A stretch of DNA of 64,000 nt from positions 34-64,033 of the forward strand of contig CAZIYE010000002.1 of assembly GCA_964543385.1 (NCBI GenBank). The letters are read 5' to 3'. The DNA comes from an uncultured Candidatus Saccharibacteria bacterium. Lineage in GTDB: Bacteria > Patescibacteriota > UBA1384 > XYA2-FULL-43-10 > 1-14-0-10-43-13. The translations under genes were made by a program, and so were the position numbers. Under the pieces are notes generated by a model. The model worked only from the letters and a program-made list of their open reading frames with translations. It searched no databases and had not been told where the DNA came from. Of this stretch, positions 1-64,000 are shown piece after piece; the first letter of the stretch is position 1; each line of letters starts with the position of its first letter.

Positions 1-109
1 ATAGAGATGAGCAAGAAATCTACTAATAAATAACTAATTATAATAGTCACTTGCAAATTGACTTCTTCGGTATTTTTGTGTACAATAATCACATTATTGC
101 GATTTGTTT

Positions 110-185
110 CGGGGATTGGCTCAGTTGGTAGAGCGCCCGCTTTGGGAGCGGGAGGTCGTGAGTTCGAGTCTCGCATCCCCGACCA
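110..185 (+). tRNA. tRNA-Pro (anticodon TGG)
   Basis: Cloverleaf read by eye: acceptor CGGGGAT/ATCCCCG (C1:G72), D-stem GCTC/GAGC, anticodon loop TTTGGGA, T-loop TTCGAGT, encoded CCA. Confidence 0.9.
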
Positions 186-226
186 ATATCAATGAATATG
201 AAATACAAAATCATCCTCCCTGTATT

Positions 227-301
227 GCGGGTATCGTATAGCGGCTATTATGCGACCCTTCCAAGGTTGAGATGCGGGTTCGACTCCCGCTACCCGCTCC
301 A
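227..301 (+). tRNA. tRNA-Gly (anticodon TCC)
   Basis: Acceptor GCGGGTA/TACCCGC, anticodon stem CGACC/GGTTG with loop CTTCCAA, T-arm GCGGG-TTCGACT-CCCGC, encoded CCA. Confidence 0.85.
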
Positions 302-364
302 ATAAATAAGAGGAGGTGGTGTGGTTCGTTTTTTTTGTATCTGGTAAGATGGCAATTATCGACA

Positions 365-700
365 TTGATCCTTGCACCTTCTGTAGCTTTCTTCAAACAT
401 TCACCAAGTATTTGGGGCACAAAAGAAGATTGGATTTCAGCAATTGTAGCTAATCTGATAGGCGGCTGTATCTTTTTCTGGGTTGATATATTTATCTTTA
501 AGAGCAAAAGTATCGAGAAATGGGAAATACTCAAAAGCGGCAAGTGTCATGATTGCGGCAAGAGTGATTTAGTAAAAAGGTTAGTTATAGCGCCTGGCGG
601 GTATGACAAATCAGACGACGAAGAGCCAGAATATAGATGTGTTATGTGCTCAGAAAAGAAGTTAGTTCAGTTAAAGAAACTTAGGAAAATAGCATCGTAA
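365..700 (+). CDS. small membrane-associated zinc-ribbon protein (hypothetical); start uncertain (TTG at 365 assumed, since the ORF track start at 272 lies inside tRNA-Gly)
   Basis: Open frame between tRNA-Gly and tRNA-His; one hydrophobic segment (ISAIVANLIGGCIFFWVDIFIF) and a CxxC...CxxC pair (CHDCGK...CVMCSEKK). Confidence 0.4.
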   Translation: MILAPSVAFFKHSPSIWGTKEDWISAIVANLIGGCIFFWVDIFIFKSKSIEKWEILKSGKCHDCGKSDLVKRLVIAPGGYDKSDDEEPEYRCVMCSEKKLVQLKKLRKIAS

Positions 701-705
701 AATAT

Positions 706-781
706 GGCGGCCATAGTGAAGTGGTTATCACGGCAGTTTGTGGCACTGCAATGATGGGTTCAATTCCCGTTGGCCGCCCCA
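706..781 (+). tRNA. tRNA-His (anticodon GTG) with encoded G-1
   Basis: Acceptor GCGGCCA/TGGCCGC with an extra 5' G opposite discriminator C, anticodon stem GCAGT/ACTGC with loop TTGTGGC, encoded CCA. Confidence 0.85.
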
Positions 782-787
782 AAATTT

Positions 788-864
788 GCGTCCATAGCTC
801 AGCTGGATAGAGCGCCTGTCTTCGGAACAGGAGGTCGGGGGTTCGAATCCCTCTGGGCGTACCA
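788..864 (+). tRNA. tRNA-Arg (anticodon TCG)
   Basis: Acceptor GCGTCCA/TGGGCGT (G1.U72 wobble), anticodon stem CCTGT/ACAGG with loop CTTCGGA, T-arm GGGGG-TTCGAAT-CCCTC, encoded CCA. Its last 20 nt are duplicated at 974-993. Confidence 0.9.
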
Positions 865-869
865 GTAAG

Positions 870-2507
870 TTATACGATAAGAATTAAAGTTATTTGAGGC
901 AAATCTAGTCGATTTGTAGAGGGATGAGAACCACCGACAGATTTGAGAAGTGGGTTGGGGGACCCGCAGGTGAGAATCCCTCTGGGCGTACCAAGAAGGA
1001 CAGGCTTCCTTTGAAAAGCCAATAATGCAGTCCAGAAGGGACTAATCTCGGTGTTTAAGTAGTCATTTCCGTCCCATGGCAACCCATTAGGGTATATTGA
1101 ACACATGAGCGTGCGCTTCTGTTTTAGGTCAGATTTTAGGTAAGTTTCGGTGATATTTACAAGCTTTGTTTTGACAAAAATAGTGATGGCTTCCAAATTA
1201 TACTTTTGGATTAGGTCATCATTTTTTGTTACATTAAGAGCCTGAATCTTTTCTTCGACCTTTCTATTTTGCTCCTTAAAAATATCGTCAGAGTAAACTC
1301 CTTGGATATTTTTCTCAATCAGAATCTGGCGAAAGTCATAGAGCTTCTTTAACTCCGTATCAGCAATCTCGCGTCTTTTTTGCAGCGTTGTTAGCCGTTC
1401 GCGATATTTTTGTCGGAGCCAAGCATTAAAATAGTCTGCCGTCTCTGCTTTTGGTTTTATGCCACCCAACAGCTCCTCAGTTTTATCATCTATCTTCACT
1501 CGATTTGTATTCGTCCCTTTGCAGCGATGCGGGCAGAAATAGTAGGGATAGCGTTGGTTTTTGCCCTTGCACCAGCCGGCAGTTAAAGATGCACCGCAAA
1601 TACTACACTTAACAATTCGGCGGAGCGGGAAGTCTGGATTATCAACGTTTCTTCGGGCTAGTGGCTTAGAAATATTCACATTTCTTCCATCTAAGACCGC
1701 TTGCACCTTGTAAAATTGCTCCTCGGTTACCATCGCCGGATGCTGACCTTGAACTTCAAGGTTGTATTTTTTTGAAAAGACTTTTCCCATATAAAACTTG
1801 TTTTTAAATATTTTACTCAAAGTTTGCGCCCTGATCATGCCCTCCTTGCCGTCTCTTTTGCCGCCTTTAATTCCGGCATCTCTTAAGATTTGCGCAACCT
1901 CTTTCAATGTCTTGTGCTCGGTTGCTATCAAGTCCCATGCTTTTCTGACCAGATCGAAAGTTTCCGGATCTTTGACAGCGTAACCGCTTTGATTAAGATA
2001 GCCAAGCGGAACAAAGCCGTTGCTAAGTCCTGACATAAATCGAGCTTTCATACCATTTTTTGATCTCTCGCTTCTAACATCATTATCCATCTGCGCAAAA
2101 CCAGCGAGCATTGTTTCGATAAACTTTTCCGTTGGGCTGCTGCCAGTAGGCTCTGTCGCAGAAACCAGCTTAATATCACATTCAGCCAACTTCTTTCGGA
2201 TAGCCAAATAGTCGGCTGTTTGGCGTGAGATTCGATCTAGTCGATAGACAATAACTGCTTCCACCTCTTTCTTGTGCTGCCGGCAATATTCGAGCATTTC
2301 AAGCAGAGCAGGTCTGCCAGCAATTGTCTTTGCAGATTTGCCTTCATCTCGAAAGATTTCGCCAACTTCTAGCTTTCGTTTCTCGGCTTCTTTTTTACAA
2401 ATATTTTCCTGAGTTTCGAGAGAATAATTATCAACCTGTTCTTCGGTTGAAACCCGCAGATAGATTACCGCTTTCGAAGCTTGCGCCGGAAAAATGTTAT
2501 TCATCAC
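870..2507 (-). CDS. large serine recombinase (resolvase/invertase N-terminal catalytic domain + recombinase domain + zinc ribbon)
   Basis: N-terminal VIYLRVSTEEQ...YRLDRISR serine-recombinase catalytic motif; central recombinase domain; CSICG...CPHRC zinc ribbon followed by a coiled-coil-like region; SD GGAGGGG upstream. The C-terminal ~60 aa are low-complexity and read across the tRNA-3'-end repeat. Confidence 0.85.
   Translation of the reverse strand: MMNNIFPAQASKAVIYLRVSTEEQVDNYSLETQENICKKEAEKRKLEVGEIFRDEGKSAKTIAGRPALLEMLEYCRQHKKEVEAVIVYRLDRISRQTADYLAIRKKLAECDIKLVSATEPTGSSPTEKFIETMLAGFAQMDNDVRSERSKNGMKARFMSGLSNGFVPLGYLNQSGYAVKDPETFDLVRKAWDLIATEHKTLKEVAQILRDAGIKGGKRDGKEGMIRAQTLSKIFKNKFYMGKVFSKKYNLEVQGQHPAMVTEEQFYKVQAVLDGRNVNISKPLARRNVDNPDFPLRRIVKCSICGASLTAGWCKGKNQRYPYYFCPHRCKGTNTNRVKIDDKTEELLGGIKPKAETADYFNAWLRQKYRERLTTLQKRREIADTELKKLYDFRQILIEKNIQGVYSDDIFKEQNRKVEEKIQALNVTKNDDLIQKYNLEAITIFVKTKLVNITETYLKSDLKQKRTLMCSIYPNGLPWDGNDYLNTEISPFWTALLAFQRKPVLLGTPRGILTCGSPNPLLKSVGGSHPSTNRLDLPQITLILIV
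974..993 (+). repeat. 20-bp direct repeat of the tRNA-Arg(TCG) 3' end (GAATCCCTCTGGGCGTACCA); att-like duplication
   Basis: Exact match to 845-864, 129 bp downstream. Preceded by GGGGG like the tRNA T-stem but with a divergent T-loop. Lies inside the 3' end of the recombinase ORF (minus strand). Confidence 0.8.
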
Positions 2508-2833
2508 CCCTCCCTTAATACCTCTCTTAATGTTTTGTTATTGAAAATTTGTCTCTCAAATTCATCCATCCAACAGTCGAGCAGAAACTCAAATTCCGTT
2601 AAATGCGCTTGGAGTTCTGAGTCGGAAAGGCTGGTTGCAACATCACCGAGTATCTTTCTCGCCCTGGCTAATTTATTTTCTGCTTTATCAAAATCAAAGA
2701 TATTTTCGAGGGCTGATTCAATCGAGTTGTCTTTGTGTTCTGAAAAATTGACTGCTGGCTCTTTGACTACTGGATAATTAGTCACAAATTGAGTTCTTGC
2801 AATTGGATTTAGAAGTTGTAGTTGACCGGACAT
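2504..2833 (-). CDS. hypothetical protein (109 aa) adjacent to the recombinase; possible accessory/regulatory factor
   Basis: ORF with SD AGGAGG (complement of 2841-2846) and a 40-bp palindrome immediately upstream; no family recognised. Confidence 0.55.
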   Translation of the reverse strand: MSGQLQLLNPIARTQFVTNYPVVKEPAVNFSEHKDNSIESALENIFDFDKAENKLARARKILGDVATSLSDSELQAHLTEFEFLLDCWMDEFERQIFNNKTLREVLREG

Positions 2834-2848
2834 TGAACACCCTCCTAT

Positions 2849-2888
2849 CTATGACTATATCCATAGTTTACTATGGATATAGTCATAG
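2849..2888. promoter_or_regulatory. near-perfect 40-bp palindrome (CTATGACTATATCCATAG-tta-CTATGGATATAGTCATAG) directly upstream of the 109-aa gene
   Basis: 18-bp arms are exact reverse complements. Sits between the SD of the 2504-2833 gene and the end of the 2974-3771 gene. Candidate operator or recombination site. Confidence 0.6.
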
Positions 2889-2973
2889 TGTCAAGAGAAA
2901 TGGTCGATAGTTTATCAATAAAATAGCCAGTCCTAGAGTACAAATATAGGTGTTCAAATATACGCCAATTTAA

Positions 2974-3771
2974 CTACGCTTTTTCCCAAACATCACCGCC
3001 AGATTCATTCGATTTGAGGCTCTCTAGTAAGGCGAACTGAATCGTAAAATCAGCATCTGGGTACTCATCGGCTCTGAGTCTTCGAGTATACCTTTTGGCA
3101 TAAATTAGTAGGTACATCGAATGACAAACAAAAAGTAGAGTCGGGAATTCATCCTCTATGTTATCCTCCCAGCCATTGGAATAGTACAGATCAAAATATC
3201 TTTTAATTTTATTACGGACTAAGGCGAAAGAAGAATATCTCTCAATTACTTCTAATAGGTAATACATTGTCACACTTTTGTTACTTGCTCGCTTTGCAAA
3301 AAGAAGTTCGGGCTTAATCTTGGCCTCCGTCAGGAAACAATAATCCGAATATGGCTCAGCCAATTCTGTTTTGGTTATAACTGAAGAATTCTCCGCTTCC
3401 ATATTTTTATTTAAAAAAGCCAGGCTAAGATCAGCAAGCAAAAGGGCATCGGTAATATGACCAGATGATCCAGACCCTGCTTCTGTTGTTATCTTAGGGA
3501 AGTACTTAGGGGTGATGAGATATTTTTTCGACAAATACGGAAGACTGTTAGGAGCTAGGTAATAGATAGATGGCCTTGTTCTTTCGACATAGCCGTTTGA
3601 CCAGATTCTTTTTAGATATTCATTTTCTGTTAGGTCTTTAAGCCAGCTGTTTATTCTTCTATGATCTTTATGTTTTAGGAATGATTGTATCTGTATTCTG
3701 TTTAGGAATTTGAATTTATATATTAGAGTTAGGATTTCTTGTTGTTTAGTTGTTATTGTTTGATTTGTCAT
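2974..3771 (-). CDS. replication-relaxation family-like winged-HTH protein (plasmid/ICE-type)
   Basis: N-terminus TTKQQEILTLIYKFKFLNRIQIQSFL matches the Replic_Relax pattern (LTxxQxxIL..IY.FRFL...QI..L); size 265 aa. Confidence 0.5.
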   Translation of the reverse strand: MTNQTITTKQQEILTLIYKFKFLNRIQIQSFLKHKDHRRINSWLKDLTENEYLKRIWSNGYVERTRPSIYYLAPNSLPYLSKKYLITPKYFPKITTEAGSGSSGHITDALLLADLSLAFLNKNMEAENSSVITKTELAEPYSDYCFLTEAKIKPELLFAKRASNKSVTMYYLLEVIERYSSFALVRNKIKRYFDLYYSNGWEDNIEDEFPTLLFVCHSMYLLIYAKRYTRRLRADEYPDADFTIQFALLESLKSNESGGDVWEKA

Positions 3772-3821
3772 GTTTTTTTGATTGATTATTTTTAGGACGA
3801 GTATTATTTATTTTTTCCCTA

Positions 3822-3854
3822 ACCTACCTAACCATATATGTGTATAGGGTAGGT
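3822..3854. repeat. hairpin (ACCTACC ... GGTAGGT) with 19-nt AT-rich loop, flanked by CCTAACC repeats
   Basis: 7-bp perfect stem seen in sequence; sits in the non-coding stretch upstream of the Replic_Relax-like gene. Confidence 0.4.
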
Positions 3855-3903
3855 GCTAAATATTTTCAAATTTAGCTTCAAAAACCCATATTTTTTGCCA
3901 CAG

Positions 3904-3929
3904 ATGACTGGGACAATTGACTGGGACAA
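3904..3929. repeat. two tandem 13-bp direct repeats (aTGACTGGGACAA / tTGACTGGGACAA); iteron- or operator-like
   Basis: Adjacent copies identical in 12 of 13 nt, ~135 bp upstream of the Replic_Relax-like gene start. Confidence 0.5.
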
Positions 3930-4232
3930 AACACTGGCCATCTAATACATTGTATAACACAAAATATGAAGGCCTCCAAGCCCAGAATGAGTTATTATGA
4001 TATCTCTCTGAAACAGACTGAAAAATGCAGTTTTATTAAGCTGAAAAATTTCTCAGCTAATTCTTAGTTCTTACTATAGTATTGGTGTAGTTTTTAAAAG
4101 AGACTTTGTTATTTTGAAGAACTAGGGCAAAAATTAACTACATATCCAATTTTTGATATTATCTGTAAATACTGCTTAAGGGATTGTCTAGATAGTGTGG
4201 AATTTATGGATTTATTAGAGACCGATATTGTT

Positions 4233-5180
4233 TTAGGTACGGACATTTTGCACTTTTAGCCTGAGGACTTGATTCGGTGTTTTGCCGTTCAGTCCGCAGT
4301 GTTTTAAATCATTGTAATACATATTCCAAAGCTTTGCTTGGTATTTTAATTCCTCCTCTGTTTTGTATCTAATCTTCTCATAAAAACTCTCCTGATCAGA
4401 TCGATGACTTCTCTCAACGCAACCGTTTTGAGCTGGTTTGCCTGGGTCAATCAAGTAATGAGCGATATCTAATCTCTCGCACTCAATATCTAGCGGATGA
4501 AGGTTTGGGTTAAATGGATCTTTGCTCTTAAGATAGCCGGTGTATCTGTTTGTGAAGATGCTGCCATTGTCAGTCTTAATTGCTTTAATCCGGTACGGAA
4601 ACCTTTGAATTACCTCGTTTAGGAAGTTCAGAGCATCAACATTGGCTTGCTGGTCATAGATCTTTAGGTAGCGCCATCTGGAGGCGCAGTCTATGGCAGT
4701 GAACTGGTAATACCTCTTCTCGTTGATCTTATCTGGCACGTATTTGACATCGATCTCAATTAGTTCACCGGGCAGGAGTAGTGTCTTTGGCTTCTGTGGA
4801 TACTGCTTCCTTGTGCGGTATTTCCGAGTCAGGCCGTCTGTCTTTAGGATCTTGCCAATAGTTCTCTCGTGGAGAAAGATGCCTTCGTCCGCCAGATCCC
4901 ACTTGATCTTTAGAGCACACTCGTCGTTCATCTCGTGGCGCAGCTCCAGCACCCGTTCTTTGATTCTGATTGGCGTTTCGTTGGGCTGAGACCTTGGTCT
5001 GGTTGAGTGGTTTTCAAGGCCGGCCAATCCATCCTCTCGGTATTGTTTTAACCAATACTTAATGGCTCTTTCTGAGAAAGGACAGACCAAGGCAAGGTCT
5101 TTAATCTTCATCCTTTTTTCCAAGACAGGAGTAATCCATCTTAGTTTTTCTTCTTGTGTCGAATTGGGCATTATCTTCAT
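4233..5180 (-). CDS. IS481-family DDE transposase (HTH + integrase-core/rve domain)
   Basis: N-terminal HTH and HSTRPRSQP motif typical of IS481; DDE core with IKTDNGSIF ... NGCVERSHRS. Confidence 0.85.
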   Translation of the reverse strand: MKIMPNSTQEEKLRWITPVLEKRMKIKDLALVCPFSERAIKYWLKQYREDGLAGLENHSTRPRSQPNETPIRIKERVLELRHEMNDECALKIKWDLADEGIFLHERTIGKILKTDGLTRKYRTRKQYPQKPKTLLLPGELIEIDVKYVPDKINEKRYYQFTAIDCASRWRYLKIYDQQANVDALNFLNEVIQRFPYRIKAIKTDNGSIFTNRYTGYLKSKDPFNPNLHPLDIECERLDIAHYLIDPGKPAQNGCVERSHRSDQESFYEKIRYKTEEELKYQAKLWNMYYNDLKHCGLNGKTPNQVLRLKVQNVRT

Positions 5181-5220
5181 GCTCCAAGTTAACCAAAAAG
5201 TGCAAAAAGTGTGTACACAT
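4235..5220 (-). mobile_element. IS481-family insertion sequence (~980 bp) with imperfect ~21-bp terminal inverted repeats
   Basis: IRL GTACGGACATTTTGCACTTTT (4238-4257) against the reverse complement of IRR AAAAGTGCAAAAAGTGTGTAC (5196-5216). A single transposase ORF fills the element. No clear target-site duplication. Confidence 0.8.
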
Positions 5221-5232
5221 TACCATATTTAC

Positions 5233-5262
5233 TTGAAGAAATAGCGGCCACTATTGTATAAT
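5233..5262 (+). promoter_or_regulatory. putative sigma-70 promoter (TTGAAG - 18 nt - TGtTATAAT, extended -10) for the large surface-protein gene
   Basis: Hexamers read directly; located 16 nt outside the IS right end and 34 nt upstream of the ATG. Confidence 0.4.
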
Positions 5263-5295
5263 ATAAACAGTTGAAAAATTATCTTTGTGAGGGCC

Positions 5296-8200
5296 ATGAT
5301 TAAAAAAAGCAGTTACCTTAAAATTTGCTTCGTCATATTTCTAATTTTGGGAATTTCTTTTCCACCTGTTTCAAGAATTGCTAAAGCGAGTAATCCAACT
5401 TACTATGTTAGTGTTATCAATGGACAACTGAAATACCGTCTTGATAATTGGCCTGACGGAAGTAACGGCACTATTCCAAATCCGAGTGATTTAAACCAGT
5501 TATTCTTTGACCTGAACAATGACAAGAGTATAGTTCTTGATGCTGGCACATATTCTGGAACGTTGCTAGATGCCACAGACGGTATTGATATTGGGCGATC
5601 CGGACAACACATTCGCTCTGCTGTCAGTACTGATCCTGATTATGCAAATCGATTAGGCGAGGTAATCATCGATGGGGCAGGCATGAATGATGATGTTTTT
5701 GTTCTAAATGCCTCCAATAATATCTCCGGCATCACTATTCGGGGAGCTGATGGGGGAAAGAGAAACTTGGTTATCTCTAGTGGGACAGCAATTATCAATG
5801 ACATGATTTTGTCGGGCGGTGATTCCGGTTTTCTTTTTTCCGGTTCTAGTAATGTGACATTAAATCGTGTAAAAGTGAGTAACGTTAGCAGTTATATCGG
5901 CGATGTCAACGGAGCTTCGGCAAACACTACTTTTAATTATGGCCAATTTACCGACAATGCCAGTCCGATCAGAGTTTTTAATGGCAATTTGACAGTTAAT
6001 AATTCAACCCTTGCCGGCACAAAGAACGAAGCGATTTATATAGCTAATAACAATGGCCAGCAAGTCATGGTAAATAACAGCATTATTACAGCATCCAGTA
6101 CTGATAACGCCAATAAAAATGCAATTTTAAATAGCTCCTCAAATGCGAGTTGCACGGTAAACAATACTCTCATCCACTCAAATCCGATGAATGGGAATTA
6201 CTTAACTAGCGGCTGCACCTTAAACAATGCGACGACTGATGAAGCTGCTGGTTTCATTTCGCCAAAGAGGCAGGGAATGGTTTCGATTGTGATTGACGAC
6301 GCTGCTAGCAAAGACTGGTTCGGCACGATGGCCGACCTAGCTGAAGAGAGAAATTTCCGGCTTACTTGGGCCGTCGACACAAGATACATGTCAATTCATG
6401 AATACTGGGGTAGTGCTATCGATTTTGCAAACCGCGGCCATGAAATTGCTTCCCACTCCAGCTCTCATTCTTATCTGACAGAGTTAAGAGGTATTAATAT
6501 TCAGTACATTGGGACCGGTGCTGCGGCGACCTTGTCGATCGATGCTGCAACAAAAACCCTAACAACCTCTGTGGCTGACAAGCCATCCGATAACCTTTCT
6601 ATCAACTTAAACAATTACACACTTCATGGTCTAGCCAATTTTATTGCTAGTTCTAAGGGTGGTTCGGCCTACGTGGGCACAATTGCGTCAAGTAACAACA
6701 ATGAAGTTCCTGCCAGCATTTTAAGCACAGTTTCAAATCAAAGCATCAAAGAATCCATTTATATTGCCAATTTAAATGCTGATGCATACTACAGTTATGA
6801 AATACAAGGGTCAAAAACAGCAATCGAAACACAGATCGGCAATGGGTATGTGGTAAAATCTTTACACTATCCTTTCTGGCAAAGCAACTCTAACGTCAGA
6901 GACGCAGTCTCATCTGCCGGATATATTGGCGCAAGAGGCTTTGATGGTACTCGCTTGATTTCCGATATTGCCGCCTTTGAAACATACGGAATTCAAGTCG
7001 GAAACCTTTTTGGAGCTTTAAACACTAATCCAAACGAGACCCAAATAAAAGGAAGAGTTCATGCCTTGGCGCAATATCTTAATCATGTCGGTGGATTTAT
7101 CACGCTTGTTGCGCACAATAGCTTAATGGAGGGCGACTATACTCAACAGGAGTGGATCTGGGTGATGGACGCGCTAAAGGAAAGCGGTATTCAAGTTTTA
7201 CCATACGGCGAAGCAATAGAAGGGATAATTCAAGATGCAGAGTCTACCAGTGGAAGTGACGGGAGTCTTCATTATCTTAGAAGTCAATTGCACCTAGGAG
7301 ATCAATCGGATTATAGTCTGAGTCCTTTGTCGGTTGGAATAGATGCTGGTTCTAATCTTAGCCTAACAGCAGACTTTCTCGGGAATCCAGTTTATGGCTC
7401 CCCGGACCTTGGCGCTTTTGAATTTCAACCTAATTATCTCATTGGCGATGATCAAATTGACATAACTGCCGGCGCTAAAATCTATGCTGATGGCAAGTTT
7501 CGCAATCTTGGAACTAGCTCTGGAAATATCGCTGACTTAGTTGTCAAACCAGAGGGTGGCAATTTCAGTACTTATGGACAAAATGAAACTAGACCCGTCT
7601 GGCTTGAAATTGAGAATATTGTTTGGTCAAATACCGGCACCCGACATAAGCAATGGGTGGAAAACTCTGATTTCCCTGGTCTTACAAATACTTTGCATGT
7701 TGTTGGTGATTTGTTACCGAGTAAATTATATAATGTTAAAGTAGATAGCGTGCTCGGGCAGAATATTACGGGTGATGCATGTACTTCTGGTGTTTGCCGA
7801 TCTGACTCAAATGGGCAAATAACCTTCACCTATACAGGCACTTATTCTGCACACACCTTTGATATCGAAGAGGGTGATAATTTTGGACCTCAAATTGTGA
7901 GTGTCACCGCTGAAAACCAGGATGGTTATTATTATGCTGGCGACACTCTCAATATTCTAGTCGAGTTCTCTGAGAACGTAGCTGTTGCTGGGATTCCTCG
8001 ACTGCAGATGCGTACTAATAATGGAGATAAATATGCAAATTATTATTCTGGTAGCAACTCTTCTGTATTAGTATTCAATTATTTAGTCGAGATTGGCGAC
8101 CGGACTGATGATCTAGACTATTCTAATGTTGATTCTTTGGATCTTAATTCTGGAACAATCCGAGATTCTGTTGGTAATGATGCGGTTTTGTTATTGCCGC

Positions 8201-8925
8201 TTCCTGGTCAGCAATACTCGTTGGGCTTTAACAAGACTATTATTATTGATCAGGAGCAGCCTGTCGTTACAGATGTGACTTCTATCTCATCAAATGGCAC
8301 ATATAAGGTGGGTCAAGCCATTATTATTCGACTTATTGCTTCTGAGACGGTTATAGTGTCCGGAAAACCGAAATTGCAGCTTGATACTAATAACGGTGAC
8401 CGCTTTGCTATCTATAGCCAAGGTTCGGGTTCTCCAAATATTGACTTTTCTTTTGAAGTCGACGTTAACGATTCAACAGAAAGATTAAACTATGTTGATA
8501 TAAATTCCCTGGGTATGAATGGCGGCTCGATTGTTGATTTAGCAGGAAATCCTCTAGTTGCAATTTTGCCATCGCCATCCGGCCCCAATTCCCTTGCTCA
8601 TTATGCAAAAATTTTTATAGCGAAAACCACTAATGATTTTAACTCTCAAGGTACTCAAGATGATGGCCAGAGCATTTCCTCAATTAATTCTGAAAAAATA
8701 GTCACTCCCAAAACAATCGATGACAATTTAGAGGTAGCGGAAAATGAAAATACTGAACTAGCTCAAAAAGATACAGATAGAAGTAATGGTCAAAAAGAGT
8801 CAGCAATAAACGAGGTTAATGCTAAAAAAACACCTTTTAATACCATCGCACTTATTATCATATTGGGTATTGCTATTTCAGCTATTAGCTTTAGCGCTTT
8901 ATCTAAGTTAAAACCCAGAAAATAA
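5296..8925 (+). CDS. large secreted/cell-surface protein (~1,210 aa): signal peptide, right-handed beta-helix repeats, NodB/CE4 polysaccharide-deacetylase domain, two tandem ~110-aa Ig-like repeats, C-terminal TM anchor with basic tail
   Basis: N-terminal MIKKSSYLKICFVIFLILGISF signal. N/S/T-rich beta-helix-like repeats (NNSTLAGT, NNSIITAS). CE4 motifs VIDDA ... HEIASHSSSH. Two paralogous repeats (PQIVSVTAENQDGYYYAGDTLNI... / PVVTDVTSISSNGTYKVGQAIII...). C-terminal IALIIILGIAISAISFSALSKLKPRK. The ORF track start (GTG 5287) was moved to the ATG at 5296. Confidence 0.8.
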   Translation: MIKKSSYLKICFVIFLILGISFPPVSRIAKASNPTYYVSVINGQLKYRLDNWPDGSNGTIPNPSDLNQLFFDLNNDKSIVLDAGTYSGTLLDATDGIDIGRSGQHIRSAVSTDPDYANRLGEVIIDGAGMNDDVFVLNASNNISGITIRGADGGKRNLVISSGTAIINDMILSGGDSGFLFSGSSNVTLNRVKVSNVSSYIGDVNGASANTTFNYGQFTDNASPIRVFNGNLTVNNSTLAGTKNEAIYIANNNGQQVMVNNSIITASSTDNANKNAILNSSSNASCTVNNTLIHSNPMNGNYLTSGCTLNNATTDEAAGFISPKRQGMVSIVIDDAASKDWFGTMADLAEERNFRLTWAVDTRYMSIHEYWGSAIDFANRGHEIASHSSSHSYLTELRGINIQYIGTGAAATLSIDAATKTLTTSVADKPSDNLSINLNNYTLHGLANFIASSKGGSAYVGTIASSNNNEVPASILSTVSNQSIKESIYIANLNADAYYSYEIQGSKTAIETQIGNGYVVKSLHYPFWQSNSNVRDAVSSAGYIGARGFDGTRLISDIAAFETYGIQVGNLFGALNTNPNETQIKGRVHALAQYLNHVGGFITLVAHNSLMEGDYTQQEWIWVMDALKESGIQVLPYGEAIEGIIQDAESTSGSDGSLHYLRSQLHLGDQSDYSLSPLSVGIDAGSNLSLTADFLGNPVYGSPDLGAFEFQPNYLIGDDQIDITAGAKIYADGKFRNLGTSSGNIADLVVKPEGGNFSTYGQNETRPVWLEIENIVWSNTGTRHKQWVENSDFPGLTNTLHVVGDLLPSKLYNVKVDSVLGQNITGDACTSGVCRSDSNGQITFTYTGTYSAHTFDIEEGDNFGPQIVSVTAENQDGYYYAGDTLNILVEFSENVAVAGIPRLQMRTNNGDKYANYYSGSNSSVLVFNYLVEIGDRTDDLDYSNVDSLDLNSGTIRDSVGNDAVLLLPLPGQQYSLGFNKTIIIDQEQPVVTDVTSISSNGTYKVGQAIIIRLIASETVIVSGKPKLQLDTNNGDRFAIYSQGSGSPNIDFSFEVDVNDSTERLNYVDINSLGMNGGSIVDLAGNPLVAILPSPSGPNSLAHYAKIFIAKTTNDFNSQGTQDDGQSISSINSEKIVTPKTIDDNLEVAENENTELAQKDTDRSNGQKESAINEVNAKKTPFNTIALIIILGIAISAISFSALSKLKPRK

Positions 8926-9034
8926 ATAGCTAATCTATGCAAGAGTTTTTGAGATGATGTCCAGCAAGTGGTATTTCCTTGCGAGTGAAATCTGAACCTT
9001 GTTTTTTGGGCCTAATTTTGTTATGATATGGAGC

Positions 9035-9247
9035 ATGATGAGTAAAAATGAAAGCTCGATAAGCTTAGGTGATCAGATAAGAACTGCTAGAGAAAAGGCA
9101 GGACTGACACAAGCGGATGTTGCGAAGGCGGCTAGTATTGACGTCAGTTATTATGCTGAGATTGAGCGAAATGCTGTAAACCCTTCATATCGTAAGATTC
9201 AAGCGATTGCAAAAGTCCTCAAGATCAAGTCGATCAGTGTTTCATAA
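9035..9247 (+). CDS. XRE-family helix-turn-helix transcriptional regulator (ORF track start 8999; ATG at 9035/9038 more likely)
   Basis: LGDQIRTAREKAGLTQADVAKAASIDVSYYAEIERNAVNPSYRKIQAIAKVLKI matches the Cro/C1 HTH_3 pattern; a disrupted paralog lies at 19599-19817. Confidence 0.75.
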   Translation: MMSKNESSISLGDQIRTAREKAGLTQADVAKAASIDVSYYAEIERNAVNPSYRKIQAIAKVLKIKSISVS

Positions 9248-9285
9248 TCTACTCATTGTTTACATCGTTAAAAGCACTCATCAAC

Positions 9286-9336
9286 TGGTTTAGCCAGCTT
9301 AAAAGGTGTTCAAAACAAAGTCCCTCAAGGGTACCA
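9286..9336 (+). repeat. conserved 'arm' (TGGTTTAGCCA-n7-AGGTGTTCAAAACAAA) followed by a degenerate tRNA-Arg-like 3' end (CCCTCAAGGGTACCA); putative distal att site of the integrated element
   Basis: The same arm with the same spacing recurs at 19857-19890 after the XRE pseudogene. 9322-9336 matches the tRNA-Arg(TCG) 3' end CCCTCTGGGCGTACCA at 12 of 16 positions, in direct orientation. Confidence 0.5.
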
Positions 9337-9457
9337 TGAAGAAGATTTATACATTTTATTATTTGGTTATTAAATTATTTATTGTTTAAATTTAATAAAA
9401 ATTATTCGTTAAATAGTCAAATGAAAAAATAACTAAATGAACAAATATGTGATTTTT

Positions 9458-9533
<76 letters not shown>

Positions 9534-9645
9534 TGAAATAAGACAGACCCATCAACGGGTCTTTTTTAAATCAGAGTGAGGGAACACCTTAAAACCGCAA
9601 TAAATAACAATCCCTCAACATGGAGATTGTTATTTATATGAACTA

Positions 9646-9978
9646 TTAATTATTTCTATCCTGGTCATCTTTTCTGCGGCGTATTTCCTCATGATAACTA
9701 GTACTTGGTCTTTCTTCTCTTGATACACCTATAATAGCCCTTACAATGGCTATAAAGACAACGGCACCGATCACTCCCCAAAGAATACCTAAAACTGAAA
9801 AGGCGCCAGAACTCAGCGCAGTTCCTATTCCTAATACGCTGCCGAAGAACCATCTTCCAATAAGTGATCCGATAATTCCCACGATCATATCAGTTACGAT
9901 TCCTTGTCTAGTTTTCATTATTGCACTTGCAATCCAACCTATTAGAATACCAGTGATGATTGCTAGAATCCAACTCAT
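9646..9978 (-). CDS. GlsB/YeaQ/YmgE-family (transglycosylase-associated) small membrane protein
   Basis: MSWILAIITGILIGWIASAIM...GIIGSLIG...G pattern of Gly-rich TM helices, ~110 aa, charged C-terminal tail. Confidence 0.75.
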   Translation of the reverse strand: MSWILAIITGILIGWIASAIMKTRQGIVTDMIVGIIGSLIGRWFFGSVLGIGTALSSGAFSVLGILWGVIGAVVFIAIVRAIIGVSREERPSTSYHEEIRRRKDDQDRNN

Positions 9979-10040
9979 CGCAATCCTTTCATTAAATTTA
10001 TTTTTAAATCCTCAAACATTATCTGATGATTAACCTCGAC

Positions 10041-10406
10041 CTAATTTATGTCATCAGAATCTTGGTCTTTGTTTTTATCATTTTTCTCCCGAAATTCCTG
10101 ATGATAAGCAGCTCCCATTTCATTACGTTGTGAACGGGCTTTGCTTACAGAAATACCTTCGACAATCCATGAGAGAATTAGAGAACCCAAAAGTGCCCAG
10201 GTCAATCCTCTGGTGCTGAAACTGTCAAGATTAGCGCTGAGCCCACCTCCTTGACCGAACAAATTGCCAAAAAGCAGAACACCCAGAAAAGCACCAATTC
10301 CGCCGGCAATTGTGTCAGACACAATGTTACGTTCACTACGACGAAATGCATAACTTGAAAACCAGCCAACAAGTCCGCCAATTAATATTGCTAAAATCCA
10401 ACTCAT
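10041..10406 (-). CDS. GlsB/YeaQ/YmgE-family small membrane protein (tandem paralog)
   Basis: Same MSWILAI... N-terminus and Gly-rich TM pattern as the neighbouring gene. Confidence 0.75.
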   Translation of the reverse strand: MSWILAILIGGLVGWFSSYAFRRSERNIVSDTIAGGIGAFLGVLLFGNLFGQGGGLSANLDSFSTRGLTWALLGSLILSWIVEGISVSKARSQRNEMGAAYHQEFREKNDKNKDQDSDDIN

Positions 10407-10598
10407 CTAAACTCCTTTCCTAAATAATTATTTCCATACAAAATTCATAATAGATATAATTCAGTTCGGTTACGATGTTCTTTTTCACAAATTATAATTA
10501 CCGAACTTGATTCGCCTTGAAAAATTTCTAGTAATTTGGTATTATATTTTAAGTTTTAGTAGGCTATTAATTTCTTGCCTCGACATCAAACTATAAAA

Positions 10599-10673
10599 GG
10601 ATTGGTAGCTCAATGGTAGAGCAGTGGCCTCTTAAGCCATTGGTTGTGGGTCCGATTCCCACCCAATCCACCA
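10599..10673 (+). tRNA. tRNA-Lys (anticodon CTT)
   Basis: Acceptor GGATTGG/CCAATCC, anticodon stem GTGGC/GCCAT with loop CTCTTAA, T-arm GTGGG-TCCGATT-CCCAC, CCA encoded. Confidence 0.9.
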
Positions 10674-10676
10674 AAA

Positions 10677-10751
10677 GGCCTCATCGTCTATCGGTTAGGA
10701 CACCACGCTTTCAATGTGGTAAGAGGGGTTCGACTCCCCTTGAGGCTACCA
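10677..10751 (+). tRNA. tRNA-Glu (anticodon TTC)
   Basis: Acceptor GGCCTCA/TGAGGCT (G1.U72), anticodon stem CCACG/TGTGG with loop CTTTCAA, T-arm AGGGG-TTCGACT-CCCCT, CCA encoded; begins 3 nt after tRNA-Lys. Confidence 0.85.
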
Positions 10752-10951
10752 AATGAATCGAACAACTTTATATTAATGATTTATCTCTCTGGAATTCATA
10801 TTCTGGTGTTCGATAAACATTGCGAGTTATATGAAAAAGCATTGCTGCGAGGCGATGCTTTTTCATTTACAAAACTAAGTACTTGACAACATAGTATTTG
10901 GGTATATATTCATAAAGTAGACATAAAAAATTTTGAAAGGAGGTGAGAAAA

Positions 10952-11191
10952 ATGCCAAATTTAGATCAAACAGGTCCGCAAGGACAGGGTCCCATGACCG
11001 GACGAGGAATGGGTCCATGTGGAGGCGGAGCGCGTCGAGGGATGGGTTGTGGTAGAGGTTACGGACGTTTCGCAGGCCGTTCATATCTATCAAAATCCGA
11101 GGAATTGGATGAGCTGGAAGATGAAGCCAAGGCAATGGAAGCTGACCTAAAAGCTCTCAAGGAAAGAATCTCTGAGATCAGGGGAGAATAG
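10952..11191 (+). CDS. DUF5320-like glycine-rich small protein (GPMTGRG...C motif, C-terminal coiled coil)
   Basis: MPNLDQTGPQGQGPMTGRGMGPCGGG... matches the DUF5320 N-terminal motif as remembered; strong SD AAAGGAGGTGAG 7 nt upstream of the ATG at 10952 (ORF track shows an earlier GTG). Confidence 0.6.
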   Translation: MPNLDQTGPQGQGPMTGRGMGPCGGGARRGMGCGRGYGRFAGRSYLSKSEELDELEDEAKAMEADLKALKERISEIRGE

Positions 11192-11196
11192 AAAAA

Positions 11197-11239
11197 GCCG
11201 TCCCGATGCTCCGGAAATTTATCCGGAGATCGGGGCGAC
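11197..11239 (+). terminator. compound GC-rich hairpin after the DUF5320 gene (no clear U-tract)
   Basis: Inner stem CTCCGG/CCGGAG and outer stem GTCCCGAT/ATCGGGGC read from sequence. Confidence 0.35.
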
Positions 11240-11299
11240 CCGCAATTAGATTATTATCAAAAAATCATCTTTAATCAATATTAAAGCGAGGGAAAAGTA

Positions 11300-12031
11300 A
11301 TGAGATTAGAAAATAAGGTTGCTATTGTAACAGGCGCTTCATCTGGCATAGGAAGAGCAATCGCCGAAAAATTTACAAAAGAAGGTGCCAGGGTTATTTA
11401 TTCCGACATAAACGCACCGGAAGGTTTCGAAAAAACGGACAGTGTCCTGTTTGTTAAATGCGATGTTTCTAAATCAGAAGAAGTAGAAACTTTAATCGAC
11501 AAAGCAATTGATCATTTTGGCAGGATTGACATTATGGTAAACAACGCCGGAATCGGCGGATTAGGCGGTGTGCTTGATGTAACTGATGAAAATTGGGATA
11601 AAACAATCGGAATAAATCTTTCTGGCGTAATGTATGGTATGCGGGCAGCGGCTAATAAAATGAAGGAAGCTGGCATTAAAGGCGTAATTATAAATATGAG
11701 TTCAATTTTGGGTAGTGTCGGTTTTAATGGAGCTATCGCATACTGCGCGGCAAAAGGGGGTATTGTTCAACTCACTCACGCAGGATCTCTCGACCTCGCT
11801 CAGTACCAAATTAGGGTAAACGCTATTGCCCCAGGTTTCATTGAAACAAATATGACAAAAGATATACTTAAAAATGAACAATTTAATCAATTAGTAACTG
11901 GTTCAACTCCATTGGGCTATGTTGGCGAGCCGGATGATATTGCCAATGCCGCTGTTTACTTGGCATCAGATGAGGCCAAATATGTCACCGGTAATATTCT
12001 TTATGTTGATGGCGGCTGGACGGCTAAATAG
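11300..12031 (+). CDS. short-chain dehydrogenase/reductase (FabG-like, NAD(P)-dependent)
   Basis: TGASSGIG Rossmann motif, NNAG, catalytic YCAAK; 243 aa. Confidence 0.85.
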   Translation: MRLENKVAIVTGASSGIGRAIAEKFTKEGARVIYSDINAPEGFEKTDSVLFVKCDVSKSEEVETLIDKAIDHFGRIDIMVNNAGIGGLGGVLDVTDENWDKTIGINLSGVMYGMRAAANKMKEAGIKGVIINMSSILGSVGFNGAIAYCAAKGGIVQLTHAGSLDLAQYQIRVNAIAPGFIETNMTKDILKNEQFNQLVTGSTPLGYVGEPDDIANAAVYLASDEAKYVTGNILYVDGGWTAK

Positions 12032-12041
12032 AAAGGAAGCA

Positions 12042-12524
12042 ATGAGACCAAGAAAATTTAGGCATGTTTGTATGAATCCTGAAATAAGATTCTTTAAACC
12101 TCAGGGTGTTCCGATGAGCCAGTTGGAAGTTATTGATCTAACTGACGAAGAGCTTGAAGCATTAAGGCTAAAGAATATAGAGGATCTAGATCAAATAGTT
12201 GCCGCAGAAAAAATGGGCACATCGCAAAGTACTTTCCAAAGGATTCTAACTTCGGCTTACAAAAAAATTTCCGACGCGTTGGTAAACGGCAAAGCGATTA
12301 AAATCAAAGAGATTGAAAGACCGATGAGAAAGTTTGAATGTTGGAAGTGCAAACACACATGGGAGGAGCCTTTTGGCAATGGCAGGCGCGGAATTGATAT
12401 GAGCTGCCCGGAGTGCAAAGGCGAAGAGATTCATCGTTGTGATAACAACGGTCATGGTTTTGGCAATCAATTTTGGGGGCACAAAGGTGGAACGGATAAA
12501 ATAGATAAAAGCTCTGGCAATTAA
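12042..12524 (+). CDS. DUF134 (UPF0251) predicted DNA-binding protein with C-terminal C4 zinc ribbon
   Basis: FKPQGVP...LTDEELEALRLKNIEDLDQIVAAEKMGTSQSTFQRILTSAYKKISDALVNGKAIKI is the DUF134 signature; C-terminal CWKC...CPEC. Start reassigned to ATG 12042 (SD AGGAAG) after the SDR stop. Confidence 0.65.
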   Translation: MRPRKFRHVCMNPEIRFFKPQGVPMSQLEVIDLTDEELEALRLKNIEDLDQIVAAEKMGTSQSTFQRILTSAYKKISDALVNGKAIKIKEIERPMRKFECWKCKHTWEEPFGNGRRGIDMSCPECKGEEIHRCDNNGHGFGNQFWGHKGGTDKIDKSSGN

Positions 12525-12598
12525 ATATTTTCGATATTAAAGATCAATAAATCAATGACCTATACGAAGAAGAGTGAATAATTAACTAAATAATTTTC

Positions 12599-12817
12599 AT
12601 GCAAAAATCAAAAATATCAGGGATTCTAATGATTTCCTCAGCTATAATTCTCGCAGCCTTAGTAATCGGCTATACTGTTCTATTTTCAATTTTTGGGATC
12701 AAATCCGGTGGTTCGTTTTTAATGGTTATTCCCTTACTTGTAATCGCAGTTGGCGTAATAATGGCTCTATTTTTTCTTTTGCGCGCTGGAATTAAGCAGA
12801 TAAAAAATAATAAATAA
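12599..12817 (+). CDS. small two-TM membrane protein (hypothetical)
   Basis: 72-aa ORF, two hydrophobic helices. Confidence 0.5.
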   Translation: MQKSKISGILMISSAIILAALVIGYTVLFSIFGIKSGGSFLMVIPLLVIAVGVIMALFFLLRAGIKQIKNNK

Positions 12818-12852
12818 TTTAGCGTTGTTTTATAATGCTGACGGAGGAGTAA

Positions 12853-13122
12853 ATGAAAGTACTAAAATTTGGTGCCATATGGTGTCCTGGTTGTTTGATT
12901 ATGAAGCCGATGTGGCAAGAAATTGAGAAAGAAAACAGTTGGCTTAAGAATGAATACTATGACTATGATGAAAACAGAGAGATGGCTGATAAATGGCAAG
13001 TCAATGATACTCTGCCTACTTTTATCTTTGTCGATAAAGACGAGAACGAGATTCTACGCCTACAGGGCGAGCGCTCAAAGACAGAACTGTTAAAACTTAT
13101 TGAAGAGTATAAGGACAAGTAA
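12853..13122 (+). CDS. thioredoxin-like protein (WCPGC active site)
   Basis: KFGAIWCPGCLIMKP motif, 89 aa, SD GGAGGAG upstream. Confidence 0.75.
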   Translation: MKVLKFGAIWCPGCLIMKPMWQEIEKENSWLKNEYYDYDENREMADKWQVNDTLPTFIFVDKDENEILRLQGERSKTELLKLIEEYKDK

Positions 13123-14291
13123 TGAAGAAGATTGCAGCTATACTTTTTGCGGCATTTTTTGCTGCAACACTATTTTTACCTTTAAGGTCTTTTGCGGCCG
13201 AAGAAAAGATAATTTTCTTTTGGGCAGAGGGCTGTCCTCACTGCGCAGCTGAAAGCGTATTTTTGGAAAAGCTGGTATCGGAGAATTCTGGGCTTTCAGT
13301 AGAAAAGCATGAGGTATCCAAAAGCAAAGAAAATCAACAGCTTCTAGTCGATTGGAGTAAAAAGTTAAATTTTGATGCCAACGGTGTCCCTGTGACGATT
13401 ATCGGAGAAAAATATGTATTGGGATACATGGATGGTATTACCGATTCGAAGATTGAAAGTTTCCTTGTTTCCCCTGCAGACCTTAAGGGTAGTGGCGAAG
13501 TTTGCGCAATTGATCGACCATGTGATGACAAAGAGGTAAACAATCACAAGATAAAACTGCCTTTTTTTGGCGAGATTGAAACCAAAAACTTCTCACTGCC
13601 GATTCTCTCAATTGTTATCGGCATACTTGATGGCTTCAATCCTTGCGCTATGTGGACTCTGCTATTTTTGATCAGCTTGCTTCTCGGTATGAAGGATAGA
13701 AAAAGAATGTGGATACTGGGGTCTGCTTTTATTGTTGCCTCTGCCGCAGTTTACTTTGTCTTTATGTCGGCGTGGCTGAATCTGTTGCTTTTTATCGGAT
13801 TAATTGCGACAGTCCGCATAATCATCGGCTTGGTCTCGCTTGGCGGTGGAATGTACAGTCTCAAGGATTTTGCGACCAATAAAGAGGGCGGCTGCAAAGT
13901 TACGGATAATGAAAAAAGGAAGGCAACTTTTGAGAAAATAAAGCATATTGTTCACGAAAGAAGCTTCATCTTGGCTCTTTTTGGAATCATTATATTGGCC
14001 TTTGCTGTTAATCTTGTGGAGCTTATTTGCTCAGCTGGCCTTCCGGCTGTATATACTCAAATCCTGACGATGAGCAACTTGCATGTTTGGCAGTATTACC
14101 TCTATATCTTGCTTTATGTTTTCTTTTTTATGCTCGACGATCTTATTATCTTTTTCATCGCGATGTTTACATTGCAACTCACGGGTATAACTACTCGCTA
14201 CTCTCGAATTTCTAGACTAGTTGGTGGTATACTGATGTTAGTAATCGGTTTAATTTTAATATTTAAGCCTTCATGGCTAATGTTTGGATAA
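13122..14291 (+). CDS. thioredoxin-fold domain fused to a CcdA/DsbD-like transmembrane thiol-disulfide transfer domain
   Basis: Signal peptide, WAEGCPHCAAE CxxC motif, then multi-TM region with conserved Cys in GFNPCAMW and ELICSAGLP as in DsbD/CcdA. Confidence 0.55.
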   Translation: MKKIAAILFAAFFAATLFLPLRSFAAEEKIIFFWAEGCPHCAAESVFLEKLVSENSGLSVEKHEVSKSKENQQLLVDWSKKLNFDANGVPVTIIGEKYVLGYMDGITDSKIESFLVSPADLKGSGEVCAIDRPCDDKEVNNHKIKLPFFGEIETKNFSLPILSIVIGILDGFNPCAMWTLLFLISLLLGMKDRKRMWILGSAFIVASAAVYFVFMSAWLNLLLFIGLIATVRIIIGLVSLGGGMYSLKDFATNKEGGCKVTDNEKRKATFEKIKHIVHERSFILALFGIIILAFAVNLVELICSAGLPAVYTQILTMSNLHVWQYYLYILLYVFFFMLDDLIIFFIAMFTLQLTGITTRYSRISRLVGGILMLVIGLILIFKPSWLMFG

Positions 14292-15511
14292 GTATGCTTA
14301 ACGAAATTATTAAAAATTACACTAAAAAAATTGTTTTCTCTGCACTTTTTTTATTTTTGGCTCTCATACCGTTTGCAGCTAAAGCCGCAGAACAAGTTTC
14401 GGTTGATGAGGACTCAATCAATTTTCAAGAAGTGGGAAAAGTAAGTCTTGAAGAAAATTCTGAAAATATAGGCAACACTTCTGAATCGGAGCAAAAAATT
14501 GAGGCCTTGGTTCTGGAAGTTCTAAACCAAAAAGAAGTTGAAGATGAACTTGGTAAAAAAATCGTCTTACAAAATATTAAATTGAGAGGTTTGAATAACG
14601 GATACAAAGGTAAGGAGATAGAATTCTTGGGGATCGAAAATAATATTTCGACGAAACAAACTTATGAAAAAGGCGATAGGTTATTCGTTTGGATAAAAGA
14701 TGATACTAATGGCAGAACGGTAATAATCGAAGATGCCGTTCGAACCAATTCAATTATTTGGCTCTTGCTGATATTTGTCGCAGTAGTACTCATTATTGCT
14801 AGAGGTCATGGCTTAAGATCGCTCATTTCCTTATTTTTAACTTTTGTCATCATAATTAAGTGGGTTGTCCCAGCGATATCTAGTGGATCAAATCCATTAT
14901 TCATAACTCTCCTCGCTGCTTTTGCGATTCTTTTATCCTCAATTTTGTTAGTCTATGGGTGGAATAAAAAATCAGGCATTGCTATTGCTGGTACTTTTGC
15001 AGGTGTTTTAATAACTCTTGTTTTATCAGTAATCTTTAGCAACTTAACTGAGCTGACTGGTTTTGCAGCCGAAGAAAGCATGTATCTGATCGATATCTTT
15101 AAAAACGAAATTAGCCTAAAAGGATTGTTATTATCAGGTTTTGTTCTTGGCTCTCTCGGGATACTGGACGATATTGCTGTGACACAGGTCTCCGCTGTCG
15201 AAGAAATTAGAAGAGCCAACCCAAATATTTCACAATCGAATCTTTACAAAAGCGCCATGAGGGTCGGAATTGATCATATTTCTTCGATGATCAACACTCT
15301 GTTTTTAGCTTACGCTGGTGCCTCCTTTTTCTTGTTATTTTTATTTAATATTAAACAGCCGCCTTTTGAAAACTTTTCTGCTGTGATTAACAACGAAATA
15401 ATTTCCACTGAAATAGTAAGGACTTTGGTTGGCAGTATCGGTTTGATTTTATGCGTTCCAATTACTACATATATCGCAAGTACATTTTTCCATAAAAATG
15501 CTAGTAAATAG
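14273..15511 (+). CDS. polytopic membrane protein with N-terminal extracytoplasmic domain (possibly YibE/F-like)
   Basis: Signal/TM at N-terminus, soluble ~130-aa region, then 6-7 TM helices; family assignment tentative. Confidence 0.5.
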   Translation: MANVWISMLNEIIKNYTKKIVFSALFLFLALIPFAAKAAEQVSVDEDSINFQEVGKVSLEENSENIGNTSESEQKIEALVLEVLNQKEVEDELGKKIVLQNIKLRGLNNGYKGKEIEFLGIENNISTKQTYEKGDRLFVWIKDDTNGRTVIIEDAVRTNSIIWLLLIFVAVVLIIARGHGLRSLISLFLTFVIIIKWVVPAISSGSNPLFITLLAAFAILLSSILLVYGWNKKSGIAIAGTFAGVLITLVLSVIFSNLTELTGFAAEESMYLIDIFKNEISLKGLLLSGFVLGSLGILDDIAVTQVSAVEEIRRANPNISQSNLYKSAMRVGIDHISSMINTLFLAYAGASFFLLFLFNIKQPPFENFSAVINNEIISTEIVRTLVGSIGLILCVPITTYIASTFFHKNASK

Positions 15512-15545
15512 TCAGCATCACAATTAGGTTAAAAGAAGGGGCAAG

Positions 15546-15914
15546 ATGATAAAATCAGATGACGGATCAAAAACAATAAGATGGATAGCAAGAATTTTGG
15601 CTACCGCTTTTTTATTGTTTGGTCTGCCTTTTTATTTTGGTTATGGTAACCCGCTGCCTTTTGTTAGTCCTGGTTACACTTTGTGGGACAATGTTTGGCT
15701 AACAATTTTCCCGGTTGTTTTTGTAGGATTAGCAGTTGGCTGGTTAAATGAGAAGGTTGGCGGACTTTTGATAGTGATCCCGATAATAATTGGATTCATG
15801 ATGGTGTTTGTCGCAGACAAAGACATTTCCCCTCACATGCTGATACCATTTATTGTAGGTGTTTTGTATATTCTATCTAATAAAGAAATACGTAAAAAAA
15901 CTGGAGAAAAATGA
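15546..15914 (+). CDS. small multi-TM membrane protein (hypothetical)
   Basis: 122-aa ORF with 3-4 hydrophobic helices; overlaps the next gene by 4 nt. Confidence 0.5.
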   Translation: MIKSDDGSKTIRWIARILATAFLLFGLPFYFGYGNPLPFVSPGYTLWDNVWLTIFPVVFVGLAVGWLNEKVGGLLIVIPIIIGFMMVFVADKDISPHMLIPFIVGVLYILSNKEIRKKTGEK

Positions 15915-16657
15915 CATTTCTGTACATTCTTATTGCTTCGTTGCTAATCAGTTCGTGTGCTCTTATCGGTGTTTTTACCATGAGCATGAAAGAGAAATTT
16001 CTAAATAAGATTCTACTAAAACTGGTGGCTCTTTCGTCCGGCGCTCTTTTGGGCGGTGCTTTTATTCACTTGATGCCCGAAGGAATTGAAAAGTTTGGCA
16101 ACAACGAGAAGTTTTTCTTTGTAATACTTATTTCTCTTTTGGTTTATTTGCTTATCGAGAAAATCCTCCACTGGCGGCATTGCCATGCTGGCGGCGATTG
16201 CCCGATCCATTCATTCGGCTACATGAACCTTCTGGGCGACGGAGTTCATAATTTCATTGACGGTCTGATTATTGCCTCATCTTTTATGGTAAGTATTCCT
16301 CTTGGTATTACCACCACAATTGCGATAGCTCTTCATGAAATTCCCCAGGAGGTTGGAGACTTTGGCGTGTTGCTTTACGCAGGCATAGAGAAGAAGAAGG
16401 CTTTATTGTTAAATTTTTTAGTCGCACTAACTGTTGTTGCTGGAGCAATCACGGGATGGTTTTTGCTATCTCATATTGAGAACATCACCAGTTTCCTTTT
16501 GCCTGTTGCGGCAGGCGGATTTATCTACATTGCACTTAGCGATATGATCCCAGAGCTTCGCAAAGAACATGACATGAAACAGTTTTTTACCATTTTTGCC
16601 TTCATTTTATTGGGAATCTTGCTTATGCTCGCAACAAAAATGTTGGGAGGAGAATAG
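15911..16657 (+). CDS. ZIP-family divalent metal (zinc) transporter
   Basis: HNFIDGL and HEIPQEVGDFGVL motifs characteristic of ZIP/ZupT transporters. Confidence 0.8.
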   Translation: MTFLYILIASLLISSCALIGVFTMSMKEKFLNKILLKLVALSSGALLGGAFIHLMPEGIEKFGNNEKFFFVILISLLVYLLIEKILHWRHCHAGGDCPIHSFGYMNLLGDGVHNFIDGLIIASSFMVSIPLGITTTIAIALHEIPQEVGDFGVLLYAGIEKKKALLLNFLVALTVVAGAITGWFLLSHIENITSFLLPVAAGGFIYIALSDMIPELRKEHDMKQFFTIFAFILLGILLMLATKMLGGE

Positions 16658-16663
16658 GAAATT

Positions 16664-17164
16664 ATGACTAATACTAAGATTTTTATAATCGTTGCTGCTC
16701 CCATAGTTGTCTTTTCTGGAATAATAATATTTGCTTCGGCAAAAAATACTGATTCAGCGAAAGACAATTCAACATTGGTTAGCTCAATTAACGAAAATCC
16801 GAATGGGAATGTGCTTGGTGCCAATACCAATGACGAATCAATTTCAGCAAGCAACATTTACAAAAAGATAAGTATTGCTGAAGCCCAAAGCTTAATAGTG
16901 GAAAAAAAGGATAATCAGAATTTCAAAATACTCGATATCCGTACCAAAGAAGAGTTTATTTCGGGAAATATTGACGACTCAAATAATATTGACTTCTATG
17001 GTGAATTTGAGCAGGAAATATCAAAACTTGATAAGAATATTTCATACTTAATCTATTGCCGGAGCGGCAACAGAAGCGGTCAAGCGATGGAAATATTTAA
17101 GAGGCTAGAATTCAAGGAAGTATATGATTTGGAGGGTGGATATAGCGCATGGCTGAGTTCGTAG
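16664..17164 (+). CDS. rhodanese-domain sulfurtransferase with N-terminal membrane anchor
   Basis: ILDIRTKEEF...YCRSGNRSG active-site Cys loop...GGYSAW. Confidence 0.75.
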   Translation: MTNTKIFIIVAAPIVVFSGIIIFASAKNTDSAKDNSTLVSSINENPNGNVLGANTNDESISASNIYKKISIAEAQSLIVEKKDNQNFKILDIRTKEEFISGNIDDSNNIDFYGEFEQEISKLDKNISYLIYCRSGNRSGQAMEIFKRLEFKEVYDLEGGYSAWLSS

Positions 17165-17895
17165 CAAAAAATTTACCGGTATTGCTTTTAGCCTTTTTGT
17201 CAGGACTAGCTACTTTGCTGGGTGTATTTCTTGGGAGTCGTGGAAAGAAAACGGTTATCCATATTTCATTTGGCACCGCTTTTGCTGCTGGGATTATGGT
17301 CTTGATATCGCTTTTCGAACTAATTCCAGGAGCGTATAATAATATCCAACTCAAATCATTATTATGGGTAGCAATAGGAGCCGGATTGGTCTGGGGTATA
17401 AACAAAATTCTTCCCCATCTTCATTCTGTTAATGCAATTGAAGACTGTGATGCCAAATGTATGGTGCGAATGTCATACCTTTTAGCGATAGGACTAATAC
17501 TTCATGACTTCCCTGAGGGTTTTGCAATCCCGAGCTCATTTGAGTCATCGAAAGATCTCGGTTTTTTACTCGTAGCCGCGACTTTCATTCATAATATTCC
17601 CGAAGGATACGTCTTAACGGTTGCATCAGCCAAATACAAAAGCAGCAAATTTTTCTATAAATCAGCATTATTCTCTGGTATATCGACTCTTTCAGGGGCA
17701 ATTCTTGGAGTAATCTTGATACACTACTTTTCCTTTTTAAATCCGATATTTCTCTCAATAGCAGCAGGGGCTATGCTCTTTATCTCATTTCATGAATTAA
17801 TTCCAACTTCGCTAAGAAATGGCAGGAAAAGAGTGCTCGCAACCGGATTATTCACTTCTGTCTTGTTGTATTTTCTATTAGAAATAGCCTTTTAG
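17149..17895 (+). CDS. ZIP-family metal transporter (second copy, ZupT-like)
   Basis: HDFPEGFAI and HNIPEGYVL motifs; 8 predicted TM helices. Confidence 0.8.
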   Translation: MAEFVAKNLPVLLLAFLSGLATLLGVFLGSRGKKTVIHISFGTAFAAGIMVLISLFELIPGAYNNIQLKSLLWVAIGAGLVWGINKILPHLHSVNAIEDCDAKCMVRMSYLLAIGLILHDFPEGFAIPSSFESSKDLGFLLVAATFIHNIPEGYVLTVASAKYKSSKFFYKSALFSGISTLSGAILGVILIHYFSFLNPIFLSIAAGAMLFISFHELIPTSLRNGRKRVLATGLFTSVLLYFLLEIAF

Positions 17896-18024
17896 ATAAA
17901 TTATTCGGTCGTCAAAATATTCATTTTTGGCAGCTAAAGTCTTTATCTATTACTTTTTTAAATTTTGTTTGTCTTAGTTGGTTGTGGTAAAATCAACATA
18001 GAAACATTATTAACGGAGGGAAAA

Positions 18025-18657
18025 ATGGACTCAAGTAAAAAGGTATTTTTCTGGATACTGGGGATTATCTTGTTTTTAGCTTTGGCAGCAATTTCTGTTT
18101 ATGCATATAATCAAAGTAAAGATCTGAAAAACAAAGAGAACGAAATCAGTACTCTGGAGAGCCAAGCGCAAACACAGAGTCAAGCCGAGCCAACAACAGC
18201 TGAAAATTGTACCGGAGATAGCTGTCTGTCTGTTGAGGGCCTAGAATATCCTGCCGGACAATTGCCAACCGAAGTATCAAATGCAGTTAAGTCGGCACTT
18301 GATGATGAATATAAAGCATATTCTGTCTATGATGCTGTGATTGCAAAAATTGGGTCAGTTAGACCATTTTCGATGATTATCCGAGCAGAAGAAAGCCATA
18401 TTGCCTCATTAAAATCAATACTGGACAAGTATGGTGAAACTATTCCCGCCAATCCATATGCTGGGAAAGTTACGGTTAAAGATACGCTAAAAGAAAATTG
18501 CCAAATCGGGGTCGATGCAGAAATTGCCAATGTTGCGCTGTATAAAGACCAGCTCCTGCCAAAAGTTGCAACATACTCTGACATCACTTCAGTCTTTAAC
18601 AATTTGATGAATGCTTCTAATGATAAACATTTGCCATCTTTCGGAAAATGCAATTAA
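18025..18657 (+). CDS. secreted ferritin-like domain protein (DUF2202-like)
   Basis: Signal/TM then DDEYKAYSVYDAVIAKIGSVRPFSMIIRAEESHIASLKSILDKYG pattern of DUF2202 ferritin-like proteins; ATG 18025 preceded by GGAGGG. Confidence 0.5.
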   Translation: MDSSKKVFFWILGIILFLALAAISVYAYNQSKDLKNKENEISTLESQAQTQSQAEPTTAENCTGDSCLSVEGLEYPAGQLPTEVSNAVKSALDDEYKAYSVYDAVIAKIGSVRPFSMIIRAEESHIASLKSILDKYGETIPANPYAGKVTVKDTLKENCQIGVDAEIANVALYKDQLLPKVATYSDITSVFNNLMNASNDKHLPSFGKCN

Positions 18658-18713
18658 TGCGCAGGCAAAAAGCAAAGAGATAGAAAGATTAACAACTTAG
18701 AAACTGGAGGAGG

Positions 18714-19487
18714 ATGAACAAAATCATAGCTTTTTTAGCAATAGCGTTGCTACTGCCGACCATTGCAATTGCTGCTAATACATCTGCGGGACAAAACGGA
18801 AATAGCGGTTCTAGCGATTCTGGCAGCATAAGTTCCAACCAAGATGATTCCGGTTCCGTGACAAATAGTACCACAACTAGTCAAACTAACAGTAATGGAA
18901 ACGCAAGCTCAACAAGTTCCAACCAAACTCAAAATCAGAACCAGGTTCAGACACAAACAAATAACCCTGGCGTGGGAACAATGACTCAGGAGCAGATAGA
19001 AGCGAGAATCACTGAGCAAATTCAGGAAAGCAAGCCAACCTATACGCCAAGAAACGAGCAGGCAACGGCCAGGATGAGTACTGTTGCAACTGCGGCAGAA
19101 GAATTGATTCGAGTATCTAATAGAGTTGAAAATCAAGGTATCGGTGACCAGATTAGAACAATCGCCCAGACTCAAGCCAAGAACCAAGACAAAATCAACC
19201 AATCAATCGATAAGGCGGAAAAAAGAACCGGTTTTGCGAAGTTTTTTATCGGTGATAACTATAAGGAACTAAAAGTTGCCAAGCAATCAATGCAAGAAAA
19301 CCAAGAAAAAATAAGAGAATTAAAAACTCTAATGGATCAAGTTGGAACCGATGCGGACAAGTTTGTAATCGCGAATCAGATAATGACATTGCAGGAGCAG
19401 AATCTTGCAACCAGAGATCAAATCGAAGAGACAGATGGTGGATTTAGCCTATTTGGCTGGATAAATAGATGGTTTAATAAATATTAA
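18714..19487 (+). CDS. secreted Ser/Thr/Asn/Gln-rich low-complexity protein with C-terminal coiled coil (hypothetical)
   Basis: Signal peptide MNKIIAFLAIALLLPTIAIAA, long S/T/N/Q tract, SD GGAGGAGG upstream. Confidence 0.6.
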   Translation: MNKIIAFLAIALLLPTIAIAANTSAGQNGNSGSSDSGSISSNQDDSGSVTNSTTTSQTNSNGNASSTSSNQTQNQNQVQTQTNNPGVGTMTQEQIEARITEQIQESKPTYTPRNEQATARMSTVATAAEELIRVSNRVENQGIGDQIRTIAQTQAKNQDKINQSIDKAEKRTGFAKFFIGDNYKELKVAKQSMQENQEKIRELKTLMDQVGTDADKFVIANQIMTLQEQNLATRDQIEETDGGFSLFGWINRWFNKY

Positions 19488-19598
19488 ATAAAAATTAGTG
19501 AAATAGATCATTTTCGGACTAAACACTATTTCATCAACTGGTGATGAAATAGTGAAAAAGGATAGTCAGCATTGTATTCAATAATAAATTTGATATAT

Positions 19599-19817
19599 AT
19601 GAATAGCGAAAATGCCGATAAAATTTTAAAAGATCTGGGTAGTAGAATAAAAAAAGCCCGATAAGAGATCGGTCTAACCAAAGCGGAAGTCGCAAAAGCG
19701 GTTGGCATGCATGTCAATTATTATACACAGATCGAGCGAGGCGAGGTAAACCCTTCTTGCGAGAAACTTCAAGCCATCGTAAAAGTGATCAAGCTGAAAA
19801 CGCTTGATATGTCTTAG
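19599..19817 (+). pseudogene. XRE-family HTH regulator paralog interrupted by an in-frame TAA (19672-19674)
   Basis: Translates MNSENADKILKDLGSRIKKAR*EIGLTKAEVAKAVGMHVNYYTQIERGEVNPSCEKLQAIVKVIKLKTLDMS. Collinear with the intact copy at 9035-9247; stop falls where the intact copy has EKAGLTQ. Confidence 0.6.
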
Positions 19818-19856
19818 TTATTTTCATCCGCTCCGTCCTCAAAAGATCTCATAAAA

Positions 19857-19907
19857 TGGTTCAGCCAATCCATGAGGTGTTCGAAACAAATTGCATCGAG
19901 GCTACCA
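19857..19907 (+). repeat. second copy of the conserved arm (TGGTTCAGCCA-n7-AGGTGTTCGAAACAAA) followed by a tRNA-Glu-like 3' end (TCGAGGCTACCA)
   Basis: Same spacing as 9286-9336. 19896-19907 matches the 3' end of tRNA-Glu (TTGAGGCTACCA, 10740-10751) at 11 of 12 positions; lies in the ogt downstream region. Confidence 0.45.
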
Positions 19908-19953
19908 AAATAAAAACTTCATCTTCGGATGGAGTTTTTATTTTGCTTATAGT

Positions 19954-20424
19954 TTATTTTTCTATTTTAAGTAATTTTTGTTTACATTCTTTTCCTGCAG
20001 TGAAGCCTCCTAGTGAACCATCCCTTTTGATTACGCGATGGCATGGTATCAATATACATATCGGATTGTGTGCCACTGCATTTCCAACTGCTCTCACTGC
20101 TTTTGGCTTGCCAATCTTTTTCGCTATTTCGGCATATGTGCTCGTTGAGCAGATAGGTATTTTTGTCAATGCATTCCAAACTTTCTTCTGGAAAAGTGTC
20201 CCCTGAACAGAGATAGCTAAATTGAATTCTGTTCTCTTGCCTAAAAAATATTCCTGAAGTTCAACATTTGCTTGCTTCAATATTGGCTCATCCGAATCTT
20301 GTATCCAGTCGCTTGGCGCAGTATTGAAATAGCGATCTCTCTCTATGTGTAGACCTGTGATATGAATTCCGTCTGTACTGATAATCAATTTTCCGACAGG
20401 TGAGTCAAAAATATTATATTTCAT
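19954..20424 (-). CDS. ogt: methylated-DNA--protein-cysteine methyltransferase (O6-alkylguanine-DNA alkyltransferase)
   Basis: Active-site PCHRV motif and a conserved winged-helix DNA-binding region; 156 aa. Confidence 0.85.
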   Translation of the reverse strand: MKYNIFDSPVGKLIISTDGIHITGLHIERDRYFNTAPSDWIQDSDEPILKQANVELQEYFLGKRTEFNLAISVQGTLFQKKVWNALTKIPICSTSTYAEIAKKIGKPKAVRAVGNAVAHNPICILIPCHRVIKRDGSLGGFTAGKECKQKLLKIEK

Positions 20425-20719
20425 TTATTTTTTTATTCGAATTAGTAGTATAGCGGCATTAATTTTTTGTAATTCATCTTATGAAAAGCATAGCACTCAT
20501 AGGCATTACATTAAAGCATTAATAATATTCACTAAAACTGTTGTACATATTTGCATTTTACTCTAAAAAAATATATAATCGGGGTGTCGATATTCTCACA
20601 AATTTATAAATACTTAATGAACAAAACTTTCTCATATATCAAAATCAAATTCAAAGCTGGGGCGCAAGATCATTTTTGGGCTTAATTTTGTTTTGATCTA
20701 GGGAATTTGGAAGGAGTTG

Positions 20720-22243
20720 ATGATTAACCTAATTTTGACTGCAGTTATATGTCTCGCTGCAGGAGGCGCTGCTGGTTATTTTTTGTATCGAAAAACAGCA
20801 AAAGGCAAAATTGCGAATGCTGAAGAAAAAGTAGAAAAGATAGTAGAGGATGCTAAGACTAAAGCAAAAGAGCTATTGCTTGAGGCAAAAGACGAGGCTA
20901 TCAAAGAGAAAGAGTCTGCCAAGAAGGAATATGATGAGAAATCAAAATCCTTAGAGAAAATAGAAAGTGATCTACGAAGAAGAGAACTAACCATTGATAC
21001 GAGATTTGAAGAAGTCGAGAAAAGCAGAAAAGATTTGACTAAGAAACATGATGAAATCGAAGAGATAAAGCAAACACTCAGAGATTTGAGAAAAAAACAG
21101 GAAGAGAGTCTCGAGAGAATTGCCAAGATGACCAAGGATGATGCTAAAAAAGTCTTGTTAGACTTGGTTGAAAAAGAGGGTAAAGAAGAGCTTGTTAAGA
21201 AAATCAAAGAAGTCGATGAGTATGTACGCGATTCGGCTGACGAGAAGGCAAAGGGAATTATTATTACTGCAATGCAGAGAGTCGCAGCTGAAACTTCAGC
21301 CGAAACTACAGTTTCTACTATTCAAATACCTAGTGATGAGATGAAGGGACGAATCATTGGTCGTGAGGGCAGAAACATTCAATCCTTTGAAAAAGTAACA
21401 GGTGTAGATCTGATCATTGATGACACTCCAGATGCAGTTGTTATCTCTTCTTTTGATCCAGTAAGACGTGAAGTAGCTAGAGTAACTCTTATGGATCTTG
21501 TTACTGACGGACGCATTCACCCTACTAGAATCGAAGAGGCTTTTGAAAAGGCTAAAAAGGTTGTTGCTGCAGATATCAAAAAATCTGGTGAAGAGGCAGC
21601 TTATGAGGTTGGAGTAACCGGATTGCCTACAGAAGTTATTAAAGTTTTGGGTCGTTTAAAATTTCGGACTTCTTTTGGTCAAAATCAATTACAACATGCA
21701 ATAGAGGTATCACGATTAGCCGGTCTTGTTTCTGAAGAAATTGGCGCAAATACTGTCTTGGCTAAAAAGGCTGGACTTTTACATGACTTAGGAAAAGCAG
21801 TCGATCATGAAGTTCCTGGTTCTCACGCAGTGATCTCGGCAGATATTTTGCGAAAATTCAATTTACCTGCAGACCTTATACATGCAGTAGAGGCTCACCA
21901 TGAGGACGTTCCTCTGGAAACAGCCGAGGCTGCTATTATTCAAATTGCAGATGCAATCTCTTCTGCTAGACCTGGTGCTAGGCGAGAATCTTTACAGCTT
22001 CACATCAAGAGACTTCAGGATCTTGAAAGAGTCGCAAATTCATTCCCAGGGGTTGAAAAGGCCTATGCTATTCAAGCTGGTAGAGAGGTTAGAATTTTAG
22101 TAAAACCAGAAGATGTAGATGACTTAACATCTGCAAAGCTTGCTAAAGAAATCGCCAAAAAAGTTGAAGAAGAAGTCCAATATCCTGGTCAAGTTAAGAT
22201 TCAGGTCATACGCGAGGTTCGAGCTGTAGAATATGCCAAGTAG
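20720..22243 (+). CDS. rny: ribonuclease Y (N-terminal TM anchor, coiled coil, KH domain, HD domain)
   Basis: KH motif [28 protein letters not shown] motif LLHDLGK; ~507 aa; SD GGAAGGAG. Confidence 0.9.
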
Positions 22244-22332
22244 ATATTAAACAACAGATGACGAATATCACTAACTATACTAATCATTGTTATCATTCGT
22301 AATATCTGTCTTATTAGTAATCTGTGATTATA

Positions 22333-23130
22333 ATGAAAAATAAAACAATCAAAATTTTATTTATAGGTGATATTGTTGGAAAGCCTGGTCGCAATGTTGT
22401 TAAACATTTTTTGGCAGAGCTGAAGAATAATGAGAATATTGATTTTGTCATTGCAAATGGTGAAAATCTGTCTGCTGGCAAAGGCATCACCTTCGATAAA
22501 TATGAAGAGATGATTGCGGCAGGTATCGACTATTTTACCTCCGGCAATCATATATGGAATAATCGCGATATCATACCTTATATGAAAGATAATTCTGTTA
22601 AGATACTGAGACCAGCAAATTATCCAAACGATCCTCCTGGATCAGGCTTTGCTAATATAAAAGTTGGGGATACTAAAATAACCATCGCTAATTTAATGGG
22701 ACGAGTTTTTATTCCTGGTCTATTTGATGATCCATTCGCCAAAGGCAAGGAAATCGCTGATGCTAATAAAGATTCAATAATTATAATAGATTTTCATGCT
22801 GAGGCAACCTCGGAAAAAATTGCTCTTGGCTATTATCTTGATGGTCAAGTTGCTGTGGTAATTGGGACTCATACACATGTTCAAACTGCTGATGAAAAAA
22901 TCCTTCCTGGCGGAACCGGGTTTATCTCTGACGTTGGTATGTGCGGCCCGATTAACTCTGTATTGGGCGTCGATAAGGACATTATTGTAAAGGGGTTCTT
23001 GACAGGCCTACCTCAATCGCATAAAGTAGCGGTAGGCAATAGCATGCTGAACGCTTGCGTGATTGAGATTGATATTTCGACCAAGAAAACCTTGTCCATA
23101 AAACGAATATCAGAAATACTGAAAATTTAA
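22333..23130 (+). CDS. ymdB: YmdB-family metallophosphoesterase (2',3'-cyclic-nucleotide phosphodiesterase-like)
   Basis: ILFIGDIVGKPGR...ANGENLSAGKGIT signature; conserved position immediately after rny. Confidence 0.8.
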   Translation: MKNKTIKILFIGDIVGKPGRNVVKHFLAELKNNENIDFVIANGENLSAGKGITFDKYEEMIAAGIDYFTSGNHIWNNRDIIPYMKDNSVKILRPANYPNDPPGSGFANIKVGDTKITIANLMGRVFIPGLFDDPFAKGKEIADANKDSIIIIDFHAEATSEKIALGYYLDGQVAVVIGTHTHVQTADEKILPGGTGFISDVGMCGPINSVLGVDKDIIVKGFLTGLPQSHKVAVGNSMLNACVIEIDISTKKTLSIKRISEILKI

Positions 23131-23164
23131 ATAACATAATCTTCCTCGGAAGGAGGTGAGAAAG

Positions 23165-23437
23165 TTGAATAAAAACGAGCTAATAAATGAAGTTGCTAGG
23201 CGTACAGGTCTTTCTCGCCGTGAAGCTGAGGTTGGTGTCCAAACTATGCTTGATCTCGTCGCAAAAGAGCTTACATCAGGTGGTAAGGTCACATTGACAG
23301 GGTTCGGAACATTTGATGTCGGCAAGAGACGTGAAAGAGCCGGAGTAAATCCTCGAACGGGCAAGCCAATCAAGATCCCTGCTACTAAGATGCCTCGCTT
23401 CAAACCAAGCAAGAATATGAGAGTTAAGGTTAAGTAA
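23165..23437 (+). CDS. hup: HU-family DNA-binding protein (TTG start assumed; ORF track shows GTG 23156)
   Basis: (M)NKNELINEVA...GFGTF...RERAGVNPRTGKPIKIPA HU/IHF fingerprint; SD GGAGGTGAG upstream. Confidence 0.85.
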   Translation: MNKNELINEVARRTGLSRREAEVGVQTMLDLVAKELTSGGKVTLTGFGTFDVGKRRERAGVNPRTGKPIKIPATKMPRFKPSKNMRVKVK

Positions 23438-23450
23438 GATCTAAAACAAA

Positions 23451-23484
23451 CTGCAAAAACCATCATTAATGATGGTTTTTGCAG
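23451..23484 (+). terminator. perfect 34-nt palindromic hairpin (CTGCAAAAACCATCATT/AATGATGGTTTTTGCAG) after hup; bidirectional intrinsic-terminator-like
   Basis: 17-bp perfect stem with a U-run in the 3' arm. Confidence 0.6.
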
Positions 23485-23542
23485 TTAACAGGCTACTAAA
23501 ATTAGACGCAATATGCTAAATTAAGTTAGAGGAAAAATTTTT

Positions 23543-23618
23543 GCCCGCGTAGCTCAGTGGATAGAGCGCCGCCGTCCTAAGGCGGGCGTCGTAGGTCCGA
23601 TTCCTACCGCGGGTACCA
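23543..23618 (+). tRNA. tRNA-Arg (anticodon CCT)
   Basis: Acceptor GCCCGCG/CGCGGGT (G1.U72), anticodon stem CCGCC/GGCGG with loop GTCCTAA, T-arm GTAGG-TCCGATT-CCTAC, CCA encoded. Acceptor and D-arm identical to tRNA-Arg(TCT) at 9458. Confidence 0.9.
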
Positions 23619-23649
23619 TACAACGATTTTTAAATAAATATTTTGAAAG

Positions 23650-24366
23650 ATGGATAAGAAAAAGACTACAAAAGTTATTGCATTAAGGTCTTTAATAGCA
23701 GTCTTGTGTGTTGGCTTTGGTATTCTTGTTTCGGCGCAGCTACGTTCCTTGCCGGATAGGATCTCTAATCCAATAGCGCCCTATATGAGCTTGAAAGAAA
23801 CAAAAGTAGAGCTTTATAGTGAACAAGATCAGCTAAAGGGTGAAATAAAAAAGCTTCAGCAAGAGCTAGGGCAAACTCAGCGAGAGAATGAGGATATCAT
23901 ACTCACAAAGGATGAGATAAGGTCGTTAAATACTCAAAAAACTCTAGCTGGACTAACTAAACTTAACGGTCCTGGCATCATCGTTAAGCTTGATGACAGC
24001 AAAACGGCAAGCCCAACTGAAGAATCAATTATTCACGCTGCTGATTTGCGAGATATAATCAATTTGCTTTGGGGATCTGGTGCTGAAGGTATTGCTATCA
24101 ATAGTCAGCGAATTGTCCTAAGCAGTGCTATCGATTGTATAGTAAATACTATTTTGATAAATAATGTCAGAATAACAACACCTTTTCAGGTAGAGGCAAT
24201 AGGTGATCAGGAGCTAATGATTCTAAATATCAAAAATAAAGATATGCTTCCAAATTTATATGACAGAGTCTCTTCTCAAAATATTATTTTAGAAGTTCAA
24301 AAAAATAACGATATTACAGTTCCTGCGTTCGATGGTTCATTCAGCATTAATTCAGGCGCCAACTAA
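23650..24366 (+). CDS. DUF881-family membrane protein (YlxW/YlxX-like, cell-division associated)
   Basis: N-terminal TM, coiled coil, then GPGIIVKLDDS ... DLRDIINLLWGSGAEGIAINSQRIV ... PFQVEAIGD pattern of DUF881. Confidence 0.7.
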   Translation: MDKKKTTKVIALRSLIAVLCVGFGILVSAQLRSLPDRISNPIAPYMSLKETKVELYSEQDQLKGEIKKLQQELGQTQRENEDIILTKDEIRSLNTQKTLAGLTKLNGPGIIVKLDDSKTASPTEESIIHAADLRDIINLLWGSGAEGIAINSQRIVLSSAIDCIVNTILINNVRITTPFQVEAIGDQELMILNIKNKDMLPNLYDRVSSQNIILEVQKNNDITVPAFDGSFSINSGAN

Positions 24367-24367
24367 T

Positions 24368-25012
24368 ATGTTTAAGAAATCAGATTATCTTATAATCTCG
24401 ATACTCCTATTTTTTCTGGGTATCTTTATAGTTACACAATATAAATCTGGTAAGGAATATATCAAAGCAATCAAGCCAGAGACTAACGAGGTTCTAGCAG
24501 TAGAAGTGTCAAAGCTCACAAAAACCAACTCAGATTTACGCACTCAGGTAAGATCACTAACCCTAGAATTAGATAAATACAAAAACTCCTCTGAATCAAA
24601 AAAGATACTTTATGAAAAGTATACTAAGGATTTAGAAAATTTGAATGTTATCAATGGCTTTTCGCCAAAGACTGGCCAGGGCGTCTTGCTTAAAGTTGAT
24701 GGTAAGATGGCGACCCCACAAATCGTTGATCTTGTTAATGCTATAAGAAATATTGGTTCGGACCTTATCCTGATAAATGAAACAAGAATATTAATTAATA
24801 CAGATCTATCAAAGTTTAAGGATCTTAGCGGTTATAATATTTCTATCTATGGTAATAGTAAAATGCTAAAATCAGCTCTGGAGAGAAGAGGTGGGATAGT
24901 CGAGCAAATTTCGACAAAAGACATGAAAATATCAGTTGAAGAGAAGGATAATGTGACTATCTCTAAAGGAAATAGTATTATTATAAAATATTCTAGATCA
25001 ATAATTAATTAG
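24368..25012 (+). CDS. DUF881-family membrane protein (tandem paralog)
   Basis: Same architecture (TM, coiled coil, GQGVLLKVDG ... VNAIRNIGSDLILINETRI); start moved to the ATG right after the upstream stop. Confidence 0.65.
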   Translation: MFKKSDYLIISILLFFLGIFIVTQYKSGKEYIKAIKPETNEVLAVEVSKLTKTNSDLRTQVRSLTLELDKYKNSSESKKILYEKYTKDLENLNVINGFSPKTGQGVLLKVDGKMATPQIVDLVNAIRNIGSDLILINETRILINTDLSKFKDLSGYNISIYGNSKMLKSALERRGGIVEQISTKDMKISVEEKDNVTISKGNSIIIKYSRSIIN

Positions 25013-25019
25013 GAGGCAA

Positions 25020-26021
25020 ATGACACAGAAAATAAAAGTTGATATATCTGTAGTGTCCGTTTTAAAAATACTAGCAGTATTAGGTACTATTTATCTTCTC
25101 TTTGTCATTAGGGAGGTGATAGTTTTACTATTCATCGTGGCTATTCTAGTTATTACTTTCAGACCTATCGTAAAAAGTTGGTCAAAAGCAATAGGAAAAC
25201 CACTATCAATTTTATCATTGGTACTTATTCTCATACTTTTTATTGCTGGATTCGTTTATGTTATTATTCCACCTCTTGTGGAACAAACTAAACAGCTAGC
25301 CAATGTAATACCAGATTTACTTACACAATCGTCATTTATTCGTGCTCATGTGCCTGAAATAGGAAAGGGTATCTCCACGATTGCTGAAAGTCTTGGCGGG
25401 GTTACCAGTAGCTTTATTTCATTTACGGCCAGTGTGTTCGGCGGAATAGTCTCATTTTTCACAATAATTATATTAACGATCTACTTTTTGGCAGATGAAA
25501 AAATATTCCAAAATTTCAGAGCATTGATTCCAAAACACAAAGAAGGCGATGCCTATGTTTTGATGGGCAAAATCAGTATAAAGATTGGAGATTGGCTGAG
25601 AGGACAATTGTTGCTTGGTTTGATAATAGGTGTGTGTGTTTATATAGGTTTGAGCCTAATTGGTGTTAAATATGCCTTGGTGTTAGCCATTATTTCCGCC
25701 GTTCTGGAAATTATCCCAATTGTTGGTCCCGTTATCTCTGGCGCACTTGCGGCACTAATAAGTTTATCAATATCTCCGCTGACGGCTCTTATCGTGGTTA
25801 TCTTTTATATATTATTATCACAGCTAGAGAATACTCTTATAGTACCTAAAGTTATGCAAAAAGCGGTTGGCTTGCCTCCAGCAATTATAATTATTGCTGT
25901 TTTGATTGGTGGTAAAATCCTTGGTATTATTGGCGCGCTATTGGCTGTACCAATAGCCGCTATACTTTTTGTTGTAGTACAAGAGTGGGGTATCATTAGA
26001 AAGATCACTTCCAAGGAATGA
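25020..26021 (+). CDS. AI-2E (UPF0118) family transporter-like membrane protein
   Basis: ~333 aa, 7-8 TM helices with conserved central motifs of the family; assignment by overall pattern. Confidence 0.6.
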   Translation: MTQKIKVDISVVSVLKILAVLGTIYLLFVIREVIVLLFIVAILVITFRPIVKSWSKAIGKPLSILSLVLILILFIAGFVYVIIPPLVEQTKQLANVIPDLLTQSSFIRAHVPEIGKGISTIAESLGGVTSSFISFTASVFGGIVSFFTIIILTIYFLADEKIFQNFRALIPKHKEGDAYVLMGKISIKIGDWLRGQLLLGLIIGVCVYIGLSLIGVKYALVLAIISAVLEIIPIVGPVISGALAALISLSISPLTALIVVIFYILLSQLENTLIVPKVMQKAVGLPPAIIIIAVLIGGKILGIIGALLAVPIAAILFVVVQEWGIIRKITSKE

Positions 26022-26437
26022 AAACAGAATTTTACAACAAAAAAGCCCGTTTTGATTATGAAATCATCGAATCCATGGAGGCCGGAATTGTCCTAACTGG
26101 TGAAGAAATCAAAGCCATTAGAACAGGGAGAGTCAGTCTCGTCGCTTCATATGCAAAGATAATTAGTGGTGAAGTTTTTTGGCTGGGTGGAAATTTTCTT
26201 GGTATCACAGTACCGGATAGAACCAAAAAACTTCTTTTGAATAAAAGTCAGATAAAAAGCCTGATTGGAAAAATACAGGAAGGAGGAATGACCTTAATTC
26301 CTCTAAAACTTTATCTCAAAAAAGGTAAGGCTAAATTAGAGTTAGGCCTTGGCCGTGGTAAGAAAAAGTATGATAAGAGAGAATCTATAAAACGTCACGA
26401 TCAAGAGCGAGAGGCTGCTCGCAGGATAAAAGTTTAG
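26018..26437 (+). CDS. smpB: SsrA-binding protein
   Basis: KKARFDYEI...GIVLTGEEIKA...KLYLKKGKAKLELGLGRGKKKYDKRE typical SmpB; its partner tmRNA is found at 32348-32735. Confidence 0.9.
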   Translation: MKTEFYNKKARFDYEIIESMEAGIVLTGEEIKAIRTGRVSLVASYAKIISGEVFWLGGNFLGITVPDRTKKLLLNKSQIKSLIGKIQEGGMTLIPLKLYLKKGKAKLELGLGRGKKKYDKRESIKRHDQEREAARRIKV

Positions 26438-26985
26438 TTTACTAAAGGTTTTTTACTATATTGGCATCCGCAATATTGTTGTCTATATAATCCGAAATTA
26501 TTTGATAGTTCGATTGATTTTTTATATCCATCTTCTTTCTTAAAATCAAAAAAAATAAAATTGTCAGAAATATTTTCCCCAATTTCCTTTATCATCGCTG
26601 AGTTTTTGTGTGGCGATATCGGTAATGTGGTAGAAAAATTTGATTCTAACTGTTTGCTAAAATCAGCTGTTTTTCTCAATCTGAACTCAATGCATTTTCT
26701 GCATCTTTCGCCACCTTCTGGCTCATTGTCGAGGCCTTTTATATATTGATGCCATTGTGAATTTTCAGAGATATAATCATAATTGTTATCGATTATGATT
26801 CCTCTGCAATCTTTTTTTTCTAAAAAATTCTTTAACGTCTCGTGCCTTTTTTCATGTTCGGAAAAGGGCTCAATATTGGGGTTATACCAAAAAATTAAGC
26901 TTATGATATTAAGAGTTTCTAATTTTTCTAGTGATGCTGTAAGACATGGAGCGCAGCAGGTGTGAAGTAAAATTTTATTTTCCAT
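26434..26985 (-). CDS. queH: epoxyqueuosine reductase QueH (DUF208)
   Basis: LLHTCCAPC N-terminal Cys cluster and conserved C-terminal Cys (CGCQYS) of QueH. Confidence 0.8.
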   Translation of the reverse strand: MENKILLHTCCAPCLTASLEKLETLNIISLIFWYNPNIEPFSEHEKRHETLKNFLEKKDCRGIIIDNNYDYISENSQWHQYIKGLDNEPEGGERCRKCIEFRLRKTADFSKQLESNFSTTLPISPHKNSAMIKEIGENISDNFIFFDFKKEDGYKKSIELSNNFGLYRQQYCGCQYSKKPLVN

Positions 26986-27951
26986 TTAAATTTTTTCTAT
27001 TATCCTGAGTTTAGCGCTTCTCGATCTTATATTTATTTCCATTTCTTTGTCTGTCGGGAGAATCGGTTTTCTTGTTATTATTTTGACCGTAGGTTTTTTG
27101 CCGCATATGCAGGGCATTGCCTTTGGACATTCGCATGGATCGGTTAGCTTTAGAAAAGCATGTTTAACTATCCGATCTTCCAGGGAATGGAACGTTATAA
27201 TTGCAAGTCGGCCGCCTTTTTTCAGAGTGTCTGCAAAATTATAAATAGCTTCATCTAATTTAGTAAGTTCTGAATTTACTTCAATCCTTAAAGCCTGAAA
27301 AGTTCTAGTAGCAAAATGTGTCCGGCCATGTTTGAATTTATCAGGCATTGATTTTGCTATTATATCTAATAGATCGCCAATTTTTTCTATCTTCTTTGTT
27401 TTTCTTATATCGCAAATATTCCTGGCAATCCTTTTTGCGAAAGGCTCTTCGCCATATTCTTTGAGAATGTGTTCCATCCTGGCCTCGGGGTAATTGCCGA
27501 GAATATATTTTGCGTCAAATTTTTTTGTTTGATCCATCCTCATGTCGAGAGGTTGATTAGGATCTTTGAAAGAAAAACCACGCTCTGATCTATCCAACTG
27601 CATAGATGAGACGCCAAGATCTATCAGCGCTCCGCTAATAGATGGTGCGTTTAAATCGCCTAAGATGGTTTTGATATTTTTGAAATTGTCATGAACCAGG
27701 GTAAAATTTTCTTCTAATCCAGCCTTCTTAGTATTAGATTCAGCAATTATTAGTGCTTCTTGGTCTTGGTCTATTCCTATAATTCGAAGTTCATTTGTCG
27801 AAATTTGGAAATTATCAGCTAGAGCTAGACTGTGTCCAGCGGCTCCGAGAGTGCCATCAACAAAAATTGGATTCTTTAAATCCTTCAAATAATCAAAACA
27901 TTCTACTATTTCTTTTTTTAATACCGGTATATGCATTAGCCGAAGAATCAT
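26986..27951 (-). CDS. rsmH: 16S rRNA (cytosine1402-N4)-methyltransferase RsmH/MraW
   Basis: MHIPVL..., DGTLGAAGHS SAM-binding motif, 321 aa. Confidence 0.85.
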   Translation of the reverse strand: MILRLMHIPVLKKEIVECFDYLKDLKNPIFVDGTLGAAGHSLALADNFQISTNELRIIGIDQDQEALIIAESNTKKAGLEENFTLVHDNFKNIKTILGDLNAPSISGALIDLGVSSMQLDRSERGFSFKDPNQPLDMRMDQTKKFDAKYILGNYPEARMEHILKEYGEEPFAKRIARNICDIRKTKKIEKIGDLLDIIAKSMPDKFKHGRTHFATRTFQALRIEVNSELTKLDEAIYNFADTLKKGGRLAIITFHSLEDRIVKHAFLKLTDPCECPKAMPCICGKKPTVKIITRKPILPTDKEMEINIRSRSAKLRIIEKI

Positions 27952-28025
27952 TGATATTTACTCTATTTCTGTAAGATTCTATCATAAAATTGAAAATTTA
28001 TCCACGTTGATATATCATAGTACCC

Positions 28026-29612
28026 ATGGATACAAAAAAAATACCCTTCGTGACACCAGAAGGATTAGATTTCATTTCCAATTTTTCTTCGAGCTTTGCC
28101 GAAGCTAATAATTTAAAATCTGATAATGACAAAACAATCAGCTCGGCTTTTATCTATGAAAAGCTCAGGGTTGCCGTCGAATATCAGGAAGAACATCTGA
28201 TTTTAAAGAATGCGATGAGCAGGATACTCAGGAGAAAATGTACACTTTCTCCTAATATTAATGCTGACCAATTATTTTCCGATCTTATTAGCGAACTGGC
28301 TTGGGCAAACTATATAAATCCTGAAGTGCTGAAAGAAAAAGATTCTGAGAGTATAATCTCTATTATTGATAAATATCTAACCATACTCAAATATGCCAAA
28401 ACCGGTCGCTTTGCGCGTCACGAGTTGAATCATGCTGTCATGGACTGGCTTGCATGCGAAATTGATGAGTTTCTAAGACCAGACAAAAGCGAGCAAATTA
28501 TTGTTGACTATGCCTACAACACTCTTATTAAGAGTCTGGATTTGTCAGAGGTTAGAATTGACGAGAAAGAAAATGAAATTCAGATGAAGGGTGCAATCTA
28601 TGGATTCATCCTGAAGCCGGATTATGCACAGGTGCAATATTGGTTTCTGAAAAATATCTACCCCGATTGGAATAGCTGGGGGATAGAAGAGATGAAGAAG
28701 ATGGCTAGAAGCTTCGATCCATACTATAACAAGCTTGACCATGCACTAAATCATCCGTACCGTAAAAATTATATCCAATTTGTAAAACGCCTCATCCCTC
28801 CATTTATACTCTTATACTCTGTCATGATAAAGAAAAAACTCAGTGCTTCGGAGGTAGGGGAGAAGCCGGCGTTATTGCATAGCCTTATTATGGAAGAATA
28901 TAACCTTAAAGTTGCCGAAGCAAGAAATAAAGTATGGAGAGGTACCTTTAGGGCTTTAATATTTATATTAATAACAAAAATTTCTCTGGCCTTTATTATT
29001 GAAATACCTTTTGACAAATATGTCTCTGGTTCGATTGATATGGTTTCTTTGATAATAAATATCTCCTTGCCTCCGTTGCTGATGTTATTTGCTGGTACAT
29101 TTGTCAAATCTCCTTCTCGTCGAAATTACAAAACAATCTCGGATAGTGTCATCAGTCTTTTGACTCAAAATCAGTTGGATAATAAAAAATACACTCTTGT
29201 TAAAAGCCGATCCACTACATTCATGTTCTTTAATTTAGCTTATTCCTTCATTTCTTTGGGTATATTGTCTGCAGTAATTTGGCTATTGCTCTATCTCAAA
29301 TTTAATATTGTTAGCATTACACTTTTCTTTTTCTTTGTCTCTGTTGTCTCTTTCTTCTCATTTAGAATTAGAAATATCGCCCTGGAGCTAGCGATGAAGA
29401 GGGGGCGGGATGATGCTCTTACTTCGATACTAGAACTTGTCTTCATGCCTTTTATTCGTATTGGAAAATTCTTCTCTGATCGGTTTGCTTCTTTTAACCC
29501 AATGATTTTGGCTTTGGATTTTCTTATTGAGGCTCCGCTTAAAACAGTCATAAAAATTATGAACTCTTGGCTGCGCTTTATAAACGCAAAAAAAGAGGAA
29601 TTAGAATTATAA
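28026..29612 (+). CDS. large hypothetical membrane protein (528 aa; soluble N-terminal half, 4-6 C-terminal TM helices)
   Basis: Long ORF with good coding character; no family recognised. Confidence 0.6.
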   Translation: MDTKKIPFVTPEGLDFISNFSSSFAEANNLKSDNDKTISSAFIYEKLRVAVEYQEEHLILKNAMSRILRRKCTLSPNINADQLFSDLISELAWANYINPEVLKEKDSESIISIIDKYLTILKYAKTGRFARHELNHAVMDWLACEIDEFLRPDKSEQIIVDYAYNTLIKSLDLSEVRIDEKENEIQMKGAIYGFILKPDYAQVQYWFLKNIYPDWNSWGIEEMKKMARSFDPYYNKLDHALNHPYRKNYIQFVKRLIPPFILLYSVMIKKKLSASEVGEKPALLHSLIMEEYNLKVAEARNKVWRGTFRALIFILITKISLAFIIEIPFDKYVSGSIDMVSLIINISLPPLLMLFAGTFVKSPSRRNYKTISDSVISLLTQNQLDNKKYTLVKSRSTTFMFFNLAYSFISLGILSAVIWLLLYLKFNIVSITLFFFFVSVVSFFSFRIRNIALELAMKRGRDDALTSILELVFMPFIRIGKFFSDRFASFNPMILALDFLIEAPLKTVIKIMNSWLRFINAKKEELEL

Positions 29613-29625
29613 AATAAGGAGAAAT

Positions 29626-30024
29626 ATGTTAGAAGAAAAAGTTATCTTAGTTGTAGATGATGATCTAACTCTTTTGGAGATGTATGTTGAGAGAATCAAG
29701 GCCGAAGGAGCCATTGTTATAGAGGCCAGGGATGGAGAAGAAGCACTCGAGAAGATTCGCGAAACAAAACCGAATATTATAATGCTTGATGTTATGATGC
29801 CCAAAATCAATGGATTTGACGTTCTAAAACAAATAAAAAGCGATGTTGAGACAGCTGGTATTCCAGTAATCATACTAACTGCGCTATCAGACGACCAAAA
29901 AAGAAGACAGGGTTTACAACTCGGCGCTGCTGATTTTATTGTCAAAGCAGAAACTTTACCTATCGATGTTATTGAGAAAATTAGGAATCTTCTTGCAACT
30001 GAAAGTATGGGGCAGCCACTATAA
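29626..30024 (+). CDS. stand-alone response-regulator receiver (CheY-like REC) domain protein
   Basis: ILVVDDD ... phospho-acceptor D in IIMLDVMMP ... conserved T/K positions; 132 aa, no output domain. Confidence 0.8.
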   Translation: MLEEKVILVVDDDLTLLEMYVERIKAEGAIVIEARDGEEALEKIRETKPNIIMLDVMMPKINGFDVLKQIKSDVETAGIPVIILTALSDDQKRRQGLQLGAADFIVKAETLPIDVIEKIRNLLATESMGQPL

Positions 30025-30527
30025 ATTATTTGAGAGAGTTTACGACAAAATTGATGACCATCGGTCGTCATCTAGTCGAATCATTTCTCATACGGATGTA
30101 TTAGGTCCAGTCAAATTATTTTTAGCACCAACTTGTACTGAAAAAATATATTGAGTCTCGCACGATTATATATTTATTTTATTGGAGAAGAAACCTTGCA
30201 ATCTCTGCAAAATAAAACTTTTTCTGTTTTCTTTACTACAGAGACGCCATCAGCGTCTTTTGTAATTACTGATTTCTCTTTTTCTTCCATCTTGCTTCCA
30301 CAACGGGGACAGTTCATACTGGGCCTTTCTCTTACTTATCTTAAACACTAGACTCAATCAGGCATTAATGCAAGGATTTACTGGATATTTGCCATTTTTC
30401 TATATAACAAATTTCCCCATAAATATATCTGTGTGTTATATCTTTGGGCTTAATATGTAATGGCAAGGTGCCTTGGCTTGATCGTAAAATTATGATATAG
30501 ATAATAAGTTAAGTCATTGCAATAACT

Positions 30528-31214
30528 ATGGTCAATGGAGAAATGAAGCAAAATTTCAAATATATAGATGTAATCACCGTAATATTTGTCGCAGTATTAT
30601 TGATATCTAATATCGCCTCGACAAAAATCACCCAGATCGGTGGTTTTTCTCTTGATGGCGGTACAATACTTTTTCCTCTAGCCTATATTTTTAACGATAT
30701 CTTGACCGAGGTTTATGGATATAGGCAATCAAGGAAGGTTATTTGGTTAGGTTTTGCTAGCGCTATTTTGATGTCCATAACCCTTGGTTTGGTCGGATTT
30801 TTGCCCTCCGCGAATGGCTGGGAGAACCAAGATGCTTATCAAAAAATTCTTGGTCAGGCGCCAAGAATAGTTATCGCAAGCCTTTGTGCTTATCTAGTGG
30901 GAGAGTTCTCAAATTCTTTTATCCTTGCAAAAATGAAAATTGCCTCCAAGGGAAAATGGCTCTGGATGAGAACTGTAGGATCAACATTAGTAGGTGAGCT
31001 ATTAGACAGTCTGATCTTTATCGTCATTGCTTTTTCTGGCGTTTTGCCAAAAGAACTAATAATCGCTCTGATCGTCTCAAACTATGTATTTAAAACGGCT
31101 ATCGAGATAATTTTCACTCCGATAACTTATGTTATAGTTAACTTCTTGAAGAAGGCAGAGGGCCAAGATTACTATGACAAAAAGACAAATTTTAATCCAT
31201 TTGCTTTAAAATAG
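30528..31214 (+). CDS. yhhQ: queuosine-precursor transporter (YhhQ/DUF165, VUT family)
   Basis: NIASTKITQIGGFSLDGGTILFPLAYIFNDILTEVYGY matches the YhhQ signature; 6 TM helices. Confidence 0.75.
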   Translation: MVNGEMKQNFKYIDVITVIFVAVLLISNIASTKITQIGGFSLDGGTILFPLAYIFNDILTEVYGYRQSRKVIWLGFASAILMSITLGLVGFLPSANGWENQDAYQKILGQAPRIVIASLCAYLVGEFSNSFILAKMKIASKGKWLWMRTVGSTLVGELLDSLIFIVIAFSGVLPKELIIALIVSNYVFKTAIEIIFTPITYVIVNFLKKAEGQDYYDKKTNFNPFALK

Positions 31215-31310
31215 CTTAGCCCAATTATTACTCCGATCTCTTGCATGTGTAGGATGGCGCAACTATAATTATCAGTAGATTCCAATTTTATATATTAAAA
31301 AAAGGAACAA

Positions 31311-31541
31311 ATGAGCAAAGATATAATCAGGAGATTAATCGGCGACTCCATCGTTGTAGAGGAGAGATCAATACCTATCTACACTCGTCATCTAAAAGAT
31401 TCCTTATTTTGGTCGCCATTTTCTCCGAAAGAGGAAGAATCCATCAAAAGCAAACTCCAGATTCTCGAATCACAGTCAGAGGAACATGTTATTTTGCTGC
31501 GAAAACTTGGTGAATTATTAAGGGAGGAACAATGTTCATAA
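31311..31541 (+). CDS. hypothetical small protein
   Basis: 76-aa ORF, overlaps the next ORF by 10 nt; no family recognised. Confidence 0.4.
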   Translation: MSKDIIRRLIGDSIVVEERSIPIYTRHLKDSLFWSPFSPKEEESIKSKLQILESQSEEHVILLRKLGELLREEQCS

Positions 31542-31732
31542 AAAGAGAATATCTAAAATATTTCAACGAGATTGAGCAAGTCGAGGCAGAGATGATTCGA
31601 CGAGCCAAAGAATTACAAAAAGTCTTCGAAGGTAGTAGAGAAGCTACAGCGCTAGTCAACACGTGGCTTGCAGATGAAGAATCCCATCGCGAAATTGCAC
31701 AAGAACTTATCAAAATAGTCAAAAAGAGATAG
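31532..31732 (+). CDS. hypothetical small helical protein
   Basis: 66-aa ORF; no family recognised. Confidence 0.4.
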   Translation: MFIKREYLKYFNEIEQVEAEMIRRAKELQKVFEGSREATALVNTWLADEESHREIAQELIKIVKKR

Positions 31733-31787
31733 ATATCGGCCTTAATAAAGGGTTGATAAAGTAGTCAATTACTGCTACATTTTTGTA

Positions 31788-32234
31788 ATGTATAAAAGAA
31801 TATCAAACTTCAAATATAAGCGTTTGCGTCATGCCGTATCTGTCCCATTTATTTTTGGTATGGCGATACCAATCGTCATACTGGATTTTTTTATAGAGAT
31901 TTATCACCATGTTGCCTTTCCTCTCTATGGACTGCCAATTATCGAACGCAAGAAATACATTAGAATAGATCGCCAAAAATTATCCTATGTCGAAAACTTC
32001 GATAAGATCTGGTGTATGTACTGCGGCTATGCAAATGGTGCGCTGAATTATGCTGTCAAAATCGCTGGTGATACAGAGAAATATTGGTGTGGTATTAAGC
32101 ACAAGGAGGGTGATGGATTTATTCCTCCGGCCCACCATAAGGATTTCCTCCCGTACGGTGATGAGAAAGCATACCGCGATCTCGTAGATCAAAAAGAATG
32201 CAAACTTGCTAAAGATAGCAATAAATATAACTAA
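31788..32234 (+). CDS. hypothetical protein with N-terminal TM and Cys/His cluster (CMYCGY...YWCGIKH)
   Basis: 148-aa ORF; no family recognised. Confidence 0.5.
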   Translation: MYKRISNFKYKRLRHAVSVPFIFGMAIPIVILDFFIEIYHHVAFPLYGLPIIERKKYIRIDRQKLSYVENFDKIWCMYCGYANGALNYAVKIAGDTEKYWCGIKHKEGDGFIPPAHHKDFLPYGDEKAYRDLVDQKECKLAKDSNKYN

Positions 32235-32347
32235 TATAAAAACTACAAATCATCTCTTGGGCTATCGGTGTAATGATTTTGTTGCGGCTAATTTTTTGAT
32301 CTCAACTTCCAACAAAAAAGAACCTGAAACTAGTCCAGATTCCCTTA

Positions 32348-32735
32348 TGGTGGAGGCGGTCGGAGTTGCACCGGCGTCCAAAAGGTCAAAAACATACATT
32401 CTACAAGTTTAGACACGATTAAATTTTTCAGACTAAGCTTAAATCGTGACCAAAAAACTTTTGTCCTGCCTCAAGAAATCTTAATCGAGCACGCTTGAGA
32501 ACCGTACACGCAGCATCCCGATGTATAACACCCGTGATCCATCGTCGAGACGCAATGGGCGGATGCAGTCGCTATTAAGCAGCAACTGGAGCGAAAGCAA
32601 AGCCAGCAAAAGCTGTCTTTACGCGCTCAACAAGTGATTTTGCACTTGAGTTTTTTGTATGCACTTTGAAGCGGCAATACTTACTTACTTGCAATATGTT
32701 TTTAAAGTACCTTCTGTCGAAGCTAATACGCCCCC
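32348..32735 (-). ncRNA. ssrA: tmRNA (SsrA), ~388 nt; predicted tag peptide (A)KSLVERVKTAFAGFAFAPVAA
   Basis: On the minus strand: 5' GGGGGCGUAUUAGCUUCGACAGAAGG (compare E. coli GGGGCUGAUUCUGGAUUCGACGGG); 3' GGACGCCGGUGCAACUCCGACCGCCUCCACCA (compare E. coli GGACGCGGGUUCAACUCCCGCCAGCUCCACCA). Acceptor stem has the G3.U70 alanine-identity pair. Internal frame from resume codon GCA to GCU GCU UAA; region is GC-richer than its surroundings. Confidence 0.85.
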
Positions 32736-32796
32736 ATGTGAAAAAAATATGTTCAATTTTTGAACTTCATAATTTTATAACTTTATGAGTCTATTG

Positions 32797-33066
32797 TCAA
32801 CGTTTAGTGCTATCAACTATATTAACAATTTTCTCGATCAATCCACCCAAAAAGCTGTTACCATCAAGTCCTAGGTGGGTTAGGAAATATACTACGCCTG
32901 CAGCGATAATCGCTGAGCCAATAAAGAAACCAAATCCATAGAGAATGCCTCTGAGAAAATTCCAACGTAGGCTCGACTGTTTTTTCCAGTAATGTTTTAA
33001 TTCTGATAAAACCTCGTGAAGGTCTCTCAAATCATCACTCAATAATTTCTCTGAATTTTGGTCCAT
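32797..33066 (-). CDS. small single-TM membrane protein (hypothetical)
   Basis: 89-aa ORF with one hydrophobic helix. Confidence 0.5.
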   Translation of the reverse strand: MDQNSEKLLSDDLRDLHEVLSELKHYWKKQSSLRWNFLRGILYGFGFFIGSAIIAAGVVYFLTHLGLDGNSFLGGLIEKIVNIVDSTKR

Positions 33067-33137
33067 TATTGCTCCATTTTATTTTGTTAAATTATAGCAT
33101 CTTTTGCCATAACGTAAAATAATGTTATGATTTCTTT

Positions 33138-33689
33138 ATGATTTTAACATTTTCTATTTTTATTTTGATAGTTTTGCTGCTGGTGGTTTTTTGGCAGGGG
33201 TCATTGCTCATAGCTACAATGATTGGCTCACCTGTAGTTTATTCATATCGCGGAGCAGTTATAGACTCGATGGAATTAGCCGGAGCAAAGAAGGGGGATC
33301 TTGTTATAGATCTCGGTTGTGGTAGCGCTAGGACATTGATTACCGCTGTCCAGAAATTTGGAGTAAAAGGTGTCGGAGTAGACAGGTCCCTATATTGTTA
33401 CCTTAGATCTCTGATGAATGTTTGGCTAAGTGGCAATCGAAAAAATATCAAGATTATCTTGGGCGACTTCAAGAAGGCGGAGGAGGATTTAAAGAAGGCC
33501 GATATTGTTTACCTATATTTGCTAAATACAACTCTAAAACAAATTGAAGATTGGATCTTCCAATCTATCGGCGATAAAACAAAAATTATTTCCTTGGCTT
33601 TTTATTTTGAAAAGCATAAGCCTATTGCTGAAGCCATGACTTTTACTCTTGGTAAGGAGACAAAAGCGAGACTATATAATAAAAAGTAA
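33138..33689 (+). CDS. class I SAM-dependent methyltransferase-like protein with N-terminal TM
   Basis: LVIDLGCGSARTL (motif I) ... GVGVD; 183 aa. Confidence 0.6.
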   Translation: MILTFSIFILIVLLLVVFWQGSLLIATMIGSPVVYSYRGAVIDSMELAGAKKGDLVIDLGCGSARTLITAVQKFGVKGVGVDRSLYCYLRSLMNVWLSGNRKNIKIILGDFKKAEEDLKKADIVYLYLLNTTLKQIEDWIFQSIGDKTKIISLAFYFEKHKPIAEAMTFTLGKETKARLYNKK

Positions 33690-33742
33690 TAACTATCATT
33701 TTGACTCTTGACAAGATGTAAAGCCTGCTTTACATTTTAGAT

Positions 33743-34492
33743 ATGGAAGAAAAAGATTTACCAATCGAAAACAGGCTTAAGGACTTGCGAAAAGAAAAGC
33801 ACCTTAGTCAAGAGGAATTAGCCGATGCAATCGGTATTTCTCGTCAGTCAATAATCTCACTTGAACAAGGCAGATCAATGCCTTCTGTTCCGTTGGCGAT
33901 TTCCCTATGTCGGTATTTTGATGCCGCATTTGAAGAACTTTTCGACTTCGAGCGCGAAGTTGATAGAGAAATCAACAATGCAATTCACAATGGTAGTATT
34001 AATATAAAAGTAATTAATGATCCAGAAGTCGGATCGAGAAAGGACAATGCTATGGTAGAATTAGAGCCATGGAGACCTTTTAGAGAAACAGTATCCTTGA
34101 GAGACGCAATGGATCGGCTTTTAGAGGATAGTTTTATTACTCCTGCCAAAATGGGGGGTATGCCTCGAATTGATGTCAAAGATAAGAAAGACTCAATTGT
34201 AGTTAAAGCCGAGTTGCCAGGAATCAAGGAAGAGGACATCAATGTCGAAATCCTCGATAATGTCATGACAATCTCAGGTGAGAAAAAAGAGGAAAAAGAA
34301 GAGAAAGAAGAGGACAAAGGCTATTATTACAAAGAAAGCCATACTGGAAAATTCTCTCGAAGTTTCACCCTGCCATCTGAAGTAATGACCGAAAGGGCCG
34401 TTGCTGATATGAAAAATGGTATTCTCACAATCACTGTTCCAAAAATAGAGCCAAAGAAAGCTCAAAAGATAAGCATCGCCCCAAAGAGATAA
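33743..34492 (+). CDS. XRE-family HTH domain fused to a complete Hsp20/alpha-crystallin small heat-shock protein
   Basis: Residues ~8-65 LRKEKHLSQEELADAIGISRQSIISLEQGRSMPSVPLAISLCRYFD (HTH_3). Then WRPFRE ... PRIDVKDKKDSIVVKAELPGIKEEDINVEILDNVMTISGEKKEE ... GKFSRSFTLP ... GILTITVPK (alpha-crystallin domain) in one uninterrupted frame. Confidence 0.75.
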   Translation: MEEKDLPIENRLKDLRKEKHLSQEELADAIGISRQSIISLEQGRSMPSVPLAISLCRYFDAAFEELFDFEREVDREINNAIHNGSINIKVINDPEVGSRKDNAMVELEPWRPFRETVSLRDAMDRLLEDSFITPAKMGGMPRIDVKDKKDSIVVKAELPGIKEEDINVEILDNVMTISGEKKEEKEEKEEDKGYYYKESHTGKFSRSFTLPSEVMTERAVADMKNGILTITVPKIEPKKAQKISIAPKR

Positions 34493-34563
34493 AGGCCATC
34501 TAAATAATAAATAACCCCGAAATTTAATCGGGGTTATTTATTATTAAGGACGGACCTATTATT

Positions 34564-35190
34564 TTATGAAAGAAAATCTTTGCCACTCCAATCATCCATA
34601 AATTCTCTTAGATATTTTGCGATAATCTCATGTCTCCTATCTGCAATTATTCTAGCAGTTTTAGTATTCATCATATCTCTTAAGAGCAAAAGTTTTTCAT
34701 GAAAGTGGTTTATACTTGATCCATTTTCTTCCTGAGATTCTTCAGGGTCGAAAATTGGTCTATTTATCTGTGCGCCGTAAGCAAATGTTCTGGCAATACC
34801 AATAGCACCTAGTGCATCGAGTCGATCTGCATCTTGGACGATTTGTGCCTCTAGTGTCTCTGGTTTTATAGCATGCCTTTTATCCTTGAAGCTCACTGTT
34901 AAAATTACATCAATAATTCTATCAATCTTTTCTTGGCCAATCCCTAGAGTGTCCAACCATTTCCGCGTCTTGGATCTCTCTTTCTCATCTTCTACACTTG
35001 AGAACTTGTGATCATCAATATCATGAAGCAGAGCAGCCATCTCTACAATAAAAGCATCGGCTTTTTCCTTTTCGCAAATATATTGTGCAGCTTTCCAAAC
35101 CCTCTGAGTATGCCACCAATCATGACCAGAAATGTCATCCTTGAAAAAATCTTTTACAAAATCAATTGTTTTCTCTATTTCTTTATTCAT
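34564..35190 (-). CDS. HD-domain metal-dependent phosphohydrolase
   Basis: HTQRV ... LLHDIDD HD motif; 208 aa. Confidence 0.8.
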   Translation of the reverse strand: MNKEIEKTIDFVKDFFKDDISGHDWWHTQRVWKAAQYICEKEKADAFIVEMAALLHDIDDHKFSSVEDEKERSKTRKWLDTLGIGQEKIDRIIDVILTVSFKDKRHAIKPETLEAQIVQDADRLDALGAIGIARTFAYGAQINRPIFDPEESQEENGSSINHFHEKLLLLRDMMNTKTARIIADRRHEIIAKYLREFMDDWSGKDFLS

Positions 35191-35257
35191 ATATCTATTA
35201 TATCAGAGATTATTTTTCTAAATAAAAAAAAGGTCATCACTATCGATGATCTTTTTT

Positions 35258-35334
35258 TGGTGGGGCTGGGCGGACTCGAACCGCAGACCTCTTCAATGTC
35301 AATGAAGCGCTCTAACCAACTGAGCTACAGCCCC
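35258..35334 (-). tRNA. tRNA-Val (anticodon GAC)
   Basis: Minus-strand read: acceptor GGGGCTG/CAGCCCC, D-arm GCTC-AGTTGGTTA-GAGC, anticodon stem CTTCA/TGAAG with loop TTGACAT, CCA encoded. Confidence 0.85.
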
Positions 35335-35538
35335 AAGTATTTATTTCCCAGATTGGAACAACAAGAATATTAGCAAATTATTTGCAATTATTCAACTTCG
35401 ACAGCGATAAATCAGCTCACTGTGGAAAACTAGAGTTACTTAAAATTCATTAACTATCTATAATAAACATACAAACAAAAATAAAAACAAAATTGGCGCT
35501 TATTTATAGTGAAAGCGCTTTTTTAATCCCCAAAATAT

Positions 35539-35979
35539 ATGAAGATCAAAGCAAAAAAATTAAATAAAGATGCCATTGTTCCTGTCCATTTATTACATGG
35601 TGACGCAGGGTTGGACTTACATTCCGTAATAGATGTAACTTTAAACTCAGGAGAGAGGCTTGCAGTGCCTACAGGGCTAGCATTTGAGCTGCCGGAGGGC
35701 TATGTATCATTGATCTGGGATAAGAGCGGATTAGCTCTGCGAAATGGTATAAAAACGATGGGCGGGGTGATAGAATATACTTATCGGGGTGAATATAAAA
35801 TAATATTGCTAAACACGACCAATACGCCGTTTCATATTAAAAAGGGTGATAAAATCGCCCAGATGCTGGTGCAGCCAATAATGTCAGTTGATGTTGAAGA
35901 AGTCGAAGAATTAAGCGAGACAGAGCGCGGACTACATGGATTTGGCTCTGCTGATGAGAAGCTAAAGAATGGAAAATAA
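35539..35979 (+). CDS. dut: dUTP diphosphatase (canonical trimeric dUTPase)
   Basis: GLDL, PTGLAFELPEGY, motif III GGVIEYTYRGEYKIILLNT, C-terminal GFGS motif V. Confidence 0.85.
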   Translation: MKIKAKKLNKDAIVPVHLLHGDAGLDLHSVIDVTLNSGERLAVPTGLAFELPEGYVSLIWDKSGLALRNGIKTMGGVIEYTYRGEYKIILLNTTNTPFHIKKGDKIAQMLVQPIMSVDVEEVEELSETERGLHGFGSADEKLKNGK

Positions 35980-36652
35980 AACCGGAAAATTCATTGTCAT
36001 AGATGGTTCTGACGGGTCAGGTAAAAAGACCCAGTCTGATTTATTGATTGAAAGCTTGAAAAAAGCAGGGCATGAGACCGCTTATTATGATTTTCCTGAT
36101 TATGATTCATTCTTTGGTAAGATGGTAGGCCGATACCTCAATGGAGAATTCGGCGAAGCAGATCAGGTCAGCCCCTATCTTGGCTCACTTTTATATGCAG
36201 GGGATCGCTGGCAAGCAAGTAAACAAATAGAAAAAGATCTTTCAGAAGGCAAAATTGTCATTTCAAACCGATACACGCAGTCAAATATGGGCCATCAGGC
36301 TGCAAAAATAGACAATATTGATGAAAAAGAAAAGTATTTGAAATGGCTTGAAGAGCTAGAGTTTAATATTTATAAAATACCAAAACCAGACTTAGTTTTA
36401 TTTTTACATGTCCCAGTAGAGATAAGTCAGAATCTGTTTGTCGGAAAGGGAAAGCGCAAATATACAAAGGCAGTCAAAGATATCCACGAAGGGAATGTCG
36501 ATTTTATGAAGAGGTCGGTCAATGAATATCTCCGTTTAACAGAAAAATATCCAGAGTGGCGAAGAATTGATTGTACAGAGGCAGAAACCCTACTGTCAAA
36601 GGAAGAGATTGCTGATAGAATTTATTCGATGATAACGAAAGAAGTTTTATGA
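35969..36652 (+). CDS. tmk: thymidylate (dTMP) kinase
   Basis: FIVIDGSDGSGKKTQ P-loop, DRW/lid region; 227 aa. Confidence 0.85.
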   Translation: MENKTGKFIVIDGSDGSGKKTQSDLLIESLKKAGHETAYYDFPDYDSFFGKMVGRYLNGEFGEADQVSPYLGSLLYAGDRWQASKQIEKDLSEGKIVISNRYTQSNMGHQAAKIDNIDEKEKYLKWLEELEFNIYKIPKPDLVLFLHVPVEISQNLFVGKGKRKYTKAVKDIHEGNVDFMKRSVNEYLRLTEKYPEWRRIDCTEAETLLSKEEIADRIYSMITKEVL

Positions 36653-36797
36653 TCAGAGATAGGTAAATTTAGATGTTATTCCGGCCTTAATCATTCCTTT
36701 CTCATCAAAGCGGATGTTGAGCGAGGTGGAATCGGAATGTACAAAATAGCAATTAGATCCCAAATAAAATTTGGGATGAAAAAATAAAGGAGCCATT

Positions 36798-38039
36798 ATG
36801 AATTTGAAAGATCAAGACAAAGAAATATTTGAAGTAATCAATTGTGAAAAAGAGCGCCAAGTCGAAGGTTTAGAGATGATTGCTTCTGAAAATTATGTCT
36901 CAGAAGCTGTCCTCGAAGCAACTGGTTCAATCCTCACTAACAAGTATGCTGAGGGCTATCCATACTCTAGATATTATGGTGGCTGTGAGTGCGTTGACAA
37001 AGGAGAGTCATTAGCAATTGAGCGATTAAAGAAATTATTTGGCTGCAAATTTGCCAATGTTCAGCCACACTGTGGATCAAGTGCAAATATGGCAGCTTAT
37101 GCTGCTATCCTTGCGCCAGGTGATAAATTGCTCGGACAAAGTTTAGATGCTGGAGGACATTTGACTCATGGAGCCAAAGTTTCTTTTTCTGGGAAATGGT
37201 TTGAGTCATACAGCTATGGACTTGATTCAGAAACTGGACAGTTAAATTATGAAGAGATCAGAAAAATTGCACTTGAAGTAAGGCCAAAAGTTATTATGTG
37301 TGGGTACTCAGCATATCCAAGAAAAATAGATTTCAAGAAATTTAGAGAGATTGCTGACGAAGTAGACGCATATTTGATTGCAGATATAGCCCACATAGCC
37401 GGATTAGTTGCTACTGGCTATCATGATTCTCCTATTGGTATCGCTGATATAGTTACATCAACAACTCATAAAACTCTAAGAGGTCCACGTTCCGGCATCA
37501 TTATGACAAATAATGAAGAATTGGCAAAGAAGATTGACAAAGCGGTTTTCCCGATGCTTCAGGGTGGTCCACTCGAGCATGTTATTGCCGCTAAGGCAGT
37601 TGCATTTGGCGAAGCGCTAAAACCTGAATTTAAGATATATATAAGCAATGTTTTAGATAATATGCAGACTTTTGCCAAGACTTTAATGTCTTTTGATTTT
37701 GACTTGGTCACTGGCGGGACAGAGAATCATCTAATATTAGTCGATCTTAGAAGCAAGAGCATAACCGGTAAGGAATTCGAGTATGCTCTACACGAAGCAG
37801 GGATTACAGTAAATAAAAATGCTATTCCCAATGACCCAAATCCGCCAAAAGTTACTTCCGGCATCAGAGTTGGGACAGCCGCATTAACAACCCGCGGAAT
37901 GGGTGTTAAAGAAATGCAGCGGATTGCTGAAATGTTTAATATCGTTGCTGAAAATATCAGCGATGAGCAAAAACTTGCCGAAATCAAACAAGAGATTAAA
38001 GAAATGACCGAAAATTTCCCAGTACCGGGCATTAAATAA
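36798..38039 (+). CDS. glyA: serine hydroxymethyltransferase
   Basis: EMIASENYVS, PLP-lysine region TSTTHKTLRGPRSG; 413 aa. Confidence 0.9.
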   Translation: MNLKDQDKEIFEVINCEKERQVEGLEMIASENYVSEAVLEATGSILTNKYAEGYPYSRYYGGCECVDKGESLAIERLKKLFGCKFANVQPHCGSSANMAAYAAILAPGDKLLGQSLDAGGHLTHGAKVSFSGKWFESYSYGLDSETGQLNYEEIRKIALEVRPKVIMCGYSAYPRKIDFKKFREIADEVDAYLIADIAHIAGLVATGYHDSPIGIADIVTSTTHKTLRGPRSGIIMTNNEELAKKIDKAVFPMLQGGPLEHVIAAKAVAFGEALKPEFKIYISNVLDNMQTFAKTLMSFDFDLVTGGTENHLILVDLRSKSITGKEFEYALHEAGITVNKNAIPNDPNPPKVTSGIRVGTAALTTRGMGVKEMQRIAEMFNIVAENISDEQKLAEIKQEIKEMTENFPVPGIK

Positions 38040-38048
38040 GGATTAGCG

Positions 38049-38357
38049 ATGGATTTTTCAGAATTACAAGAAAAAATTATTGCCAATGCAGAGCGATATT
38101 CAAAAAAACATGATATTTTAATTAATGATGATTATGCAATTCATAAATTATATGAAGAAGTTGGCGAGTTTTCTCAAGCCTGGCTTATTCACAATCGCCA
38201 ATGCAGAGAATCGAAATATGTTGAAAAAGAGATGTCCAAGAAGATGATCTCGCACGAATTGGCTGATATAATCGGAATTGCGGTAGTGATAGCAAATTTG
38301 CAGAAAATAAACTTAGAAAAAGCAATTGACCAAAAATGGATTAATAGAGAAAAATAA
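38049..38357 (+). CDS. MazG-like single-domain nucleoside-triphosphate pyrophosphohydrolase
   Basis: LYEEVGEFSQAW ... ELADIIGIAVVIANL EExxE/ELAD motifs of the all-alpha NTP-PPase fold; 102 aa. Confidence 0.6.
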   Translation: MDFSELQEKIIANAERYSKKHDILINDDYAIHKLYEEVGEFSQAWLIHNRQCRESKYVEKEMSKKMISHELADIIGIAVVIANLQKINLEKAIDQKWINREK

Positions 38358-38358
38358 T

Positions 38359-38913
38359 ATGATATTAGGAGTAACTGGAACAATTGGCGCTGGCAAAGAT
38401 TTGATTGCAAGATATCTGGAAAGTAAAGATTTTCAGCATATTTCTACTGCCGATATCCTTAGAGAAGAAGTCTCTCAAAAAGGCTTATCCTTAGAACGTG
38501 AATCATTACGCACTTTTTCAAACGATTTAAAGAAAGAAAAAGGTGGCGATTATCTAGCAAGGGAGGCTGTTGCTAGAATGAAAAGTGATAATATTATAAT
38601 ATCCGCAATAAGAGCAGTAGAAGAAGTCGATTACCTAAAAAAACTAGATAATTTTTATCTTATTTTTATTGATGCTCCTGTTGAATTACGATATGAAAGA
38701 ATCAGAAAAAGATCACGGATAGGCGAGAAGGAAATAGCCTTTGAAGAGTTTAAAAGAAAAGAAGACTTAGAAATGTTTGGCCAAAGCTCACAAAGACTAG
38801 ATTATTGCAGGGAGAAGGCCGATTTCATAATTAGTAATACTAGCTCCATAGATCAATTAAATATAGAAATTGACAATCTGCTAATCAAGATTAGGGAAAG
38901 TGGAAATAAATGA
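38359..38913 (+). CDS. P-loop (deoxy)nucleoside-monophosphate kinase-like protein with GxxxxGKD Walker A (T4 gp1 dNMP-kinase-like / CoaE-like fold)
   Basis: MILGVTGTIGAGKDLIARYL. The GKD (not GKS/T) P-loop is shared with T4 gene-1 dNMP kinase (GVKRSGKDTTADFI). 184 aa. Start moved to ATG 38359 after the mazG-like stop. Confidence 0.5.
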   Translation: MILGVTGTIGAGKDLIARYLESKDFQHISTADILREEVSQKGLSLERESLRTFSNDLKKEKGGDYLAREAVARMKSDNIIISAIRAVEEVDYLKKLDNFYLIFIDAPVELRYERIRKRSRIGEKEIAFEEFKRKEDLEMFGQSSQRLDYCREKADFIISNTSSIDQLNIEIDNLLIKIRESGNK

Positions 38914-39740
38914 CACAGTTTGATCATGTATACCAAGATGCAATAGCCAGAGTTCTGAATGAAGGAGTGGAAGATTTTAATGTTCGTACTGGCATGAAAG
39001 TAAAGGCAGTGCCGGGACTTACTTTTCAGTGTGATTTTGGTTTTCCGATATTAACATTACGCAAAATCCCCATAAAACTATTTATAGCTGAGATGGTTTG
39101 GTTTCTTTCTGGTAGCAAGGATCCAGATGATTTCTTAAGTAAATATACGAAAATATGGGATGATTTCCGAGAAGAAGATGGTACTATTGCTGCGGCTTAT
39201 GGTCATCGCTGGAGACACCATTTCGGGCGTGATCAGATAAAAGACTTAATTTCCCTTCTCCAGAATGAGCCATCTTCGCGCCACGGTGTGGTCGTAACAT
39301 GGGATCCGGCAGACGACGGTCTTGGCAGCGGCACGAAAAAGAAAAACGTACCTTGTCCATACACATTTACCGTAAATATTATCGGTGATAGACTTCATTT
39401 GCATTCAATAGTTCGCTCAAATGATATGATGCTTGGCTGCCCTCACGATACAGCCGGCTTCTCATTGCTCCAATATTTATTAGCAGCAAAACTTGGCGTA
39501 AGACCAGGCGTTTATACACATTCAGTAAGCAATGCTCATATATATGAAAATCATTATGACCAGGCATGGGAGATCGTGAATAGAGAAAATTCTCACCCCC
39601 CAATCGTTTTTGAGCCCAGGCCAGATTATCTAGATAGAGCAATGGCAGGGGACGAAAGCGTAATAAATGAAATTTACGAAACATTAACAGAACAATACAA
39701 ACCTAGATCAGCAGTTAAAAAAATGAAGATAGCATTATGA
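38910..39740 (+). CDS. ThyA-family pyrimidine-nucleotide C5 (hydroxy)methyltransferase; cytosine-type active site (Asp at the uracil-specifying Asn position); predicted dCMP methylase or hydroxymethylase rather than canonical thymidylate synthase
   Basis: Aligns by eye to E. coli ThyA: R21 (VRTGMKV), E58 (IAEMVWFL), Y94 (AAAYGHRWR), C146 (NVPCPYTF; His147 replaced by Pro), R166-S167-(N)-D169 (VRSND), H207/Y209 (NAHIY). The GLPFNIASY block reads GCPHDTAGF, so E. coli N177 is Asp, as in T4 gp42 (RSND...FGFRND). Confidence 0.7.
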   Translation: MTQFDHVYQDAIARVLNEGVEDFNVRTGMKVKAVPGLTFQCDFGFPILTLRKIPIKLFIAEMVWFLSGSKDPDDFLSKYTKIWDDFREEDGTIAAAYGHRWRHHFGRDQIKDLISLLQNEPSSRHGVVVTWDPADDGLGSGTKKKNVPCPYTFTVNIIGDRLHLHSIVRSNDMMLGCPHDTAGFSLLQYLLAAKLGVRPGVYTHSVSNAHIYENHYDQAWEIVNRENSHPPIVFEPRPDYLDRAMAGDESVINEIYETLTEQYKPRSAVKKMKIAL

Positions 39741-40264
39741 AAACAATAATAATCATGGCTCAGTCACTTGATGGTGTGATAGCTTATGACGCTGACCACG
39801 CCGCGAACTGGACATCGAAAGAAGATAAGCAGTTTTTTATATCTGAAACCAAGAAAGCCGGAGTAATAATTTTTGGCAGAAATACCTATAAAACTTTTGG
39901 CGACAAACCTTTGCAAGGCAGACTAAACCTTGTGATGACCCTGGATGAAAGTGAAAAGCAATTTGAAAAGCCAGGTCTTGTTGAATATGCGGTTAAAAAA
40001 GAGCCATCGGAAATATTAAAAATGTTAAAAAAGAGAGGCTTTAAAAAAGTTTTTGTCGGCGGAGGAAGTATGATTAATTCACTTTTCCTTGATAAGGGGT
40101 TAATCGATGAACTTTGGATAACCATTGAGCCAAAAATTTTTGGAAAAGGATTAAAAATACTCACTGATCAAAAAAGAGATATTAATCTTGTTTTGAAAAC
40201 AGTTAAAAAAGCAAACCAATCAGTTTTATTAAAGTACGGAGTGAATTATGGGAATTCTAACTAG
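39737..40264 (+). CDS. folA: dihydrofolate reductase
   Basis: IIIMAQSLDGVIA ... IFGRNTYKTFGDKPLQGRLNLVMT ... VFVGGGSMINSLFL parallel E. coli FolA blocks ([37 protein letters not shown]). Confidence 0.75.
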   Translation: MKTIIIMAQSLDGVIAYDADHAANWTSKEDKQFFISETKKAGVIIFGRNTYKTFGDKPLQGRLNLVMTLDESEKQFEKPGLVEYAVKKEPSEILKMLKKRGFKKVFVGGGSMINSLFLDKGLIDELWITIEPKIFGKGLKILTDQKRDINLVLKTVKKANQSVLLKYGVNYGNSN

Positions 40265-40964
40265 AAAAGAAATTTTGACTGCTATTGCTGATGGGGAGCT
40301 TAGTTTTGAGCCAGGCTTAGACCAATTTCAGCTACAACCAGCTGCAATCGACGTTCGGGTTGGTATGAACTTTTTCATACCAAAAATTTGGTCATTTGGA
40401 GAAGAGGGAAGAACGGGCTTGAATACTGATCATCTTGATAACGAAAAAAAGAATGAGTTTTTAGATAGTCTACATTTAAAACATGGGCAGACCTTTGAAT
40501 TGCTCCCAGGGGAATTTATCTTAATTTCGACTCTAGAAAAGATTTCTATGAAGTCAGGCAGACTTGTCTCTATCCTTTATCCTAGGAGTTCCACGACCAG
40601 AAGAGGTATATCTATTGAATCTGGCGTTATAGATCCTCATTACGAAGGCTCTCTTATGATCCCTGTTTTTAATATGACTAGAACGCAAAAAATCAAGATA
40701 TATCCCGGTGAAAGAATTGCCCAGCTTGTTTTTTCTACTACCGAGAGTGTTCTTTCTAAGGAAGAGTCCTTGAATCATGGACTTGCAAAACCTAAATATC
40801 AGGGAGTCCAAGGCTATCAGTTGGATTATAAGTTCGATCCGCATGATGAAATCAATTTAGTCAAAAATGGCCAATTGGATAAATTAAAAAAGAATCACCT
40901 AATTTCATTAGACGAAAGGGTTGAAAGTGGCGACGAAAAAAATCAACTACCCTTATCTGCCTAA
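40248..40964 (+). CDS. dCTP-deaminase/dUTPase-superfamily protein (Dcd-like jelly-roll); catalytic Glu of true dCTP deaminases apparently absent, so possibly a dCTP/dUTP pyrophosphatase
   Basis: AIDVRVG ... LPGEFILISTLE ... YPRSSTTRRG ... IDPHYEGSLMIPVFNMT ... IYPGERIAQLVF. Dcd S111/R115 conserved, but the VLEF Glu (E. coli E138) aligns to Pro/Val. Confidence 0.6.
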   Translation: MGILTRKEILTAIADGELSFEPGLDQFQLQPAAIDVRVGMNFFIPKIWSFGEEGRTGLNTDHLDNEKKNEFLDSLHLKHGQTFELLPGEFILISTLEKISMKSGRLVSILYPRSSTTRRGISIESGVIDPHYEGSLMIPVFNMTRTQKIKIYPGERIAQLVFSTTESVLSKEESLNHGLAKPKYQGVQGYQLDYKFDPHDEINLVKNGQLDKLKKNHLISLDERVESGDEKNQLPLSA

Positions 40965-41808
40965 AGGTAGAGAAATCAAGTTTGTCGGTTCTGAAAATGA
41001 ATATATATTAGCGGCTAAAGAGGCTGCTATGAAGGCTGGCTGCAGAAAACAGCCAACAGGAGCAGTCTTGGTCAAAGACGGCAAAATAATAATGACGGCT
41101 ACCAATGCAAGTACTACGGTCAGCGTCTGCCCCAGAGTATTAAAAGGAAGCAAGACTGGAACCGACTATCATTTTTGCAAGGAAGTTTGTAATCAAGACG
41201 GGCACTCTGAATATAGCGCAGTACAAAAATGTCTAGAGAAGGGGATAGACATAAAAGACGCTGATATTTATCTCTGGGGACATTGGTGGTGCTGCAAACC
41301 ATGTTGGGACAAGATGATCGAAGGAGAAATCAAAAATGTTTATCTGGAGAAAAATGCAGATGAAAAATTCATGTTTTCCGCAACTATCGGCAAAATCTAT
41401 ATTTCAGGTGCTCTCACCATACAGCCAAAGGGTAAAAATTTAAGAAAATCATATGAAAATTTAGCAGCAGTTTGCTCAAACTTTTGTAGCAATGTTTATG
41501 TGCCACATCTTAATAGCACGGATCCGATCAAGGATCCCAATGAAGTGCCGTCTATTGTTTGGAAAACTGATCACAGGGAAGTAGCTTCTTCTGATATCGT
41601 AGTCGCATATGTTGGCGCACCATCTCTAGGGACTGGCGCAGAGCTTGAGATCGCCAGAATGGCGGCTTCAGATATAGTAGTTTGGTGGTATAAAGGTGAA
41701 ATGGTTAGTAGAATGTGTCTTGGAAATCCAAATGTTAAATATAAGTTGGAAGTTATCAATGACCAAGATTTAGCCCATCAGCTTAAGTTAGTCCTAAGGA
41801 ATTATTAG
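40921..41808 (+). CDS. fusion: dCMP/cytidine-deaminase zinc-binding domain + nucleoside 2-deoxyribosyltransferase-like (NDT/Rcl/MilB-family) domain
   Basis: N-terminal HSEYSAVQKC ... WWCCKPCWDKM (H-x-E ... PC-x-x-C deaminase zinc site). C-terminal IYISGAL ... IVVAYVGAPSLGTGAELEIARMAASDIVVWW resembles the NDT-family D-x-G-T-x-x-E motif. TTG start at 40921 overlaps the dcd-like gene; true start uncertain. Confidence 0.65.
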   Translation: MKVATKKINYPYLPKGREIKFVGSENEYILAAKEAAMKAGCRKQPTGAVLVKDGKIIMTATNASTTVSVCPRVLKGSKTGTDYHFCKEVCNQDGHSEYSAVQKCLEKGIDIKDADIYLWGHWWCCKPCWDKMIEGEIKNVYLEKNADEKFMFSATIGKIYISGALTIQPKGKNLRKSYENLAAVCSNFCSNVYVPHLNSTDPIKDPNEVPSIVWKTDHREVASSDIVVAYVGAPSLGTGAELEIARMAASDIVVWWYKGEMVSRMCLGNPNVKYKLEVINDQDLAHQLKLVLRNY

Positions 41809-41849
41809 GTTTTGATATTTACTTTTTTTGTTAAAGTGGTAAAATAATA

Positions 41850-42046
41850 GAATTATCCAAGTTGATGATGGGAGTACCGCCCCGGAGACTTGGCGCAAAC
41901 TCAAGCGAATGAGTAAATTAAGATCCAAATCGAGATGGAACCGCCCCCAAATAAAGGGAGCTCTCGAGTTCTTTGGGTCTTTTTTGTTACAATAAATTTA
42001 TTAAATATTTCAAACCCCATTTTTGGGTAATCAAAGAAGGACAAAG
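41850..42046 (+). promoter_or_regulatory. structured leader upstream of thrS with a terminator-like hairpin (CCCAAATAAAGGGAGCTCTCGAGTTCTTTGGG) followed by TCTTTTTTG; possible attenuator/T-box-like element
   Basis: GC-richer ~200-nt untranslated region. Duplicated motif GATGGGAGTACCGCCCC / GATGGAACCGCCCCC. GGGAGTACCGCC weakly resembles the T-box core GGGTGGTACCGCG. Hairpin plus U-run ends ~60 nt before the thrS ATG. Confidence 0.3.
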
Positions 42047-43774
42047 ATGCAAGAGAAAATCGACATCGAAAAAGTTAGACACTCGCTTAGCCATGTTTTG
42101 GCTGCAGCTGTTTTGGATATGTTTCCAGAGGCAAAGCTCGGTATCGGACCGGCTATTGAGAATGGTTTTTATTATGATTTTGATTTGCCAAGAACTTTAA
42201 TCCCAGAAGACCTGCCAATCCTTGAGGAGAAAATGAAAAAAATGATTGCTGGTGATTTTGCCCTAGAATGCAGGAAGGAGCCGAAAGACAAGGCTGAAAA
42301 TTTTTTCAAAAAAATAGGTCAACAGTATAAATCTGAATTAGCAAGTGAAATTGATGATGAGAGTGTCTCAATATATGACATAAAAGACGAGAAAAGCGGT
42401 CAATATGTATTTGCTGATCTTTGCGCTGGGCCACACATCGAGTCTGCGAAAAATTTAAGAAACATTGGCTGGAAATTAGATAAAATCGCTGGTGCTTATT
42501 GGCGTGGTAATGAAAAGAATAAGATGTTGCAGCGTATTTATGGGTTGGCTTTCGAAACTAGAGACGAACTAAAAGAATATGAGCTGATGATGATCGAAGC
42601 AGCTAAGCACGATCATAAAAAATTAGGCAAAGAGCTGGATTTGTTCTCTTTTCATCCCGAAGCTCCGGGTATGCCCTTCTGGCACGAAAAAGGGATGGCT
42701 ATTTGGACTCAGCTTGAAAAATTTGGCAAATCAATTCGTAAGAAATATGATTATATTGAGATCAAGACTCCACTTCTAGCCAAAAATAGCTTATGGATAA
42801 CATCTGGCCACTGGGACCATTATCGAGATGGCATGTTCACTTTTAATATCGGCGAAGATATTTATGGACTGAAACCCATGGATTGTCCATTTAATGTAAA
42901 GATTTATCAGACGAAACCAAGATCATATAAGGATCTGCCAATTCGTTACACAGAAATAGGTCATGTTCACCGCAAGGAGCAATCGGGTGAATTAAATGGT
43001 CTTTTGAGAGTACAAGAAATTACCCAAGATGATTCTCATATATTTATGAGAGAAGACCAAATCGGCGAAGAAATTGGTAAATTATTAAAAATGGTCAAAG
43101 AATTTTATAAAAAACTCACATTAGAACCAGAGTTTTTCCTTTCGACTAGACCGGAAAAATATATAGGTGAGATTAAGACTTGGGACAAGGCTGAAGATGA
43201 CTTAAGAAAGGTACTTGAGTCTGAAAAAATCAGCTATGAGCTGAAGGAAAAGGATGGCGCATTTTATGGCCCAAAAATCGATGTTAATATCAAAGATGTG
43301 TTTGGTAGATCTTGGCAGTTAGCCACTATCCAGTTAGATTTTCAATTACCCGGACGCTTTGATTGTGAATATATAGACGAAAATGGTGAAAAAAAGACTC
43401 CAGTCTTAATACATGCTGCAGTATTTGGTGCGTTTGAACGCATGATTGGCATCTTAATTGAGCATTTTGGTGGTGCTTTTCCAACATGGTTGGCGCCAAT
43501 TCAAGCTCAAATACTGCCGATTGCTGATAGACATCTCGAATATGCAAAGAAAATCAGAGAAGCATTGCAAGACCAAGGAATCAGAGTCTCTATTGATGAT
43601 AGAACAGAATCCATCGGCAAGAAAATCCGTGAAGCTGAAATGCAAAAAATCCCTTACATGCTAATAGTCGGTGACAAAGAAATCGAAGCCAAGAAAATAG
43701 CAGTTCGAAAATATGGAGAAGGGGATAGGGGGCAGATAGATGCTGAGGAATTAATCAAAGAGATAAATGGCTAA
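42047..43774 (+). CDS. thrS: threonine--tRNA ligase (short form lacking the N-terminal TGS domain)
   Basis: Editing-domain HxxxH (HSLSHVLAAA), class II motifs (FRHE-like region, GELNGLLRVQEIT, anticodon-binding domain); ATG 42047 preferred over the ORF-track start 42023. Confidence 0.9.
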   Translation: MQEKIDIEKVRHSLSHVLAAAVLDMFPEAKLGIGPAIENGFYYDFDLPRTLIPEDLPILEEKMKKMIAGDFALECRKEPKDKAENFFKKIGQQYKSELASEIDDESVSIYDIKDEKSGQYVFADLCAGPHIESAKNLRNIGWKLDKIAGAYWRGNEKNKMLQRIYGLAFETRDELKEYELMMIEAAKHDHKKLGKELDLFSFHPEAPGMPFWHEKGMAIWTQLEKFGKSIRKKYDYIEIKTPLLAKNSLWITSGHWDHYRDGMFTFNIGEDIYGLKPMDCPFNVKIYQTKPRSYKDLPIRYTEIGHVHRKEQSGELNGLLRVQEITQDDSHIFMREDQIGEEIGKLLKMVKEFYKKLTLEPEFFLSTRPEKYIGEIKTWDKAEDDLRKVLESEKISYELKEKDGAFYGPKIDVNIKDVFGRSWQLATIQLDFQLPGRFDCEYIDENGEKKTPVLIHAAVFGAFERMIGILIEHFGGAFPTWLAPIQAQILPIADRHLEYAKKIREALQDQGIRVSIDDRTESIGKKIREAEMQKIPYMLIVGDKEIEAKKIAVRKYGEGDRGQIDAEELIKEING

Positions 43775-44192
43775 TCCAAAACCTGGAAAAGATTATATCG
43801 GTGTTGGTGGAGGGGTATTAATTATCAACGATAAAAAAGAAACTCTTTTGTTGAAACGAGGCAAGAAGGCAAAAAACGATATTGGAATCTGGTGCAAGCC
43901 TGGCGGCGCAGTGGAGTATGGGGAGACCGTTGAGGCAATGATGAAAAGAGAGGTCAAAGAAGAATTAAATATAGATATAGAAATCATTAAATGGCTCAAA
44001 CATACAGATCATTTTGTTGATGGCGATCACTGGGTCGCATTTAATTGCGTTGCCAAAATTATAAATGGTAATCCGGAAAATATGGAACCTCTTAAACATT
44101 CCGAAATAAAGTGGTTTAGTCTTGATAAAATGCCGAAAAATCTAGCTGCACCTACTAAAGATGCAGCAGAAGAATATCTAAAAAGTCTATGA
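43767..44192 (+). CDS. NUDIX hydrolase
   Basis: Nudix box GGAVEYGETVEAMMKREVKEELNI; 141 aa. Confidence 0.8.
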   Translation: MANPKPGKDYIGVGGGVLIINDKKETLLLKRGKKAKNDIGIWCKPGGAVEYGETVEAMMKREVKEELNIDIEIIKWLKHTDHFVDGDHWVAFNCVAKIINGNPENMEPLKHSEIKWFSLDKMPKNLAAPTKDAAEEYLKSL

Positions 44193-45343
44193 AATTTCCA
44201 AAAGGTTTTTTATTTGGTTCTGCTACTGCTGCCCATCAAATTGAGGGCGGCAATTATGATAATGATTGGTATCAATGGGAGAAAATCCCAGGGAATATTA
44301 TCGATGGCTCGACTTCGGAAGTCGCTAATGATAGCTGGAACAATTGGCGTGAGGACATACGACTCCTAAAACAGACCAAGCAGAATGCTTATCGGTTCTC
44401 TATAGAGTGGGCTAGAATTGAGCCAAAAGAGGGGGTCTTTGATTATGAAGTAATAAAGCAGTACAAAGAGATATTACTTGAGCTTAAGAAAAATGGCATT
44501 AAATCAATGGTCACGCTTTTTCATTTTACTTTTCCTTTCTGGCTGGCAAAAAATGGAGGTATTGTGAACAAGAAGATAGGTTTCTATTTTGAACGTTATG
44601 CTATGGTTGTAGCCAAAGAGCTCGGCGAACTCATCGACCTATGGGCAATCCTGAATGAACCAAATGTTTATCTGCTCAAGGGCTATATCCATGGTGATTG
44701 GTGTCCGGGCCAAAAAAATTATTTCAAGATGATCAAAGGATGGTTTAATTTCATAGATTGCCAGAAAAGAGCATACAAAAAAATTAAAAAAATCGTCAAA
44801 AATGCAAGAATTGGTATTGCGATGAATATCGCTGTTTATAGGCCAGCGACCGAAAATTTTTTAGATAAAATTTTCACTTGGGCTACTCCAAAAATTACTC
44901 ATGAAATATTTTTATTTTTTATAAAAAATTATTGTGATTTTTTTGGTATTAATCACTATATGAAATTTATTGTTGGTTTTGGCAAGAGTGCAAAACAAGC
45001 AGGAGAGAATCAGTCCGATTTTGGTTGGGGAATAAATCCAGAAAGCCTTTACGAGGTTATTAAGGAAAATATCCATTGGGGTAAGCCAATTTATATAACA
45101 GAAAATGGTATTGCAGACGCAGATGATAAGTTGCGGCCGGAATTCATAAAAGATGCTTTAGGACAGATCAAAAAAGCCTTAGATGACAATATGCCAGTCA
45201 AAGGGTATTTCCATTGGAGTCTAATGGATAATTTTGAATGGGCTCATGGTTACAGTATGAAGTTTGGATTGTTCACAATAGATCGCAAACCAAAAAAAAG
45301 TGCAAATATTTATAAGTGTCTTATAGAGAAATACTCTAACTAA
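44189..45343 (+). CDS. glycoside hydrolase family 1-like beta-glucosidase (compact, 384 aa)
   Basis: FLFGSATAAHQIEG N-terminal signature, acid/base ILNEP, nucleophile IYITENG. Confidence 0.75.
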   Translation: MKFPKGFLFGSATAAHQIEGGNYDNDWYQWEKIPGNIIDGSTSEVANDSWNNWREDIRLLKQTKQNAYRFSIEWARIEPKEGVFDYEVIKQYKEILLELKKNGIKSMVTLFHFTFPFWLAKNGGIVNKKIGFYFERYAMVVAKELGELIDLWAILNEPNVYLLKGYIHGDWCPGQKNYFKMIKGWFNFIDCQKRAYKKIKKIVKNARIGIAMNIAVYRPATENFLDKIFTWATPKITHEIFLFFIKNYCDFFGINHYMKFIVGFGKSAKQAGENQSDFGWGINPESLYEVIKENIHWGKPIYITENGIADADDKLRPEFIKDALGQIKKALDDNMPVKGYFHWSLMDNFEWAHGYSMKFGLFTIDRKPKKSANIYKCLIEKYSN

Positions 45344-46359
45344 CTATTAGAAATATCATTTAATATTCGCCAACGACGTTCTTTCTCAATCCATGGGATA
45401 GGATCTCCTAGCTTAAAAGCAGCAGTACCTTCTCGTGGGGAATATTTATTATTGAAGGCTTGCGAAAATTTCACACTTGTTAATACATCAACAGTTTCTT
45501 GAAAATCATCCAGAGTTTCGTCTGGAAAGCCAACTATAGTATCAGTCGATAATTTTACATCAGGAATTTTATTTTGTATTTTTCTTATTAATTCCAAATA
45601 TATCTCTTTTGTGTACGGTCTATTCATCGCCTTTAATATCTTATTGCTACCAGATTGTATCGGCAGGTGAATAGATTTTGCAATTTTTGGTAGTGATGCA
45701 ATAGCATCAATTATATCGTCGCTCATATCCTTGGGATGATTCGAAGTAAAATAAACAACAAAGTCCCCTGGAATATTGTTGATTTCTTTTAGCAGTTTGG
45801 AAAAACCAAATTCATAAGAATTTACATTTTGGCCCAGAAGCCATATTTCTTTATGGCCGGCGTCAGCCACCTTTTTCACGTCTTCAATTATTTCTATGGC
45901 AGGACGTGATATTTCTCTACCGCGGGTATATGGCACTGCACAATAAGAGCAAAAATTATTGCAACCTTTCATAATAGGTATATAATTCGATCTCTTTTGT
46001 CCTTCTTTTAACAAGCTAGACAGAACTAGAGCTTGATCACCATCAAGGCTCAGGAAATCTTTCAAACTATCGATATCGCCATTGTCCCAGATCTTAGCTC
46101 CCTTGTTGGCAAATATTTTTTTATCTTTTTCGAGAATACAGCCAGATACAAAGACCTTTTTCCCTTCTTTGATAAAATTCTTAGTAATACTCATAGCTCG
46201 ATCAACCCCGGTTTTTCGGACAGAACAATTCAAGAGAAACACTATGTCGGCCTCTTCTTTATTTGTTTCTCGTAAACCCAAGTTTCTTAGGACAAAAGCC
46301 AGGCGGGCAGCATCCCACTCGTTATATTGGCAGCCAAATGATTTGATGAAAAAATTCAT
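45340..46359 (-). CDS. MiaB/RimO-family radical-SAM methylthiotransferase-like protein (no obvious TRAM domain)
   Basis: N-terminal MTTase domain FGCQYNEWD, radical-SAM CNNFCSYC; start taken at MNFFIKSFGCQ (ORF track shows an earlier Met at 46398). Confidence 0.7.
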   Translation of the reverse strand: MNFFIKSFGCQYNEWDAARLAFVLRNLGLRETNKEEADIVFLLNCSVRKTGVDRAMSITKNFIKEGKKVFVSGCILEKDKKIFANKGAKIWDNGDIDSLKDFLSLDGDQALVLSSLLKEGQKRSNYIPIMKGCNNFCSYCAVPYTRGREISRPAIEIIEDVKKVADAGHKEIWLLGQNVNSYEFGFSKLLKEINNIPGDFVVYFTSNHPKDMSDDIIDAIASLPKIAKSIHLPIQSGSNKILKAMNRPYTKEIYLELIRKIQNKIPDVKLSTDTIVGFPDETLDDFQETVDVLTSVKFSQAFNNKYSPREGTAAFKLGDPIPWIEKERRWRILNDISNS

Positions 46360-46467
46360 TGTGTGTATTTTAAAATAAATTGAATCAAGTGAAAACATAC
46401 CAGAAAAATGTGTGTTTTTCTATCGGTCTTTTGTAAACCTCTGATTATGGTCAGCATGTGCTAAAAC

Positions 46468-46492
46468 AAAAATGCCCTTACGGGCATTTTTG
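46468..46492. terminator. bidirectional intrinsic terminator hairpin AAAAATGCCCTTACGGGCATTTTT downstream of the L25 gene
   Basis: GC stem GCCC/GGGC flanked by A-run and T-run on both sides. Confidence 0.65.
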
Positions 46493-46519
46493 CAATATGT
46501 AACAGAATTGACGGTAAAA

Positions 46520-47197
46520 TTACTCGGTTTTTTTCTCTTCAGCCTTTTTCTCTTCAGCGCCTTCTTCAGCTGGAGCTTCACCCTTGTTTTCAACTTCGAT
46601 AGCCTCAACATCTTCCACGATCTCTTCGTTTAGAGCCTCCATTTCAGCTTCGCTTCGTGGCTCCTGAACAAATGCAATAATTTCTTCTAGATCACTCAAA
46701 ATTTCAATAGTTTCAGGGAGTTTAAGATCGGAAACTTTAATATTTTTTTCGAAATCATCCAATACAGATATATCGACTGTAATTTCGGACATAAGATCAC
46801 CCGGCAAACACTCAACCTCGATAGAATCAACAGGAGTGATTAGGGAACCTTCTAGATTTATAACAGCGTTTGAATCGCCAACAAATTCTAATGGGATTTC
46901 AGCATGAATCTTTTCTTTCATATTTACCTTTAAGAGGTCGATATGAATGATGTCTCCGGAGATTGGATCAATTTGAGTGTCGTGAACCAATACTTTGAAC
47001 TTTTTTTCACCAGCAGTAACATCTATAAGATTGGAAGTTCCAGCATCTTTAAAAATTTTTTCGAAATCTATTCTATCTACGGCGATTGCTATTGGCTCAA
47101 AATGTTTACCATAAACAACAGCAGGAATCTTGCCTTCTTGTCTAAGCTTATTGGCTTTTGCATTTTTTTCAGTGGTCTTGAGTTTAAACTCTGTCAT
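46520..47197 (-). CDS. rplY: 50S ribosomal protein L25/general stress protein Ctc with acidic C-terminal tail
   Basis: MTEFKLKTTEKNAKANKLRQEGKIPAVVYG ... typical L25/Ctc N-domain; E/K/A-rich tail. Confidence 0.85.
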   Translation of the reverse strand: MTEFKLKTTEKNAKANKLRQEGKIPAVVYGKHFEPIAIAVDRIDFEKIFKDAGTSNLIDVTAGEKKFKVLVHDTQIDPISGDIIHIDLLKVNMKEKIHAEIPLEFVGDSNAVINLEGSLITPVDSIEVECLPGDLMSEITVDISVLDDFEKNIKVSDLKLPETIEILSDLEEIIAFVQEPRSEAEMEALNEEIVEDVEAIEVENKGEAPAEEGAEEKKAEEKKTE

Positions 47198-47209
47198 TTT
47201 TACCTTAAA

Positions 47210-47530
47210 TTATTTATTGGTATTGTTATTTTTTGAATTTTCAAATAGATTTTCGAAACTTCCATTAAAATCTTTAAAAAACTTGTATGTTTCGATTACA
47301 TCGTTAGAGGTAATTTCAGTTCTCCTAGCCATAGAAGCAGGCGATTGCTTTGCTAGACTTACAGTAGCCAGTAGGGGCATGTGGCTCGAACAGTTGAGTT
47401 CTAGGAAAACCAATGAATCAACAACACCACGGATCTGAATCAAAGGAAAATCGTACGATTTGCCGCACTGAGGGCAACGTACATTTTTCTGAACAGTTAC
47501 AAGTAATTTGTATAGATCTTGATGATTCAT
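47210..47530 (-). CDS. hypothetical zinc-ribbon protein (CPQCGK)
   Basis: 106-aa ORF immediately downstream of uvrB on the same strand. Confidence 0.5.
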   Translation of the reverse strand: MNHQDLYKLLVTVQKNVRCPQCGKSYDFPLIQIRGVVDSLVFLELNCSSHMPLLATVSLAKQSPASMARRTEITSNDVIETYKFFKDFNGSFENLFENSKNNNTNK

Positions 47531-47590
47531 AATACCACGAAATTATAGCTCTTTAAGGGTCAAAAGTCAAGCTCAGAGCCGTTTAGCCTA

Positions 47591-49597
47591 TTAGATATTC
47601 TGCTCCATAATCGCAATTTGGTCTCTTAGTTCTGCTGCTCTCTCAAATTCCAACTTTAGGGCAGCCATTTCCATCATCTTTTTCATCTCCTTGATGATAT
47701 GATATTTTTCTTTCTTGGGTAATTTGTTAAACTCACCATCAATTTTTGACAGTCTCTGTTCTTCTTCAATTATTTCAGGCGAAACATCCTTTTGTATACT
47801 CAAGGGAGTGATATTATGTTTTTGATTAAATTCTTCTTGCATTTTTCGTCGCTTTGACGTCTCATCTATAGTTAGCTTCATGGATTTAGTAATATTATCG
47901 GCATACATTATCACCCTTCCTTCAACATGTCTCGCTGCTCTTCCGGCTGTTTGGGTTAGGGAAGTTGCACTTCTTAAGAACCCTTCTTTATCCGCGTCCA
48001 AAATAGCAATCAGTGATACTTCTGGAAGATCTAATCCCTCTCTAAGTAAATTTATTCCCACTAAAACGTCAAATTTACCCAATCGAAGTTTATGGAGTAT
48101 TTCTAACCGCTCGAGTGTTACGATATCTGAGTGGAGATAGGCAACTTTAATATCCTTTTCTAGTAGAAAATCTGTTAATTCTTCAGCCATTCGTTTAGTA
48201 AGGGTGGTAACAAGCACCCGCTGATTTTTCTTTGTAGTTAATGTGATTTCAGAAATAAGATCATTTATTTGGTTCTTAGTTTTTCTTACTTCTATCACTG
48301 GGTCAAGCAATCCGGTAGGACGAATAAACTGTTTAATAATCGCGTCATACTTTTTATGATTTTCCCCTACAATATTTTCTTCCGAACTTTTCAATAGTTC
48401 ATATTGTCCTGGGGTTGCAGAGACAAAAACTACCTGATTTATTTTCTTATAAAACTCTGGGTATCTAAGCGGTCTATTATCATAAGCCGAAGGAAGTCTG
48501 AAGCCATAATCAACCAATTTATTTTTTCTAGATCTGTCTCCCTCAAACATCGCTCCTATTTGTGAGACGGTAATATGTGATTCATCAATGAACATCAAGA
48601 AGTCCTTCGGAAAATAATCAATCAATGTAGTCGATGGTTCTCCCGGTTTTCTATCATCAAAATATCTTGAATAGTTCTCGATTCCAGAGCATGTCCCGGT
48701 TTGCTCAATCATTTCTATGTCAAAATTAGTTCTCTGCTCAATTCTTTCTGCTTCAAGCAATTTTCCTGATTTCTTAAACTCTGCTATTTGAATGTGTAAA
48801 TCGTTTCTAATCTCTACGACGGCACGTTTAAGTTTTTCTGGTGGTGTCATGAAGTGTGTTACTGGAAATACTTCAAATTCATTGAAATTTTTAAGACCGT
48901 TTCCTGTTATCCAATCCATTTCCTGAATTCTCTCAACGACATCTCCAAAAAAATCAATTTTATAAGAATTATTTGAGTAGGCTGGCATCAGTTCTAGAGT
49001 ATCACCTTTGAGTCTGTATGATCCTCTCTTGAGATCAATATCGTTGCGTTCGTATTGTAGGACGTTAAGTCTTCGTAGAAATTCATTCCTATCAATCTTT
49101 TCTCCTACTTTGAAGAAGAAATTTTCCCCGAGATAAAATTCAGGTGAACCTATACCATATATACAGGAAACAGAAGCGACGATGATCACATCTTTTCTAG
49201 TCAGCAATGCATGAGTAGCAGCATGGCGTAATCTTTCGATCTCATCATTTATCGATGAGTCTTTCTCTATGTACGTATCTGAATTGGGGATATAAGCTTC
49301 TGGCTGGTAGTAGTCATAGTACGAAACAAAGTAGTGTACTTCATTCTCTGGAAAGAATTCCCTGAATTCGTCGGCAAGCTGAGCGGCTAATGTTTTATTG
49401 TGGGCTATAACAAGTGTTGGTTTCTGCACATTCTGGATAATATTGGCCATTGTAAATGTTTTACCACTACCAGTTATACCCCAAAGTGTCTGATGTTTAA
49501 CACCTTTTTCAATATTCTTCGTTAAACTAGAAATAGCTTCCGGTTGATCACCGGCAGGCTGATATTTCGATTGAATTTTAAAATTATTTTGAATCAT
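47591..49597 (-). CDS. uvrB: excinuclease ABC subunit B
   Basis: GITGSGKTFTMANII Walker A, DESH box, beta-hairpin region, C-terminal UVR domain (RAAELRDQI). Confidence 0.9.
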   Translation of the reverse strand: MIQNNFKIQSKYQPAGDQPEAISSLTKNIEKGVKHQTLWGITGSGKTFTMANIIQNVQKPTLVIAHNKTLAAQLADEFREFFPENEVHYFVSYYDYYQPEAYIPNSDTYIEKDSSINDEIERLRHAATHALLTRKDVIIVASVSCIYGIGSPEFYLGENFFFKVGEKIDRNEFLRRLNVLQYERNDIDLKRGSYRLKGDTLELMPAYSNNSYKIDFFGDVVERIQEMDWITGNGLKNFNEFEVFPVTHFMTPPEKLKRAVVEIRNDLHIQIAEFKKSGKLLEAERIEQRTNFDIEMIEQTGTCSGIENYSRYFDDRKPGEPSTTLIDYFPKDFLMFIDESHITVSQIGAMFEGDRSRKNKLVDYGFRLPSAYDNRPLRYPEFYKKINQVVFVSATPGQYELLKSSEENIVGENHKKYDAIIKQFIRPTGLLDPVIEVRKTKNQINDLISEITLTTKKNQRVLVTTLTKRMAEELTDFLLEKDIKVAYLHSDIVTLERLEILHKLRLGKFDVLVGINLLREGLDLPEVSLIAILDADKEGFLRSATSLTQTAGRAARHVEGRVIMYADNITKSMKLTIDETSKRRKMQEEFNQKHNITPLSIQKDVSPEIIEEEQRLSKIDGEFNKLPKKEKYHIIKEMKKMMEMAALKLEFERAAELRDQIAIMEQNI

Positions 49598-49793
49598 TTA
49601 GTGTAGTTGATTGCAGCTACCGGTCTATTGACTTAATTCCTAAAAGTGGTACTATAGCTGCTATATCCAATAATAAACCATACCATTTTTAGAGACCAGA
49701 GTCTAGGGTAAATGTATTCTAACCCTGCTCTCTAAATCCCCATATTTTTATGATAGAGAGCAGTGTCTCAGAACCCCTAGGAGGTATCGAGTT

Positions 49794-50039
49794 ATGGCAA
49801 AGCGATCTAATCCCAGCACCAAAGGTGCCAAAAAGCCGGCAACGGAAGCGAAATTGCCTGGCTGGCTGCGCAATATTGCGCGTCGTGCCAAAGCCATGAT
49901 TGAGCGTGGCCAACAGGTCATTCTGCTCATCAAAGGCAAAATCCGCGTCGGTCTTGCTTGCAAGGCCAAGGAGGTAGCTGATACCATCCTTGAAATTAGC
50001 AAGCGGCATCAGACCAAAGCAATCCAGATCGCTGCATAA
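49794..50039 (+). CDS. 81-aa basic hypothetical protein encoded in a compositionally anomalous GC-rich islet
   Basis: Strong SD CTAGGAGGT 6 nt upstream; followed by a perfect 13-bp GC hairpin (50059-50087). Local GC clearly above 50% against the surrounding low-GC background. Confidence 0.5.
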   Translation: MAKRSNPSTKGAKKPATEAKLPGWLRNIARRAKAMIERGQQVILLIKGKIRVGLACKAKEVADTILEISKRHQTKAIQIAA

Positions 50040-50115
50040 GCAGCAACATCGCAACACACTCCGGCTCGTACTGGGTACGAGCCGGAGTACCCCCCCCAAG
50101 AAGAAGTCAATTGAA

Positions 50116-50781
50116 TTACTTTATTATATCTCTTTTATCATCTCGCCATTCGGCGATTTTTTTGTGATCTCCAGATAGCAGTACCTCTGGCACTTTCCAT
50201 CCGTTATAATCTATAGGTCTAGTATATTGAGGATATTCTTTTAGATAATTACCATTTTCGTCTTTTTTCATGAAAGTTTCCTCGACTTCTGAGCCCTCTG
50301 ATAGTACGCCAGGTATCATTCTTGAAACGGCATCTATTATACACATGGCTGGAATCTCTCCACCGGTTAAAACAAAATCGCCGATAGAAATCTCTTCATC
50401 AATAAGGTGCTCCCTGATTCTTTCATCAAATCCCTCATAATGGCCACAAACTAATATTATTCTTTTATATTTTGCTAGCTCAATCGCTTTTTCTTGATTA
50501 AATCTATTACCTTTTGGAGTAAGCAAAATAGTTCTTATTTTATCTGGCTCTTGGTCTTTTATATCCGTAATAGCTTTGTCCATCACGTCGATCTTCAAAA
50601 CCATACCTTTGCCACCACCACATGGCGTGTCATCAACAGTTTTGTGTTTGTCAGTCGCATAGTCTCGAAGATTGTGACAAGCGATATTAACTAGCTTCTT
50701 TTCGCTAGCACGTTTAATGATGCTCTCTGAGAGAGGTCCATTGAACATTTCTGGAAATAATGTGATGATGTCGAATTTCAT
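50116..50781 (-). CDS. trmD: tRNA (guanine37-N1)-methyltransferase
   Basis: MKFDIITLFPEMF ..., SPOUT knot region VCGHYEGFDER; 221 aa. Confidence 0.9.
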   Translation of the reverse strand: MKFDIITLFPEMFNGPLSESIIKRASEKKLVNIACHNLRDYATDKHKTVDDTPCGGGKGMVLKIDVMDKAITDIKDQEPDKIRTILLTPKGNRFNQEKAIELAKYKRIILVCGHYEGFDERIREHLIDEEISIGDFVLTGGEIPAMCIIDAVSRMIPGVLSEGSEVEETFMKKDENGNYLKEYPQYTRPIDYNGWKVPEVLLSGDHKKIAEWRDDKRDIIK

Positions 50782-50934
50782 TTGATTGTTAACTAATTTA
50801 AATAGGTTTATTGATTATAAATCTATCATATATTCTTGTAACTCTTAAAAAAAGAGCCGCCAAGCTTTAGTCAGTCTCGGCTAGGCCGATCCTAGACGGA
50901 AGCTTGTGGCGGTCTCTTTTATATAGTATCTATA

Positions 50935-51285
50935 TTATGCTAATACATCGTTTGGAACATCATCCATAACATTGCTTGTAGTATCTTCTTCTTTATCTTC
51001 TCTGACAACTCTTTCAGATCCTTCTGGCTCAACTATTTTCAAATTCAATCTGGCATTATTCTTTGCGCCGAAGACTCTAAGTAAAGTTCTAATCGCTTTG
51101 GCAGTCTTACCATCTTTACCAATAATTTTGCCCATGTCTTCTGGATTCACATAGAGTTTGATTAAAACGCCACGTTCATCGATTGTTCGCTCTGTTTTTA
51201 CATCAGCGGGATTGTCGACAATTGCTTTTACTACGTCTTCAACAAACTTTTCATCTGCTTCTGTCATAATTTCCTTTCTTAGCAT
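50935..51285 (-). CDS. khpA: KH-domain RNA-binding protein (KhpA/YlqC-like) with acidic C-terminal extension
   Basis: GKIIGKDGKTAKAIRTLL GxxG KH motif; conserved position between rpsP and trmD. Confidence 0.8.
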   Translation of the reverse strand: MLRKEIMTEADEKFVEDVVKAIVDNPADVKTERTIDERGVLIKLYVNPEDMGKIIGKDGKTAKAIRTLLRVFGAKNNARLNLKIVEPEGSERVVREDKEEDTTSNVMDDVPNDVLA

Positions 51286-51341
51286 CGATTGCAGTTTCGA
51301 TGCGGGTTTACTAATATATCAGGCTAATGATAGCTAATTTG

Positions 51342-51752
51342 TTATTTCTCTTCAACAGCTGGTTCTACAACCTCTTCGGCTTCAACAGGTGCTTTTGTTT
51401 GTGATTCTTCACTGATTGCTTCCTCTGTTATAGCAGGCTCTGCGGTATCTGCCTCTGCCTTTTCTTCTTTAACTGGGGCTTTTGCATATACTTTTTTGGC
51501 TTTCGCATCTTTTGCTAAAATACCAAGATCGCACATAAGATTGCGGACCGTGTCAGAGGGTTGTGCACCCATGCTAATCCAATACAAAGATCTTTCTTTG
51601 TTTATAACAAGACCTTTTGGATTAGAAGCAGGATTATAGTGCCCAAGAATTTCAATAGATTTTCTCTTTACTGCTCTTTTGTGATCAGCTACTACTACAC
51701 GATATGCAGGGCTGTTTTTCTTACCGACTCTGGTTAATCTGATTCTTAACAT
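51342..51752 (-). CDS. rpsP: 30S ribosomal protein S16 with C-terminal extension
   Basis: MLRIRLTRVGKKNSPAYRVVVADHKRAVKRKSIEILGHYNP typical S16. Confidence 0.9.
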   Translation of the reverse strand: MLRIRLTRVGKKNSPAYRVVVADHKRAVKRKSIEILGHYNPASNPKGLVINKERSLYWISMGAQPSDTVRNLMCDLGILAKDAKAKKVYAKAPVKEEKAEADTAEPAITEEAISEESQTKAPVEAEEVVEPAVEEK

Positions 51753-51796
51753 TATTCTCCTAAATTACAAAAATTCACTATTAAAATAACAAATTA

Positions 51797-53119
51797 TTAG
51801 CTAAATGTCAATTCTGTACGATAGCCCCTTTTAAAATCTTCGTAGGTCATTTCATTCTTGCCTTCAGGCTTGACTCGATCTAGCGCATAGGTCAAATCCT
51901 TCTCAAAATGACCGGCAATCAATTGCACTTTTTTGTCTTTTACAACTGCGAATGCCTTTGGCCAGTCGCTAAATGCTCTAATTTTTCTGTCTACTATCTC
52001 TTTGGGTGTATCTGCGTCGACAAATCCATCTTCTTTTTTGAAAAGTCGATTGTATGTTGCCTTGCTATCATCTTGGGGTGTTGGTTCTAGATCCTTGGTC
52101 AGATAATAAGGGATAGAATTAACCAGAAGCGAAGCACCAATTTCTGCTAAGTAAGGTTTTAAAATAGTTGTTGTCTCTGTGCCACGAAGCTGGACACTAG
52201 CCTGTGAAATGATGTCACCAGCATCCATTTTTTCGCCAGTCAATATTAGAGATACTCCGGTAACCTTATCACCGTCTAAAATTGTTTGTTGAATCGGTGA
52301 TGGTCCTCTGTGCTGAGGCAAAAGAGACGGATGGATATTTATTATGCCAAATTCTGGAATATCAATTATATCTTTACTAATGATCTGTCCAAAATCGGCC
52401 ATTATCCCAAGCTTCGGTTTCAGTGCTTTAATTTTTTCAACAATGTCAGGAGATTTAATATTGTCGGTTTTGATTATTGGTAGATTATATCTGTTTGCAA
52501 TCTCCTCAATTGGATTTTTCTTTTTATTATGTTTTCTGGAAACAGCCTGGGAATTGCCGGTTATGACTGCCCTGATCTTATATTGGGGATCAATAGCTAA
52601 AATTTCTAGAGCATCGATGCCGAGAGTTCCAGTACCTATAAATATAACGTCTATCTCTCGGATATGGTCAATTAGTAGAGTTGAATTTAAATGGTCAATT
52701 TCATGTTGAAGTACTCTCGAGAATAGGCCAGTTGCCTCGATAGTCAGATTATTTCCTAATCGATCTTTGCCAGTCACAGTAACGTCGCTAGGTCTCTTAA
52801 CAATTATCTCTAAGCCAGGAAAAGACAGACACCCCTCCACCATATTTCTAGATGATTTCGATCTTTTAGTTATTTTTGGGTTGCAAATAACTGTCAGGGG
52901 AAAGGATTTAAATCTTGAGTCCTCTTCGGCCTTGTATTCGCAAACTATTACTTTTTTTGAACTTTTGACTTGAGGAGCGGCAAGGCCAACGCCATTAGCA
53001 GCTCTCATGGTATCAATCATATCATCTATGAAGGCTTGAAATTCCATACCAAAATCGCTGACCTCTTCGGTCTTGGCTCTAAGAATTGGATTGCTAGTTT
53101 TTATTATTTCTAATTTCAT
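51797..53119 (-). CDS. fused peptide deformylase (N-terminal) and methionyl-tRNA formyltransferase (C-terminal), single 440-aa ORF
   Basis: Def motifs GVGLAAPQ, EGCLSFP, QHEIDHL in residues ~40-140; then Fmt N-domain with HPSLLPQHRGPSPIQ and the Fmt C-terminal beta-barrel region, no stop between. Confidence 0.85.
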   Translation of the reverse strand: MKLEIIKTSNPILRAKTEEVSDFGMEFQAFIDDMIDTMRAANGVGLAAPQVKSSKKVIVCEYKAEEDSRFKSFPLTVICNPKITKRSKSSRNMVEGCLSFPGLEIIVKRPSDVTVTGKDRLGNNLTIEATGLFSRVLQHEIDHLNSTLLIDHIREIDVIFIGTGTLGIDALEILAIDPQYKIRAVITGNSQAVSRKHNKKKNPIEEIANRYNLPIIKTDNIKSPDIVEKIKALKPKLGIMADFGQIISKDIIDIPEFGIINIHPSLLPQHRGPSPIQQTILDGDKVTGVSLILTGEKMDAGDIISQASVQLRGTETTTILKPYLAEIGASLLVNSIPYYLTKDLEPTPQDDSKATYNRLFKKEDGFVDADTPKEIVDRKIRAFSDWPKAFAVVKDKKVQLIAGHFEKDLTYALDRVKPEGKNEMTYEDFKRGYRTELTFS

Positions 53120-53153
53120 TTGGTAATAACATTAATGGTTATATAAAAAATAT

Positions 53154-54323
53154 CTATGATTTGCCATACCCATTTGGATGGGTTTCATGCCATTTCCATG
53201 CAGTGCTTGCCATATCATCAACAGAATATTGGGCTTCCCATTTTAAGATTTCGTTTGCCTTTTTTGAGCTAGCATACGAAGCAACCGGATCTCCCGACCT
53301 TCTTGTCGAAATAATATAATTTACTTTTCTATCGCTTGCTTTTTCTACAGCCCTAATAATTTCCATCACGGTAGATCCTTTACCTGTTCCAAGATTGAAA
53401 ATGTCTGATCGTTCTGATTTTAGTAGATATTGCAATGCTTTAACGTGGCCATTTGCTAAATCTACAACATGAATATAATCTCTGACACCGGTCCCATCCT
53501 TTGTAGGGTAATCATTGCCGAATATTTCAAGTTTGTCTCTTTTGCCCATAATCTGACACATGGTAACTGTCATTAGAGTGGTTGGGCTTGGTTTGTCTTC
53601 TCCTATAGTGCCATCAATTAACGCGCCACAAACATTAAAATATCTTAATACAATTCCTTTGAGTCCAAAGAGCTTGTCATATTTCTTCATAATTATTTCA
53701 TCGAGGAGCTTTGATAACCCATAAATTGACGCAGGTATTCTAAGCATAGACAGATCATCTTCTGTCAGCTTCAGTTCTGGTCTGTTGGAAATCAAATTAT
53801 TGTAAAGATCGATAAACTTTAAGAAAAAATCTTCCCCGGATGTTTCAACTCCATCGAATTTCCCCGGTAATAGGCATGATGCAGCTGGTTTAAATCTTGA
53901 AGTATATTTCTCTTTCAGGGGGAAATCTTCATCTTTGAGTGGATTGCCATAAGTAGAAGCTGTTGACGATTTGATAATAAATTTACAACCATTTTCAACC
54001 ATTACGTCTAGGAGGTTTATAAAGTTTTCAACGTTATTCTTGAAATATTTCTCAGGCTTTTCCATTGATTCACCAACAGCAAGATAGGCTGCAAAGTCAA
54101 TTATTGCGGTTGGTCTATGTTTTTTTAATATTGCATCCATTGCTTTTTTATCACCAACATTTGCAATTTCTAATTCTGCTAAGTCAGCAATAGCTTCTTT
54201 GTGCCCATTCTCAAGACTATCAACTACTACTACATCATAACCACAGGAAACTAGTTCCTTAACCGTGATACTTCCTATGTAGCCAGCACCGCCAGTGACT
54301 AAAATTGTCTGTTTGTTTTCCAT
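53154..54323 (-). CDS. galE: UDP-glucose 4-epimerase-like NAD-dependent epimerase/dehydratase (with an internal insertion)
   Basis: ILVTGGAGYIGS Rossmann motif, catalytic YxxxK region; start taken at MENKQTILVTGG. Confidence 0.75.
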   Translation of the reverse strand: MENKQTILVTGGAGYIGSITVKELVSCGYDVVVVDSLENGHKEAIADLAELEIANVGDKKAMDAILKKHRPTAIIDFAAYLAVGESMEKPEKYFKNNVENFINLLDVMVENGCKFIIKSSTASTYGNPLKDEDFPLKEKYTSRFKPAASCLLPGKFDGVETSGEDFFLKFIDLYNNLISNRPELKLTEDDLSMLRIPASIYGLSKLLDEIIMKKYDKLFGLKGIVLRYFNVCGALIDGTIGEDKPSPTTLMTVTMCQIMGKRDKLEIFGNDYPTKDGTGVRDYIHVVDLANGHVKALQYLLKSERSDIFNLGTGKGSTVMEIIRAVEKASDRKVNYIISTRRSGDPVASYASSKKANEILKWEAQYSVDDMASTAWKWHETHPNGYGKS

Positions 54324-54336
54324 AAAATCCCTAAAT

Positions 54337-56322
54337 TTATAGTAGATTAGTTGGCTCAACATCCCATATTAAATTGGGAAATTTTTTCCATAAATCTACA
54401 ATCTCCTTATCAATCTTATCACATTTTATCATTAAATGATACCTGAATTTGTTATGAAGCTTTTGGTAAAAGCAAGCGCCTGGACCAATAATTATGAAGT
54501 TATCTTGTCTCAAAATTGCTTCTAATTTTACAATTTCAGCAAGAGCTTTATTTTTATCAGCATGTTCCGAAACTATTCTAACAATTTTGCAAAAAGGTGG
54601 GTAGTTAAAATTTTCTCTTTGGACAATCTCATTCTCGTAGAATTGATTGAGATCATGGTTTAGAGCTGATTGAATCGGTAGAGCATCCGGCCAATAGGTC
54701 TGTAGAATGGTTGATCCGCGGTTTTCTTTTCGGCCGCTACGTCCTGAAACCTGAGTCAGAATTTGAAAAGTTTTTTCATTTGCTTTGTAATGTGGCATAT
54801 TTAATCCAGTATCTGCTGATATAATTCCAACTAGATCTACATTCGGAATATCAAGACCCTTTGCAATCATCTGTGTACCTATTACTATATCTACTTCATT
54901 GTTTTTAAACTTATTATAGAAATTTTCGTAATCATTTTTGGAATTAATAGTTGTAGAGTCAACCTTGAAGATTCTGGCTTTAGGGAATAGCTTTTCAATT
55001 TCCGATACAATCTTATCAATACCAGCACCAAAAAATTTAATTCTATAACTTTGACATTCTGGGCACGATAATGGGACTGTTTCTTCGTGACCGCAATGAT
55101 GGCATGCTAAGTGCTGGTGTCTCAAATTAAAATAATAGACAAGAGGTATCGAACAATTTGGACAGAGACTGATAAATCCACAATCACGGCATGAAACAAA
55201 AGTGGCTGTGCCCCTTCTGTTTAGAAACAATAAGATTTGTTTCTTTTCCGCGAGAGTTTTGCTAATACCTTCTTGTAAGGCTTCAGAAATAGGGGAGAAA
55301 TTACCGAGTTTTACTTCATTTCGTAGGTCTACCATTTTTGAAGAGGGCAGAGAATTTGTATTATGACGATTTTTTATCTTCAGCAACTTATAAGTGCCTG
55401 TTTTCGCTTTATATAAGCTTTCAATTCTTGGCGTGGCGCTACCCAAAACGAGCAAAGCCCCGGTTTTTATGGCAATTTGTTCAGCCAATGCAACTGCATG
55501 ATATCGTGGGTTTTGTTCCTGTTTAAAAGAGTCTTCTTGTTCCTCGTCAACTATTATTAAACCAATCTTTTCGCTTGGTACAAGTAGTGCTGAGCGAGGA
55601 CCAATGATAATTGGTTTTTTCCCATTGTAAAAATCATAATAACAATTATACTTTTCGGATTTAGACAGACCGGAATGCATCAGAGCCACTTTATCTCCAA
55701 AAACCTGTTCAAAACGCTGGACGGTCTGGGGAGTAAGCATAATCTCCGGGACAAGGATAATTACCTGTTTGCCAAAATCGATTATTTCTCTTGATGCTTT
55801 TATATAAAGTTCCGTCTTGCCGCTACTTGTGACCCCATGAAGCAAAATAGGCTTGATTTCTTTGTCTTTAACAAATTCAGAGTTCAGGGATTTTTTTATC
55901 TCATTGAAAACAATTTTTTGTTCATCATTTAAAACGATATCATTTTCTGGTTTTTTATCTGCCATTCTCTGCTTGTTGTCCGTTCTCGGACGTTTCATCT
56001 GTGGTGGCAGAAAGATGGATATTGCTTCCCCTAAGTTGCAGAGATAATAATTGGAAACCCATTCGGCAATTTCCATATAAATTGTCGGTAGCAGAAAATT
56101 TATATCAACAGATTTTATTGTCTTAATCTCGTACTTTACCGTGCCATCAGCTGCTTGTTTGCTACAGATCGATTTAACAACTCCTCTGGTTATCTTTTTG
56201 CCAAATGGTATTTGCACTACCGAGCCAATTCTAATCAAATCCGCCAAATGTTCGGGGACTAAATAAGAAAAAGTTTGATTCTCAAAAAATGTTTTTATTT
56301 CTGGCACTACTTCTATAATCAT
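54337..56322 (-). CDS. priA: primosomal protein N' (replication restart helicase PriA)
   Basis: Walker A GVTSSGKTE, DEEQ box, zinc-binding Cys cluster CRDCGF ... CPNC ... CHHCGH ... CPEC. Confidence 0.9.
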   Translation of the reverse strand: MIIEVVPEIKTFFENQTFSYLVPEHLADLIRIGSVVQIPFGKKITRGVVKSICSKQAADGTVKYEIKTIKSVDINFLLPTIYMEIAEWVSNYYLCNLGEAISIFLPPQMKRPRTDNKQRMADKKPENDIVLNDEQKIVFNEIKKSLNSEFVKDKEIKPILLHGVTSSGKTELYIKASREIIDFGKQVIILVPEIMLTPQTVQRFEQVFGDKVALMHSGLSKSEKYNCYYDFYNGKKPIIIGPRSALLVPSEKIGLIIVDEEQEDSFKQEQNPRYHAVALAEQIAIKTGALLVLGSATPRIESLYKAKTGTYKLLKIKNRHNTNSLPSSKMVDLRNEVKLGNFSPISEALQEGISKTLAEKKQILLFLNRRGTATFVSCRDCGFISLCPNCSIPLVYYFNLRHQHLACHHCGHEETVPLSCPECQSYRIKFFGAGIDKIVSEIEKLFPKARIFKVDSTTINSKNDYENFYNKFKNNEVDIVIGTQMIAKGLDIPNVDLVGIISADTGLNMPHYKANEKTFQILTQVSGRSGRKENRGSTILQTYWPDALPIQSALNHDLNQFYENEIVQRENFNYPPFCKIVRIVSEHADKNKALAEIVKLEAILRQDNFIIIGPGACFYQKLHNKFRYHLMIKCDKIDKEIVDLWKKFPNLIWDVEPTNLL

Positions 56323-56436
56323 AAGGGTAATATATCACAAGCGTTCCTATTATCAGAAATCTTCATTATATTAAAAACATTTACTCATGCTACTTCCATT
56401 GATAGAAATGATATTTTATGTTATTGTAAGCAAACT

Positions 56437-57765
56437 ATGAGCGAAACAAAACTAAAAACTGTAGCAATGATCGGGCGTCCAAATGTTGGAAAGTCCACTC
56501 TTTTTAATCGTCTGGTCGGAAGAAGAATTGCAATTGAAACATCGGTTCCTGGAACAACAAGAGATCGTCTTTTTGGCGAAGTATCTTGGGGTAAATCAAA
56601 ATTTAATTTGATTGATGTCGCCGGTATGGAATTTGGTACTAAAAAAGAGATAGATTCAAATATCCAAGAAGGTATCCAATATGCGATTAATAATACAGAC
56701 CTTCTGTTATTTTTAGTTGATTGGAATGAAAAAGATAACGAAGCAGACAAAAGAATCGCCAGGCTTTTGAGAAATTTGGATAAAGAAGTGATTTTAGTAG
56801 TAAACAAAGTTGATAATCTTCAAAGACAGGGCAGCATAGATGAGTTCAAGCGTCTAGGGAATTTCAAAATTTTTCCAGTATCTGCAATCTCAGGAAAAAG
56901 TTCTGGTGACTTGCTTGATGAAATAATCAAAAGGTTACGCAAGGTTAAAGTAGTAAAACAAGAGAGTAAAGCCAAGGGTCCTAAGGTAAGCCTAGCTATT
57001 ATAGGGCGCCCAAATGTTGGTAAATCTACACTTTTAAATACAATAATTGGCGAGAAAAGAGCCATCGTTTCTTCTGAGGCTGGTACAACTAGAGACATAG
57101 TTAATATTGATTTTATGCATTCTGGCAAGGATATAAGGATTGCTGACACAGCTGGACTTAGAAGACCGGGCAAAATTTCCAAGGACACCATCGAATCTTT
57201 CAGCGTGATCAGAACTATGAGTGCCCTTAAGGAGAGCGACATAGCAATTCTTGTAATCGATGCTAGTGAAGGTCTGGTGGCCTTAGATATAAATATATTG
57301 GGCAAAGCCAAGGAGTGGGGAAAGGGTATAATCCTGGCTGTTAACAAAATTGATCTGGTTGATAAAGATCAGAAAGAGTATATGGCTAGGATGATTTGGG
57401 AATTCCAGACAAAACTTAATTTTGCTCCATGGCTGCCAATCGTCTTTATCTCAGCGCAAAACGATGAGAATATCAAGCCTTTACTAAATCAGGCCATGAA
57501 AGTATATGAGAGCAGAAGTACTACTATATCGCAGGAAGATTTGACTGAAATACTTGAGGATGCTAAAAAAAGCAACCCTCAGCTGCTTGATATCGTTGCT
57601 TTTGTGCAGAAAAAAGCTAACCCGCCTATCTTTGAGGCTATATACAAAGGCAGGACCATTCCTCACTATACACAGATTCGATATTTGGAAAACAAGCTCA
57701 GAGATGTTTGTCCTCTCAGCGGTTCCCCTATATTTATAGATCTAATGTCTAAATCCAAGAAGTAA
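56437..57765 (+). CDS. der: ribosome-associated GTPase Der/EngA (tandem GTPase domains + KH-like domain)
   Basis: Two G1 motifs GRPNVGKST (res ~8 and ~185), DTAG G3 motifs, NKxD; start reassigned to ATG 56437. Confidence 0.9.
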   Translation: MSETKLKTVAMIGRPNVGKSTLFNRLVGRRIAIETSVPGTTRDRLFGEVSWGKSKFNLIDVAGMEFGTKKEIDSNIQEGIQYAINNTDLLLFLVDWNEKDNEADKRIARLLRNLDKEVILVVNKVDNLQRQGSIDEFKRLGNFKIFPVSAISGKSSGDLLDEIIKRLRKVKVVKQESKAKGPKVSLAIIGRPNVGKSTLLNTIIGEKRAIVSSEAGTTRDIVNIDFMHSGKDIRIADTAGLRRPGKISKDTIESFSVIRTMSALKESDIAILVIDASEGLVALDINILGKAKEWGKGIILAVNKIDLVDKDQKEYMARMIWEFQTKLNFAPWLPIVFISAQNDENIKPLLNQAMKVYESRSTTISQEDLTEILEDAKKSNPQLLDIVAFVQKKANPPIFEAIYKGRTIPHYTQIRYLENKLRDVCPLSGSPIFIDLMSKSKK

Positions 57766-58476
57766 TTCATCTAACTGGTTTTGGGAATATTGTACCCCGC
57801 TATGTATTTTGAAGTACACTCCAGGTTTTTTATTTTGGTTTCCTAGCTGTGCGATTGAGACCCATGATCTGCCGGCGATATTAGCTCTTGGCAAAGCGCC
57901 CCACTCACGTGAGTCTGATGAGCCCTCTCTGTTGTCACCCATTACAAAATACTCATTTTCATTAAGTTTTTTAGTCAAAGTCTGTCCAGAGCCGATCTCT
58001 GTTTTGGTTGTCTTTGGCAAATAATCCTCTTTCAAAGTTAATCCATTTGGATTATCTATATTTATAATCGTGACAGTATTATTTTTTATAGATACTGTTT
58101 CCCCAGGCAAGCCGATTATTCTCTTAATATAATTCAGACTAGGATTCTTTGGGTATCGAAATACAACAACATCACCACGTTTTGGTTGTCCAAACATGTA
58201 CGAAGTTTTTTCTGCTAGAAGATATTCATTATTTTCATAATTTGGCATCATTGATTGGCCATCTACAATATATGGTTGAATAACAAAATATCTAAGTATG
58301 AATGCAATAATAAATACAACAAGGCCGGTTTTCAGCAGATCTAAAACGAAATCAAAAAAGTCTTGTGCTGAACCACTTTTAACCTGTAAATTGTTTAGTT
58401 GTTCAGAGTTATTTTCTAATAATTCTTTTAGTTCCTGATTACCCTGAGTCAAATTATCATGGTTATTTTCTTGCAT
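57742..58476 (-). CDS. lepB: signal peptidase I
   Basis: N-terminal TM, catalytic S in SMMP box (GQSMMPNYE), K box (YIKRIIGLPGETV), GDNREGSSDSR. Confidence 0.85.
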   Translation of the reverse strand: MQENNHDNLTQGNQELKELLENNSEQLNNLQVKSGSAQDFFDFVLDLLKTGLVVFIIAFILRYFVIQPYIVDGQSMMPNYENNEYLLAEKTSYMFGQPKRGDVVVFRYPKNPSLNYIKRIIGLPGETVSIKNNTVTIINIDNPNGLTLKEDYLPKTTKTEIGSGQTLTKKLNENEYFVMGDNREGSSDSREWGALPRANIAGRSWVSIAQLGNQNKKPGVYFKIHSGVQYSQNQLDELLLGFRH

Positions 58477-58581
58477 GTTTACCTTGTTACATTTTATAAA
58501 GATAGTTTATTCTACCAATACTTGACAGGCAGGGTCAAATGCAAGGTATAATTTAACTACAATTTAAAGATTAGGATTATT

Positions 58582-59319
58582 ATGTATCCAGAATTATTTA
58601 AGATCGGTAGTTTGACGTTCTATACTCATGGTGTCTTAGCGGTATTTGGGATATTTCTTGGTAGTTTAGCGATTTACTTGCTTGCAAGAAAAGAGAAAAT
58701 CAAGAATGGCTTCTTATTCGATAATGTAGTCTACTCGGTGTTGGTAGGAATAATCTTCGCCAGAATAACTTATTTTTTTGTTTATTCTGATCAGTTTTCT
58801 AGTATTAAGGAGATATTTTATATTTGGCAGGGTGGGATGGTCTCATATGGAGGTTTTATCCCGGGGTTTATAACATTTATTCTTTTATTGAAGGCACAAA
58901 AGGCACAATTATCTAGATGGCTAGCAATTTCAGCTATTGCCTTCCCTATAGGACTTTTTTGGGGAAGGATCGGAAATATTTTTGCTGGTGAATATTCTGG
59001 AGTTTTAACAACAAGCAAATTCAATCTCGGCGGAGTGATTCCTGTGCCATTATATGAAGCGACTCTTCTTGTGCTGATAATAGCATGTTTGTTATTGATG
59101 TATAAAAAATGGCATAAACTTTTTGAACAGTATTCATTCTTCATCTTCATTTTATCCTATACATTAGGCAGATTCATAATAGATTTTTGGAGGGATGAGA
59201 GTAAAATCTTATTTAATATCTCATTGGGTCAAATGGTGAGCTTGCTGATATTTATTATCACAGCCATATTCTTGGTCTATGGATATGTTAAAGAAAGGCG
59301 CAAAAATGCAACTATCTAA
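58582..59319 (+). CDS. lgt: prolipoprotein diacylglyceryl transferase
   Basis: Lgt signature around YIWQGGMVSYGGFIPG, 7 TM helices. Confidence 0.85.
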   Translation: MYPELFKIGSLTFYTHGVLAVFGIFLGSLAIYLLARKEKIKNGFLFDNVVYSVLVGIIFARITYFFVYSDQFSSIKEIFYIWQGGMVSYGGFIPGFITFILLLKAQKAQLSRWLAISAIAFPIGLFWGRIGNIFAGEYSGVLTTSKFNLGGVIPVPLYEATLLVLIIACLLLMYKKWHKLFEQYSFFIFILSYTLGRFIIDFWRDESKILFNISLGQMVSLLIFIITAIFLVYGYVKERRKNATI

Positions 59320-59635
59320 AGATTTTATAGATAAACAGAGGACAGCTTTGCTACAAGAGAAAAGTCGTCTTGAGGGTGAAATTAAAAAACTAGATAAATA
59401 TCCTGATTACGGTGATAAGGATGATGATAATGATATGGAATTGCGCGATTATGAGAATAATCGATCAATAGAAGATCAGCTTACCATTCTTCTCGAGAAG
59501 GTTAAGTCGGCTTTAGAATCAATAGACAATGGTAATTATGGCAAGTGTAAAAAATGCGGAGAAATGATAAAGGACGATAGGTTGGATATAATGCCATACG
59601 CAGAAGTCTGTGTCGCTTGCTTGCCTAAAAAATGA
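59279..59635 (+). CDS. DksA/TraR-family C4 zinc-finger protein
   Basis: Coiled-coil N-terminus and C-terminal CKKCGE ... CVAC four-Cys finger; overlaps the lgt 3' end. Confidence 0.65.
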   Translation: MDMLKKGAKMQLSKDFIDKQRTALLQEKSRLEGEIKKLDKYPDYGDKDDDNDMELRDYENNRSIEDQLTILLEKVKSALESIDNGNYGKCKKCGEMIKDDRLDIMPYAEVCVACLPKK

Positions 59636-60045
59636 TTAATAATAAAAATAATCCTAAATTACTCCTCTCTGCTCTATTTTTGGTTTTTTTATTACAGACC
59701 GTTTCATTTTTTGCCATTAAGTTTTCCCTAGCAACGATTAATAGTAAATTTATCCTCGGCGAGGTAGCAGATAATACTATTTCAATAGTTGTCTCAATAG
59801 TACTATTATTGATATTAAGTTTTTTTCTATTGTCAGTTAAAAATTTTTTTACCATATGGTCAGTCTTGGTTATTGCGGGCTCATTATCCAACATCATCGA
59901 CCGCTTTCTTTATGGGGGAGTAGTAGATTATTTTAGTATCCCTAAAATCTTTGTATTTAATTTATCGGATTTATTGATAGTAACAGCCATATCTGGCATT
60001 ACTATCTATTCTACGATTAAAAAAAAATACCCTCCTGACCTTTAA
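59632..60045 (+). CDS. lspA: lipoprotein signal peptidase (signal peptidase II)
   Basis: GSLSNIIDRFLYGGVVDYF and FVFNLSDLLI motifs (Asp dyad regions) of LspA; 4 TM helices. Confidence 0.8.
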   Translation: MINNKNNPKLLLSALFLVFLLQTVSFFAIKFSLATINSKFILGEVADNTISIVVSIVLLLILSFFLLSVKNFFTIWSVLVIAGSLSNIIDRFLYGGVVDYFSIPKIFVFNLSDLLIVTAISGITIYSTIKKKYPPDL

Positions 60046-60380
60046 TAGGCTAGGAAGGCATTTTATTTTTCGTTGGGTTCGCTAGTTCCTTGACCTCTTA
60101 TTTTGTTAAGAGCTGGACTACCTTGGATTGAGTTTTACCCCAATACATAGAGACGATCCAAAAAAAATTTTAAAAATCAGGCCGGGAATTAGCGTGGTCT
60201 TTATTAAAACAATTCCGAAATAAAATTGTTTTAGCTATTGATGCATTTATCGACGGTAGTTTTAATATTATTTTGTTTATTATTACAAATCATTATAAAT
60301 TAATGATTTTTTTCATATTTGCTGAAGACTTATTAAAAAAATTCATTTAAGGTTAATCCAGAAATATTAGGGATTAGAAA

Positions 60381-60827
60381 ATGAGCAATGACATAAAAGA
60401 TAATAAACCAGATGAAAAAGAAGGTCTAGTTTCAGAAATAAGTAGCGAAATTTTGGGACAACCACTCAAAAATTTGGAGACTAATGAAATAGAAATATCT
60501 TCTGATGAAGACATTGTGAGTGACCTAAGCCAAGATAAAAGAGCAAGCAAAGAAGCAATCTCTGGCATTAGGTCAGCAATTAATGTTGGGAAAAAGAATA
60601 CTGATGCTGACCTGGGCGTTGTCTCTAATGACGTTGATGCTGACTGGCAGAATGAGTCAACTTCGGAAGAAGTATCTATGGGGGAGAATCCCACTCCGGA
60701 TCAGGATCAAGTTGATTCTATATCGAGTTCATGGGGTATGAATTATCATAACCAAGAGGAACTCGATATAGAGAAGAAGGTAAAAGGTCTTGAACAGAAA
60801 AGAAGAAATGACGATAACACAGAATAA
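60381..60827 (+). CDS. acidic Ser/Asp/Glu-rich hypothetical protein
   Basis: 148-aa ORF, strongly acidic, SD AGGGAT/GAAAATG; no family recognised. Confidence 0.5.
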   Translation: MSNDIKDNKPDEKEGLVSEISSEILGQPLKNLETNEIEISSDEDIVSDLSQDKRASKEAISGIRSAINVGKKNTDADLGVVSNDVDADWQNESTSEEVSMGENPTPDQDQVDSISSSWGMNYHNQEELDIEKKVKGLEQKRRNDDNTE

Positions 60828-60839
60828 GAAAGGAGTAAT

Positions 60840-63149
60840 TTGTTATTTGGAATAAAAAAATATAACCCACTTGTTTTTATTAAAGACGCAGTAATATTTC
60901 CAGATATTCTCGTAGAACTATTTTTTAGCAATAGTTATTGTATAAATGCAGTAAAGAATGCCAAGGATGGCATGTTGATTTTGGTAACTCAAAGATCGAG
61001 TACGAGTAGTTCTCTTCCTTCGCAACAAGACCTGTTCGAGGTTGGCACAATTGGCGAAATAAAAAATATAATCTATGAAGGGGACAAATTAAGAGTCCTT
61101 TTTGAGTCGAAAAGAAGAACGTTCATAGAAAAGATCATAGATAAGAGGACATACTTTGATGCATCTCATTCTCTTATTGATGATGATAAAAGTAATGACG
61201 ATCAAACAGTTGCGCTTACAAAAAACTTAATTTCAAATATTAAAGATTTCGTAAACAAGAATCGTTTTTTACCCTTAGATATTGCAATAAAAATTTTGTC
61301 CCTTGAAGATCCGAACAAAATCATAAATAATTTAATCCCTATTCTTTCAGAGACAATTGAAACTAAGCAAGATATATTAGAAACTATCGATATAAATGAT
61401 CGTTTAGCTAAAGCAAACAAGGCAGTATCTCATGCGCTTCAAATTCATGATCTAGAGGAAAAAGTTGCCCAGCAAACTCAAGAAGAATTATCTAAAACAC
61501 AAAAAGAAGTTTTCCTCAGGGAAGAGCTTAAAACAATCCAAAAAGAACTTGGAGGAGGGGCAAGCGAGTATACCGATCTTGAAAGAAAAATCGAAATATC
61601 AGGTATGCCATTAGATATAAAAAAAGTCGCCCACAGAGAGTTAAACCACTTGGAAAAAACCCCGTCATTTTCACCGGAAGTTTCCTATATCAGGAATTAT
61701 CTTGATTGGTTGGTCTCTATGCCTTGGATTAAGTATTCTGCAAGTATTATTGATATCGAAGAAGCTAAGATAATCCTTGATAACGATCATTATGCCCTTG
61801 ATCAGGTTAAACAACGGATTCTGGAATTTCTTGCCGTGCAATCCAGGGTAGGCAAGATAAAAGGTCCGATCCTCTGTTTTGTGGGCCCTCCTGGCACTGG
61901 TAAGACATCGATAGGTAAGTCAATCGCAAAAGCCCTTGGACGTAAATTTACCAGAGTGTCTCTTGGAGGTATTAGGGACGAGGCCGAAATTAGGGGGCAT
62001 AGGAGAACGTACGTTGGGTCAATGCCTGGACGTATAATACAAAGTATTCACGAGGTTGGTGAAAAAAATCCAGTATTCATGTTGGATGAAATTGATAAAC
62101 TGGGGGTCGATTTTAGAGGCGACCCTAGCTCTGCATTGCTTGAGGCATTGGATCCTGAACAAAATTTTAATTTTTCAGATCACTATCTGGAAGTGCCGTT
62201 TGATTTATCTGATGTTTTGTTCATTACAACAGCCAACGTTTTGGAGAATATTCCTGCGCCATTAAGAGATAGGATGGAGATTATTGAATTTACTGGCTAT
62301 ACACCAGAGGAAAAATTATCGATTGCTAATAAATTCATCTGGCGCAAGATTTCTAAATCTCATGGATTGGATACCAGTATTCAAATTGATGATGCGGGGA
62401 TAACAGAAATTATTAATCTTTATACTCAGGAAGCGGGAGTACGCGGACTCGAAAGAGAGCTTTCAAAAATTGCTCGTAAGATTGCTCTTTCGATTACTGA
62501 AAAAAAAGAAAAAGTAGAAATAATAAAAAAAGATGAAGTGGAAAAATATCTTGGCCAGCCTAAAAAAATGGATTGGAAAAAAGAAGTAGAGGGACAAGTT
62601 GGAATAGTGGCTGCTTTAGCAGTGACAGAGGCTGGTGGAGAGGTGCTATCAGTAGAAGTTAGCTTTATTGATGGAGGTAAAGGTAACCTAATGCTGACAG
62701 GACATTTAGGAGAAATAATGAAGGAATCAGCCCAGGCTGCACTCTCTTACGCTAGGACAAAAGTGCATTTATTTGGTGTTAACGGCAATTTCTTTTCTGA
62801 TCACGATGTCCATATTCATGTTCCAATGGGTGCAATCCCAAAAGACGGTCCATCTGCTGGTGTTGCTATTGCTTCTGCTTTGCTCTCATCGCTATCAAAT
62901 AGAAAAGTTGACCCGGAGATAGGTATGACCGGCGAGATTACATTAAGGGGCCGAGTGTTGGGAATCGGTGGACTTAAAGCTAAAGTTTTGGCAGCTCGCA
63001 GGAACGGCTTAAAAAAAATTATTTTGCCGGAGGCAAATGAAGGCGATTTAAGTGAAATAGAAGATAGATATAAACAAAATATGCATTTCTTTATAATTAA
63101 AACAATGGACGAAGCTTTGCCCATTGTATTTGAAGGAGCTGAACAATGA
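60840..63149 (+). CDS. lon: ATP-dependent Lon protease (LonA type)
   Basis: N-domain, AAA+ Walker A GPPGTGKTS, Walker B FMLDEIDK, protease dyad DGPSAGVAIASALLS ... K; TTG start with SD AGGAG. Confidence 0.9.
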   Translation: MLFGIKKYNPLVFIKDAVIFPDILVELFFSNSYCINAVKNAKDGMLILVTQRSSTSSSLPSQQDLFEVGTIGEIKNIIYEGDKLRVLFESKRRTFIEKIIDKRTYFDASHSLIDDDKSNDDQTVALTKNLISNIKDFVNKNRFLPLDIAIKILSLEDPNKIINNLIPILSETIETKQDILETIDINDRLAKANKAVSHALQIHDLEEKVAQQTQEELSKTQKEVFLREELKTIQKELGGGASEYTDLERKIEISGMPLDIKKVAHRELNHLEKTPSFSPEVSYIRNYLDWLVSMPWIKYSASIIDIEEAKIILDNDHYALDQVKQRILEFLAVQSRVGKIKGPILCFVGPPGTGKTSIGKSIAKALGRKFTRVSLGGIRDEAEIRGHRRTYVGSMPGRIIQSIHEVGEKNPVFMLDEIDKLGVDFRGDPSSALLEALDPEQNFNFSDHYLEVPFDLSDVLFITTANVLENIPAPLRDRMEIIEFTGYTPEEKLSIANKFIWRKISKSHGLDTSIQIDDAGITEIINLYTQEAGVRGLERELSKIARKIALSITEKKEKVEIIKKDEVEKYLGQPKKMDWKKEVEGQVGIVAALAVTEAGGEVLSVEVSFIDGGKGNLMLTGHLGEIMKESAQAALSYARTKVHLFGVNGNFFSDHDVHIHVPMGAIPKDGPSAGVAIASALLSSLSNRKVDPEIGMTGEITLRGRVLGIGGLKAKVLAARRNGLKKIILPEANEGDLSEIEDRYKQNMHFFIIKTMDEALPIVFEGAEQ

Positions 63150-64000
63150 GTAGTTTTAAAATAATATGTGTATCGCCTTATCCTCCCCGTCAGTGTGGTA
63201 TTGCTAACTATACAAAAGATTTAGTTAGCTCGATAAGAATAACAAATCCAGAAGCAAGAGTAGGGGTGTATGCAATCCATGATCAGGATGGAACAGTAAG
63301 TTATCCAAAGGATGTTCGTGATCGTATTCCTTTTGAAAATATTACATCTTATATAAAAGCAGCAGAAGATATAAACAGCAGTGATTATAACACTGTAATA
63401 ATCGAGCATGAGTTTGGCTTGTATGGGGGAATAGACGGTTCTCATATATTAAACTTTGTAGATAAACTTGAAAAACCATATATCATAACTTTTCATACAA
63501 TTCTATCAGATCCAGATAAGCGTAAAATTGAGATAGTGAATCAATTAGCAAAAAAAGCATTTGCAGTAGTGGTAATGGCAGATGAAGCAATTAAAAGATT
63601 AAGTGAGATCTATGGCGTAAATAAGGAAAAGATCTACAAGATACCTCACGGTGTTCCTGATATCGCCTTGGGCAGTGAAGACAAGATTAAGATGAAACTT
63701 GGTTTGAGTGGACGAAAAGTTATATCTACATTTGGTCTGATCAGCCAAAATAAGGGCATAGAGTATGTGATAGGAGCAATGCCAAAAATTATAGAAAAGA
63801 ATCCAGAGGCCCTTTTTCTTATTATTGGCAAAACCCATCCCATTATTAGGCGTTATCAGGGTGAAAACTATAGAGATCAGCTAAAGGCACTGACTAAGAA
63901 ATATGGAATAGAAAAAAATGTAAAATTTATCAATCGGTATTTGGAGTTTAATGAGTTGATCGAATATCTTGTGGCTACTGACATCTATATAACACCGTAT
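63146..64000 (+). CDS. GT4-family glycosyltransferase (5' partial; runs off the window end)
   Basis: MSSFKIICVSPYPPRQCGIANYTKDL GT4 N-domain; ATG overlaps the lon stop by 4 nt; no stop before position 64000. Confidence 0.7.
   Translation, partial: MSSFKIICVSPYPPRQCGIANYTKDLVSSIRITNPEARVGVYAIHDQDGTVSYPKDVRDRIPFENITSYIKAAEDINSSDYNTVIIEHEFGLYGGIDGSHILNFVDKLEKPYIITFHTILSDPDKRKIEIVNQLAKKAFAVVVMADEAIKRLSEIYGVNKEKIYKIPHGVPDIALGSEDKIKMKLGLSGRKVISTFGLISQNKGIEYVIGAMPKIIEKNPEALFLIIGKTHPIIRRYQGENYRDQLKALTKKYGIEKNVKFINRYLEFNELIEYLVATDIYITPY

What the first reader, a model, noticed from the sequence alone, without database searches (positions are those of the whole stretch)
788..9336. ~8.5 kb integrated element downstream of tRNA-Arg(TCG): serine recombinase, palindrome-guarded small gene, Replic_Relax-like protein, IS481 insertion, giant surface protein, XRE regulator, degenerate distal att
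The region between tRNA-Arg(TCG) and the conserved arm plus tRNA-like remnant at 9286-9336 has the layout of an integrative element. The recombinase sits next to the tRNA and its frame reads across a duplicated tRNA 3' end. There are plasmid-type replication/relaxation functions with upstream iterons, a later IS insertion, one large cargo gene, and a terminal XRE regulator. Its left end is tRNA-Arg(TCG) at 788-864 and the next tRNA, tRNA-Arg(TCT), begins at 9458 just past the distal remnant. A large serine recombinase (rather than a tyrosine integrase) targeting a tRNA 3' end is uncommon.
Basis: partly seen in the sequence, partly recalled or inferred. Interest (0 to 1): 0.65.

Follow-up and report, generated by a model that had tools for sequence, protein, structure and literature searches.

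The report
Serine-recombinase mobile element at tRNA end
An 8.4-kb mobile DNA element sits at the very end of a tRNA-Arg gene in a candidate-phyla-radiation (Patescibacteria) bacterium, and its serine recombinase belongs to a large, apparently undescribed clade that targets tRNA ends and loses a conserved piece of its own tail each time it integrates.

Summary
Window 974-9336 (8,363 bp) occurs at 100% identity in other metagenome contigs whose flanks are only 87-93% identical. Identity breaks at the same two points, each ending in GTACCA, the last six bases of tRNA-Arg(TCG). Related genomes have tRNA-Arg(TCG) followed about 110-130 bp later by tRNA-Arg(TCT) with no insert.

The element carries a large serine recombinase (LSR), a coupled 109-aa protein behind a palindromic operator/promoter, a Replic_Relax protein, an IS481-like insertion, a 1,212-aa surface-protein cargo and an XRE regulator.

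Main new result: the LSR belongs to a clade with more than 1,500 protein clusters, almost all from Patescibacteria. In 69 of 80 genomes examined, its 3' end runs antisense into a tRNA or tmRNA gene; 62 share one reading register. The attachment site lies inside the recombinase gene. In the free form the gene continues into the far arm and encodes a conserved tail (G-x-L-[DE]-x-L-x-F-E-H-L-L-x-W-L). A natural sibling contig shows this contiguous form. Integration replaces the tail with antisense-tRNA sequence.

Not found: an empty site or a circle for this exact element. The crossover dinucleotide and the tail's function are unresolved.

The parts
788..864 (+). tRNA-Arg(TCG), the integration target. 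Its last six bases, GTACCA (859-864), are the core shared with the element.
   Evidence: ARAGORN; Rfam tRNA, 67.2 bits. In L093 and L003 the element abuts this tRNA end directly.
865..993 (.). 129-bp insertion specific to this assembly: a 109-bp unique spacer (865-973) plus a second copy of the tRNA's last 20 nt (974-993). It is not part of the element proper. The element's left junction core, GTACCA, is 988-993.
   Evidence: 20-nt exact repeat. Absent from L093, whose host flank is 100% identical. The spacer has no other copy in the window or in 95 loci.
870..2504 (-). Large serine recombinase, integrated form, 544 aa. The conserved body ends at Gly505 (codon 990-992, the reverse complement of the tRNA discriminator plus CC). 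The last 39 residues are read from the tRNA-end copy and the spacer.
   Evidence: Pfam Resolvase, Recombinase and Zn ribbon. PHROG integrase, 7e-84. Alignment A1 has invariant Ser19, four invariant Cys and invariant Gly505. Three tail variants of 541, 544 and 564 aa occur on an otherwise identical protein.
2504..2833 (-). 109-aa protein (p109) of unknown fold. Its stop overlaps the LSR start. It is the conserved partner of the recombinase and a candidate accessory or directionality factor.
   Evidence: A homologue lies directly upstream of the LSR in 79 of 80 family loci. 375 representative homologues. No Pfam, PHROG, NCBIfam or PDB match. The model is helical, with pLDDT 80-93 over the C-terminal 60 aa.
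2849..2894 (-). Perfect palindrome with 19-nt arms (2849-2888), overlapping a promoter-like site (TTGACA-18 nt-TAAACT, 2894-2865) for the p109-LSR operon. Putative operator.
   Evidence: The region is conserved at 76-85% in L014-L016. Related palindromes lie upstream of p109 in many family loci, e.g. L017, L025, L046 and L078.
2974..3771 (-). Replic_Relax (PF13814) protein, a putative relaxase or replication initiator.
   Evidence: Pfam, 33 bits against a gathering score of 25.3. PHROG 'replication initiation protein', 6e-8. Homologues in 40 of 80 family loci.
3905..3937 (.). 13-nt direct repeat (2.4 copies) about 135 nt upstream of the Replic_Relax gene. A weak candidate binding site or origin.
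   Evidence: Tandem Repeats Finder. The region is conserved up to 3931 in L022 and L034.
4225..5228 (-). IS481-like insertion sequence: transposase 4233-5180 and 33-nt imperfect terminal inverted repeats.
   Evidence: Pfam rve and HTH domains. NCBIfam IS481, 212.5 bits against a cutoff of 224. Inverted repeats 76% complementary. Present in every copy of this element seen. In the 80 family loci only two weak rve matches turn up, elsewhere in L059 and L082.
5287..8925 (+). Cargo: a 1,212-aa predicted surface protein, with an N-terminal signal-like segment, a polysaccharide-deacetylase domain, beta-helix-like repeats and a C-terminal hydrophobic anchor.
   Evidence: Translation. Pfam PF01522, 33 bits. 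PHROG 30287, 4.5e-24. No homologue in 80 family loci, so it is element-specific cargo.
9038..9247 (+). XRE-family helix-turn-helix regulator, convergent with the recombinase tail-coding segment.
   Evidence: Pfam HTH_3, 6.6e-14. Called as 69-70 aa in other assemblies. An XRE in the same position in 21 family loci.
9249..9336 (-). P arm of the attachment site (attR side). It is also the detached coding segment for the recombinase C-terminal tail (GTLEGLCFEHLLSWLNQLMSAFNDVNNE*). The core GTACCA is 9331-9336. The stop codon lies one base (9248) past the XRE stop.
   Evidence: Identity to other copies ends at 9336. Reconstructed free-form ORF of 532 aa. The tail peptide is conserved in 15 far arms and in L095. 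The contiguous form exists in L095.
9458..9533 (+). tRNA-Arg(TCT), the next host gene. It lies 121 nt from the element here and 8 nt in the second host.

Best explanation
Window 974-9336 is an 8.4-kb integrative, plasmid-like element in a Patescibacteria (CPR) genome. The overall picture is well supported; the tail's function, the role of p109, the regulatory circuit and the transfer route are the weak parts.

Shown:
- The element is inserted at the extreme 3' end of tRNA-Arg(TCG).
- The two junctions share only GTACCA: the last two acceptor-stem bases, the discriminator and CCA.
- The tRNA stays intact.

Inferred mechanism: its large serine recombinase recombines an attachment site on the free circle (attP) with the tRNA end (attB). 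The exchange occurs somewhere inside GTACCA.

Shown by reconstruction and by a natural sibling contig: attP lies inside the recombinase gene.
- The near arm is the last roughly 30 codons of the conserved recombinase body.
- The core overlaps the invariant Gly505 codon, which is the reverse complement of discriminator + CC.
- The far arm encodes a conserved 27-aa tail, ending one base from the stop of a convergent XRE gene.
- Integration therefore splits the gene. The chromosomal copy makes a recombinase whose conserved tail is replaced by whatever antisense tRNA sequence encodes. Three different tails are seen on the same protein.

Inferred:
- The tail swap changes recombinase activity or stability between the free and integrated states.
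- The translationally coupled 109-aa protein is an accessory or directionality factor.
- The palindrome over the operon promoter is where a repressor, possibly the XRE protein, keeps the module off.
- The Replic_Relax protein lets the excised circle replicate or be mobilised.

The same architecture holds across a clade of more than 1,500 recombinase clusters that target at least 24 different tRNA species and tmRNA.
For: Mobility:
- 8,363 bp are 100% identical in L002, L003, L004, L006 and L007. Their flanks are 93% identical over tRNA-Arg/His and 87% over tRNA-Pro/Gly, and the right-hand spacer differs.
- L093 has the window's host flank at 100% but a different junction.
- L094 is a 91%-identical sibling at the same tRNA end.
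- L029 and L033 show the uninterrupted Arg(tcg)-Arg(tct) arrangement.
- GC is 40.2%, against 36.9 +/- 0.7% and a maximum of 38.0% for host windows of the same size.

Recombinase:
- Domain hits.
- Invariant catalytic Ser and Cys4.

Clade-wide tRNA targeting:
- 266 relatives in GTDB species representatives.
- Of the 80 fetched, 69 have a convergent tRNA or tmRNA at the LSR 3' end. 62 are in the same T|GGN register. 7 more end at a contig break.

attP inside the gene:
- Conservation in alignment A1 stops at Gly505. Many tails then read G-I/T-R-T, which is antisense T-arm sequence.
- The reconstructed free-form ORF is 532 aa.
- The tail motif is conserved in 15 far arms. Codon-position entropies are 0.91, 0.60 and 1.12 bits.
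- In L095/P0031 the LSR body, the core AAAGTCCCTCAAGGGTACCAAG, the tail and the convergent XRE are contiguous.

Partner gene: in 79 of 80 loci.

Short common cores of 5-8 bp are characteristic of serine integrases (PMC8092301).
Against: - No empty site and no circular junction were recovered for this exact element. The two metagenome scans and one viral scan returned nothing. The metagenome collection also missed a sequence known to exist in JGI contigs, so those negatives are uninformative.
- The crossover dinucleotide could not be placed. A dyad-symmetry search on six reconstructed attP sites gave no consistent centre.
- The far-arm conservation includes an invariant GAACAC at all three codon positions. 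Part of the 'tail' conservation therefore reflects a DNA binding site rather than protein function.
- p109 has no recognisable fold or family.
- Replic_Relax support is modest (33 bits), and it has no match among PLSDB plasmids.
- No transfer or packaging genes are present.
- The 129-bp insertion at 865-993 is unexplained.
Confidence: 0.85

Rival explanations
1. The region is ancestral chromosome: a gene cluster that happens to lie between two tRNA-Arg genes. The repeats would be decayed tRNA duplications and nothing is mobile.
For: tRNA clusters commonly hold short tRNA-like repeats (family D1). No empty site or circle for this exact element was found.
Against: The copies are 100% identical over 8,363 bp while the flanks are only 87-93% identical, and identity stops exactly at the GTACCA cores. 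Related genomes lack the insert. The element has a GC excess. The 'remnant' is a conserved arm found in many other elements.
Confidence: 0.02
2. The element moved between hosts by homologous recombination or transformation using the conserved flanking tRNA genes. The recombinase would be an inactive passenger.
For: Patescibacteria are reported to be naturally competent (own knowledge, not tested here). The tRNA flanks are similar enough to offer some homology. The chromosomal recombinase lacks its conserved tail.
Against: Identity ends within the 6-bp core on both sides, not at variable points inside the flanking tRNAs. The right-hand flanks (8 nt against 121 nt) share no homology next to the junction. 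The same precise junction register recurs in 62 unrelated loci at 24 different tRNA species. That fits site-specific recombination, not homologous exchange.
Confidence: 0.05
3. The far-arm 'tail' is not a functional part of the protein. Its conservation would reflect only the DNA site that the recombinase binds, and the open frame across attP would be incidental. Integration would then have no regulatory meaning.
For: GAACAC and neighbouring bases are invariant at all codon positions. Serine-integrase attP arms are known to carry conserved binding motifs (established knowledge). Chromosomal copies with unrelated tails persist in very many genomes.
Against: Entropy is lowest at codon position 2 and highest at position 3. 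Leucine positions vary at positions 1 and 3 only. The frame stays open for 24-52 codons in 16 of 16 arms. It ends one base from the XRE stop here and 8 nt from it in L095.
Confidence: 0.3
4. The element is a small prophage or phage satellite rather than a plasmid-like or mobilisable element.
For: The recombinase's best PHROG match is a phage integrase family. An XRE repressor at one end is prophage-like.
Against: There are no capsid, portal, terminase or lysis genes in 8.4 kb. The recombinase is at most 28.5% identical to any phage integrase in 50,697 phage records. The viral-contig scan for the attP junction found nothing. Half of the family carries a Replic_Relax gene.
Confidence: 0.07

Closest known systems
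Phage and ICE large serine recombinases (serine integrases: phiC31, Bxb1, TP901-1, A118, CcrAB, XisF)
   Same: Resolvase catalytic domain, recombinase domain and Cys4 zinc ribbon, with a long helical insert. Short common core between attP and attB: 6 bp here, against the 5-8 bp reported for Int-S systems in PMC8092301. The recombinase gene sits at the edge of the element.
   Different: - At most 28.5% identity to any phage integrase, and far below every NCBIfam cutoff.
- Known members mostly insert inside protein-coding genes. tRNA or tmRNA use by serine integrases was described as previously unreported and seen in only 14 of 297 cases (PMC7192596). Here it is the rule for the clade.
- attP lies inside the recombinase ORF, and a fixed 109-aa partner gene is present.
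SSV-type ('suicidal') tyrosine integrases of archaeal viruses and plasmids
   Same: The recombination site lies within the integrase ORF, so integration splits the integrase gene (abstract of PMC7253208). The targets are tRNA genes (own knowledge for SSV1).
   Different: - They are tyrosine recombinases of Archaea, unrelated in fold and chemistry.
- There the gene is cut into two inactive pieces. Here only the last 27 codons are detached, and the catalytic and DNA-binding domains stay intact.
- Whether the integrated form here is active is unknown.
IME_PF13814 integrative mobilisable elements of streptococci (serine integrase + Rel_PF13814 relaxase + VirD4)
   Same: A small integrative element that combines a serine integrase with a PF13814 (Replic_Relax) protein (PMC7563491).
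   Different: - No VirD4 coupling protein here.
- The streptococcal elements sit in intergenic regions rather than at tRNA ends.
- The host phylum is different.
- PF13814 is present in only half of this clade's loci.
Classical tRNA-integrating genomic islands and prophages with tyrosine integrases (P4/lambda-type; Islander/TIGER islands)
   Same: Insertion at the 3' end of a tRNA or tmRNA gene, with the element supplying the displaced bases so the tRNA stays intact. The integrase is next to the tRNA.
   Different: The recombinase is of the serine family. The shared core is 5-7 bp rather than the 25-76 bp typical of tRNA attB sites (PMC8092301). The integrase gene converges on the tRNA and overlaps it antisense.
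Integration-dependent immunity of mycobacteriophages (attP inside the repressor gene)
   Same: Integration changes the C-terminus of a phage-encoded protein because attP lies in its coding sequence, giving different protein forms in the free and integrated states (PMC8092301).
   Different: There the affected gene is the repressor, the integrase is of the tyrosine type, and the functional consequence (loss of a degradation tag) is demonstrated. Here the affected gene is the recombinase itself, and the consequence is only inferred.

Membership tests
Large serine recombinase (serine integrase) | N-terminal resolvase-type catalytic domain with the nucleophilic serine | tested here: met
   PF00239, E=1e-33 over residues 13-157. 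Ser19, Arg17 and the Y-R-L-D-R-x-S-R block are invariant in 24 aligned relatives.
Large serine recombinase (serine integrase) | C-terminal recombinase domain plus zinc-ribbon domain | tested here: met
   PF07508, 50.2 bits against a gathering score of 21.1. PF13408, 23.3 bits, just under 25.3. The precomputed Pfam list gives PF13408 for many relatives. Cys300, Cys303, Cys324 and Cys328 are invariant.
Large serine recombinase (serine integrase) | Coiled-coil motif inserted in the zinc-ribbon domain that controls directionality | not tested
   A long charged helical stretch (about residues 345-430) is visible in the sequence. No structure of the recombinase was predicted because both prediction jobs went to p109.
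Large serine recombinase (serine integrase) | Short attP/attB sites with a 2-bp crossover and a short common core | tested here: inconclusive
   The common core is 6 bp, GTACCA. Cores of 5-7 bp are seen in relatives. The crossover dinucleotide was not located, and the minimal site size is not testable here.
Integrative element with demonstrated mobility | The same element in different genomic backgrounds with precise common end points | tested here: met
   100% identity over 8,363 bp with flanks 87-93% identical. Three junction contexts were seen.
Integrative element with demonstrated mobility | Empty target site and excised circular junction for the same element | tested here: inconclusive
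   Exact-pattern scans found nothing, but the collection lacks the relevant samples. Indirect support: the empty arrangement in related genomes, and the contiguous attP form in the sibling contig L095.
SSV-type self-splitting integrase | attP located inside the integrase ORF, so that integration splits the gene | tested here: met
SSV-type self-splitting integrase | Tyrosine recombinase catalytic fold | tested here: not met
   The protein is a serine recombinase. It works like this family in one respect only and is not a member.
IME_PF13814 (streptococcal integrative mobilisable elements) | PF13814 relaxase-type protein together with a serine integrase | tested here: met
   PF13814, 33 bits against a gathering score of 25.3, plus the LSR. 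Family definition from PMC7563491.
IME_PF13814 (streptococcal integrative mobilisable elements) | VirD4-type coupling protein in the mobilisation module | tested here: not met
   The ORFs over 80 aa are the LSR, p109, Replic_Relax, the IS transposase, the surface protein and XRE, plus two unscanned frames that lie inside genes. None of those scanned has a coupling-protein domain.
IS481 family insertion sequence | DDE (rve) transposase matching the family model, with terminal inverted repeats and a target duplication | tested here: inconclusive
   The rve domain and HTH domains are present. IS481 is the best NCBIfam model, but at 212.5 bits it is under the 224 cutoff. Inverted repeats of 33 nt are 76% complementary. 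No clear target duplication; at most ATAT.

The most novel reading that the evidence does not exclude
A Patescibacteria-wide clade of serine integrases has made the universal 3' end of tRNA genes (last acceptor bases, discriminator, CCA) its crossover region. It can therefore retarget among any tRNA or tmRNA by changing only the arm sequences. The obligatory swap of the integrase's conserved C-terminal helix on integration acts as a built-in state sensor: the free-form protein integrates, and the tail-less chromosomal form is inactive, unstable or competent only for excision with the 109-aa partner. This would be a bacterial, serine-family counterpart of archaeal self-splitting integrases.
Probability: 0.35. 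Interest if true: 0.85.

Novelty: new variant of a known kind. Interest (0 to 1): 0.75.

Why it matters
**Target choice.** Serine integrases are thought to avoid tRNA genes. The one large survey I could read found 14 of 297 cases and called such use previously unreported (PMC7192596). Here tRNA and tmRNA ends are the rule for a clade with more than 1,500 protein clusters. That bears on the open question of why tyrosine but not serine integrases favour tRNA genes.

**Candidate directionality control.** Having the attachment site inside the recombinase gene gives every integration event a fixed consequence for the enzyme. This offers a simple, testable candidate for directionality control that does not depend only on a separate factor.

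**Mobile DNA in Patescibacteria.** These bacteria have tiny genomes, and little is known about their mobile DNA. The elements are 5.5-11 kb, carry variable cargo (here a 1,212-aa surface protein) and appear to have moved very recently between diverged hosts. They are therefore a likely route of gene flow and possible vectors for genetic tools in these organisms.

**Possible tools.** A family of orthogonal integrases with short, predictable tRNA-end target sites could also be useful for genome engineering.

Tried and rejected
1. Exact-pattern scan of metagenome contigs for the predicted empty sites (GAATCCCTCTGGGCGTACCAYGWARA): 0 hits.
2. Scan of the same collection for the element's recombinase-end junction: 0 hits. 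That sequence is known to exist in JGI contigs (L002, L006), so the collection does not hold those samples. Both negatives are uninformative.
3. Viral-contig scan for the predicted attP junction: 0 hits.
5. A 70-aa query (end of the LSR plus the predicted tail) to fish for free-form proteins found no candidates, because too few words were shared. One protein search was wasted. The free form was instead found by scanning the 124 proteins already fetched (P0031).
6. Look-ups of flanking host proteins for empty-site contigs: one protein was not on record; for the other, all contigs break inside tRNA-Arg(tct).
7. Dyad-symmetry search on six reconstructed attP sites to place the crossover: 10-12 matches of 22 at inconsistent centres. 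Rejected as evidence.
8. Structure of p109. The 8-sequence alignment gave pLDDT 62 and the 75-sequence alignment gave 69. Foldseek against the PDB gave nothing below E=4. A profile search of PDB sequences returned only coiled-coil noise.
9. I considered whether the 109-bp spacer is the tail end of a sibling element. Rejected: it lacks the conserved arm motif and the tail peptide.
10. I tried to show an IS-free version of the insertion point. Similarity to the nearest relatives (L022, L034) ends at 3931, before the IS, so there is no answer.
11. Replic_Relax protein against PLSDB plasmids: no match.

Full report
**1. What is in the sequence**

ARAGORN and Rfam confirm tRNA-Arg(tcg) at 788-864 and tRNA-Arg(tct) at 9458-9533. 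Both lie in a tRNA cluster: Pro, Gly, His, Arg ... Arg, Lys, Glu. The genes between them are these:

| Coordinates | Feature | Support |
|---|---|---|
| 870-2504 (-) | Large serine recombinase (LSR) | Resolvase E=1e-33; Recombinase 3e-13; Zn ribbon 23.3 bits, below the 25.3 gathering score |
| 2504-2833 (-) | 109-aa ORF (p109); its stop overlaps the LSR start | No family match |
| 2849-2888 | Perfect palindrome with 19-nt arms | |
| 2974-3771 (-) | Replic_Relax protein | PF13814, 33 bits; gathering score 25.3 |
| 4225-5228 | IS481-like element, transposase 4233-5180 (-) | 33-nt inverted repeats |
| 5287-8925 (+) | 1,212-aa protein | Polysaccharide-deacetylase domain; signal-like N-terminus; hydrophobic C-terminus |
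| ends 9247 (+) | XRE regulator | HTH_3, 6.6e-14 |

The last 20 nt of the tRNA (845-864) recur exactly at 974-993, and the recombinase frame reads through that copy. The 'iterons' are only a 13-nt unit repeated 2.4 times at 3905-3937.

**2. Boundaries and proof of mobility**

Exact-protein look-ups returned other assemblies that carry the same genes.

- In L002 (JGI 3300045131), L003, L004, L006 and L007, window 974-9336 is present at 100% identity over 8,363 bp. The flanks differ. The tRNA-Arg/His stretch is 93% identical and the tRNA-Pro/Gly stretch 87%.
- In that second host, tRNA-Arg(tct) starts 8 nt beyond the element's end. In the window it starts 121 nt beyond it.
- The junctions in the second host read ...CCCTCTGGGCGTACCA|AGAAGGACAGG... 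and ...AAAGTCCCTCAAGGGTACCA|CGTAAATGT. In the window they read ...GGGCGTACCA|AGAAGG... and ...AAGGGTACCA|TGAAGAAG.... Both ends therefore carry GTACCA, the last six bases of the tRNA, and identity stops there.
- A 91%-identical sibling (L094) sits at the same tRNA end in another sample.
- Two more distant genomes (L029, L033) have tRNA-Arg(tcg) followed 107-131 bp later by tRNA-Arg(tct), with nothing between.
- The element is 40.2% GC. Host windows of the same size are 36.9 +/- 0.7% GC, with a maximum of 38.0%.

The host is a Patescibacteria (CPR) bacterium. Its flanking genes are about 70% identical at the DNA level to MAGs labelled Patescibacteria or Saccharibacteria.

**3. The extra 129 bp**

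L093 has the window's own host flank at 100% identity (window 464-864). There the element abuts the genuine tRNA end directly. Relative to L093, the window carries an insertion of 129 bp: a unique 109-bp spacer plus one copy of the 20-nt tRNA end. The spacer occurs nowhere else in the window or in 95 loci. It lacks the conserved arm of this element family.

It is most simply the scar of another tRNA-integrating element with a 20-nt core, but this is unproven. An independent Logan assembly of the same run (L001) has the same structure, so it is unlikely to be a MAG assembly artefact.

**4. A clade-wide rule**

The recombinase has more than 1,500 homologous protein clusters. The top 120 are 57-89% identical and cover only about 92% of the query.

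- In an alignment of 24 relatives, conservation ends abruptly at invariant Gly505. After it the tails differ in length and sequence. Many read G-(I/T)-R-T..., which is what antisense tRNA T-arm DNA (GGGATTCGAACC) encodes.
- A scan of one genome per species found 266 relatives, and the best 80 were fetched. Nearly all are Patescibacteria: Berkelbacteria, Saccharibacteria, Microgenomates lineages and CPR2.
- In 69 of the 80, a tRNA or tmRNA gene on the opposite strand overlaps or abuts the recombinase 3' end.
- In 62 of those the register is identical: ...xxT|GGN..., where TGG is the reverse complement of CCA. The invariant glycine codon is thus the reverse complement of discriminator + CC (57 GGT, 5 GGC).
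- Seven more loci end at a contig break, and four have no tRNA.
- The seven in another register involve tRNA genes called without an encoded CCA (six of them) or a frame offset (L036, L074).
- At least 24 tRNA species and one tmRNA are used.

**5. The attachment site is inside the recombinase gene**

- The far end of the element (9286-9336) is conserved in other family members as ...AGCCAGGCTAAAAGGTGTTCGAAACAAAGT, then about 12 nt, then NCCA. The last 5-7 nt match the 3' end of whichever tRNA that member occupies.
- Joining 9336 to 994, as excision would, extends the recombinase ORF to 532 aa with the tail GTLEGLCFEHLLSWLNQLMSAFNDVNNE. Its stop codon lies one base beyond the stop of the convergent XRE gene.
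- The same peptide, G-x-L-[DE]-x-L-x-[FY]-E-H-L-L-x-W-L..., is encoded in frame in 15 far arms.
- Across 16 sequences, mean entropy at codon positions 1, 2 and 3 is 0.91, 0.60 and 1.12 bits. Leucine codons vary only at positions 1 and 3, which is a coding signature. GAACAC is invariant at every position, which points to a DNA-level constraint as well.
- One database protein, P0031 (64% identical), already carries this tail. Its contig L095 has p109, the recombinase body, the core AAAGTCCCTCAAGGGTACCAAG, the tail and the convergent XRE gene all contiguous. This is the predicted attP form occurring naturally in a sibling with the same tRNA-Arg core.
- For the window's own recombinase, three chromosomal versions exist that differ only after Gly505, at 541, 544 and 564 aa. 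Each reads into its own flank.

**6. Other conserved parts**

- A p109 homologue lies immediately upstream of the recombinase in 79 of 80 loci. It has 375 representative homologues but no Pfam, PHROG, NCBIfam or PDB relative. A model built from 75 sequences is helical and confident only over the C-terminal 60 residues. It has no structural match.
- The palindrome overlaps a promoter-like site, TTGACA-18 nt-TAAACT, directly upstream of p109. The region is conserved in L014-L016. Related palindromes recur upstream of p109 in other loci.
- Replic_Relax occurs in 40 of 80 loci and XRE in 21. The surface protein occurs in none, so it is element-specific cargo. The IS turns up only as two weak rve matches in L059 and L082.
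- Where both ends could be placed, the distance from the far-arm start to the tRNA-side junction is about 5.5-11 kb (coordinates).

**7. How it most likely works**

Shown:
- Site-specific insertion at the tRNA end with a 6-bp common core.
- An intact tRNA after insertion.
- A recombinase gene that spans attP.
- Tail replacement on integration.

Inferred:
- The serine recombinase catalyses attP x attB exchange within GTACCA. The exact dinucleotide is unresolved, because the symmetry analysis was inconclusive.
- The operon is repressed through the palindrome.
- p109 is an accessory or directionality factor.
- The tail swap alters activity or stability between the free and integrated states.
- Replic_Relax supports replication or mobilisation of the excised circle.

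The transfer route is unknown, since no conjugation or capsid genes are present.

**8. Comparison with known systems**

- The enzyme is a member of the large serine recombinases, but a distant one. It is at most 28.5% identical to phage integrases and far below all NCBIfam cutoffs.
- Use of tRNA or tmRNA genes by serine integrases was called previously unreported, and seen in 14 of 297 cases, in PMC7192596. My literature searches combining serine recombinases with Patescibacteria, CPR, Saccharibacteria and tRNA found no description of this clade.
- The split-gene logic resembles the archaeal SSV-type 'suicidal' tyrosine integrases (PMC7253208). The chemistry differs, and here only the tail is removed.
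- The pairing of a serine integrase with a PF13814 protein matches the streptococcal IME_PF13814 class (PMC7563491). This element has no VirD4 and a different target.

**9. Verdict**

It leads to a broader result: a very large, apparently undescribed clade of tRNA-end-targeting, self-truncating serine integrases with a fixed small partner protein. I rate it a new variant of a known kind, with interest 0.75. The element's identity and mobility are well supported. The functional meaning of the tail swap and of p109 is hypothesis.

Noticed in passing
window 10752-19907 (XRE-like 19635-19814; arm ending 19907): A second island of about 9.1 kb follows tRNA-Glu(ttc) (10677-10751). It ends in an XRE-like gene that appears to carry an in-frame stop. 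After that comes a paralogue of the element's far arm (67% identical over 227 nt) whose last bases, GAGGCTACCA, equal the tRNA-Glu 3' end. The arm still encodes the tail peptide (..GSLDAICFEHLMDWLNHF..). No recombinase, p109 or Replic_Relax remains. In L017, tRNA-Glu is followed within about 200-290 bp by RNase Y. This looks like a decayed sibling element that keeps metal-transport and redox cargo.
   Followed up: partly
window 865-993: A 129-bp insertion (a unique 109-bp spacer plus a 20-nt copy of the tRNA-Arg 3' end) lies between the tRNA and the element. It is absent from L093, which has an identical host flank. Its origin is unknown; it may be the scar of another tRNA-integrating element.
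   Followed up: partly
L049:11494-11922: One family member has its recombinase 3' end overlapping the 3' end of a tmRNA gene in the same reading register as the tRNA cases.
   Followed up: no
L048, L071, L086, L087, L089-L092: Several MAGs labelled Gammaproteobacteria, Pseudomonadales, Brocadiaceae, Sulfotelmatobacter or Bacillota carry this recombinase type. In L071, L086, L087 and L089-L091 it sits next to a tRNA gene; L048 and L092 have no tRNA on the contig. These are either mis-binned Patescibacteria contigs or a wider host range.
   Followed up: no
L052: about 5130-5146 and about 11460-11476: In L052 the bases just outside the far-arm core (ATCTGGACACCC) resemble those just inside the tRNA-side junction (ATCTGGACTTGA). 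This hints at a tandem or remnant copy beside the element.
   Followed up: no
window 32348-32735 (-): tmRNA gene with a long tag peptide, AKSLVERVKTAFAGFAFAPVAA. A similar long tag occurs in L063.
   Followed up: no
L041, L043, L073, L078: Four family loci have no tRNA at the recombinase 3' end although sequence continues beyond it, and their tails are unrelated to the conserved motif. They may use non-tRNA targets or be rearranged.
   Followed up: no
tool behaviour: The metagenome-contig collection returned no hit for a 33-nt sequence that is present in JGI contigs delivered by the look-up of encoding contigs (L002, L006). Negative pattern scans there do not cover those samples.
   Followed up: yes

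What the first reader, a model, noticed from the sequence alone, without database searches (positions are those of the whole stretch)
8999..9336. Paralogous element terminus module: XRE regulator + conserved 34-bp arm + tRNA-3'-end-like sequence, present twice (here intact; decayed copy at 19599-19907)
At both loci an ~80-aa XRE HTH gene is followed ~40 bp later by TGGTTyAGCCA-n7-AGGTGTTCrAAACAAA and then a tRNA-3'-end look-alike. At 9322-9336 it resembles tRNA-Arg; at 19896-19907 it matches tRNA-Glu (TTGAGGCTACCA) at 11 of 12 positions. Conserved element arms abutting tRNA 3' ends are what integration at tRNA genes leaves behind. This implies a family of related elements using different tRNA targets, one of them now a fossil next to ogt.
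Basis: seen in the sequence. Interest (0 to 1): 0.55.

Follow-up and report, generated by a model that had tools for sequence, protein, structure and literature searches.

The report
Recombinase gene split by its own integration
The repeated "regulator + conserved arm + tRNA-like end" is the right-hand end of mobile elements that insert into tRNA genes, and the "arm" is the last ~28 codons of the element's own serine recombinase gene, cut off from the rest of the gene by insertion, which has so far been described only for archaeal tyrosine integrases.

Summary
Both loci are attR ends of integrative elements inserted at tRNA 3' ends. Copy A belongs to an 8.3-kb element (994-9336). Its other end carries a large serine recombinase (LSR, 870-2507, minus strand) abutting a tRNA-Arg(tcg) 3' end. 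Copy B (19599-19909) is a fossil paired with tRNA-Glu (10677-10751) through an exact 12-nt core.

The new result is that the "34-bp arm" is coding. It is the C-terminal tail (...G-x-L-D-A-L-x-FEHLLxWLxQL...) of the LSR, read on the minus strand. In a circular 6.6-kb relative (L084) and an unintegrated contig (L164), one uninterrupted LSR ORF ends with this tail. In integrated copies, homology stops at the att core and the ORF runs into antisense tRNA. Of the best 120 database homologues (1,354 at E<=1e-40), 118 show no trace of the tail.

So attP lies inside the recombinase's own ORF. The arm also carries a T-loop-like TTCGAAC motif 5 bp further from the crossover than in the tRNA, which is the known attP/attB geometry of serine integrases.

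An identical copy of element A sits in a different host background (L162). Self-splitting integrases were reported as exclusively archaeal tyrosine recombinases. Whether the tail swap has a function is untested.

The parts
788..864 (+). tRNA-Arg(tcg), the complete gene at the left border of element A
   Evidence: ARAGORN; Rfam tRNA 67 bits
865..973 (.). 109-bp filler of unknown origin between the tRNA and a copy of its 3' end. It is read through by the integrated recombinase ORF.
   Evidence: Absent from L162, where the same element abuts the tRNA directly. No Rfam family.
974..993 (+). Exact 20-nt copy of the tRNA-Arg(tcg) 3' end, forming the B arm of attL. The shared core GTACCA is at 988-993.
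   Evidence: Two exact copies, 845-864 and 974-993, with 0 expected. Recombinase homology to full-length relatives stops here.
870..2507 (-). Large serine recombinase ORF as it stands in the integrated state (545 aa). Only nt 2507 to ~994 (residues 1 to ~506) are recombinase. The last ~40 residues are antisense tRNA copy plus filler.
   Evidence: Pfam Resolvase 1e-33, Recombinase 3e-13, Zn_ribbon_recom 8e-5. PHROG integrase 8e-84. PDB TP901-1 and A118 integrases. 60% identity to the L084 LSR over residues 6-501.
2504..2833 (-). orf109, overlapping the recombinase start by 4 nt and conserved next to the recombinase in relatives. It is a candidate accessory or directionality factor (inference).
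   Evidence: tblastn hits next to the LSR in L023, L084, L099, L102, L103, L116, L134, L161, L162. No Pfam or PHROG family.
2974..3771 (-). Replication-relaxation family protein, part of the element backbone
   Evidence: Pfam Replic_Relax 8e-8. Conserved in L084, L099, L102, L116, L161, L162.
4233..5180 (-). IS-type transposase (rve) inside element A
   Evidence: Pfam rve 5e-13, HTH_28/32
5287..8925 (+). 1212-aa cargo protein (beta-helix / polysaccharide deacetylase, C-terminal membrane anchor)
   Evidence: Pfam. Present in L162, replaced by other cargo in L161.
9035..9247 (+). XRE-family HTH regulator, the last gene of element A, convergent on the recombinase tail
   Evidence: Pfam HTH_3 4e-14. 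A convergent XRE homologue follows 44 of 68 tails that have enough flank in metagenome loci.
9249..9336 (-). Detached 3' end of the recombinase gene (GTLEGLCFEHLLSWLNQLMSAFNDVNNE, stop at 9249-9251), forming the P arm of attR.
   Evidence: L084 LSR residues 514-540 map here (tblastn E=2e-4). Joining it to 994-2507 across the circle junction gives an open 533-aa ORF.
9331..9336 (+). attR core GTACCA, the right boundary of element A
   Evidence: Identity with L162 and L163 ends exactly at 9336. Core comparison.
9458..9533 (+). tRNA-Arg(tct), the next gene of the original tRNA cluster (B' side). It is not the integration partner of element A.
   Evidence: ARAGORN. In L163 it follows the core after 9 nt. 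A sister element occupies this tRNA species in L165.
10677..10753 (+). tRNA-Glu(ttc) plus 2 nt, forming attL of fossil element B. The shared core GAGGCTACCAAA is at 10742-10753.
10752..10828 (-). Stump of a recombinase 3' end (minus strand ...NIKLFDSFGS, compare L084 ...NSNLVSFGG), followed by a truncated third arm-like piece (10806-10828)
   Evidence: Read from sequence. Not scored by nhmmer, so weak.
19599..19817 (+). XRE pseudogene of element B (in-frame TAA at codon 22)
   Evidence: 50% identity to the XRE of copy A.
19814..19909 (-). Detached recombinase tail of element B (FGSLDAICFEHLMDWLNHFMRSFEDGADENN, stop at 19814-19816) plus the attR core (19898-19909)
   Evidence: L084 LSR residues 513-537 map here (E=2e-4).

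Best explanation
Both loci are attR junctions of a family of integrative (partly plasmid- or ICE-like) elements of Patescibacteria/CPR that are moved by a large serine recombinase (LSR). The element's attachment site attP lies inside the 3' end of the LSR gene itself. In the free circular form, the LSR ORF runs across attP and ends in a conserved ~28-35-aa tail, with the XRE gene convergent on it. The enzyme recombines attP with the 3' end of a tRNA gene, crossing over near the discriminator/CCA boundary. The tRNA stays intact. The LSR body ends up at attL, reading into antisense tRNA, while the last ~28 codons plus the XRE gene end up at the far end (attR). It is the tail's coding sequence, and it is the P half-site, whose TTCGAAC box mimics the tRNA T-loop but lies 5 bp further from the crossover, as zinc-ribbon-domain motifs do in attP versus attB of serine integrases.

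Shown: the anatomy, the split, the circular form, and mobility. Inferred: the exact crossover dinucleotide. Also inferred is what the tail swap does. My preferred reading (about 35%) is that it changes recombinase activity so that the integrated state is stable, and that excision needs the tail-less enzyme plus a helper (candidate: orf109) or a full-length enzyme supplied in trans. Copy A is a recent, probably still competent element. Copy B is a fossil.
For: (1) On the minus strand, both arms read as a conserved peptide that recurs downstream of XRE homologues in many CPR genomes.
(2) L084, a circular 6,640-bp contig (ends overlap 136/137), has one 550-aa ORF that is 60% identical to the window LSR and ends ...NLVSFGGLDALPFEHLLAWLDQLRQAFEE.... 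L164 has the same arrangement.
(3) Window LSR homology stops at residue ~501-506, where antisense tRNA begins. Joining both window pieces across the circle junction gives an open 533-aa ORF. One L084 protein maps to 2492-1005 and also to 9335-9255 and 19909-19835.
(4) Integrated triads of tail, XRE, LSR and antisense tRNA share 6-12-nt cores between attL and attR in L099, L102, L113, L116 and window copies A and B. The P' arm of L099 is homologous to the left half of L084 attP.
(5) Of the 120 best LSR homologues, 1 has the complete tail and 1 a partial tail. The other 118 diverge after ...FG and many read GIRT.., typical of antisense tRNA. The same LSR occurs with three different C-termini. 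P0070 (with tail) and P0183 (antisense tRNA-Arg(tct)) are >=90% identical and diverge right after TTGGTACCC.
(6) TTCGAAC starts at position 20 from the centre in P arms and at position 15 in tRNA arms. This matches the 5-bp zinc-ribbon-motif shift of A118 integrase (PMC3783163), to which residues 234-459 of the window LSR align.
(7) Window 974-9336 is 100.000% identical to L162, while the flanks are 85-93% identical and the contig ends exactly at the core.
Against: Only three attP-form examples were found: L084, L164/P0070 and a partial P0170. Nothing shows that the tail-less enzyme differs in activity. AlphaFold gives the tail helix low confidence (pLDDT ~50-62). The most conserved tail residues (F-E-H) coincide with the TTCGAACAC DNA motif, so part of the apparent protein conservation may be a DNA-site constraint. 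The attL of copy A is atypical (20-nt tRNA copy plus a 109-bp filler). The shared core for copy A is only 6 nt. For copy B, nothing shows that the 9.1 kb between tRNA-Glu and the fossil end was brought in by the element. The crossover dinucleotide is inferred from sequence symmetry in one element only.
Confidence: 0.9

Rival explanations
1. The conserved stretch is an independent small gene (about 50-65 aa) convergent on XRE, for example a toxin/antitoxin-like or anti-repressor partner, and has nothing to do with the recombinase.
For: The protein database holds 48 called ORFs of 30-72 aa with this motif. Some share short N-terminal extensions. The XRE linkage is strong (44 of 68).
Against: Sequence upstream of the G-x-L-D start is unrelated between loci, and both window copies and most relatives have no start codon there. 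The motif is the in-frame end of a 550-aa LSR in L084 and of a 531-aa LSR in L164. LSR homologues lose homology at exactly the point where the fragment begins.
Confidence: 0.04
2. The arm is a non-coding att arm or arm-type binding site of a tyrosine-integrase element, and the tRNA-like end is the usual direct repeat of a tRNA 3' segment.
For: Integration at tRNA 3' ends with a duplicated tRNA segment is the classical tyrosine-integrase picture. Copy B shares 12 nt with tRNA-Glu. A 20-nt exact tRNA-Arg duplicate exists at 974-993.
Against: No tyrosine recombinase lies in or next to either element. The enzyme abutting the tRNA in the window and in eight relatives is a serine recombinase. Substitutions in the arm fall at third codon positions, and conservation continues at the protein level where the DNA has diverged. 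The shared core of copy A is only 6 nt.
Confidence: 0.04
3. The split is real but functionally neutral. attP simply happens to overlap the dispensable end of the gene, the tail-less enzyme is fully active, and direction is set by a separate factor as in other serine integrases.
For: The integrated ORF keeps the catalytic, recombinase and zinc-ribbon/coiled-coil domains. The att core encodes a predicted disordered linker (residues 501-509, pLDDT <50). Elements clearly move. orf109 is a conserved candidate helper.
Against: Tail residues beyond the ~26-bp half-site (W, L-x-Q-L, acidic end) are conserved at the protein level across deeply diverged subfamilies. This is not expected for a dispensable appendix. 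This rival concerns only the consequence of the split, not what the arm is.
Confidence: 0.45
4. The similarity of the two loci and their tRNA-like ends is chance in low-GC sequence.
For: None beyond the AT-rich background.
Against: 0 matches expected for the motif. nhmmer E=1e-21. 12-mer and 20-mer repeats have 0.01 and 0 expected. About 90 homologous loci exist elsewhere.
Confidence: 0.01

Closest known systems
Large serine recombinases / serine integrases (A118/LI, TP901-1, phiC31, Bxb1)
   Same: The domain set is the same: resolvase catalytic domain, recombinase domain, zinc ribbon with a long coiled coil. The att sites are short. A motif is shared by the phage-side and host-side half-sites and shifted 5 bp outward in attP (PMC3783163).
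   Different: Here attP lies inside the enzyme's own ORF, so integration exchanges its C-terminal tail. The targets are tRNA gene 3' ends rather than protein-coding genes. The hosts are CPR/Patescibacteria. I found no paper describing a serine integrase that splits its own gene. That library is not exhaustive.
SSV-type 'suicidal' integrases of archaeal viruses and plasmids (SSV1, pTN3, pT26-2)
   Same: The recombination site lies within the integrase ORF. Integration into a tRNA gene fragments the integrase gene, and the fragments sit at opposite ends of the integrated element (PMC8371274, PMC7253208).
   Different: [quoted passage not shown] Here the enzyme is a serine recombinase in bacteria. 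Only the last ~28-35 codons are removed, leaving all recognised domains at attL, so 'suicide' is not implied.
Integration-dependent immunity of mycobacteriophage BPs and relatives
   Same: attP lies inside an ORF next to the integrase, the target is a tRNA gene, and integration yields a product with a different, shorter C-terminus (33 residues in BPs gp33), which changes its behaviour (PMC4557955).
   Different: In BPs the split gene is the repressor and the integrase is a tyrosine recombinase. Here the split gene is the recombinase, and the adjacent XRE regulator stays whole in both states.
tRNA-targeting genomic islands, e.g. tycheposons of Prochlorococcus
   Same: Cargo-carrying elements sit next to tRNA genes. 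Partial tRNA copies, repeated integrations at one tRNA, and degenerate remnants are all seen. A minority of those elements use large serine recombinases (bioRxiv 10.1101/2020.12.28.424599).
   Different: That description mentions no split recombinase gene. The lineage and backbone differ (here orf109, LSR, Replic_Relax and XRE).

Membership tests
Large serine recombinase (serine integrase) | N-terminal resolvase-type catalytic domain with the serine nucleophile motif | tested here: met
   Pfam PF00239 E=1e-33. The motif YLRVSTEEQ is present. PDB hits are 3GUV and the TP901-1 integrase catalytic domain.
Large serine recombinase (serine integrase) | Recombinase domain plus zinc-ribbon domain with an embedded coiled coil | tested here: met
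   PF07508 E=3e-13. PF13408 scores 23.3 bits, just under its 25.3 cut-off. Residues 234-459 align to the A118 integrase C-terminal domain 4KIS. The AlphaFold model of homologue P0070 shows long helices at 352-399 and 405-425.
Large serine recombinase (serine integrase) | attB and attP share a zinc-ribbon-domain motif that lies 5 bp closer to the centre in attB | tested here: met
   TTCGAAC/TTTGAAC starts at position 20 in P arms and position 15 in tRNA (B) arms in every pair examined. The rule is taken from PMC3783163. This is sequence geometry only. Binding was not tested.
Large serine recombinase (serine integrase) | Crossover at a central dinucleotide identical in attP and attB, and unidirectional integration reversed by a directionality factor | not testable with these tools
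   Shared cores of 6-12 nt contain a common GG(T/C). The dinucleotide and directionality need biochemistry.
SSV-type 'suicidal' integrases | attP within the integrase's own ORF, so the gene is fragmented on integration | tested here: met
   L084 and L164 carry the full ORF, against split copies in the window, L099, L102, L116 and L165.
SSV-type 'suicidal' integrases | Tyrosine recombinase catalytic fold | tested here: not met
   The enzyme is a serine recombinase. It works like an SSV-type integrase in one respect but is not a member of that family.
SSV-type 'suicidal' integrases | Archaeal host or archaeal mobile element | tested here: not met
   Relatives come from Berkelbacteria, CPR2, Saccharibacteria and other Patescibacteria MAGs. 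The window has bacterial tmRNA and tRNA genes.
Integration-dependent immunity (BPs type) | attP inside the repressor gene, so the prophage makes a C-terminally shortened repressor | tested here: not met
   The XRE ORF is complete and ends at the same position in the circular (L084, L164) and integrated forms. The core lies in the recombinase ORF.
XRE-family HTH regulator | HTH_3 / HTH_31 helix-turn-helix domain | tested here: met
   Pfam HTH_3 E=4e-14 and HTH_31 E=3.5e-12. PHROG hits are repressor and regulator families.
tRNA-gene integrative element (generic attL/attR) | A complete tRNA at one end and a matching tRNA 3'-end core at the other, with an identical element found in another background or an unoccupied site | tested here: met
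   Cores are given. The element is 100% identical while the flanks are 85-93% identical. A truly empty tRNA-Arg(tcg) site in a close relative was not recovered.

The most novel reading that the evidence does not exclude
This is a large, previously undescribed class of self-splitting serine integrases: 1,354 database homologues at E<=1e-40, spread across Patescibacteria. In this reading, integration into a tRNA gene swaps the enzyme's conserved C-terminal helix for tRNA-antisense-encoded residues, and the swap itself acts as the switch that sets or locks the direction of recombination. That would be a built-in alternative or complement to a separate directionality factor. It would also be the first bacterial, and first serine-family, counterpart of the archaeal 'suicidal' integrases.
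Probability: 0.3. Interest if true: 0.85.

Novelty: new variant of a known kind. Interest (0 to 1): 0.72.

Why it matters
It matters for four reasons.

1. It turns an odd repeat into a fully delimited, recently mobile element. It also yields a general rule for finding such elements in CPR genomes: tRNA, antisense-reading LSR, cargo, XRE, detached tail. Mobile elements in these genomes are poorly charted.

2. Integrases that cut their own gene were stated to be exclusive to archaea and are tyrosine recombinases. Here the same architecture has arisen in a bacterial serine-recombinase family with over a thousand members.

3. Serine integrases are genome-engineering tools whose directionality control is an active question. 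A natural family in which the integrated and free enzymes differ by a defined C-terminal tail provides a directly testable pair of proteins, together with natural attP, attB, attL and attR sets for several tRNAs.

4. It has practical consequences for annotation. The 30-72-aa 'hypothetical proteins' with this motif are gene fragments, and the variable C-termini of these recombinases are antisense tRNA.

Tried and rejected
1. I first read the arm on the + strand as a small ORF (NWFSQLKRCSKQ...), because substitutions looked synonymous. I rejected this. The + and - frames share third positions, only the minus frame stays protein-like in distant relatives, and it is continuous with the LSR in L084.

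2. I tested a tRNA-like or other structured RNA. ARAGORN and Rfam find nothing in the arms, and the T-arm-like box has no complementary stem.

3. My first placement of attL of element A was at 864, right after the full tRNA. That left an in-frame TAA three codons before the junction. It was corrected when the 20-nt tRNA copy at 974-993 was found, and L162 confirmed the true junction.

4. I considered tRNA-Arg(tct) at 9458 as the partner of copy A, because of its 12/12 match. I rejected this on geometry. The match reflects a P arm built for tRNA-Arg(tct)-type ends, as used by the sister element in L165.

5. A search of viral contigs with the tail profile found nothing.

6. The first peptide-profile searches failed on length or conservation limits.

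7. Adding tail fragments to the LSR alignment for structure prediction misaligned them, so the model was built without them. The tail therefore came out with low confidence.

8. I looked for homologues of the 10.7-19.5 kb genes inside other elements, to test whether they are cargo. None were found.

Full report
**1. Observation**

- An intact XRE/HTH_3 gene lies at 9035-9247 (70 aa from its ATG; Pfam HTH_3 E=4e-14).
- A paralogue lies at 19599-19817 and carries an in-frame TAA at codon 22.
- The motif TGGTTYAGCCA-n7-AGGTGTTCRAAACAAA occurs only at 9286-9319 and 19857-19890, with 0 expected.
- A profile of the whole ~95-nt module finds only these two places in the window (E about 1e-21).
- GAGGCTACCAAA occurs only at the tRNA-Glu 3' end (10742-10753) and at 19898-19909.
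- GGGTACCATGAA at 9328-9339 equals the end of tRNA-Arg(tct) plus four flanking bases.

**2. The arm is coding, on the minus strand**

The two loci differ mainly at every third base. On the minus strand they read:
- copy A: ...HGTLEGLCFEHLLSWLNQLMSAFNDVNNE*
- copy B: ...FGSLDAICFEHLMDWLNHFMRSFEDGADENN*

The same peptide follows XRE homologues in Berkelbacteria, Collierbacteria and other Patescibacteria genomes. The conserved block always begins at G-[TSGA]-[LP]-[DE]. The sequence upstream of it is unrelated between loci and usually has no start codon. A database search with the peptide profile returned 48 called ORFs of 30-72 aa with variable N-termini. This is the pattern of a gene fragment that begins at a recombination junction.

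**3. The rest of the gene**

A tRNA-Arg(tcg) lies at 788-864. To its right, on the minus strand, is a large serine recombinase (LSR, 870-2507) with Resolvase, Recombinase and zinc-ribbon domains. It matches PHROG integrase at 8e-84 and has PDB relatives in the TP901-1 and A118 integrases. After it come orf109, a Replic_Relax protein, an rve transposase, a 1212-aa surface protein, and then the XRE gene.

In relatives L023 and L012, the LSR ORF overlaps the 3' end of a tRNA gene. A metagenome scan with the peptide gave 80 loci, and one of them was decisive.
- L084 is a contig whose ends overlap (136/137 nt), so it is a 6,640-bp circle.
- It carries one uninterrupted 550-aa ORF that is 60% identical to the window LSR.
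- That ORF ends ...NLVSFGGLDALPFEHLLAWLDQLRQAFEESDSPDCPKRYLKT*, with XRE convergent on it.
- L164 shows the same arrangement for another LSR, P0070.

The arm is therefore the end of the recombinase gene.

**4. The split in the window**
- Homology between the window LSR and L084 stops at residue ~501-506.
- The next codons (GTPRGIL...) are the antisense of an exact 20-nt copy of the tRNA-Arg(tcg) 3' end at 974-993.
- Joining 2507..994 to 9336..9249 across the circle junction gives an open 533-aa ORF ending ...AFQRKPVLLGTLEGLCFEHLLSWLNQLMSAFNDVNNE*.
- A tblastn of the L084 protein maps residues 3-506 to 2492-1005, residues 514-540 to 9335-9255 and residues 513-537 to 19909-19835.

**5. Generality**

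Integrated relatives show the order tail, XRE, cargo, orf109, LSR, antisense tRNA. The tRNAs are Ser(tga) in L099 and L102/L103, Ser(gga) in L116, Glu(ttc) in L113, Arg(ccg) in L161 and Arg(tct) in L165.

| Pair | Core shared by attL and attR (LSR sense) |
|---|---|
| L099 | TTTGGCGGA |
| L102 | TTTGGCGG |
| L116 | GGCGGAGA |
| L113 | TTTGGTAG |
| Window A | TGGTAC |
| Window B | TTTGGTAGCCTC |
| L164/L165 | TTGGTACCC |

Further points:
- Of the 120 best database homologues (1,354 at E<=1e-40), one has the full tail and one a partial tail. The other 118 diverge just after ...FG, many into GIRT..-type antisense-tRNA sequence.
- Within one 90% cluster, the same LSR has three different C-termini.
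- P0070 (tailed) and P0183 (antisense tRNA) belong to the same cluster.
- A convergent XRE homologue follows 44 of the 68 tails that have enough flank.

**6. Mobility and boundaries**

Window 974-9336 is 100.000% identical over 8,363 bp to L162. The adjoining tRNA cluster is only 85-93% identical, and the L162 contig ends exactly at the core. In L163, identity also stops at 9336, and tRNA-Arg(tct) follows after 9 nt instead of 121. The original site was therefore a tRNA cluster: Pro, Gly, His, Arg(tcg), Arg(tct), Lys, Glu. That explains why a tRNA lies just right of copy A. The same situation recurs in many loci.

**7. Site geometry**

Read outward from the core, P arms carry TTCGAAC/TTTGAAC at positions 20-26. 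The tRNA (B) arms carry the T-loop TTCGAAC at positions 15-21. This is the 5-bp inward shift of the zinc-ribbon-domain motif in attB that was established for A118 integrase (PMC3783163). In element A, the P' arm has an inverted TTTGAAAA at the mirror position, which places the centre at G|T of TGG|TAC, that is, at the discriminator/CCA boundary. This placement is an inference.

So F-E-H in the tail is also the DNA motif. Residues further out (W, L-x-Q-L, the acidic end) lie beyond a ~26-bp half-site and are conserved at the protein level.

AlphaFold on P0070 models the core confidently. It puts the att-core-encoded residues 501-509 in a low-confidence linker and the tail in a low-confidence helix at 511-525.

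**8. Copy B**

Copy B has a nonsense-mutated XRE, a tail without a gene, and no LSR in the window other than the one at 870-2507. It shares a 12-nt core with tRNA-Glu 9.1 kb upstream. L113 and L148 carry a comparable remnant upstream of the same RNase Y homologue. In L113 it is tRNA-Glu(ttc), an LSR fragment, XRE and tail within ~0.8 kb. Whether window 10752-19597 (SDR, DUF134, thioredoxin-like, YibE/F, two ZIP-like membrane proteins, rhodanese-like, DUF2202) is cargo cannot be decided. No homologues were found in other elements.

**9. Comparison with known systems**

The enzyme is a bona fide large serine recombinase. What differs is that attP lies in its own ORF.
- That arrangement is known for SSV-type 'suicidal' tyrosine integrases, which were stated to be exclusive to archaea (PMC8371274; PMC7253208).
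- A related arrangement, with attP in the repressor gene, is known for mycobacteriophage BPs (PMC4557955).
- Searches of the held literature found no serine recombinase or bacterial integrase described as splitting its own gene. That library is incomplete, so prior description cannot be excluded.

**10. Verdict**

The functional consequence of the tail swap is open: a switch at about 0.3-0.35, a neutral by-product at about 0.45.

Noticed in passing
window 865-993: A 109-bp filler separates the complete tRNA-Arg(tcg) from an exact 20-nt copy of its 3' end. The otherwise identical element in L162 lacks it. It may be the stump of another element with a 20-bp core. The integrated recombinase ORF reads through it.
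   Followed up: partly
window 10752-10828: Just after tRNA-Glu, the minus strand reads ...NIKLFDSFGS, which looks like a recombinase 3' stump. At 10806-10828 there is a truncated third arm-like piece, GGTGTTCGATAAACATTGCGAG. Together they suggest a second, almost erased insertion at this tRNA.
   Followed up: partly
L104 (tails at 5217, 7026, 8569, 11697); L105 and L159 (two each): Several detached recombinase tails lie in a row near tRNA-Leu genes. These look like arrays of attR fossils from repeated integrations at one hot spot.
   Followed up: no
L161 8285-9910: A sister element (XRE-tail 95% identical, LSR region 80%) sits in tRNA-Arg(ccg). It carries a diversity-generating retroelement (bAvd plus reverse transcriptase) in place of the transposase and 1212-aa protein. 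A heliorhodopsin gene lies in the chromosomal flank.
   Followed up: no
L165 1-11614 (GCA_964628585.1): A related recombinase, integrated in tRNA-Arg(tct), belongs to an element with type IV secretion genes (TrbC/VirB2-like pilin, PrgI, VirB4-like ATPase, M23 peptidase). It is therefore a conjugative-element-like island in a CPR genome that is syntenic with window 20.7-33 kb.
   Followed up: no
window 4233-5180: An rve-family IS transposase sits inside element A. It is also present in the identical copy in L162, so it travelled with the element.
   Followed up: partly
window 2974-3771 versus L084, L099, L102, L116: The Replic_Relax gene is co-directional with orf109-LSR in the window, L161 and L162. 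In the more distant relatives it is divergent from them, giving two backbone arrangements.
   Followed up: no
window tRNAs at 788, 9458, 10677, 23543: By eye, these tRNA-Arg and tRNA-Glu genes have a G1-U72 first acceptor pair and an encoded CCA. The encoded CCA is part of the recombination core.
   Followed up: no
L085, L087, L092, L093, L103, L110, L126, L151, L162 and others: In 15 of 82 tail copies, the junction lies within 200 nt of a contig end, and L162 ends exactly at the core. These assembly breaks are consistent with population heterogeneity or repeats at these junctions.
   Followed up: partly

Follow-up and report, generated by a model that had tools for sequence, protein, structure and literature searches.

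An HTH-small heat-shock protein fusion as a candidate autoregulated heat-shock repressor in Berkelbacteria and related Patescibacteria

Can a small heat-shock protein (sHSP) serve as its own transcriptional repressor? The question arises from a gene in a 64-kb window (64,000 nucleotides, the whole stretch of DNA analyzed), which a preliminary description had read as an in-frame fusion of an XRE-type helix-turn-helix (HTH) domain with a complete Hsp20 chaperone and as a possible self-contained chaperone-repressor. The fusion is borne out. The listing of open reading frames (ORFs) and direct reading of the sequence both give an uninterrupted frame with an ATG start (Table 1). Pfam HTH_3 matches residues 12-66 with 55.5 bits where the cut-off is 23 (E 5.8e-15), agreeing with the HTH assignment of the N-terminal region, and Pfam HSP20 matches residues 144-245 with 83.2 bits where the cut-off is 20.8 (E 1.6e-23), over positions 1-101 of the 102 in its profile, nearly the full length. 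WRPFRE (residues 110-115) and ITVPK (230-234) lie at the positions first described.

The explanation that separate XRE regulator and sHSP genes were joined by a sequencing or assembly frameshift has a negligible probability, and nothing was found in its favor. No frameshift or stop interrupts the ORF, the identical protein is present on four contigs, and both Pfam domains occur in a single ORF in all 120 of the best database relatives (57-100% identity, 231-279 aa), which come from five independent data sources. Full-length fusions are also encoded at 52 loci of species-representative genomes (Berkelbacteria and other Patescibacteria, all ultra-small bacteria), which together with the window make up the 53 full-length loci compared below. 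Complete or near-complete genomes with the fusion include CP011213.1, JBAZNP010000001.1 and Ga0194053_10000003. The identical copies, the single-ORF relatives and these loci rule out such an artefact. A phmmer search with residues 1-135 against 50% cluster representatives collapsed the core family to one representative, and most of its matches were to multi-HTH repeat proteins. It also showed a few dozen more clusters (200-255 aa) that have a single HTH, several of them with a match to the sHSP N-terminal region as well.

Table 1. Features of the fusion gene and its surroundings, in window coordinates.
Feature	Position	Strand	Evidence
-35 hexamer TTGACA (consensus)	33708..33713	+	promoter scan
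Predicted operator AAGATGTAAAGC-ct-GCTTTACATTTT, extended palindrome	33713..33738	.	inverted repeat
-10 hexamer TACATT, within right operator half-site	33731..33736	+	promoter scan
Fusion gene	33743..34492	+	249 aa + stop
Cro/C1 (XRE) HTH, residues 8-70	33764..33952	+	Pfam HTH_3; PDB 9k3w and 1utx
Variable linker, residues 71-103	33953..34051	+	column majority 0.46, varying length
sHSP N-terminal region, residues 104-140 (ELEPWRPFRE..SLRDAMDRLLEDSFITP)	34052..34162	+	conservation 0.81
Alpha-crystallin domain, residues 141-235	34163..34447	+	Pfam HSP20; PDB Hsp16, Hsp16.9
C-terminal I-S-I, residues 243-245 (I/V-x-I/V motif)	34469..34477	+	kept in 24/25 relatives
Strong hairpin, A/T-rich on both sides, in the gap separating the convergent fusion and HD-domain genes	34500..34548	.	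RNA fold

The neighboring genes are methyltransferase-like (33138..33689) and HD-domain-like (34564..35190, minus strand), and the ORF list has no membrane-protein partner gene among them. The hairpin that follows it (-24.6 kcal/mol, z-score -5.7, none of 200 shuffles as stable) is likely a bidirectional terminator. In an alignment of 25 fusion-family sequences, the column majority is 0.79 in the HTH, 0.81 in the sHSP N-terminal region and 0.79 in the alpha-crystallin domain, against a much lower value in the linker (Table 1), which stays in frame across relatives while its length varies. As judged from sequence, both domains are real and strongly constrained. An AlphaFold2 model of the monomer has pLDDT values of 84-94 in the HTH and about 80 in the alpha-crystallin domain, a low-confidence linker (below 50 from residue 88) and no interdomain geometry (pTM 0.35), and a PDB sequence search returned no solved chain spanning both halves.

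The C-terminal half is, on its profile matches and motifs, a complete sHSP. Its alpha-crystallin domain matches the family profile, residues 140-242 resemble Hsp16 and Hsp16.9 chains in the PDB (E 1e-19 to 5e-20), seven beta strands are predicted by AlphaFold2, and G202, R206, F208, L210, P211, G226, L228, P233 and K234 are invariant in the 25 sequences; an acidic loop, KKEEKEEKEED (residues 181-191), lies inside the domain. It also has an sHSP N-terminal region and the C-terminal I/V-x-I/V motif by which sHSP dimers are anchored in oligomers. Stand-alone sHSPs of Chloroflexota share the N-terminal region; in tblastn they align with the query from residues 73-110 onward, for the most part from 95-110, and the NCBIfam Hsp18 match on the fusion starts at residue 118. 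The N-terminal half carries an HTH of the XRE (Cro/C1) family by profile, with helices predicted by AlphaFold2 at residues 12-18, 23-30, 34-41 and 49-59. Its residues 8-71 match a PbsX-family regulator (9k3w, E 4e-11) and CylR2 (1utx, E 3e-8), and its recognition helix, I-S-R-Q-S-I-I-S-L-E-Q-G (residues 32-43), is CylR2-like, with S33, R34, Q35, S36, I38, L40, E41 and G43 invariant in 25/25 aligned sequences.

A palindromic operator had been suggested for the region 33690-33742, and one is present. The promoter at 33708-33736 joins TTGACA to TACATT through a 17-nt spacer (10/12 matches), and is overlain by an inverted repeat (33713-33738) with 12-nt arms that are 92% complementary. The 18-bp core of this predicted operator, TGTAAAG-N4-CTTTACA (33717-33734), fills the spacer and runs into the -10, so that a bound protein would occlude the -10; its half-site centers are 11 bp apart, and the family consensus over the right half-site and -10 is CTTTACA(T/A)T. 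The distance from the end of the operator to the fusion ATG is 8 nt in the window and in 18/51 loci. Since the ATG lies only 6 nt past the -10 hexamer, the mRNA is probably leaderless, and on reading the sequence there is no room for a Shine-Dalgarno in the gap.

The core is exact at 51 of the 53 full-length loci and has one mismatch at the other two, always upstream of the fusion gene, and TTGACA stands 3 nt ahead of it at 43 of the 51 own-gene sites with an exact core. Across 846 kb (window plus loci) we found 51 exact cores, each within 400 nt upstream of a fusion gene, and none elsewhere; nor is there a second operator within 6 kb on either side of the fusion gene in the 52 genomes. The window itself holds no further exact core beyond the fusion gene's own, its three 3-mismatch matches are at chance level (4 found against 5.1 expected), and no operator is found at lon (about 61.8-63.1 kb). 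A palindrome overlapping the -10 at 53/53 loci is strong comparative evidence for the HTH as a functional autorepressor, and at the level of sequence it supports the chaperone-repressor idea. The operator persists where the proteins share only 29-32% identity (L063, L078 and L080), a persistence that matches the invariant recognition helix.

That the fusion instead activates these promoters from a spacer-bound position is highly improbable. The site does lie between the -35 and -10, where MerR-type activators are also established to bind, but MerR-type promoters have over-long spacers of 19-20 bp, whereas the spacer here is an optimal 17 nt between a consensus TTGACA and a TACA(T/A)T -10, and such a promoter should be strong unaided. 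The HTH, moreover, is XRE-type, as in the repressor CylR2.

CylR2 is the cytolysin repressor of Enterococcus faecalis and acts with a membrane partner (CylR1). Its binding to the cyl promoter is stated in PMC3709268. CylR2 has the same HTH subtype as the fusion, and its recognition helix reads S-R-Q-T-I where the fusion has S-R-Q-S-I. The cyl promoter palindrome, taken from the plasmid record, has the half-site TGTCAAG, identical to TGTAAAG at 6/7 positions, and a spacer of 5 nt as against 4 nt; the exact Patescibacteria core is absent from that record. The fusion system thus has the S-R-Q-[ST]-I helix and TGT(A/C)AAG-type half-site of the CylR2-like subgroup. Members of that subgroup are stand-alone proteins of about 65-100 aa encoded beside a small membrane protein, unlike the 249-aa fusion, and CylR2 itself is a 66-aa domain that takes its signal from a small membrane protein and controls a toxin operon rather than chaperones. 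The fusion has the HTH of this group without belonging to its two-gene system.

In viral contigs the bare 14-base core is background: it has more than 120 matches, TTGACA is correctly spaced in 1/121 of those listed, and this sole match in promoter context (L116) is followed by unrelated phage ORFs. Metagenomes were therefore scanned with a promoter-plus-operator pattern of 20 specified bases, for which arithmetic predicts a chance match roughly once in 10^12 positions. This returned at least 120 loci. Among the matches listed (a sample in no specified order, so that the proportions of categories are those of the sample), loci with GC below 0.5 have the module ahead of the fusion gene (22), dnaK (20), groES-groEL (11), grpE-dnaK (4) and clpB (1), and grpE-dnaK-dnaJ is among the operons it precedes. 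The sites also occur together. On contig Ga0194053_10000003 a fusion gene lies at 193-197 kb and a dnaK, preceded by an exact site, at 65-75 kb, and contig Ga0172380_10000019 has exact sites at both dnaK (L270) and groES (L335). In MAG PEZW01 the operator is exact at the fusion gene (L022) and has one mismatch at groES (L332); the DnaK protein of this MAG is found behind an exact site on other contigs (L325/L326). By name, the proteins closest to these DnaK and GroEL sequences come from Berkelbacteria or Patescibacteria.

The usual repressor of such genes was sought and not found. CIRCE has a single 3-mismatch match in 1.12 Mb, downstream of groEL and not in a chaperone promoter; no hrcA adjoins grpE-dnaK in the metagenome loci examined; and tblastn with Bacillus subtilis HrcA gave no match in the window and first 80 loci (E 1e-8) or among the 120 metagenome loci listed (E 1e-4). 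Since only the own-gene site is present in the window, the regulon is drawn from relatives and not from the window genome. With its module before dnaK, grpE, groES-groEL and clpB, the fusion looks like a regulon-level heat-shock regulator, beyond the self-contained unit first proposed.

Because the module fronts chaperone genes, its sites co-occur on contigs and in MAGs and CIRCE is absent, the fusion probably represses a small heat-shock regulon, its own gene included, in Berkelbacteria and related Patescibacteria, with the sHSP half as its putative stress sensor. We predict that a fusion dimer, or HTH pairs displayed by sHSP dimers, binds TGTAAAG-N4-CTTTACA and blocks RNA polymerase at a near-consensus sigma70-type promoter, one promoter-operator module driving the fusion gene, dnaK or grpE-dnaK-dnaJ, groES-groEL and clpB. 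The sHSP half would reorganize during heat or proteotoxic stress, its oligomers dissociating and its N-terminal region becoming exposed, and would be captured in sHSP-client assemblies, pulling the HTH off the operators and derepressing the regulon. Induced DnaK, ClpB and GroEL would then clear the clients, and free fusion would accumulate and shut off the response. Against this release step, sHSP dimers normally persist through heat, so that dissociation of oligomers alone is not obviously enough to free a dimeric HTH from DNA. With a predicted site in the promoters of its own and the main chaperone genes, one protein probably senses protein damage and turns the heat-shock genes on, a role equivalent in Patescibacteria to that of HrcA/CIRCE or HspR/HAIR elsewhere. 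The architecture, the operator with its place in the promoter and its conservation, the genes of the regulon and the co-occurrence of sites are observed here; that the protein binds DNA, that it represses and how it is released are inferred, as is control of DNA binding by sHSP oligomer state or client binding. The fuller claim, that heat-shock control in Berkelbacteria and related Patescibacteria has the fusion as its master regulator and that clients titrate it off all target promoters, is plausible and we put it forward tentatively.

A different signal could operate with the same regulon and the same repression: the alpha-crystallin half may be mainly a temperature-sensitive dimerization and oligomerization scaffold, an intrinsic thermometer in which heat itself alters the geometry or stoichiometry of paired HTH domains and so frees the DNA, with or without unfolded proteins. 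sHSP oligomer equilibria are indeed intrinsically temperature dependent. Oligomers require the I-x-I motif and the N-terminal region, and both are conserved here. PMC8155344 cites heat-induced deoligomerization of IbpA. Two reduced variants (L206, 190 aa; L258, 142 aa), missing either the greater part of the client-binding N-terminal region or a large part of the alpha-crystallin domain, are still found behind the operator. However, conservation in the fusion is highest in the N-terminal region, through which sHSPs mainly bind their clients, and this speaks for a retained chaperone function. We regard the thermometer as rather unlikely.

The client-titrated repressor has also to be weighed against a second protein at the same sites. 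HTH-only relatives of 62-99 aa, with the recognition helix V-S-R-Q-T-I, lie behind an identical operator, in most cases following a gene for a DUF2178 membrane protein, and as five of these loci have low GC, such a paralogue could share or own the chaperone-gene sites. The fusion would then only autoregulate, or be a mere target, while a separate CylR2-like regulator bound the operators of dnaK, groES, grpE and clpB. This is improbable: most HTH-only modules are on contigs of GC 0.5-0.69, unlike Patescibacteria, whereas the recognition helix of the fusion is invariant, the operator is always present at its gene, and fusion and chaperone-gene sites are found together on the same contigs. Two proteins of equal specificity would in any case cross-bind.

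The closest precedents for the fusion system are HrcA-GroEL, HspR-DnaK and the self-regulation of Escherichia coli IbpA. HrcA/CIRCE with GroEL feedback is the class I heat-shock regulation of Bacillus, Chlamydia and many others. It resembles the proposed system in having an autoregulated repressor at a conserved inverted repeat in dnaK and groESL promoters and a chaperone that reports folding load to the repressor. However, HrcA is an unrelated winged-helix protein, CIRCE (TTAGCACTC-N9-GAGTGCTAA) is unrelated to the fusion's operator, and GroEL is separate and acts in trans, whereas in the fusion the putative sensor chaperone, an sHSP that would be ATP-independent, is part of the repressor polypeptide. 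Membership was rejected, as domain profile searches of the fusion found no HrcA-like domain and CIRCE is absent from the chaperone promoters in the loci. HspR/HAIR of Streptomyces, Mycobacterium and Helicobacter represses dnaK and clpB operons with DnaK as a corepressor titrated by unfolded proteins, and is like the proposed system in that a chaperone governs how a repressor of these operons binds DNA. Unlike the fusion, it has a MerR-type HTH, a HAIR site, non-covalently bound DnaK and no alpha-crystallin domain, and membership was again rejected. RheA of Streptomyces albus is a dedicated, autoregulated thermosensing repressor of the sHSP gene hsp18, but RheA and the sHSP are separate proteins and its regulon is hsp18 only. 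Plant ARID/alpha-crystallin-domain chromatin proteins reportedly also combine a DNA-binding domain with an alpha-crystallin domain in one polypeptide, but are said to be parts of eukaryotic chromatin complexes with another DNA-binding fold and no operator-based heat-shock control.

IbpA is the precedent for an sHSP as both aggregation sensor and regulator, and it qualifies the starting premise that sHSPs are regulated in trans, since IbpA is a translational repressor of itself and of sigma32 (PMC10410725, PMC10474464). It is thus chaperone and regulator at once, holding down its own expression and, by way of sigma32, the heat-shock response, and relief has been proposed to follow when aggregates sequester it (PMC10410725, PMC10474464; bioRxiv 10.1101/2020.04.20.050740). 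IbpA acts post-transcriptionally, the sHSP itself binding mRNA 5' UTRs with no DNA-binding domain, whereas the fusion would act through an HTH at a DNA operator. An IbpA-type RNA mechanism was rejected because the fusion gene is essentially without a 5' UTR to bind, given the position of its ATG relative to the -10 and the operator. The fusion resembles IbpA in logic, not mechanism. Open-access papers and bioRxiv yielded no description of an HTH-sHSP fusion, of CPR heat-shock regulation or of the operator string (a match in Phage 13 was to primer sequences only and was rejected). To this extent the architecture is undescribed, as the preliminary description had supposed, but the proteins are abundant in databases, where they carry the uninformative name "Hsp20 family protein".

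To our knowledge, control of the stress response is largely unknown in CPR bacteria, which have tiny genomes and few recognizable regulators and make up a large share of bacterial diversity. The finding offers them a concrete candidate regulator whose 18-bp operator and regulon are both defined. If the model is true, the fusion would add a new class of heat-shock transcription factor to the short list known in bacteria (sigma32, HrcA, HspR, CtsR and RheA), one in which sensor holdase, repressor and one of the effector chaperones are a single polypeptide. The chaperone-titration model is still debated for HrcA-GroEL and Hsf1-Hsp70. With sensor and repressor covalently linked, the fusion would be its simplest natural case, a minimal cis-linked form acting at the promoters of dnaK, groESL, grpE, clpB and itself. 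The compact set of promoter, operator and repressor could also become a portable sensor of heat or misfolding for synthetic biology.

The preliminary description held that an XRE-type helix-turn-helix (HTH) domain and a complete small heat-shock protein (sHSP) are fused in one gene, and this holds at the coordinates given: the uninterrupted open reading frame encodes both Pfam domains, HTH_3 at residues 12-66 (E 5.8e-15, 55.5 bits, cut-off 23) and HSP20 at residues 144-245 (E 1.6e-23, 83.2 bits, cut-off 20.8; profile positions 1-101 of 102). No NCBIfam family spans the whole protein, all matches to which are subthreshold (sHSP equivalogs and XRE repressors or antitoxins). In a PDB sequence search, residues about 106-246 matched the sHSP chains Hsp16 and wheat Hsp16.9 (E about 1e-20) and residues about 8-71 matched a 65-aa PbsX-family regulator and CylR2, the cytolysin repressor of Enterococcus faecalis; no solved chain in that search spans the two halves together.

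The proposed database search for the domain pair recovered both domains in each of the best 120 relatives, which come from NCBI, JGI, ENA, and Logan assemblies, are 231-279 aa long, and show 57-100% identity. Named relatives are labeled merely "Hsp20 family protein" and stem from Berkelbacteria or "Patescibacteria group" metagenome-assembled genomes (MAGs). Scanning one genome per GTDB species yielded 80 loci, 52 of which carry the full-length fusion (29-82% identity) and belong by record title to Berkelbacteria and other Patescibacteria. Recurrence in the best 120 relatives and at 52 full-length loci excludes an assembly artifact as the source of the fusion. At the remaining loci, mostly Chloroflexota, the match starts only at residues 73-110 (mostly 95-110), identifying them as stand-alone sHSPs. 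Mean column majority is 0.79 in the HTH, 0.46 in the linker (71-103), 0.81 in the sHSP N-terminal region (104-140), and 0.79 in the alpha-crystallin domain, and 24 of 25 sequences retain the C-terminal I/V-x-I/V motif (here I-S-I, residues 243-245). AlphaFold2 modeled the HTH with a pLDDT of 84-94 and the alpha-crystallin domain at about 80, residues 88-139 being of low confidence. Given this modular conservation and the confidently modeled modules, the protein joins a CylR2-like HTH through a variable tether to a complete sHSP. A phmmer search with residues 1-135 ranked multi-HTH repeat proteins top; P0241, P0242, P0243, P0247, and others are proteins of 400-1000 aa with 5-11 tandem related XRE HTH copies, an unusual architecture.

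Features of the fusion-gene region and of related loci (coordinates refer to the window unless a locus is named)
Feature	Coordinates or loci	Strand	Remarks
Fusion gene	33743..34492	+	single uninterrupted ORF, start ATG, 249 aa
-35 TTGACA	33708-33713	+	promoter scan; 17-nt spacer to -10
-10 TACATT	33731-33736	+	promoter scan; overlapped by palindrome
Palindrome AAGATGTAAAGC-ct-GCTTTACATTTT	33713-33738		12-nt arms, 92% complementary; covers spacer and -10
Hairpin	34500-34548		between fusion gene and convergent HD-domain gene; -24.6 kcal/mol, z-score -5.7
Methyltransferase-like gene	33138-33689		about 182 aa; upstream of fusion gene
tmRNA gene	32348-32735	-	tag peptide AKSLVERVKTAFAGFAFAPVAA; about 1 kb upstream of fusion gene
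lon protease gene	about 61.8-63.1 kb	+	53% identity to E. coli Lon fragment
213-218-aa ORF	L323 6027-6683; L325 3226-3867; L327 5986-6636		between dnaK and dnaJ
Two-gene units, GC 0.5-0.69	L207, L209, L215, L237, L243, L251, L256, L275, L279, L280, L289, L292, L294, L307, L314
Two-gene units, low GC	L216, L262, L276

A palindromic operator had been suggested upstream of the gene, and a palindrome indeed lies over the -10 element. Its exact core, TGTAAAG-N4-CTTTACA, occurs once in the 64-kb window, upstream of the fusion gene. Across the window and the 80 loci (846 kb) it occurs 51 times, each time at most 400 nt upstream of a fusion gene and never elsewhere. The two other loci have one-mismatch cores at the usual place (L023, TGTCAAG; L048, AGTAAAG), bringing the core to 53 of 53 full-length loci, including homologs of only 29-32% identity, which fits the invariance of the recognition-helix residues S33, R34, Q35, S36, I38, L40, E41, and G43. 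Where the own-gene core is exact, TTGACA stands precisely 3 nt before it in 43 of 51 sites, and the consensus sequence to the right of own-gene sites yields a -10 of TACA(T/A)T. Occupation of a site over a -10 element leads to repression of transcription, and a protein on the predicted operator would mask the -10 of a promoter that is strong in itself, a repressor's geometry. That the fusion protein instead activates its promoters is unlikely because the spacer has the optimal 17 nt and the -35 matches the consensus.

The ATG lies 8 nt past the operator and 6 nt past the -10 in the window as well as in 18 of the 51 loci (L001, L007, L008, L010, L011, and others), leaving no space for a Shine-Dalgarno sequence, so the fusion-gene mRNA is probably leaderless; for dnaK and groES behind this operator, the leaders are ordinary and contain ribosome-binding sites of the AAGGAG type. 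Downstream, the hairpin, with a perfect 18-bp stem and symmetric A/T-rich flanks, is absent from the output of a simple terminator scan and is likely a bidirectional terminator closing the fusion-gene unit. The upstream methyltransferase-like gene also occurs on contig Ga0194053_10000003 (L329 51-599), indicating that local synteny is partly conserved.

As the window holds only the fusion gene's own site, the regulon was inferred from relatives. The bare 14-base core is unspecific in large collections (a -35 context at only 1 of 121 sites in viral contigs), so metagenomes were scanned with the combined promoter and operator module TTGACA-N3-TGTAAAG-N4-CTTTACA, whose 20 specified bases should by arithmetic match by chance about once per 10^12 positions. 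At least 120 loci were found, which were oriented by the -35 and assigned downstream genes by clustering and tblastn. Among the matches listed from contigs below 0.5 GC, the gene behind the module is the fusion gene in 22 cases, dnaK in 20, groES-groEL in 11, grpE-dnaK(-dnaJ) in 4, and a clpB-like gene in 1, with start codons 20-140 nt downstream. A CIRCE element was absent from all loci, and no hrcA gene adjoins grpE-dnaK in the matches listed and the dnaK loci. The window's lon has no operator copy upstream, and Lon thus appears to lie outside the regulon in this genome. At L273 (4218-4253), two overlapping matches on opposite strands have one palindrome in common and may form a divergent promoter pair under a single operator.

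Fusion and chaperone sites co-occur in the same organisms. The nearest relatives of DnaK and GroEL from operator-bearing loci bear the names Berkelbacteria or Patescibacteria, several being from the same MAGs or contigs as fusion-gene loci. On Ga0194053_10000003 (200,483 nt), the fusion gene lies at 193-197 kb and dnaK at 65-75 kb, the latter preceded at a distance of about 105 nt by an exact TTGACAAAATGTAAAGTCTGCTTTACAT; exact sites also precede both dnaK (L270) and groES-groEL (L335) on Ga0172380_10000019 (365,542 nt) and both dnaK (L327) and groES (L333) in assembly JAKJEL01. The Berkelbacteria MAG PEZW01 has an exact site at the fusion gene (L022) and a one-mismatch site at groES (L332), and other contigs (L325, L326) encode its DnaK protein downstream of an exact site. 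Overall, the site was found at 4/4 independent dnaK loci that include upstream sequence and at 3/3 groES loci examined. A separate HTH-only regulator could possibly own the chaperone-gene sites, but this is unparsimonious because fusion and chaperone sites co-occur and the recognition helices are identical. At two loci, L048 and L206, clpB immediately follows the fusion gene (in L206, 577 nt past the site), apparently in one operon. The closest stand-alone sHSP genes (L049-L077, Chloroflexota; 42-47% identity to residues about 100-249) adjoin dnaJ, clpB, dnaK-grpE, or groESL, a neighborhood absent at the Patescibacteria loci, where the shared operator makes the link instead. Berkelbacteria dnaK operons also contain a conserved ORF without a Pfam match, possibly encoding an uncharacterized co-chaperone or regulon member.

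Outside Patescibacteria, the listed matches of 0.5-0.69 GC mostly have the module before a DUF2178-type membrane protein gene followed by a 62-99-aa XRE HTH-only gene, or before an HTH-only gene directly; a few two-gene units are of low GC. These HTH-only proteins have the helix V-S-R-Q-T-I-x-A-I-E-x-G-K-Y-x-P-S-L in common with CylR2. CylR2 reportedly binds the cytolysin promoter (PMC3709268), and between cylL-L and cylR1 this region contains the palindrome TTTTGTCAAGTG-T-CACTTGACAAAA, whose half-site TGTCAAG agrees with the operator at 6 of 7 positions, with a spacer of 5 rather than 4 nt; we infer that this is the CylR2 site. CylR1 is likewise a small membrane protein, with a "DER" motif in common with the DUF2178 partners ("DERD"). 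The two-gene units are a widespread CylR1/CylR2-like system with a seemingly undescribed operator. The simplest history would be that, in Patescibacteria, a CylR2-type repressor that kept its operator specificity became joined to a complete sHSP and that the operator was installed at chaperone promoters.

Dimers of XRE HTH domains bind palindromes. Alpha-crystallin domains likewise dimerize and, by way of the I-x-I motif and the N-terminal region, assemble into dynamic oligomers, which come apart when heated and form joint assemblies with unfolded clients. We consider it very probable, from sequence evidence, that the fusion protein binds the operator and represses this regulon. Free protein would repress the dnaK, groESL, grpE, and clpB promoters as well as its own gene; under proteotoxic stress, client complexes would recruit the sHSP half, or the oligomer would be reorganized, and the HTH would come off the DNA; and induced DnaK, ClpB, and GroEL would clear the clients, restore free repressor, and shut the response off. 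Client titration as the release signal is evenly balanced. The alpha-crystallin half could instead be merely a heat-labile scaffold in a pure thermometer, toward which two reduced variants lean, L258 (142 aa, ORF 20 nt past the site; HTH, last alpha-crystallin strands, and I-x-V tail) and L206 (190 aa, without the WRPF N-terminal region), but the client-binding N-terminal region, by its extreme conservation, leans toward titration, and we regard the thermometer as rather improbable. Taken as a whole, a regulon repressor that binds the operator and senses client titration is reasonably likely.

This mechanism would have its chaperone-titration logic in common with HrcA-GroEL, HspR-DnaK, and sigma32-DnaK. 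The E. coli sHSP IbpA represses its own translation and that of sigma32 and has been proposed as an aggregation sensor (PMC10410725, PMC10474464). The fusion protein would follow the same logic, but at transcription and with sensor and DNA-binding effector in one polypeptide. As the preliminary description supposed, the architecture appears undescribed: open-access PMC papers and bioRxiv preprints yielded no account of an HTH-sHSP fusion, this operator, or heat-shock regulation in Patescibacteria, and "helix-turn-helix," "fused," and "DNA-binding" are all absent from the text of a 2021 review of bacterial sHSPs. The regulatory logic is already known; what appears to be new is the molecular solution, together with the regulator family. 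The predicted regulator lends itself to immediate testing and bears on a large and poorly understood share of bacterial diversity.
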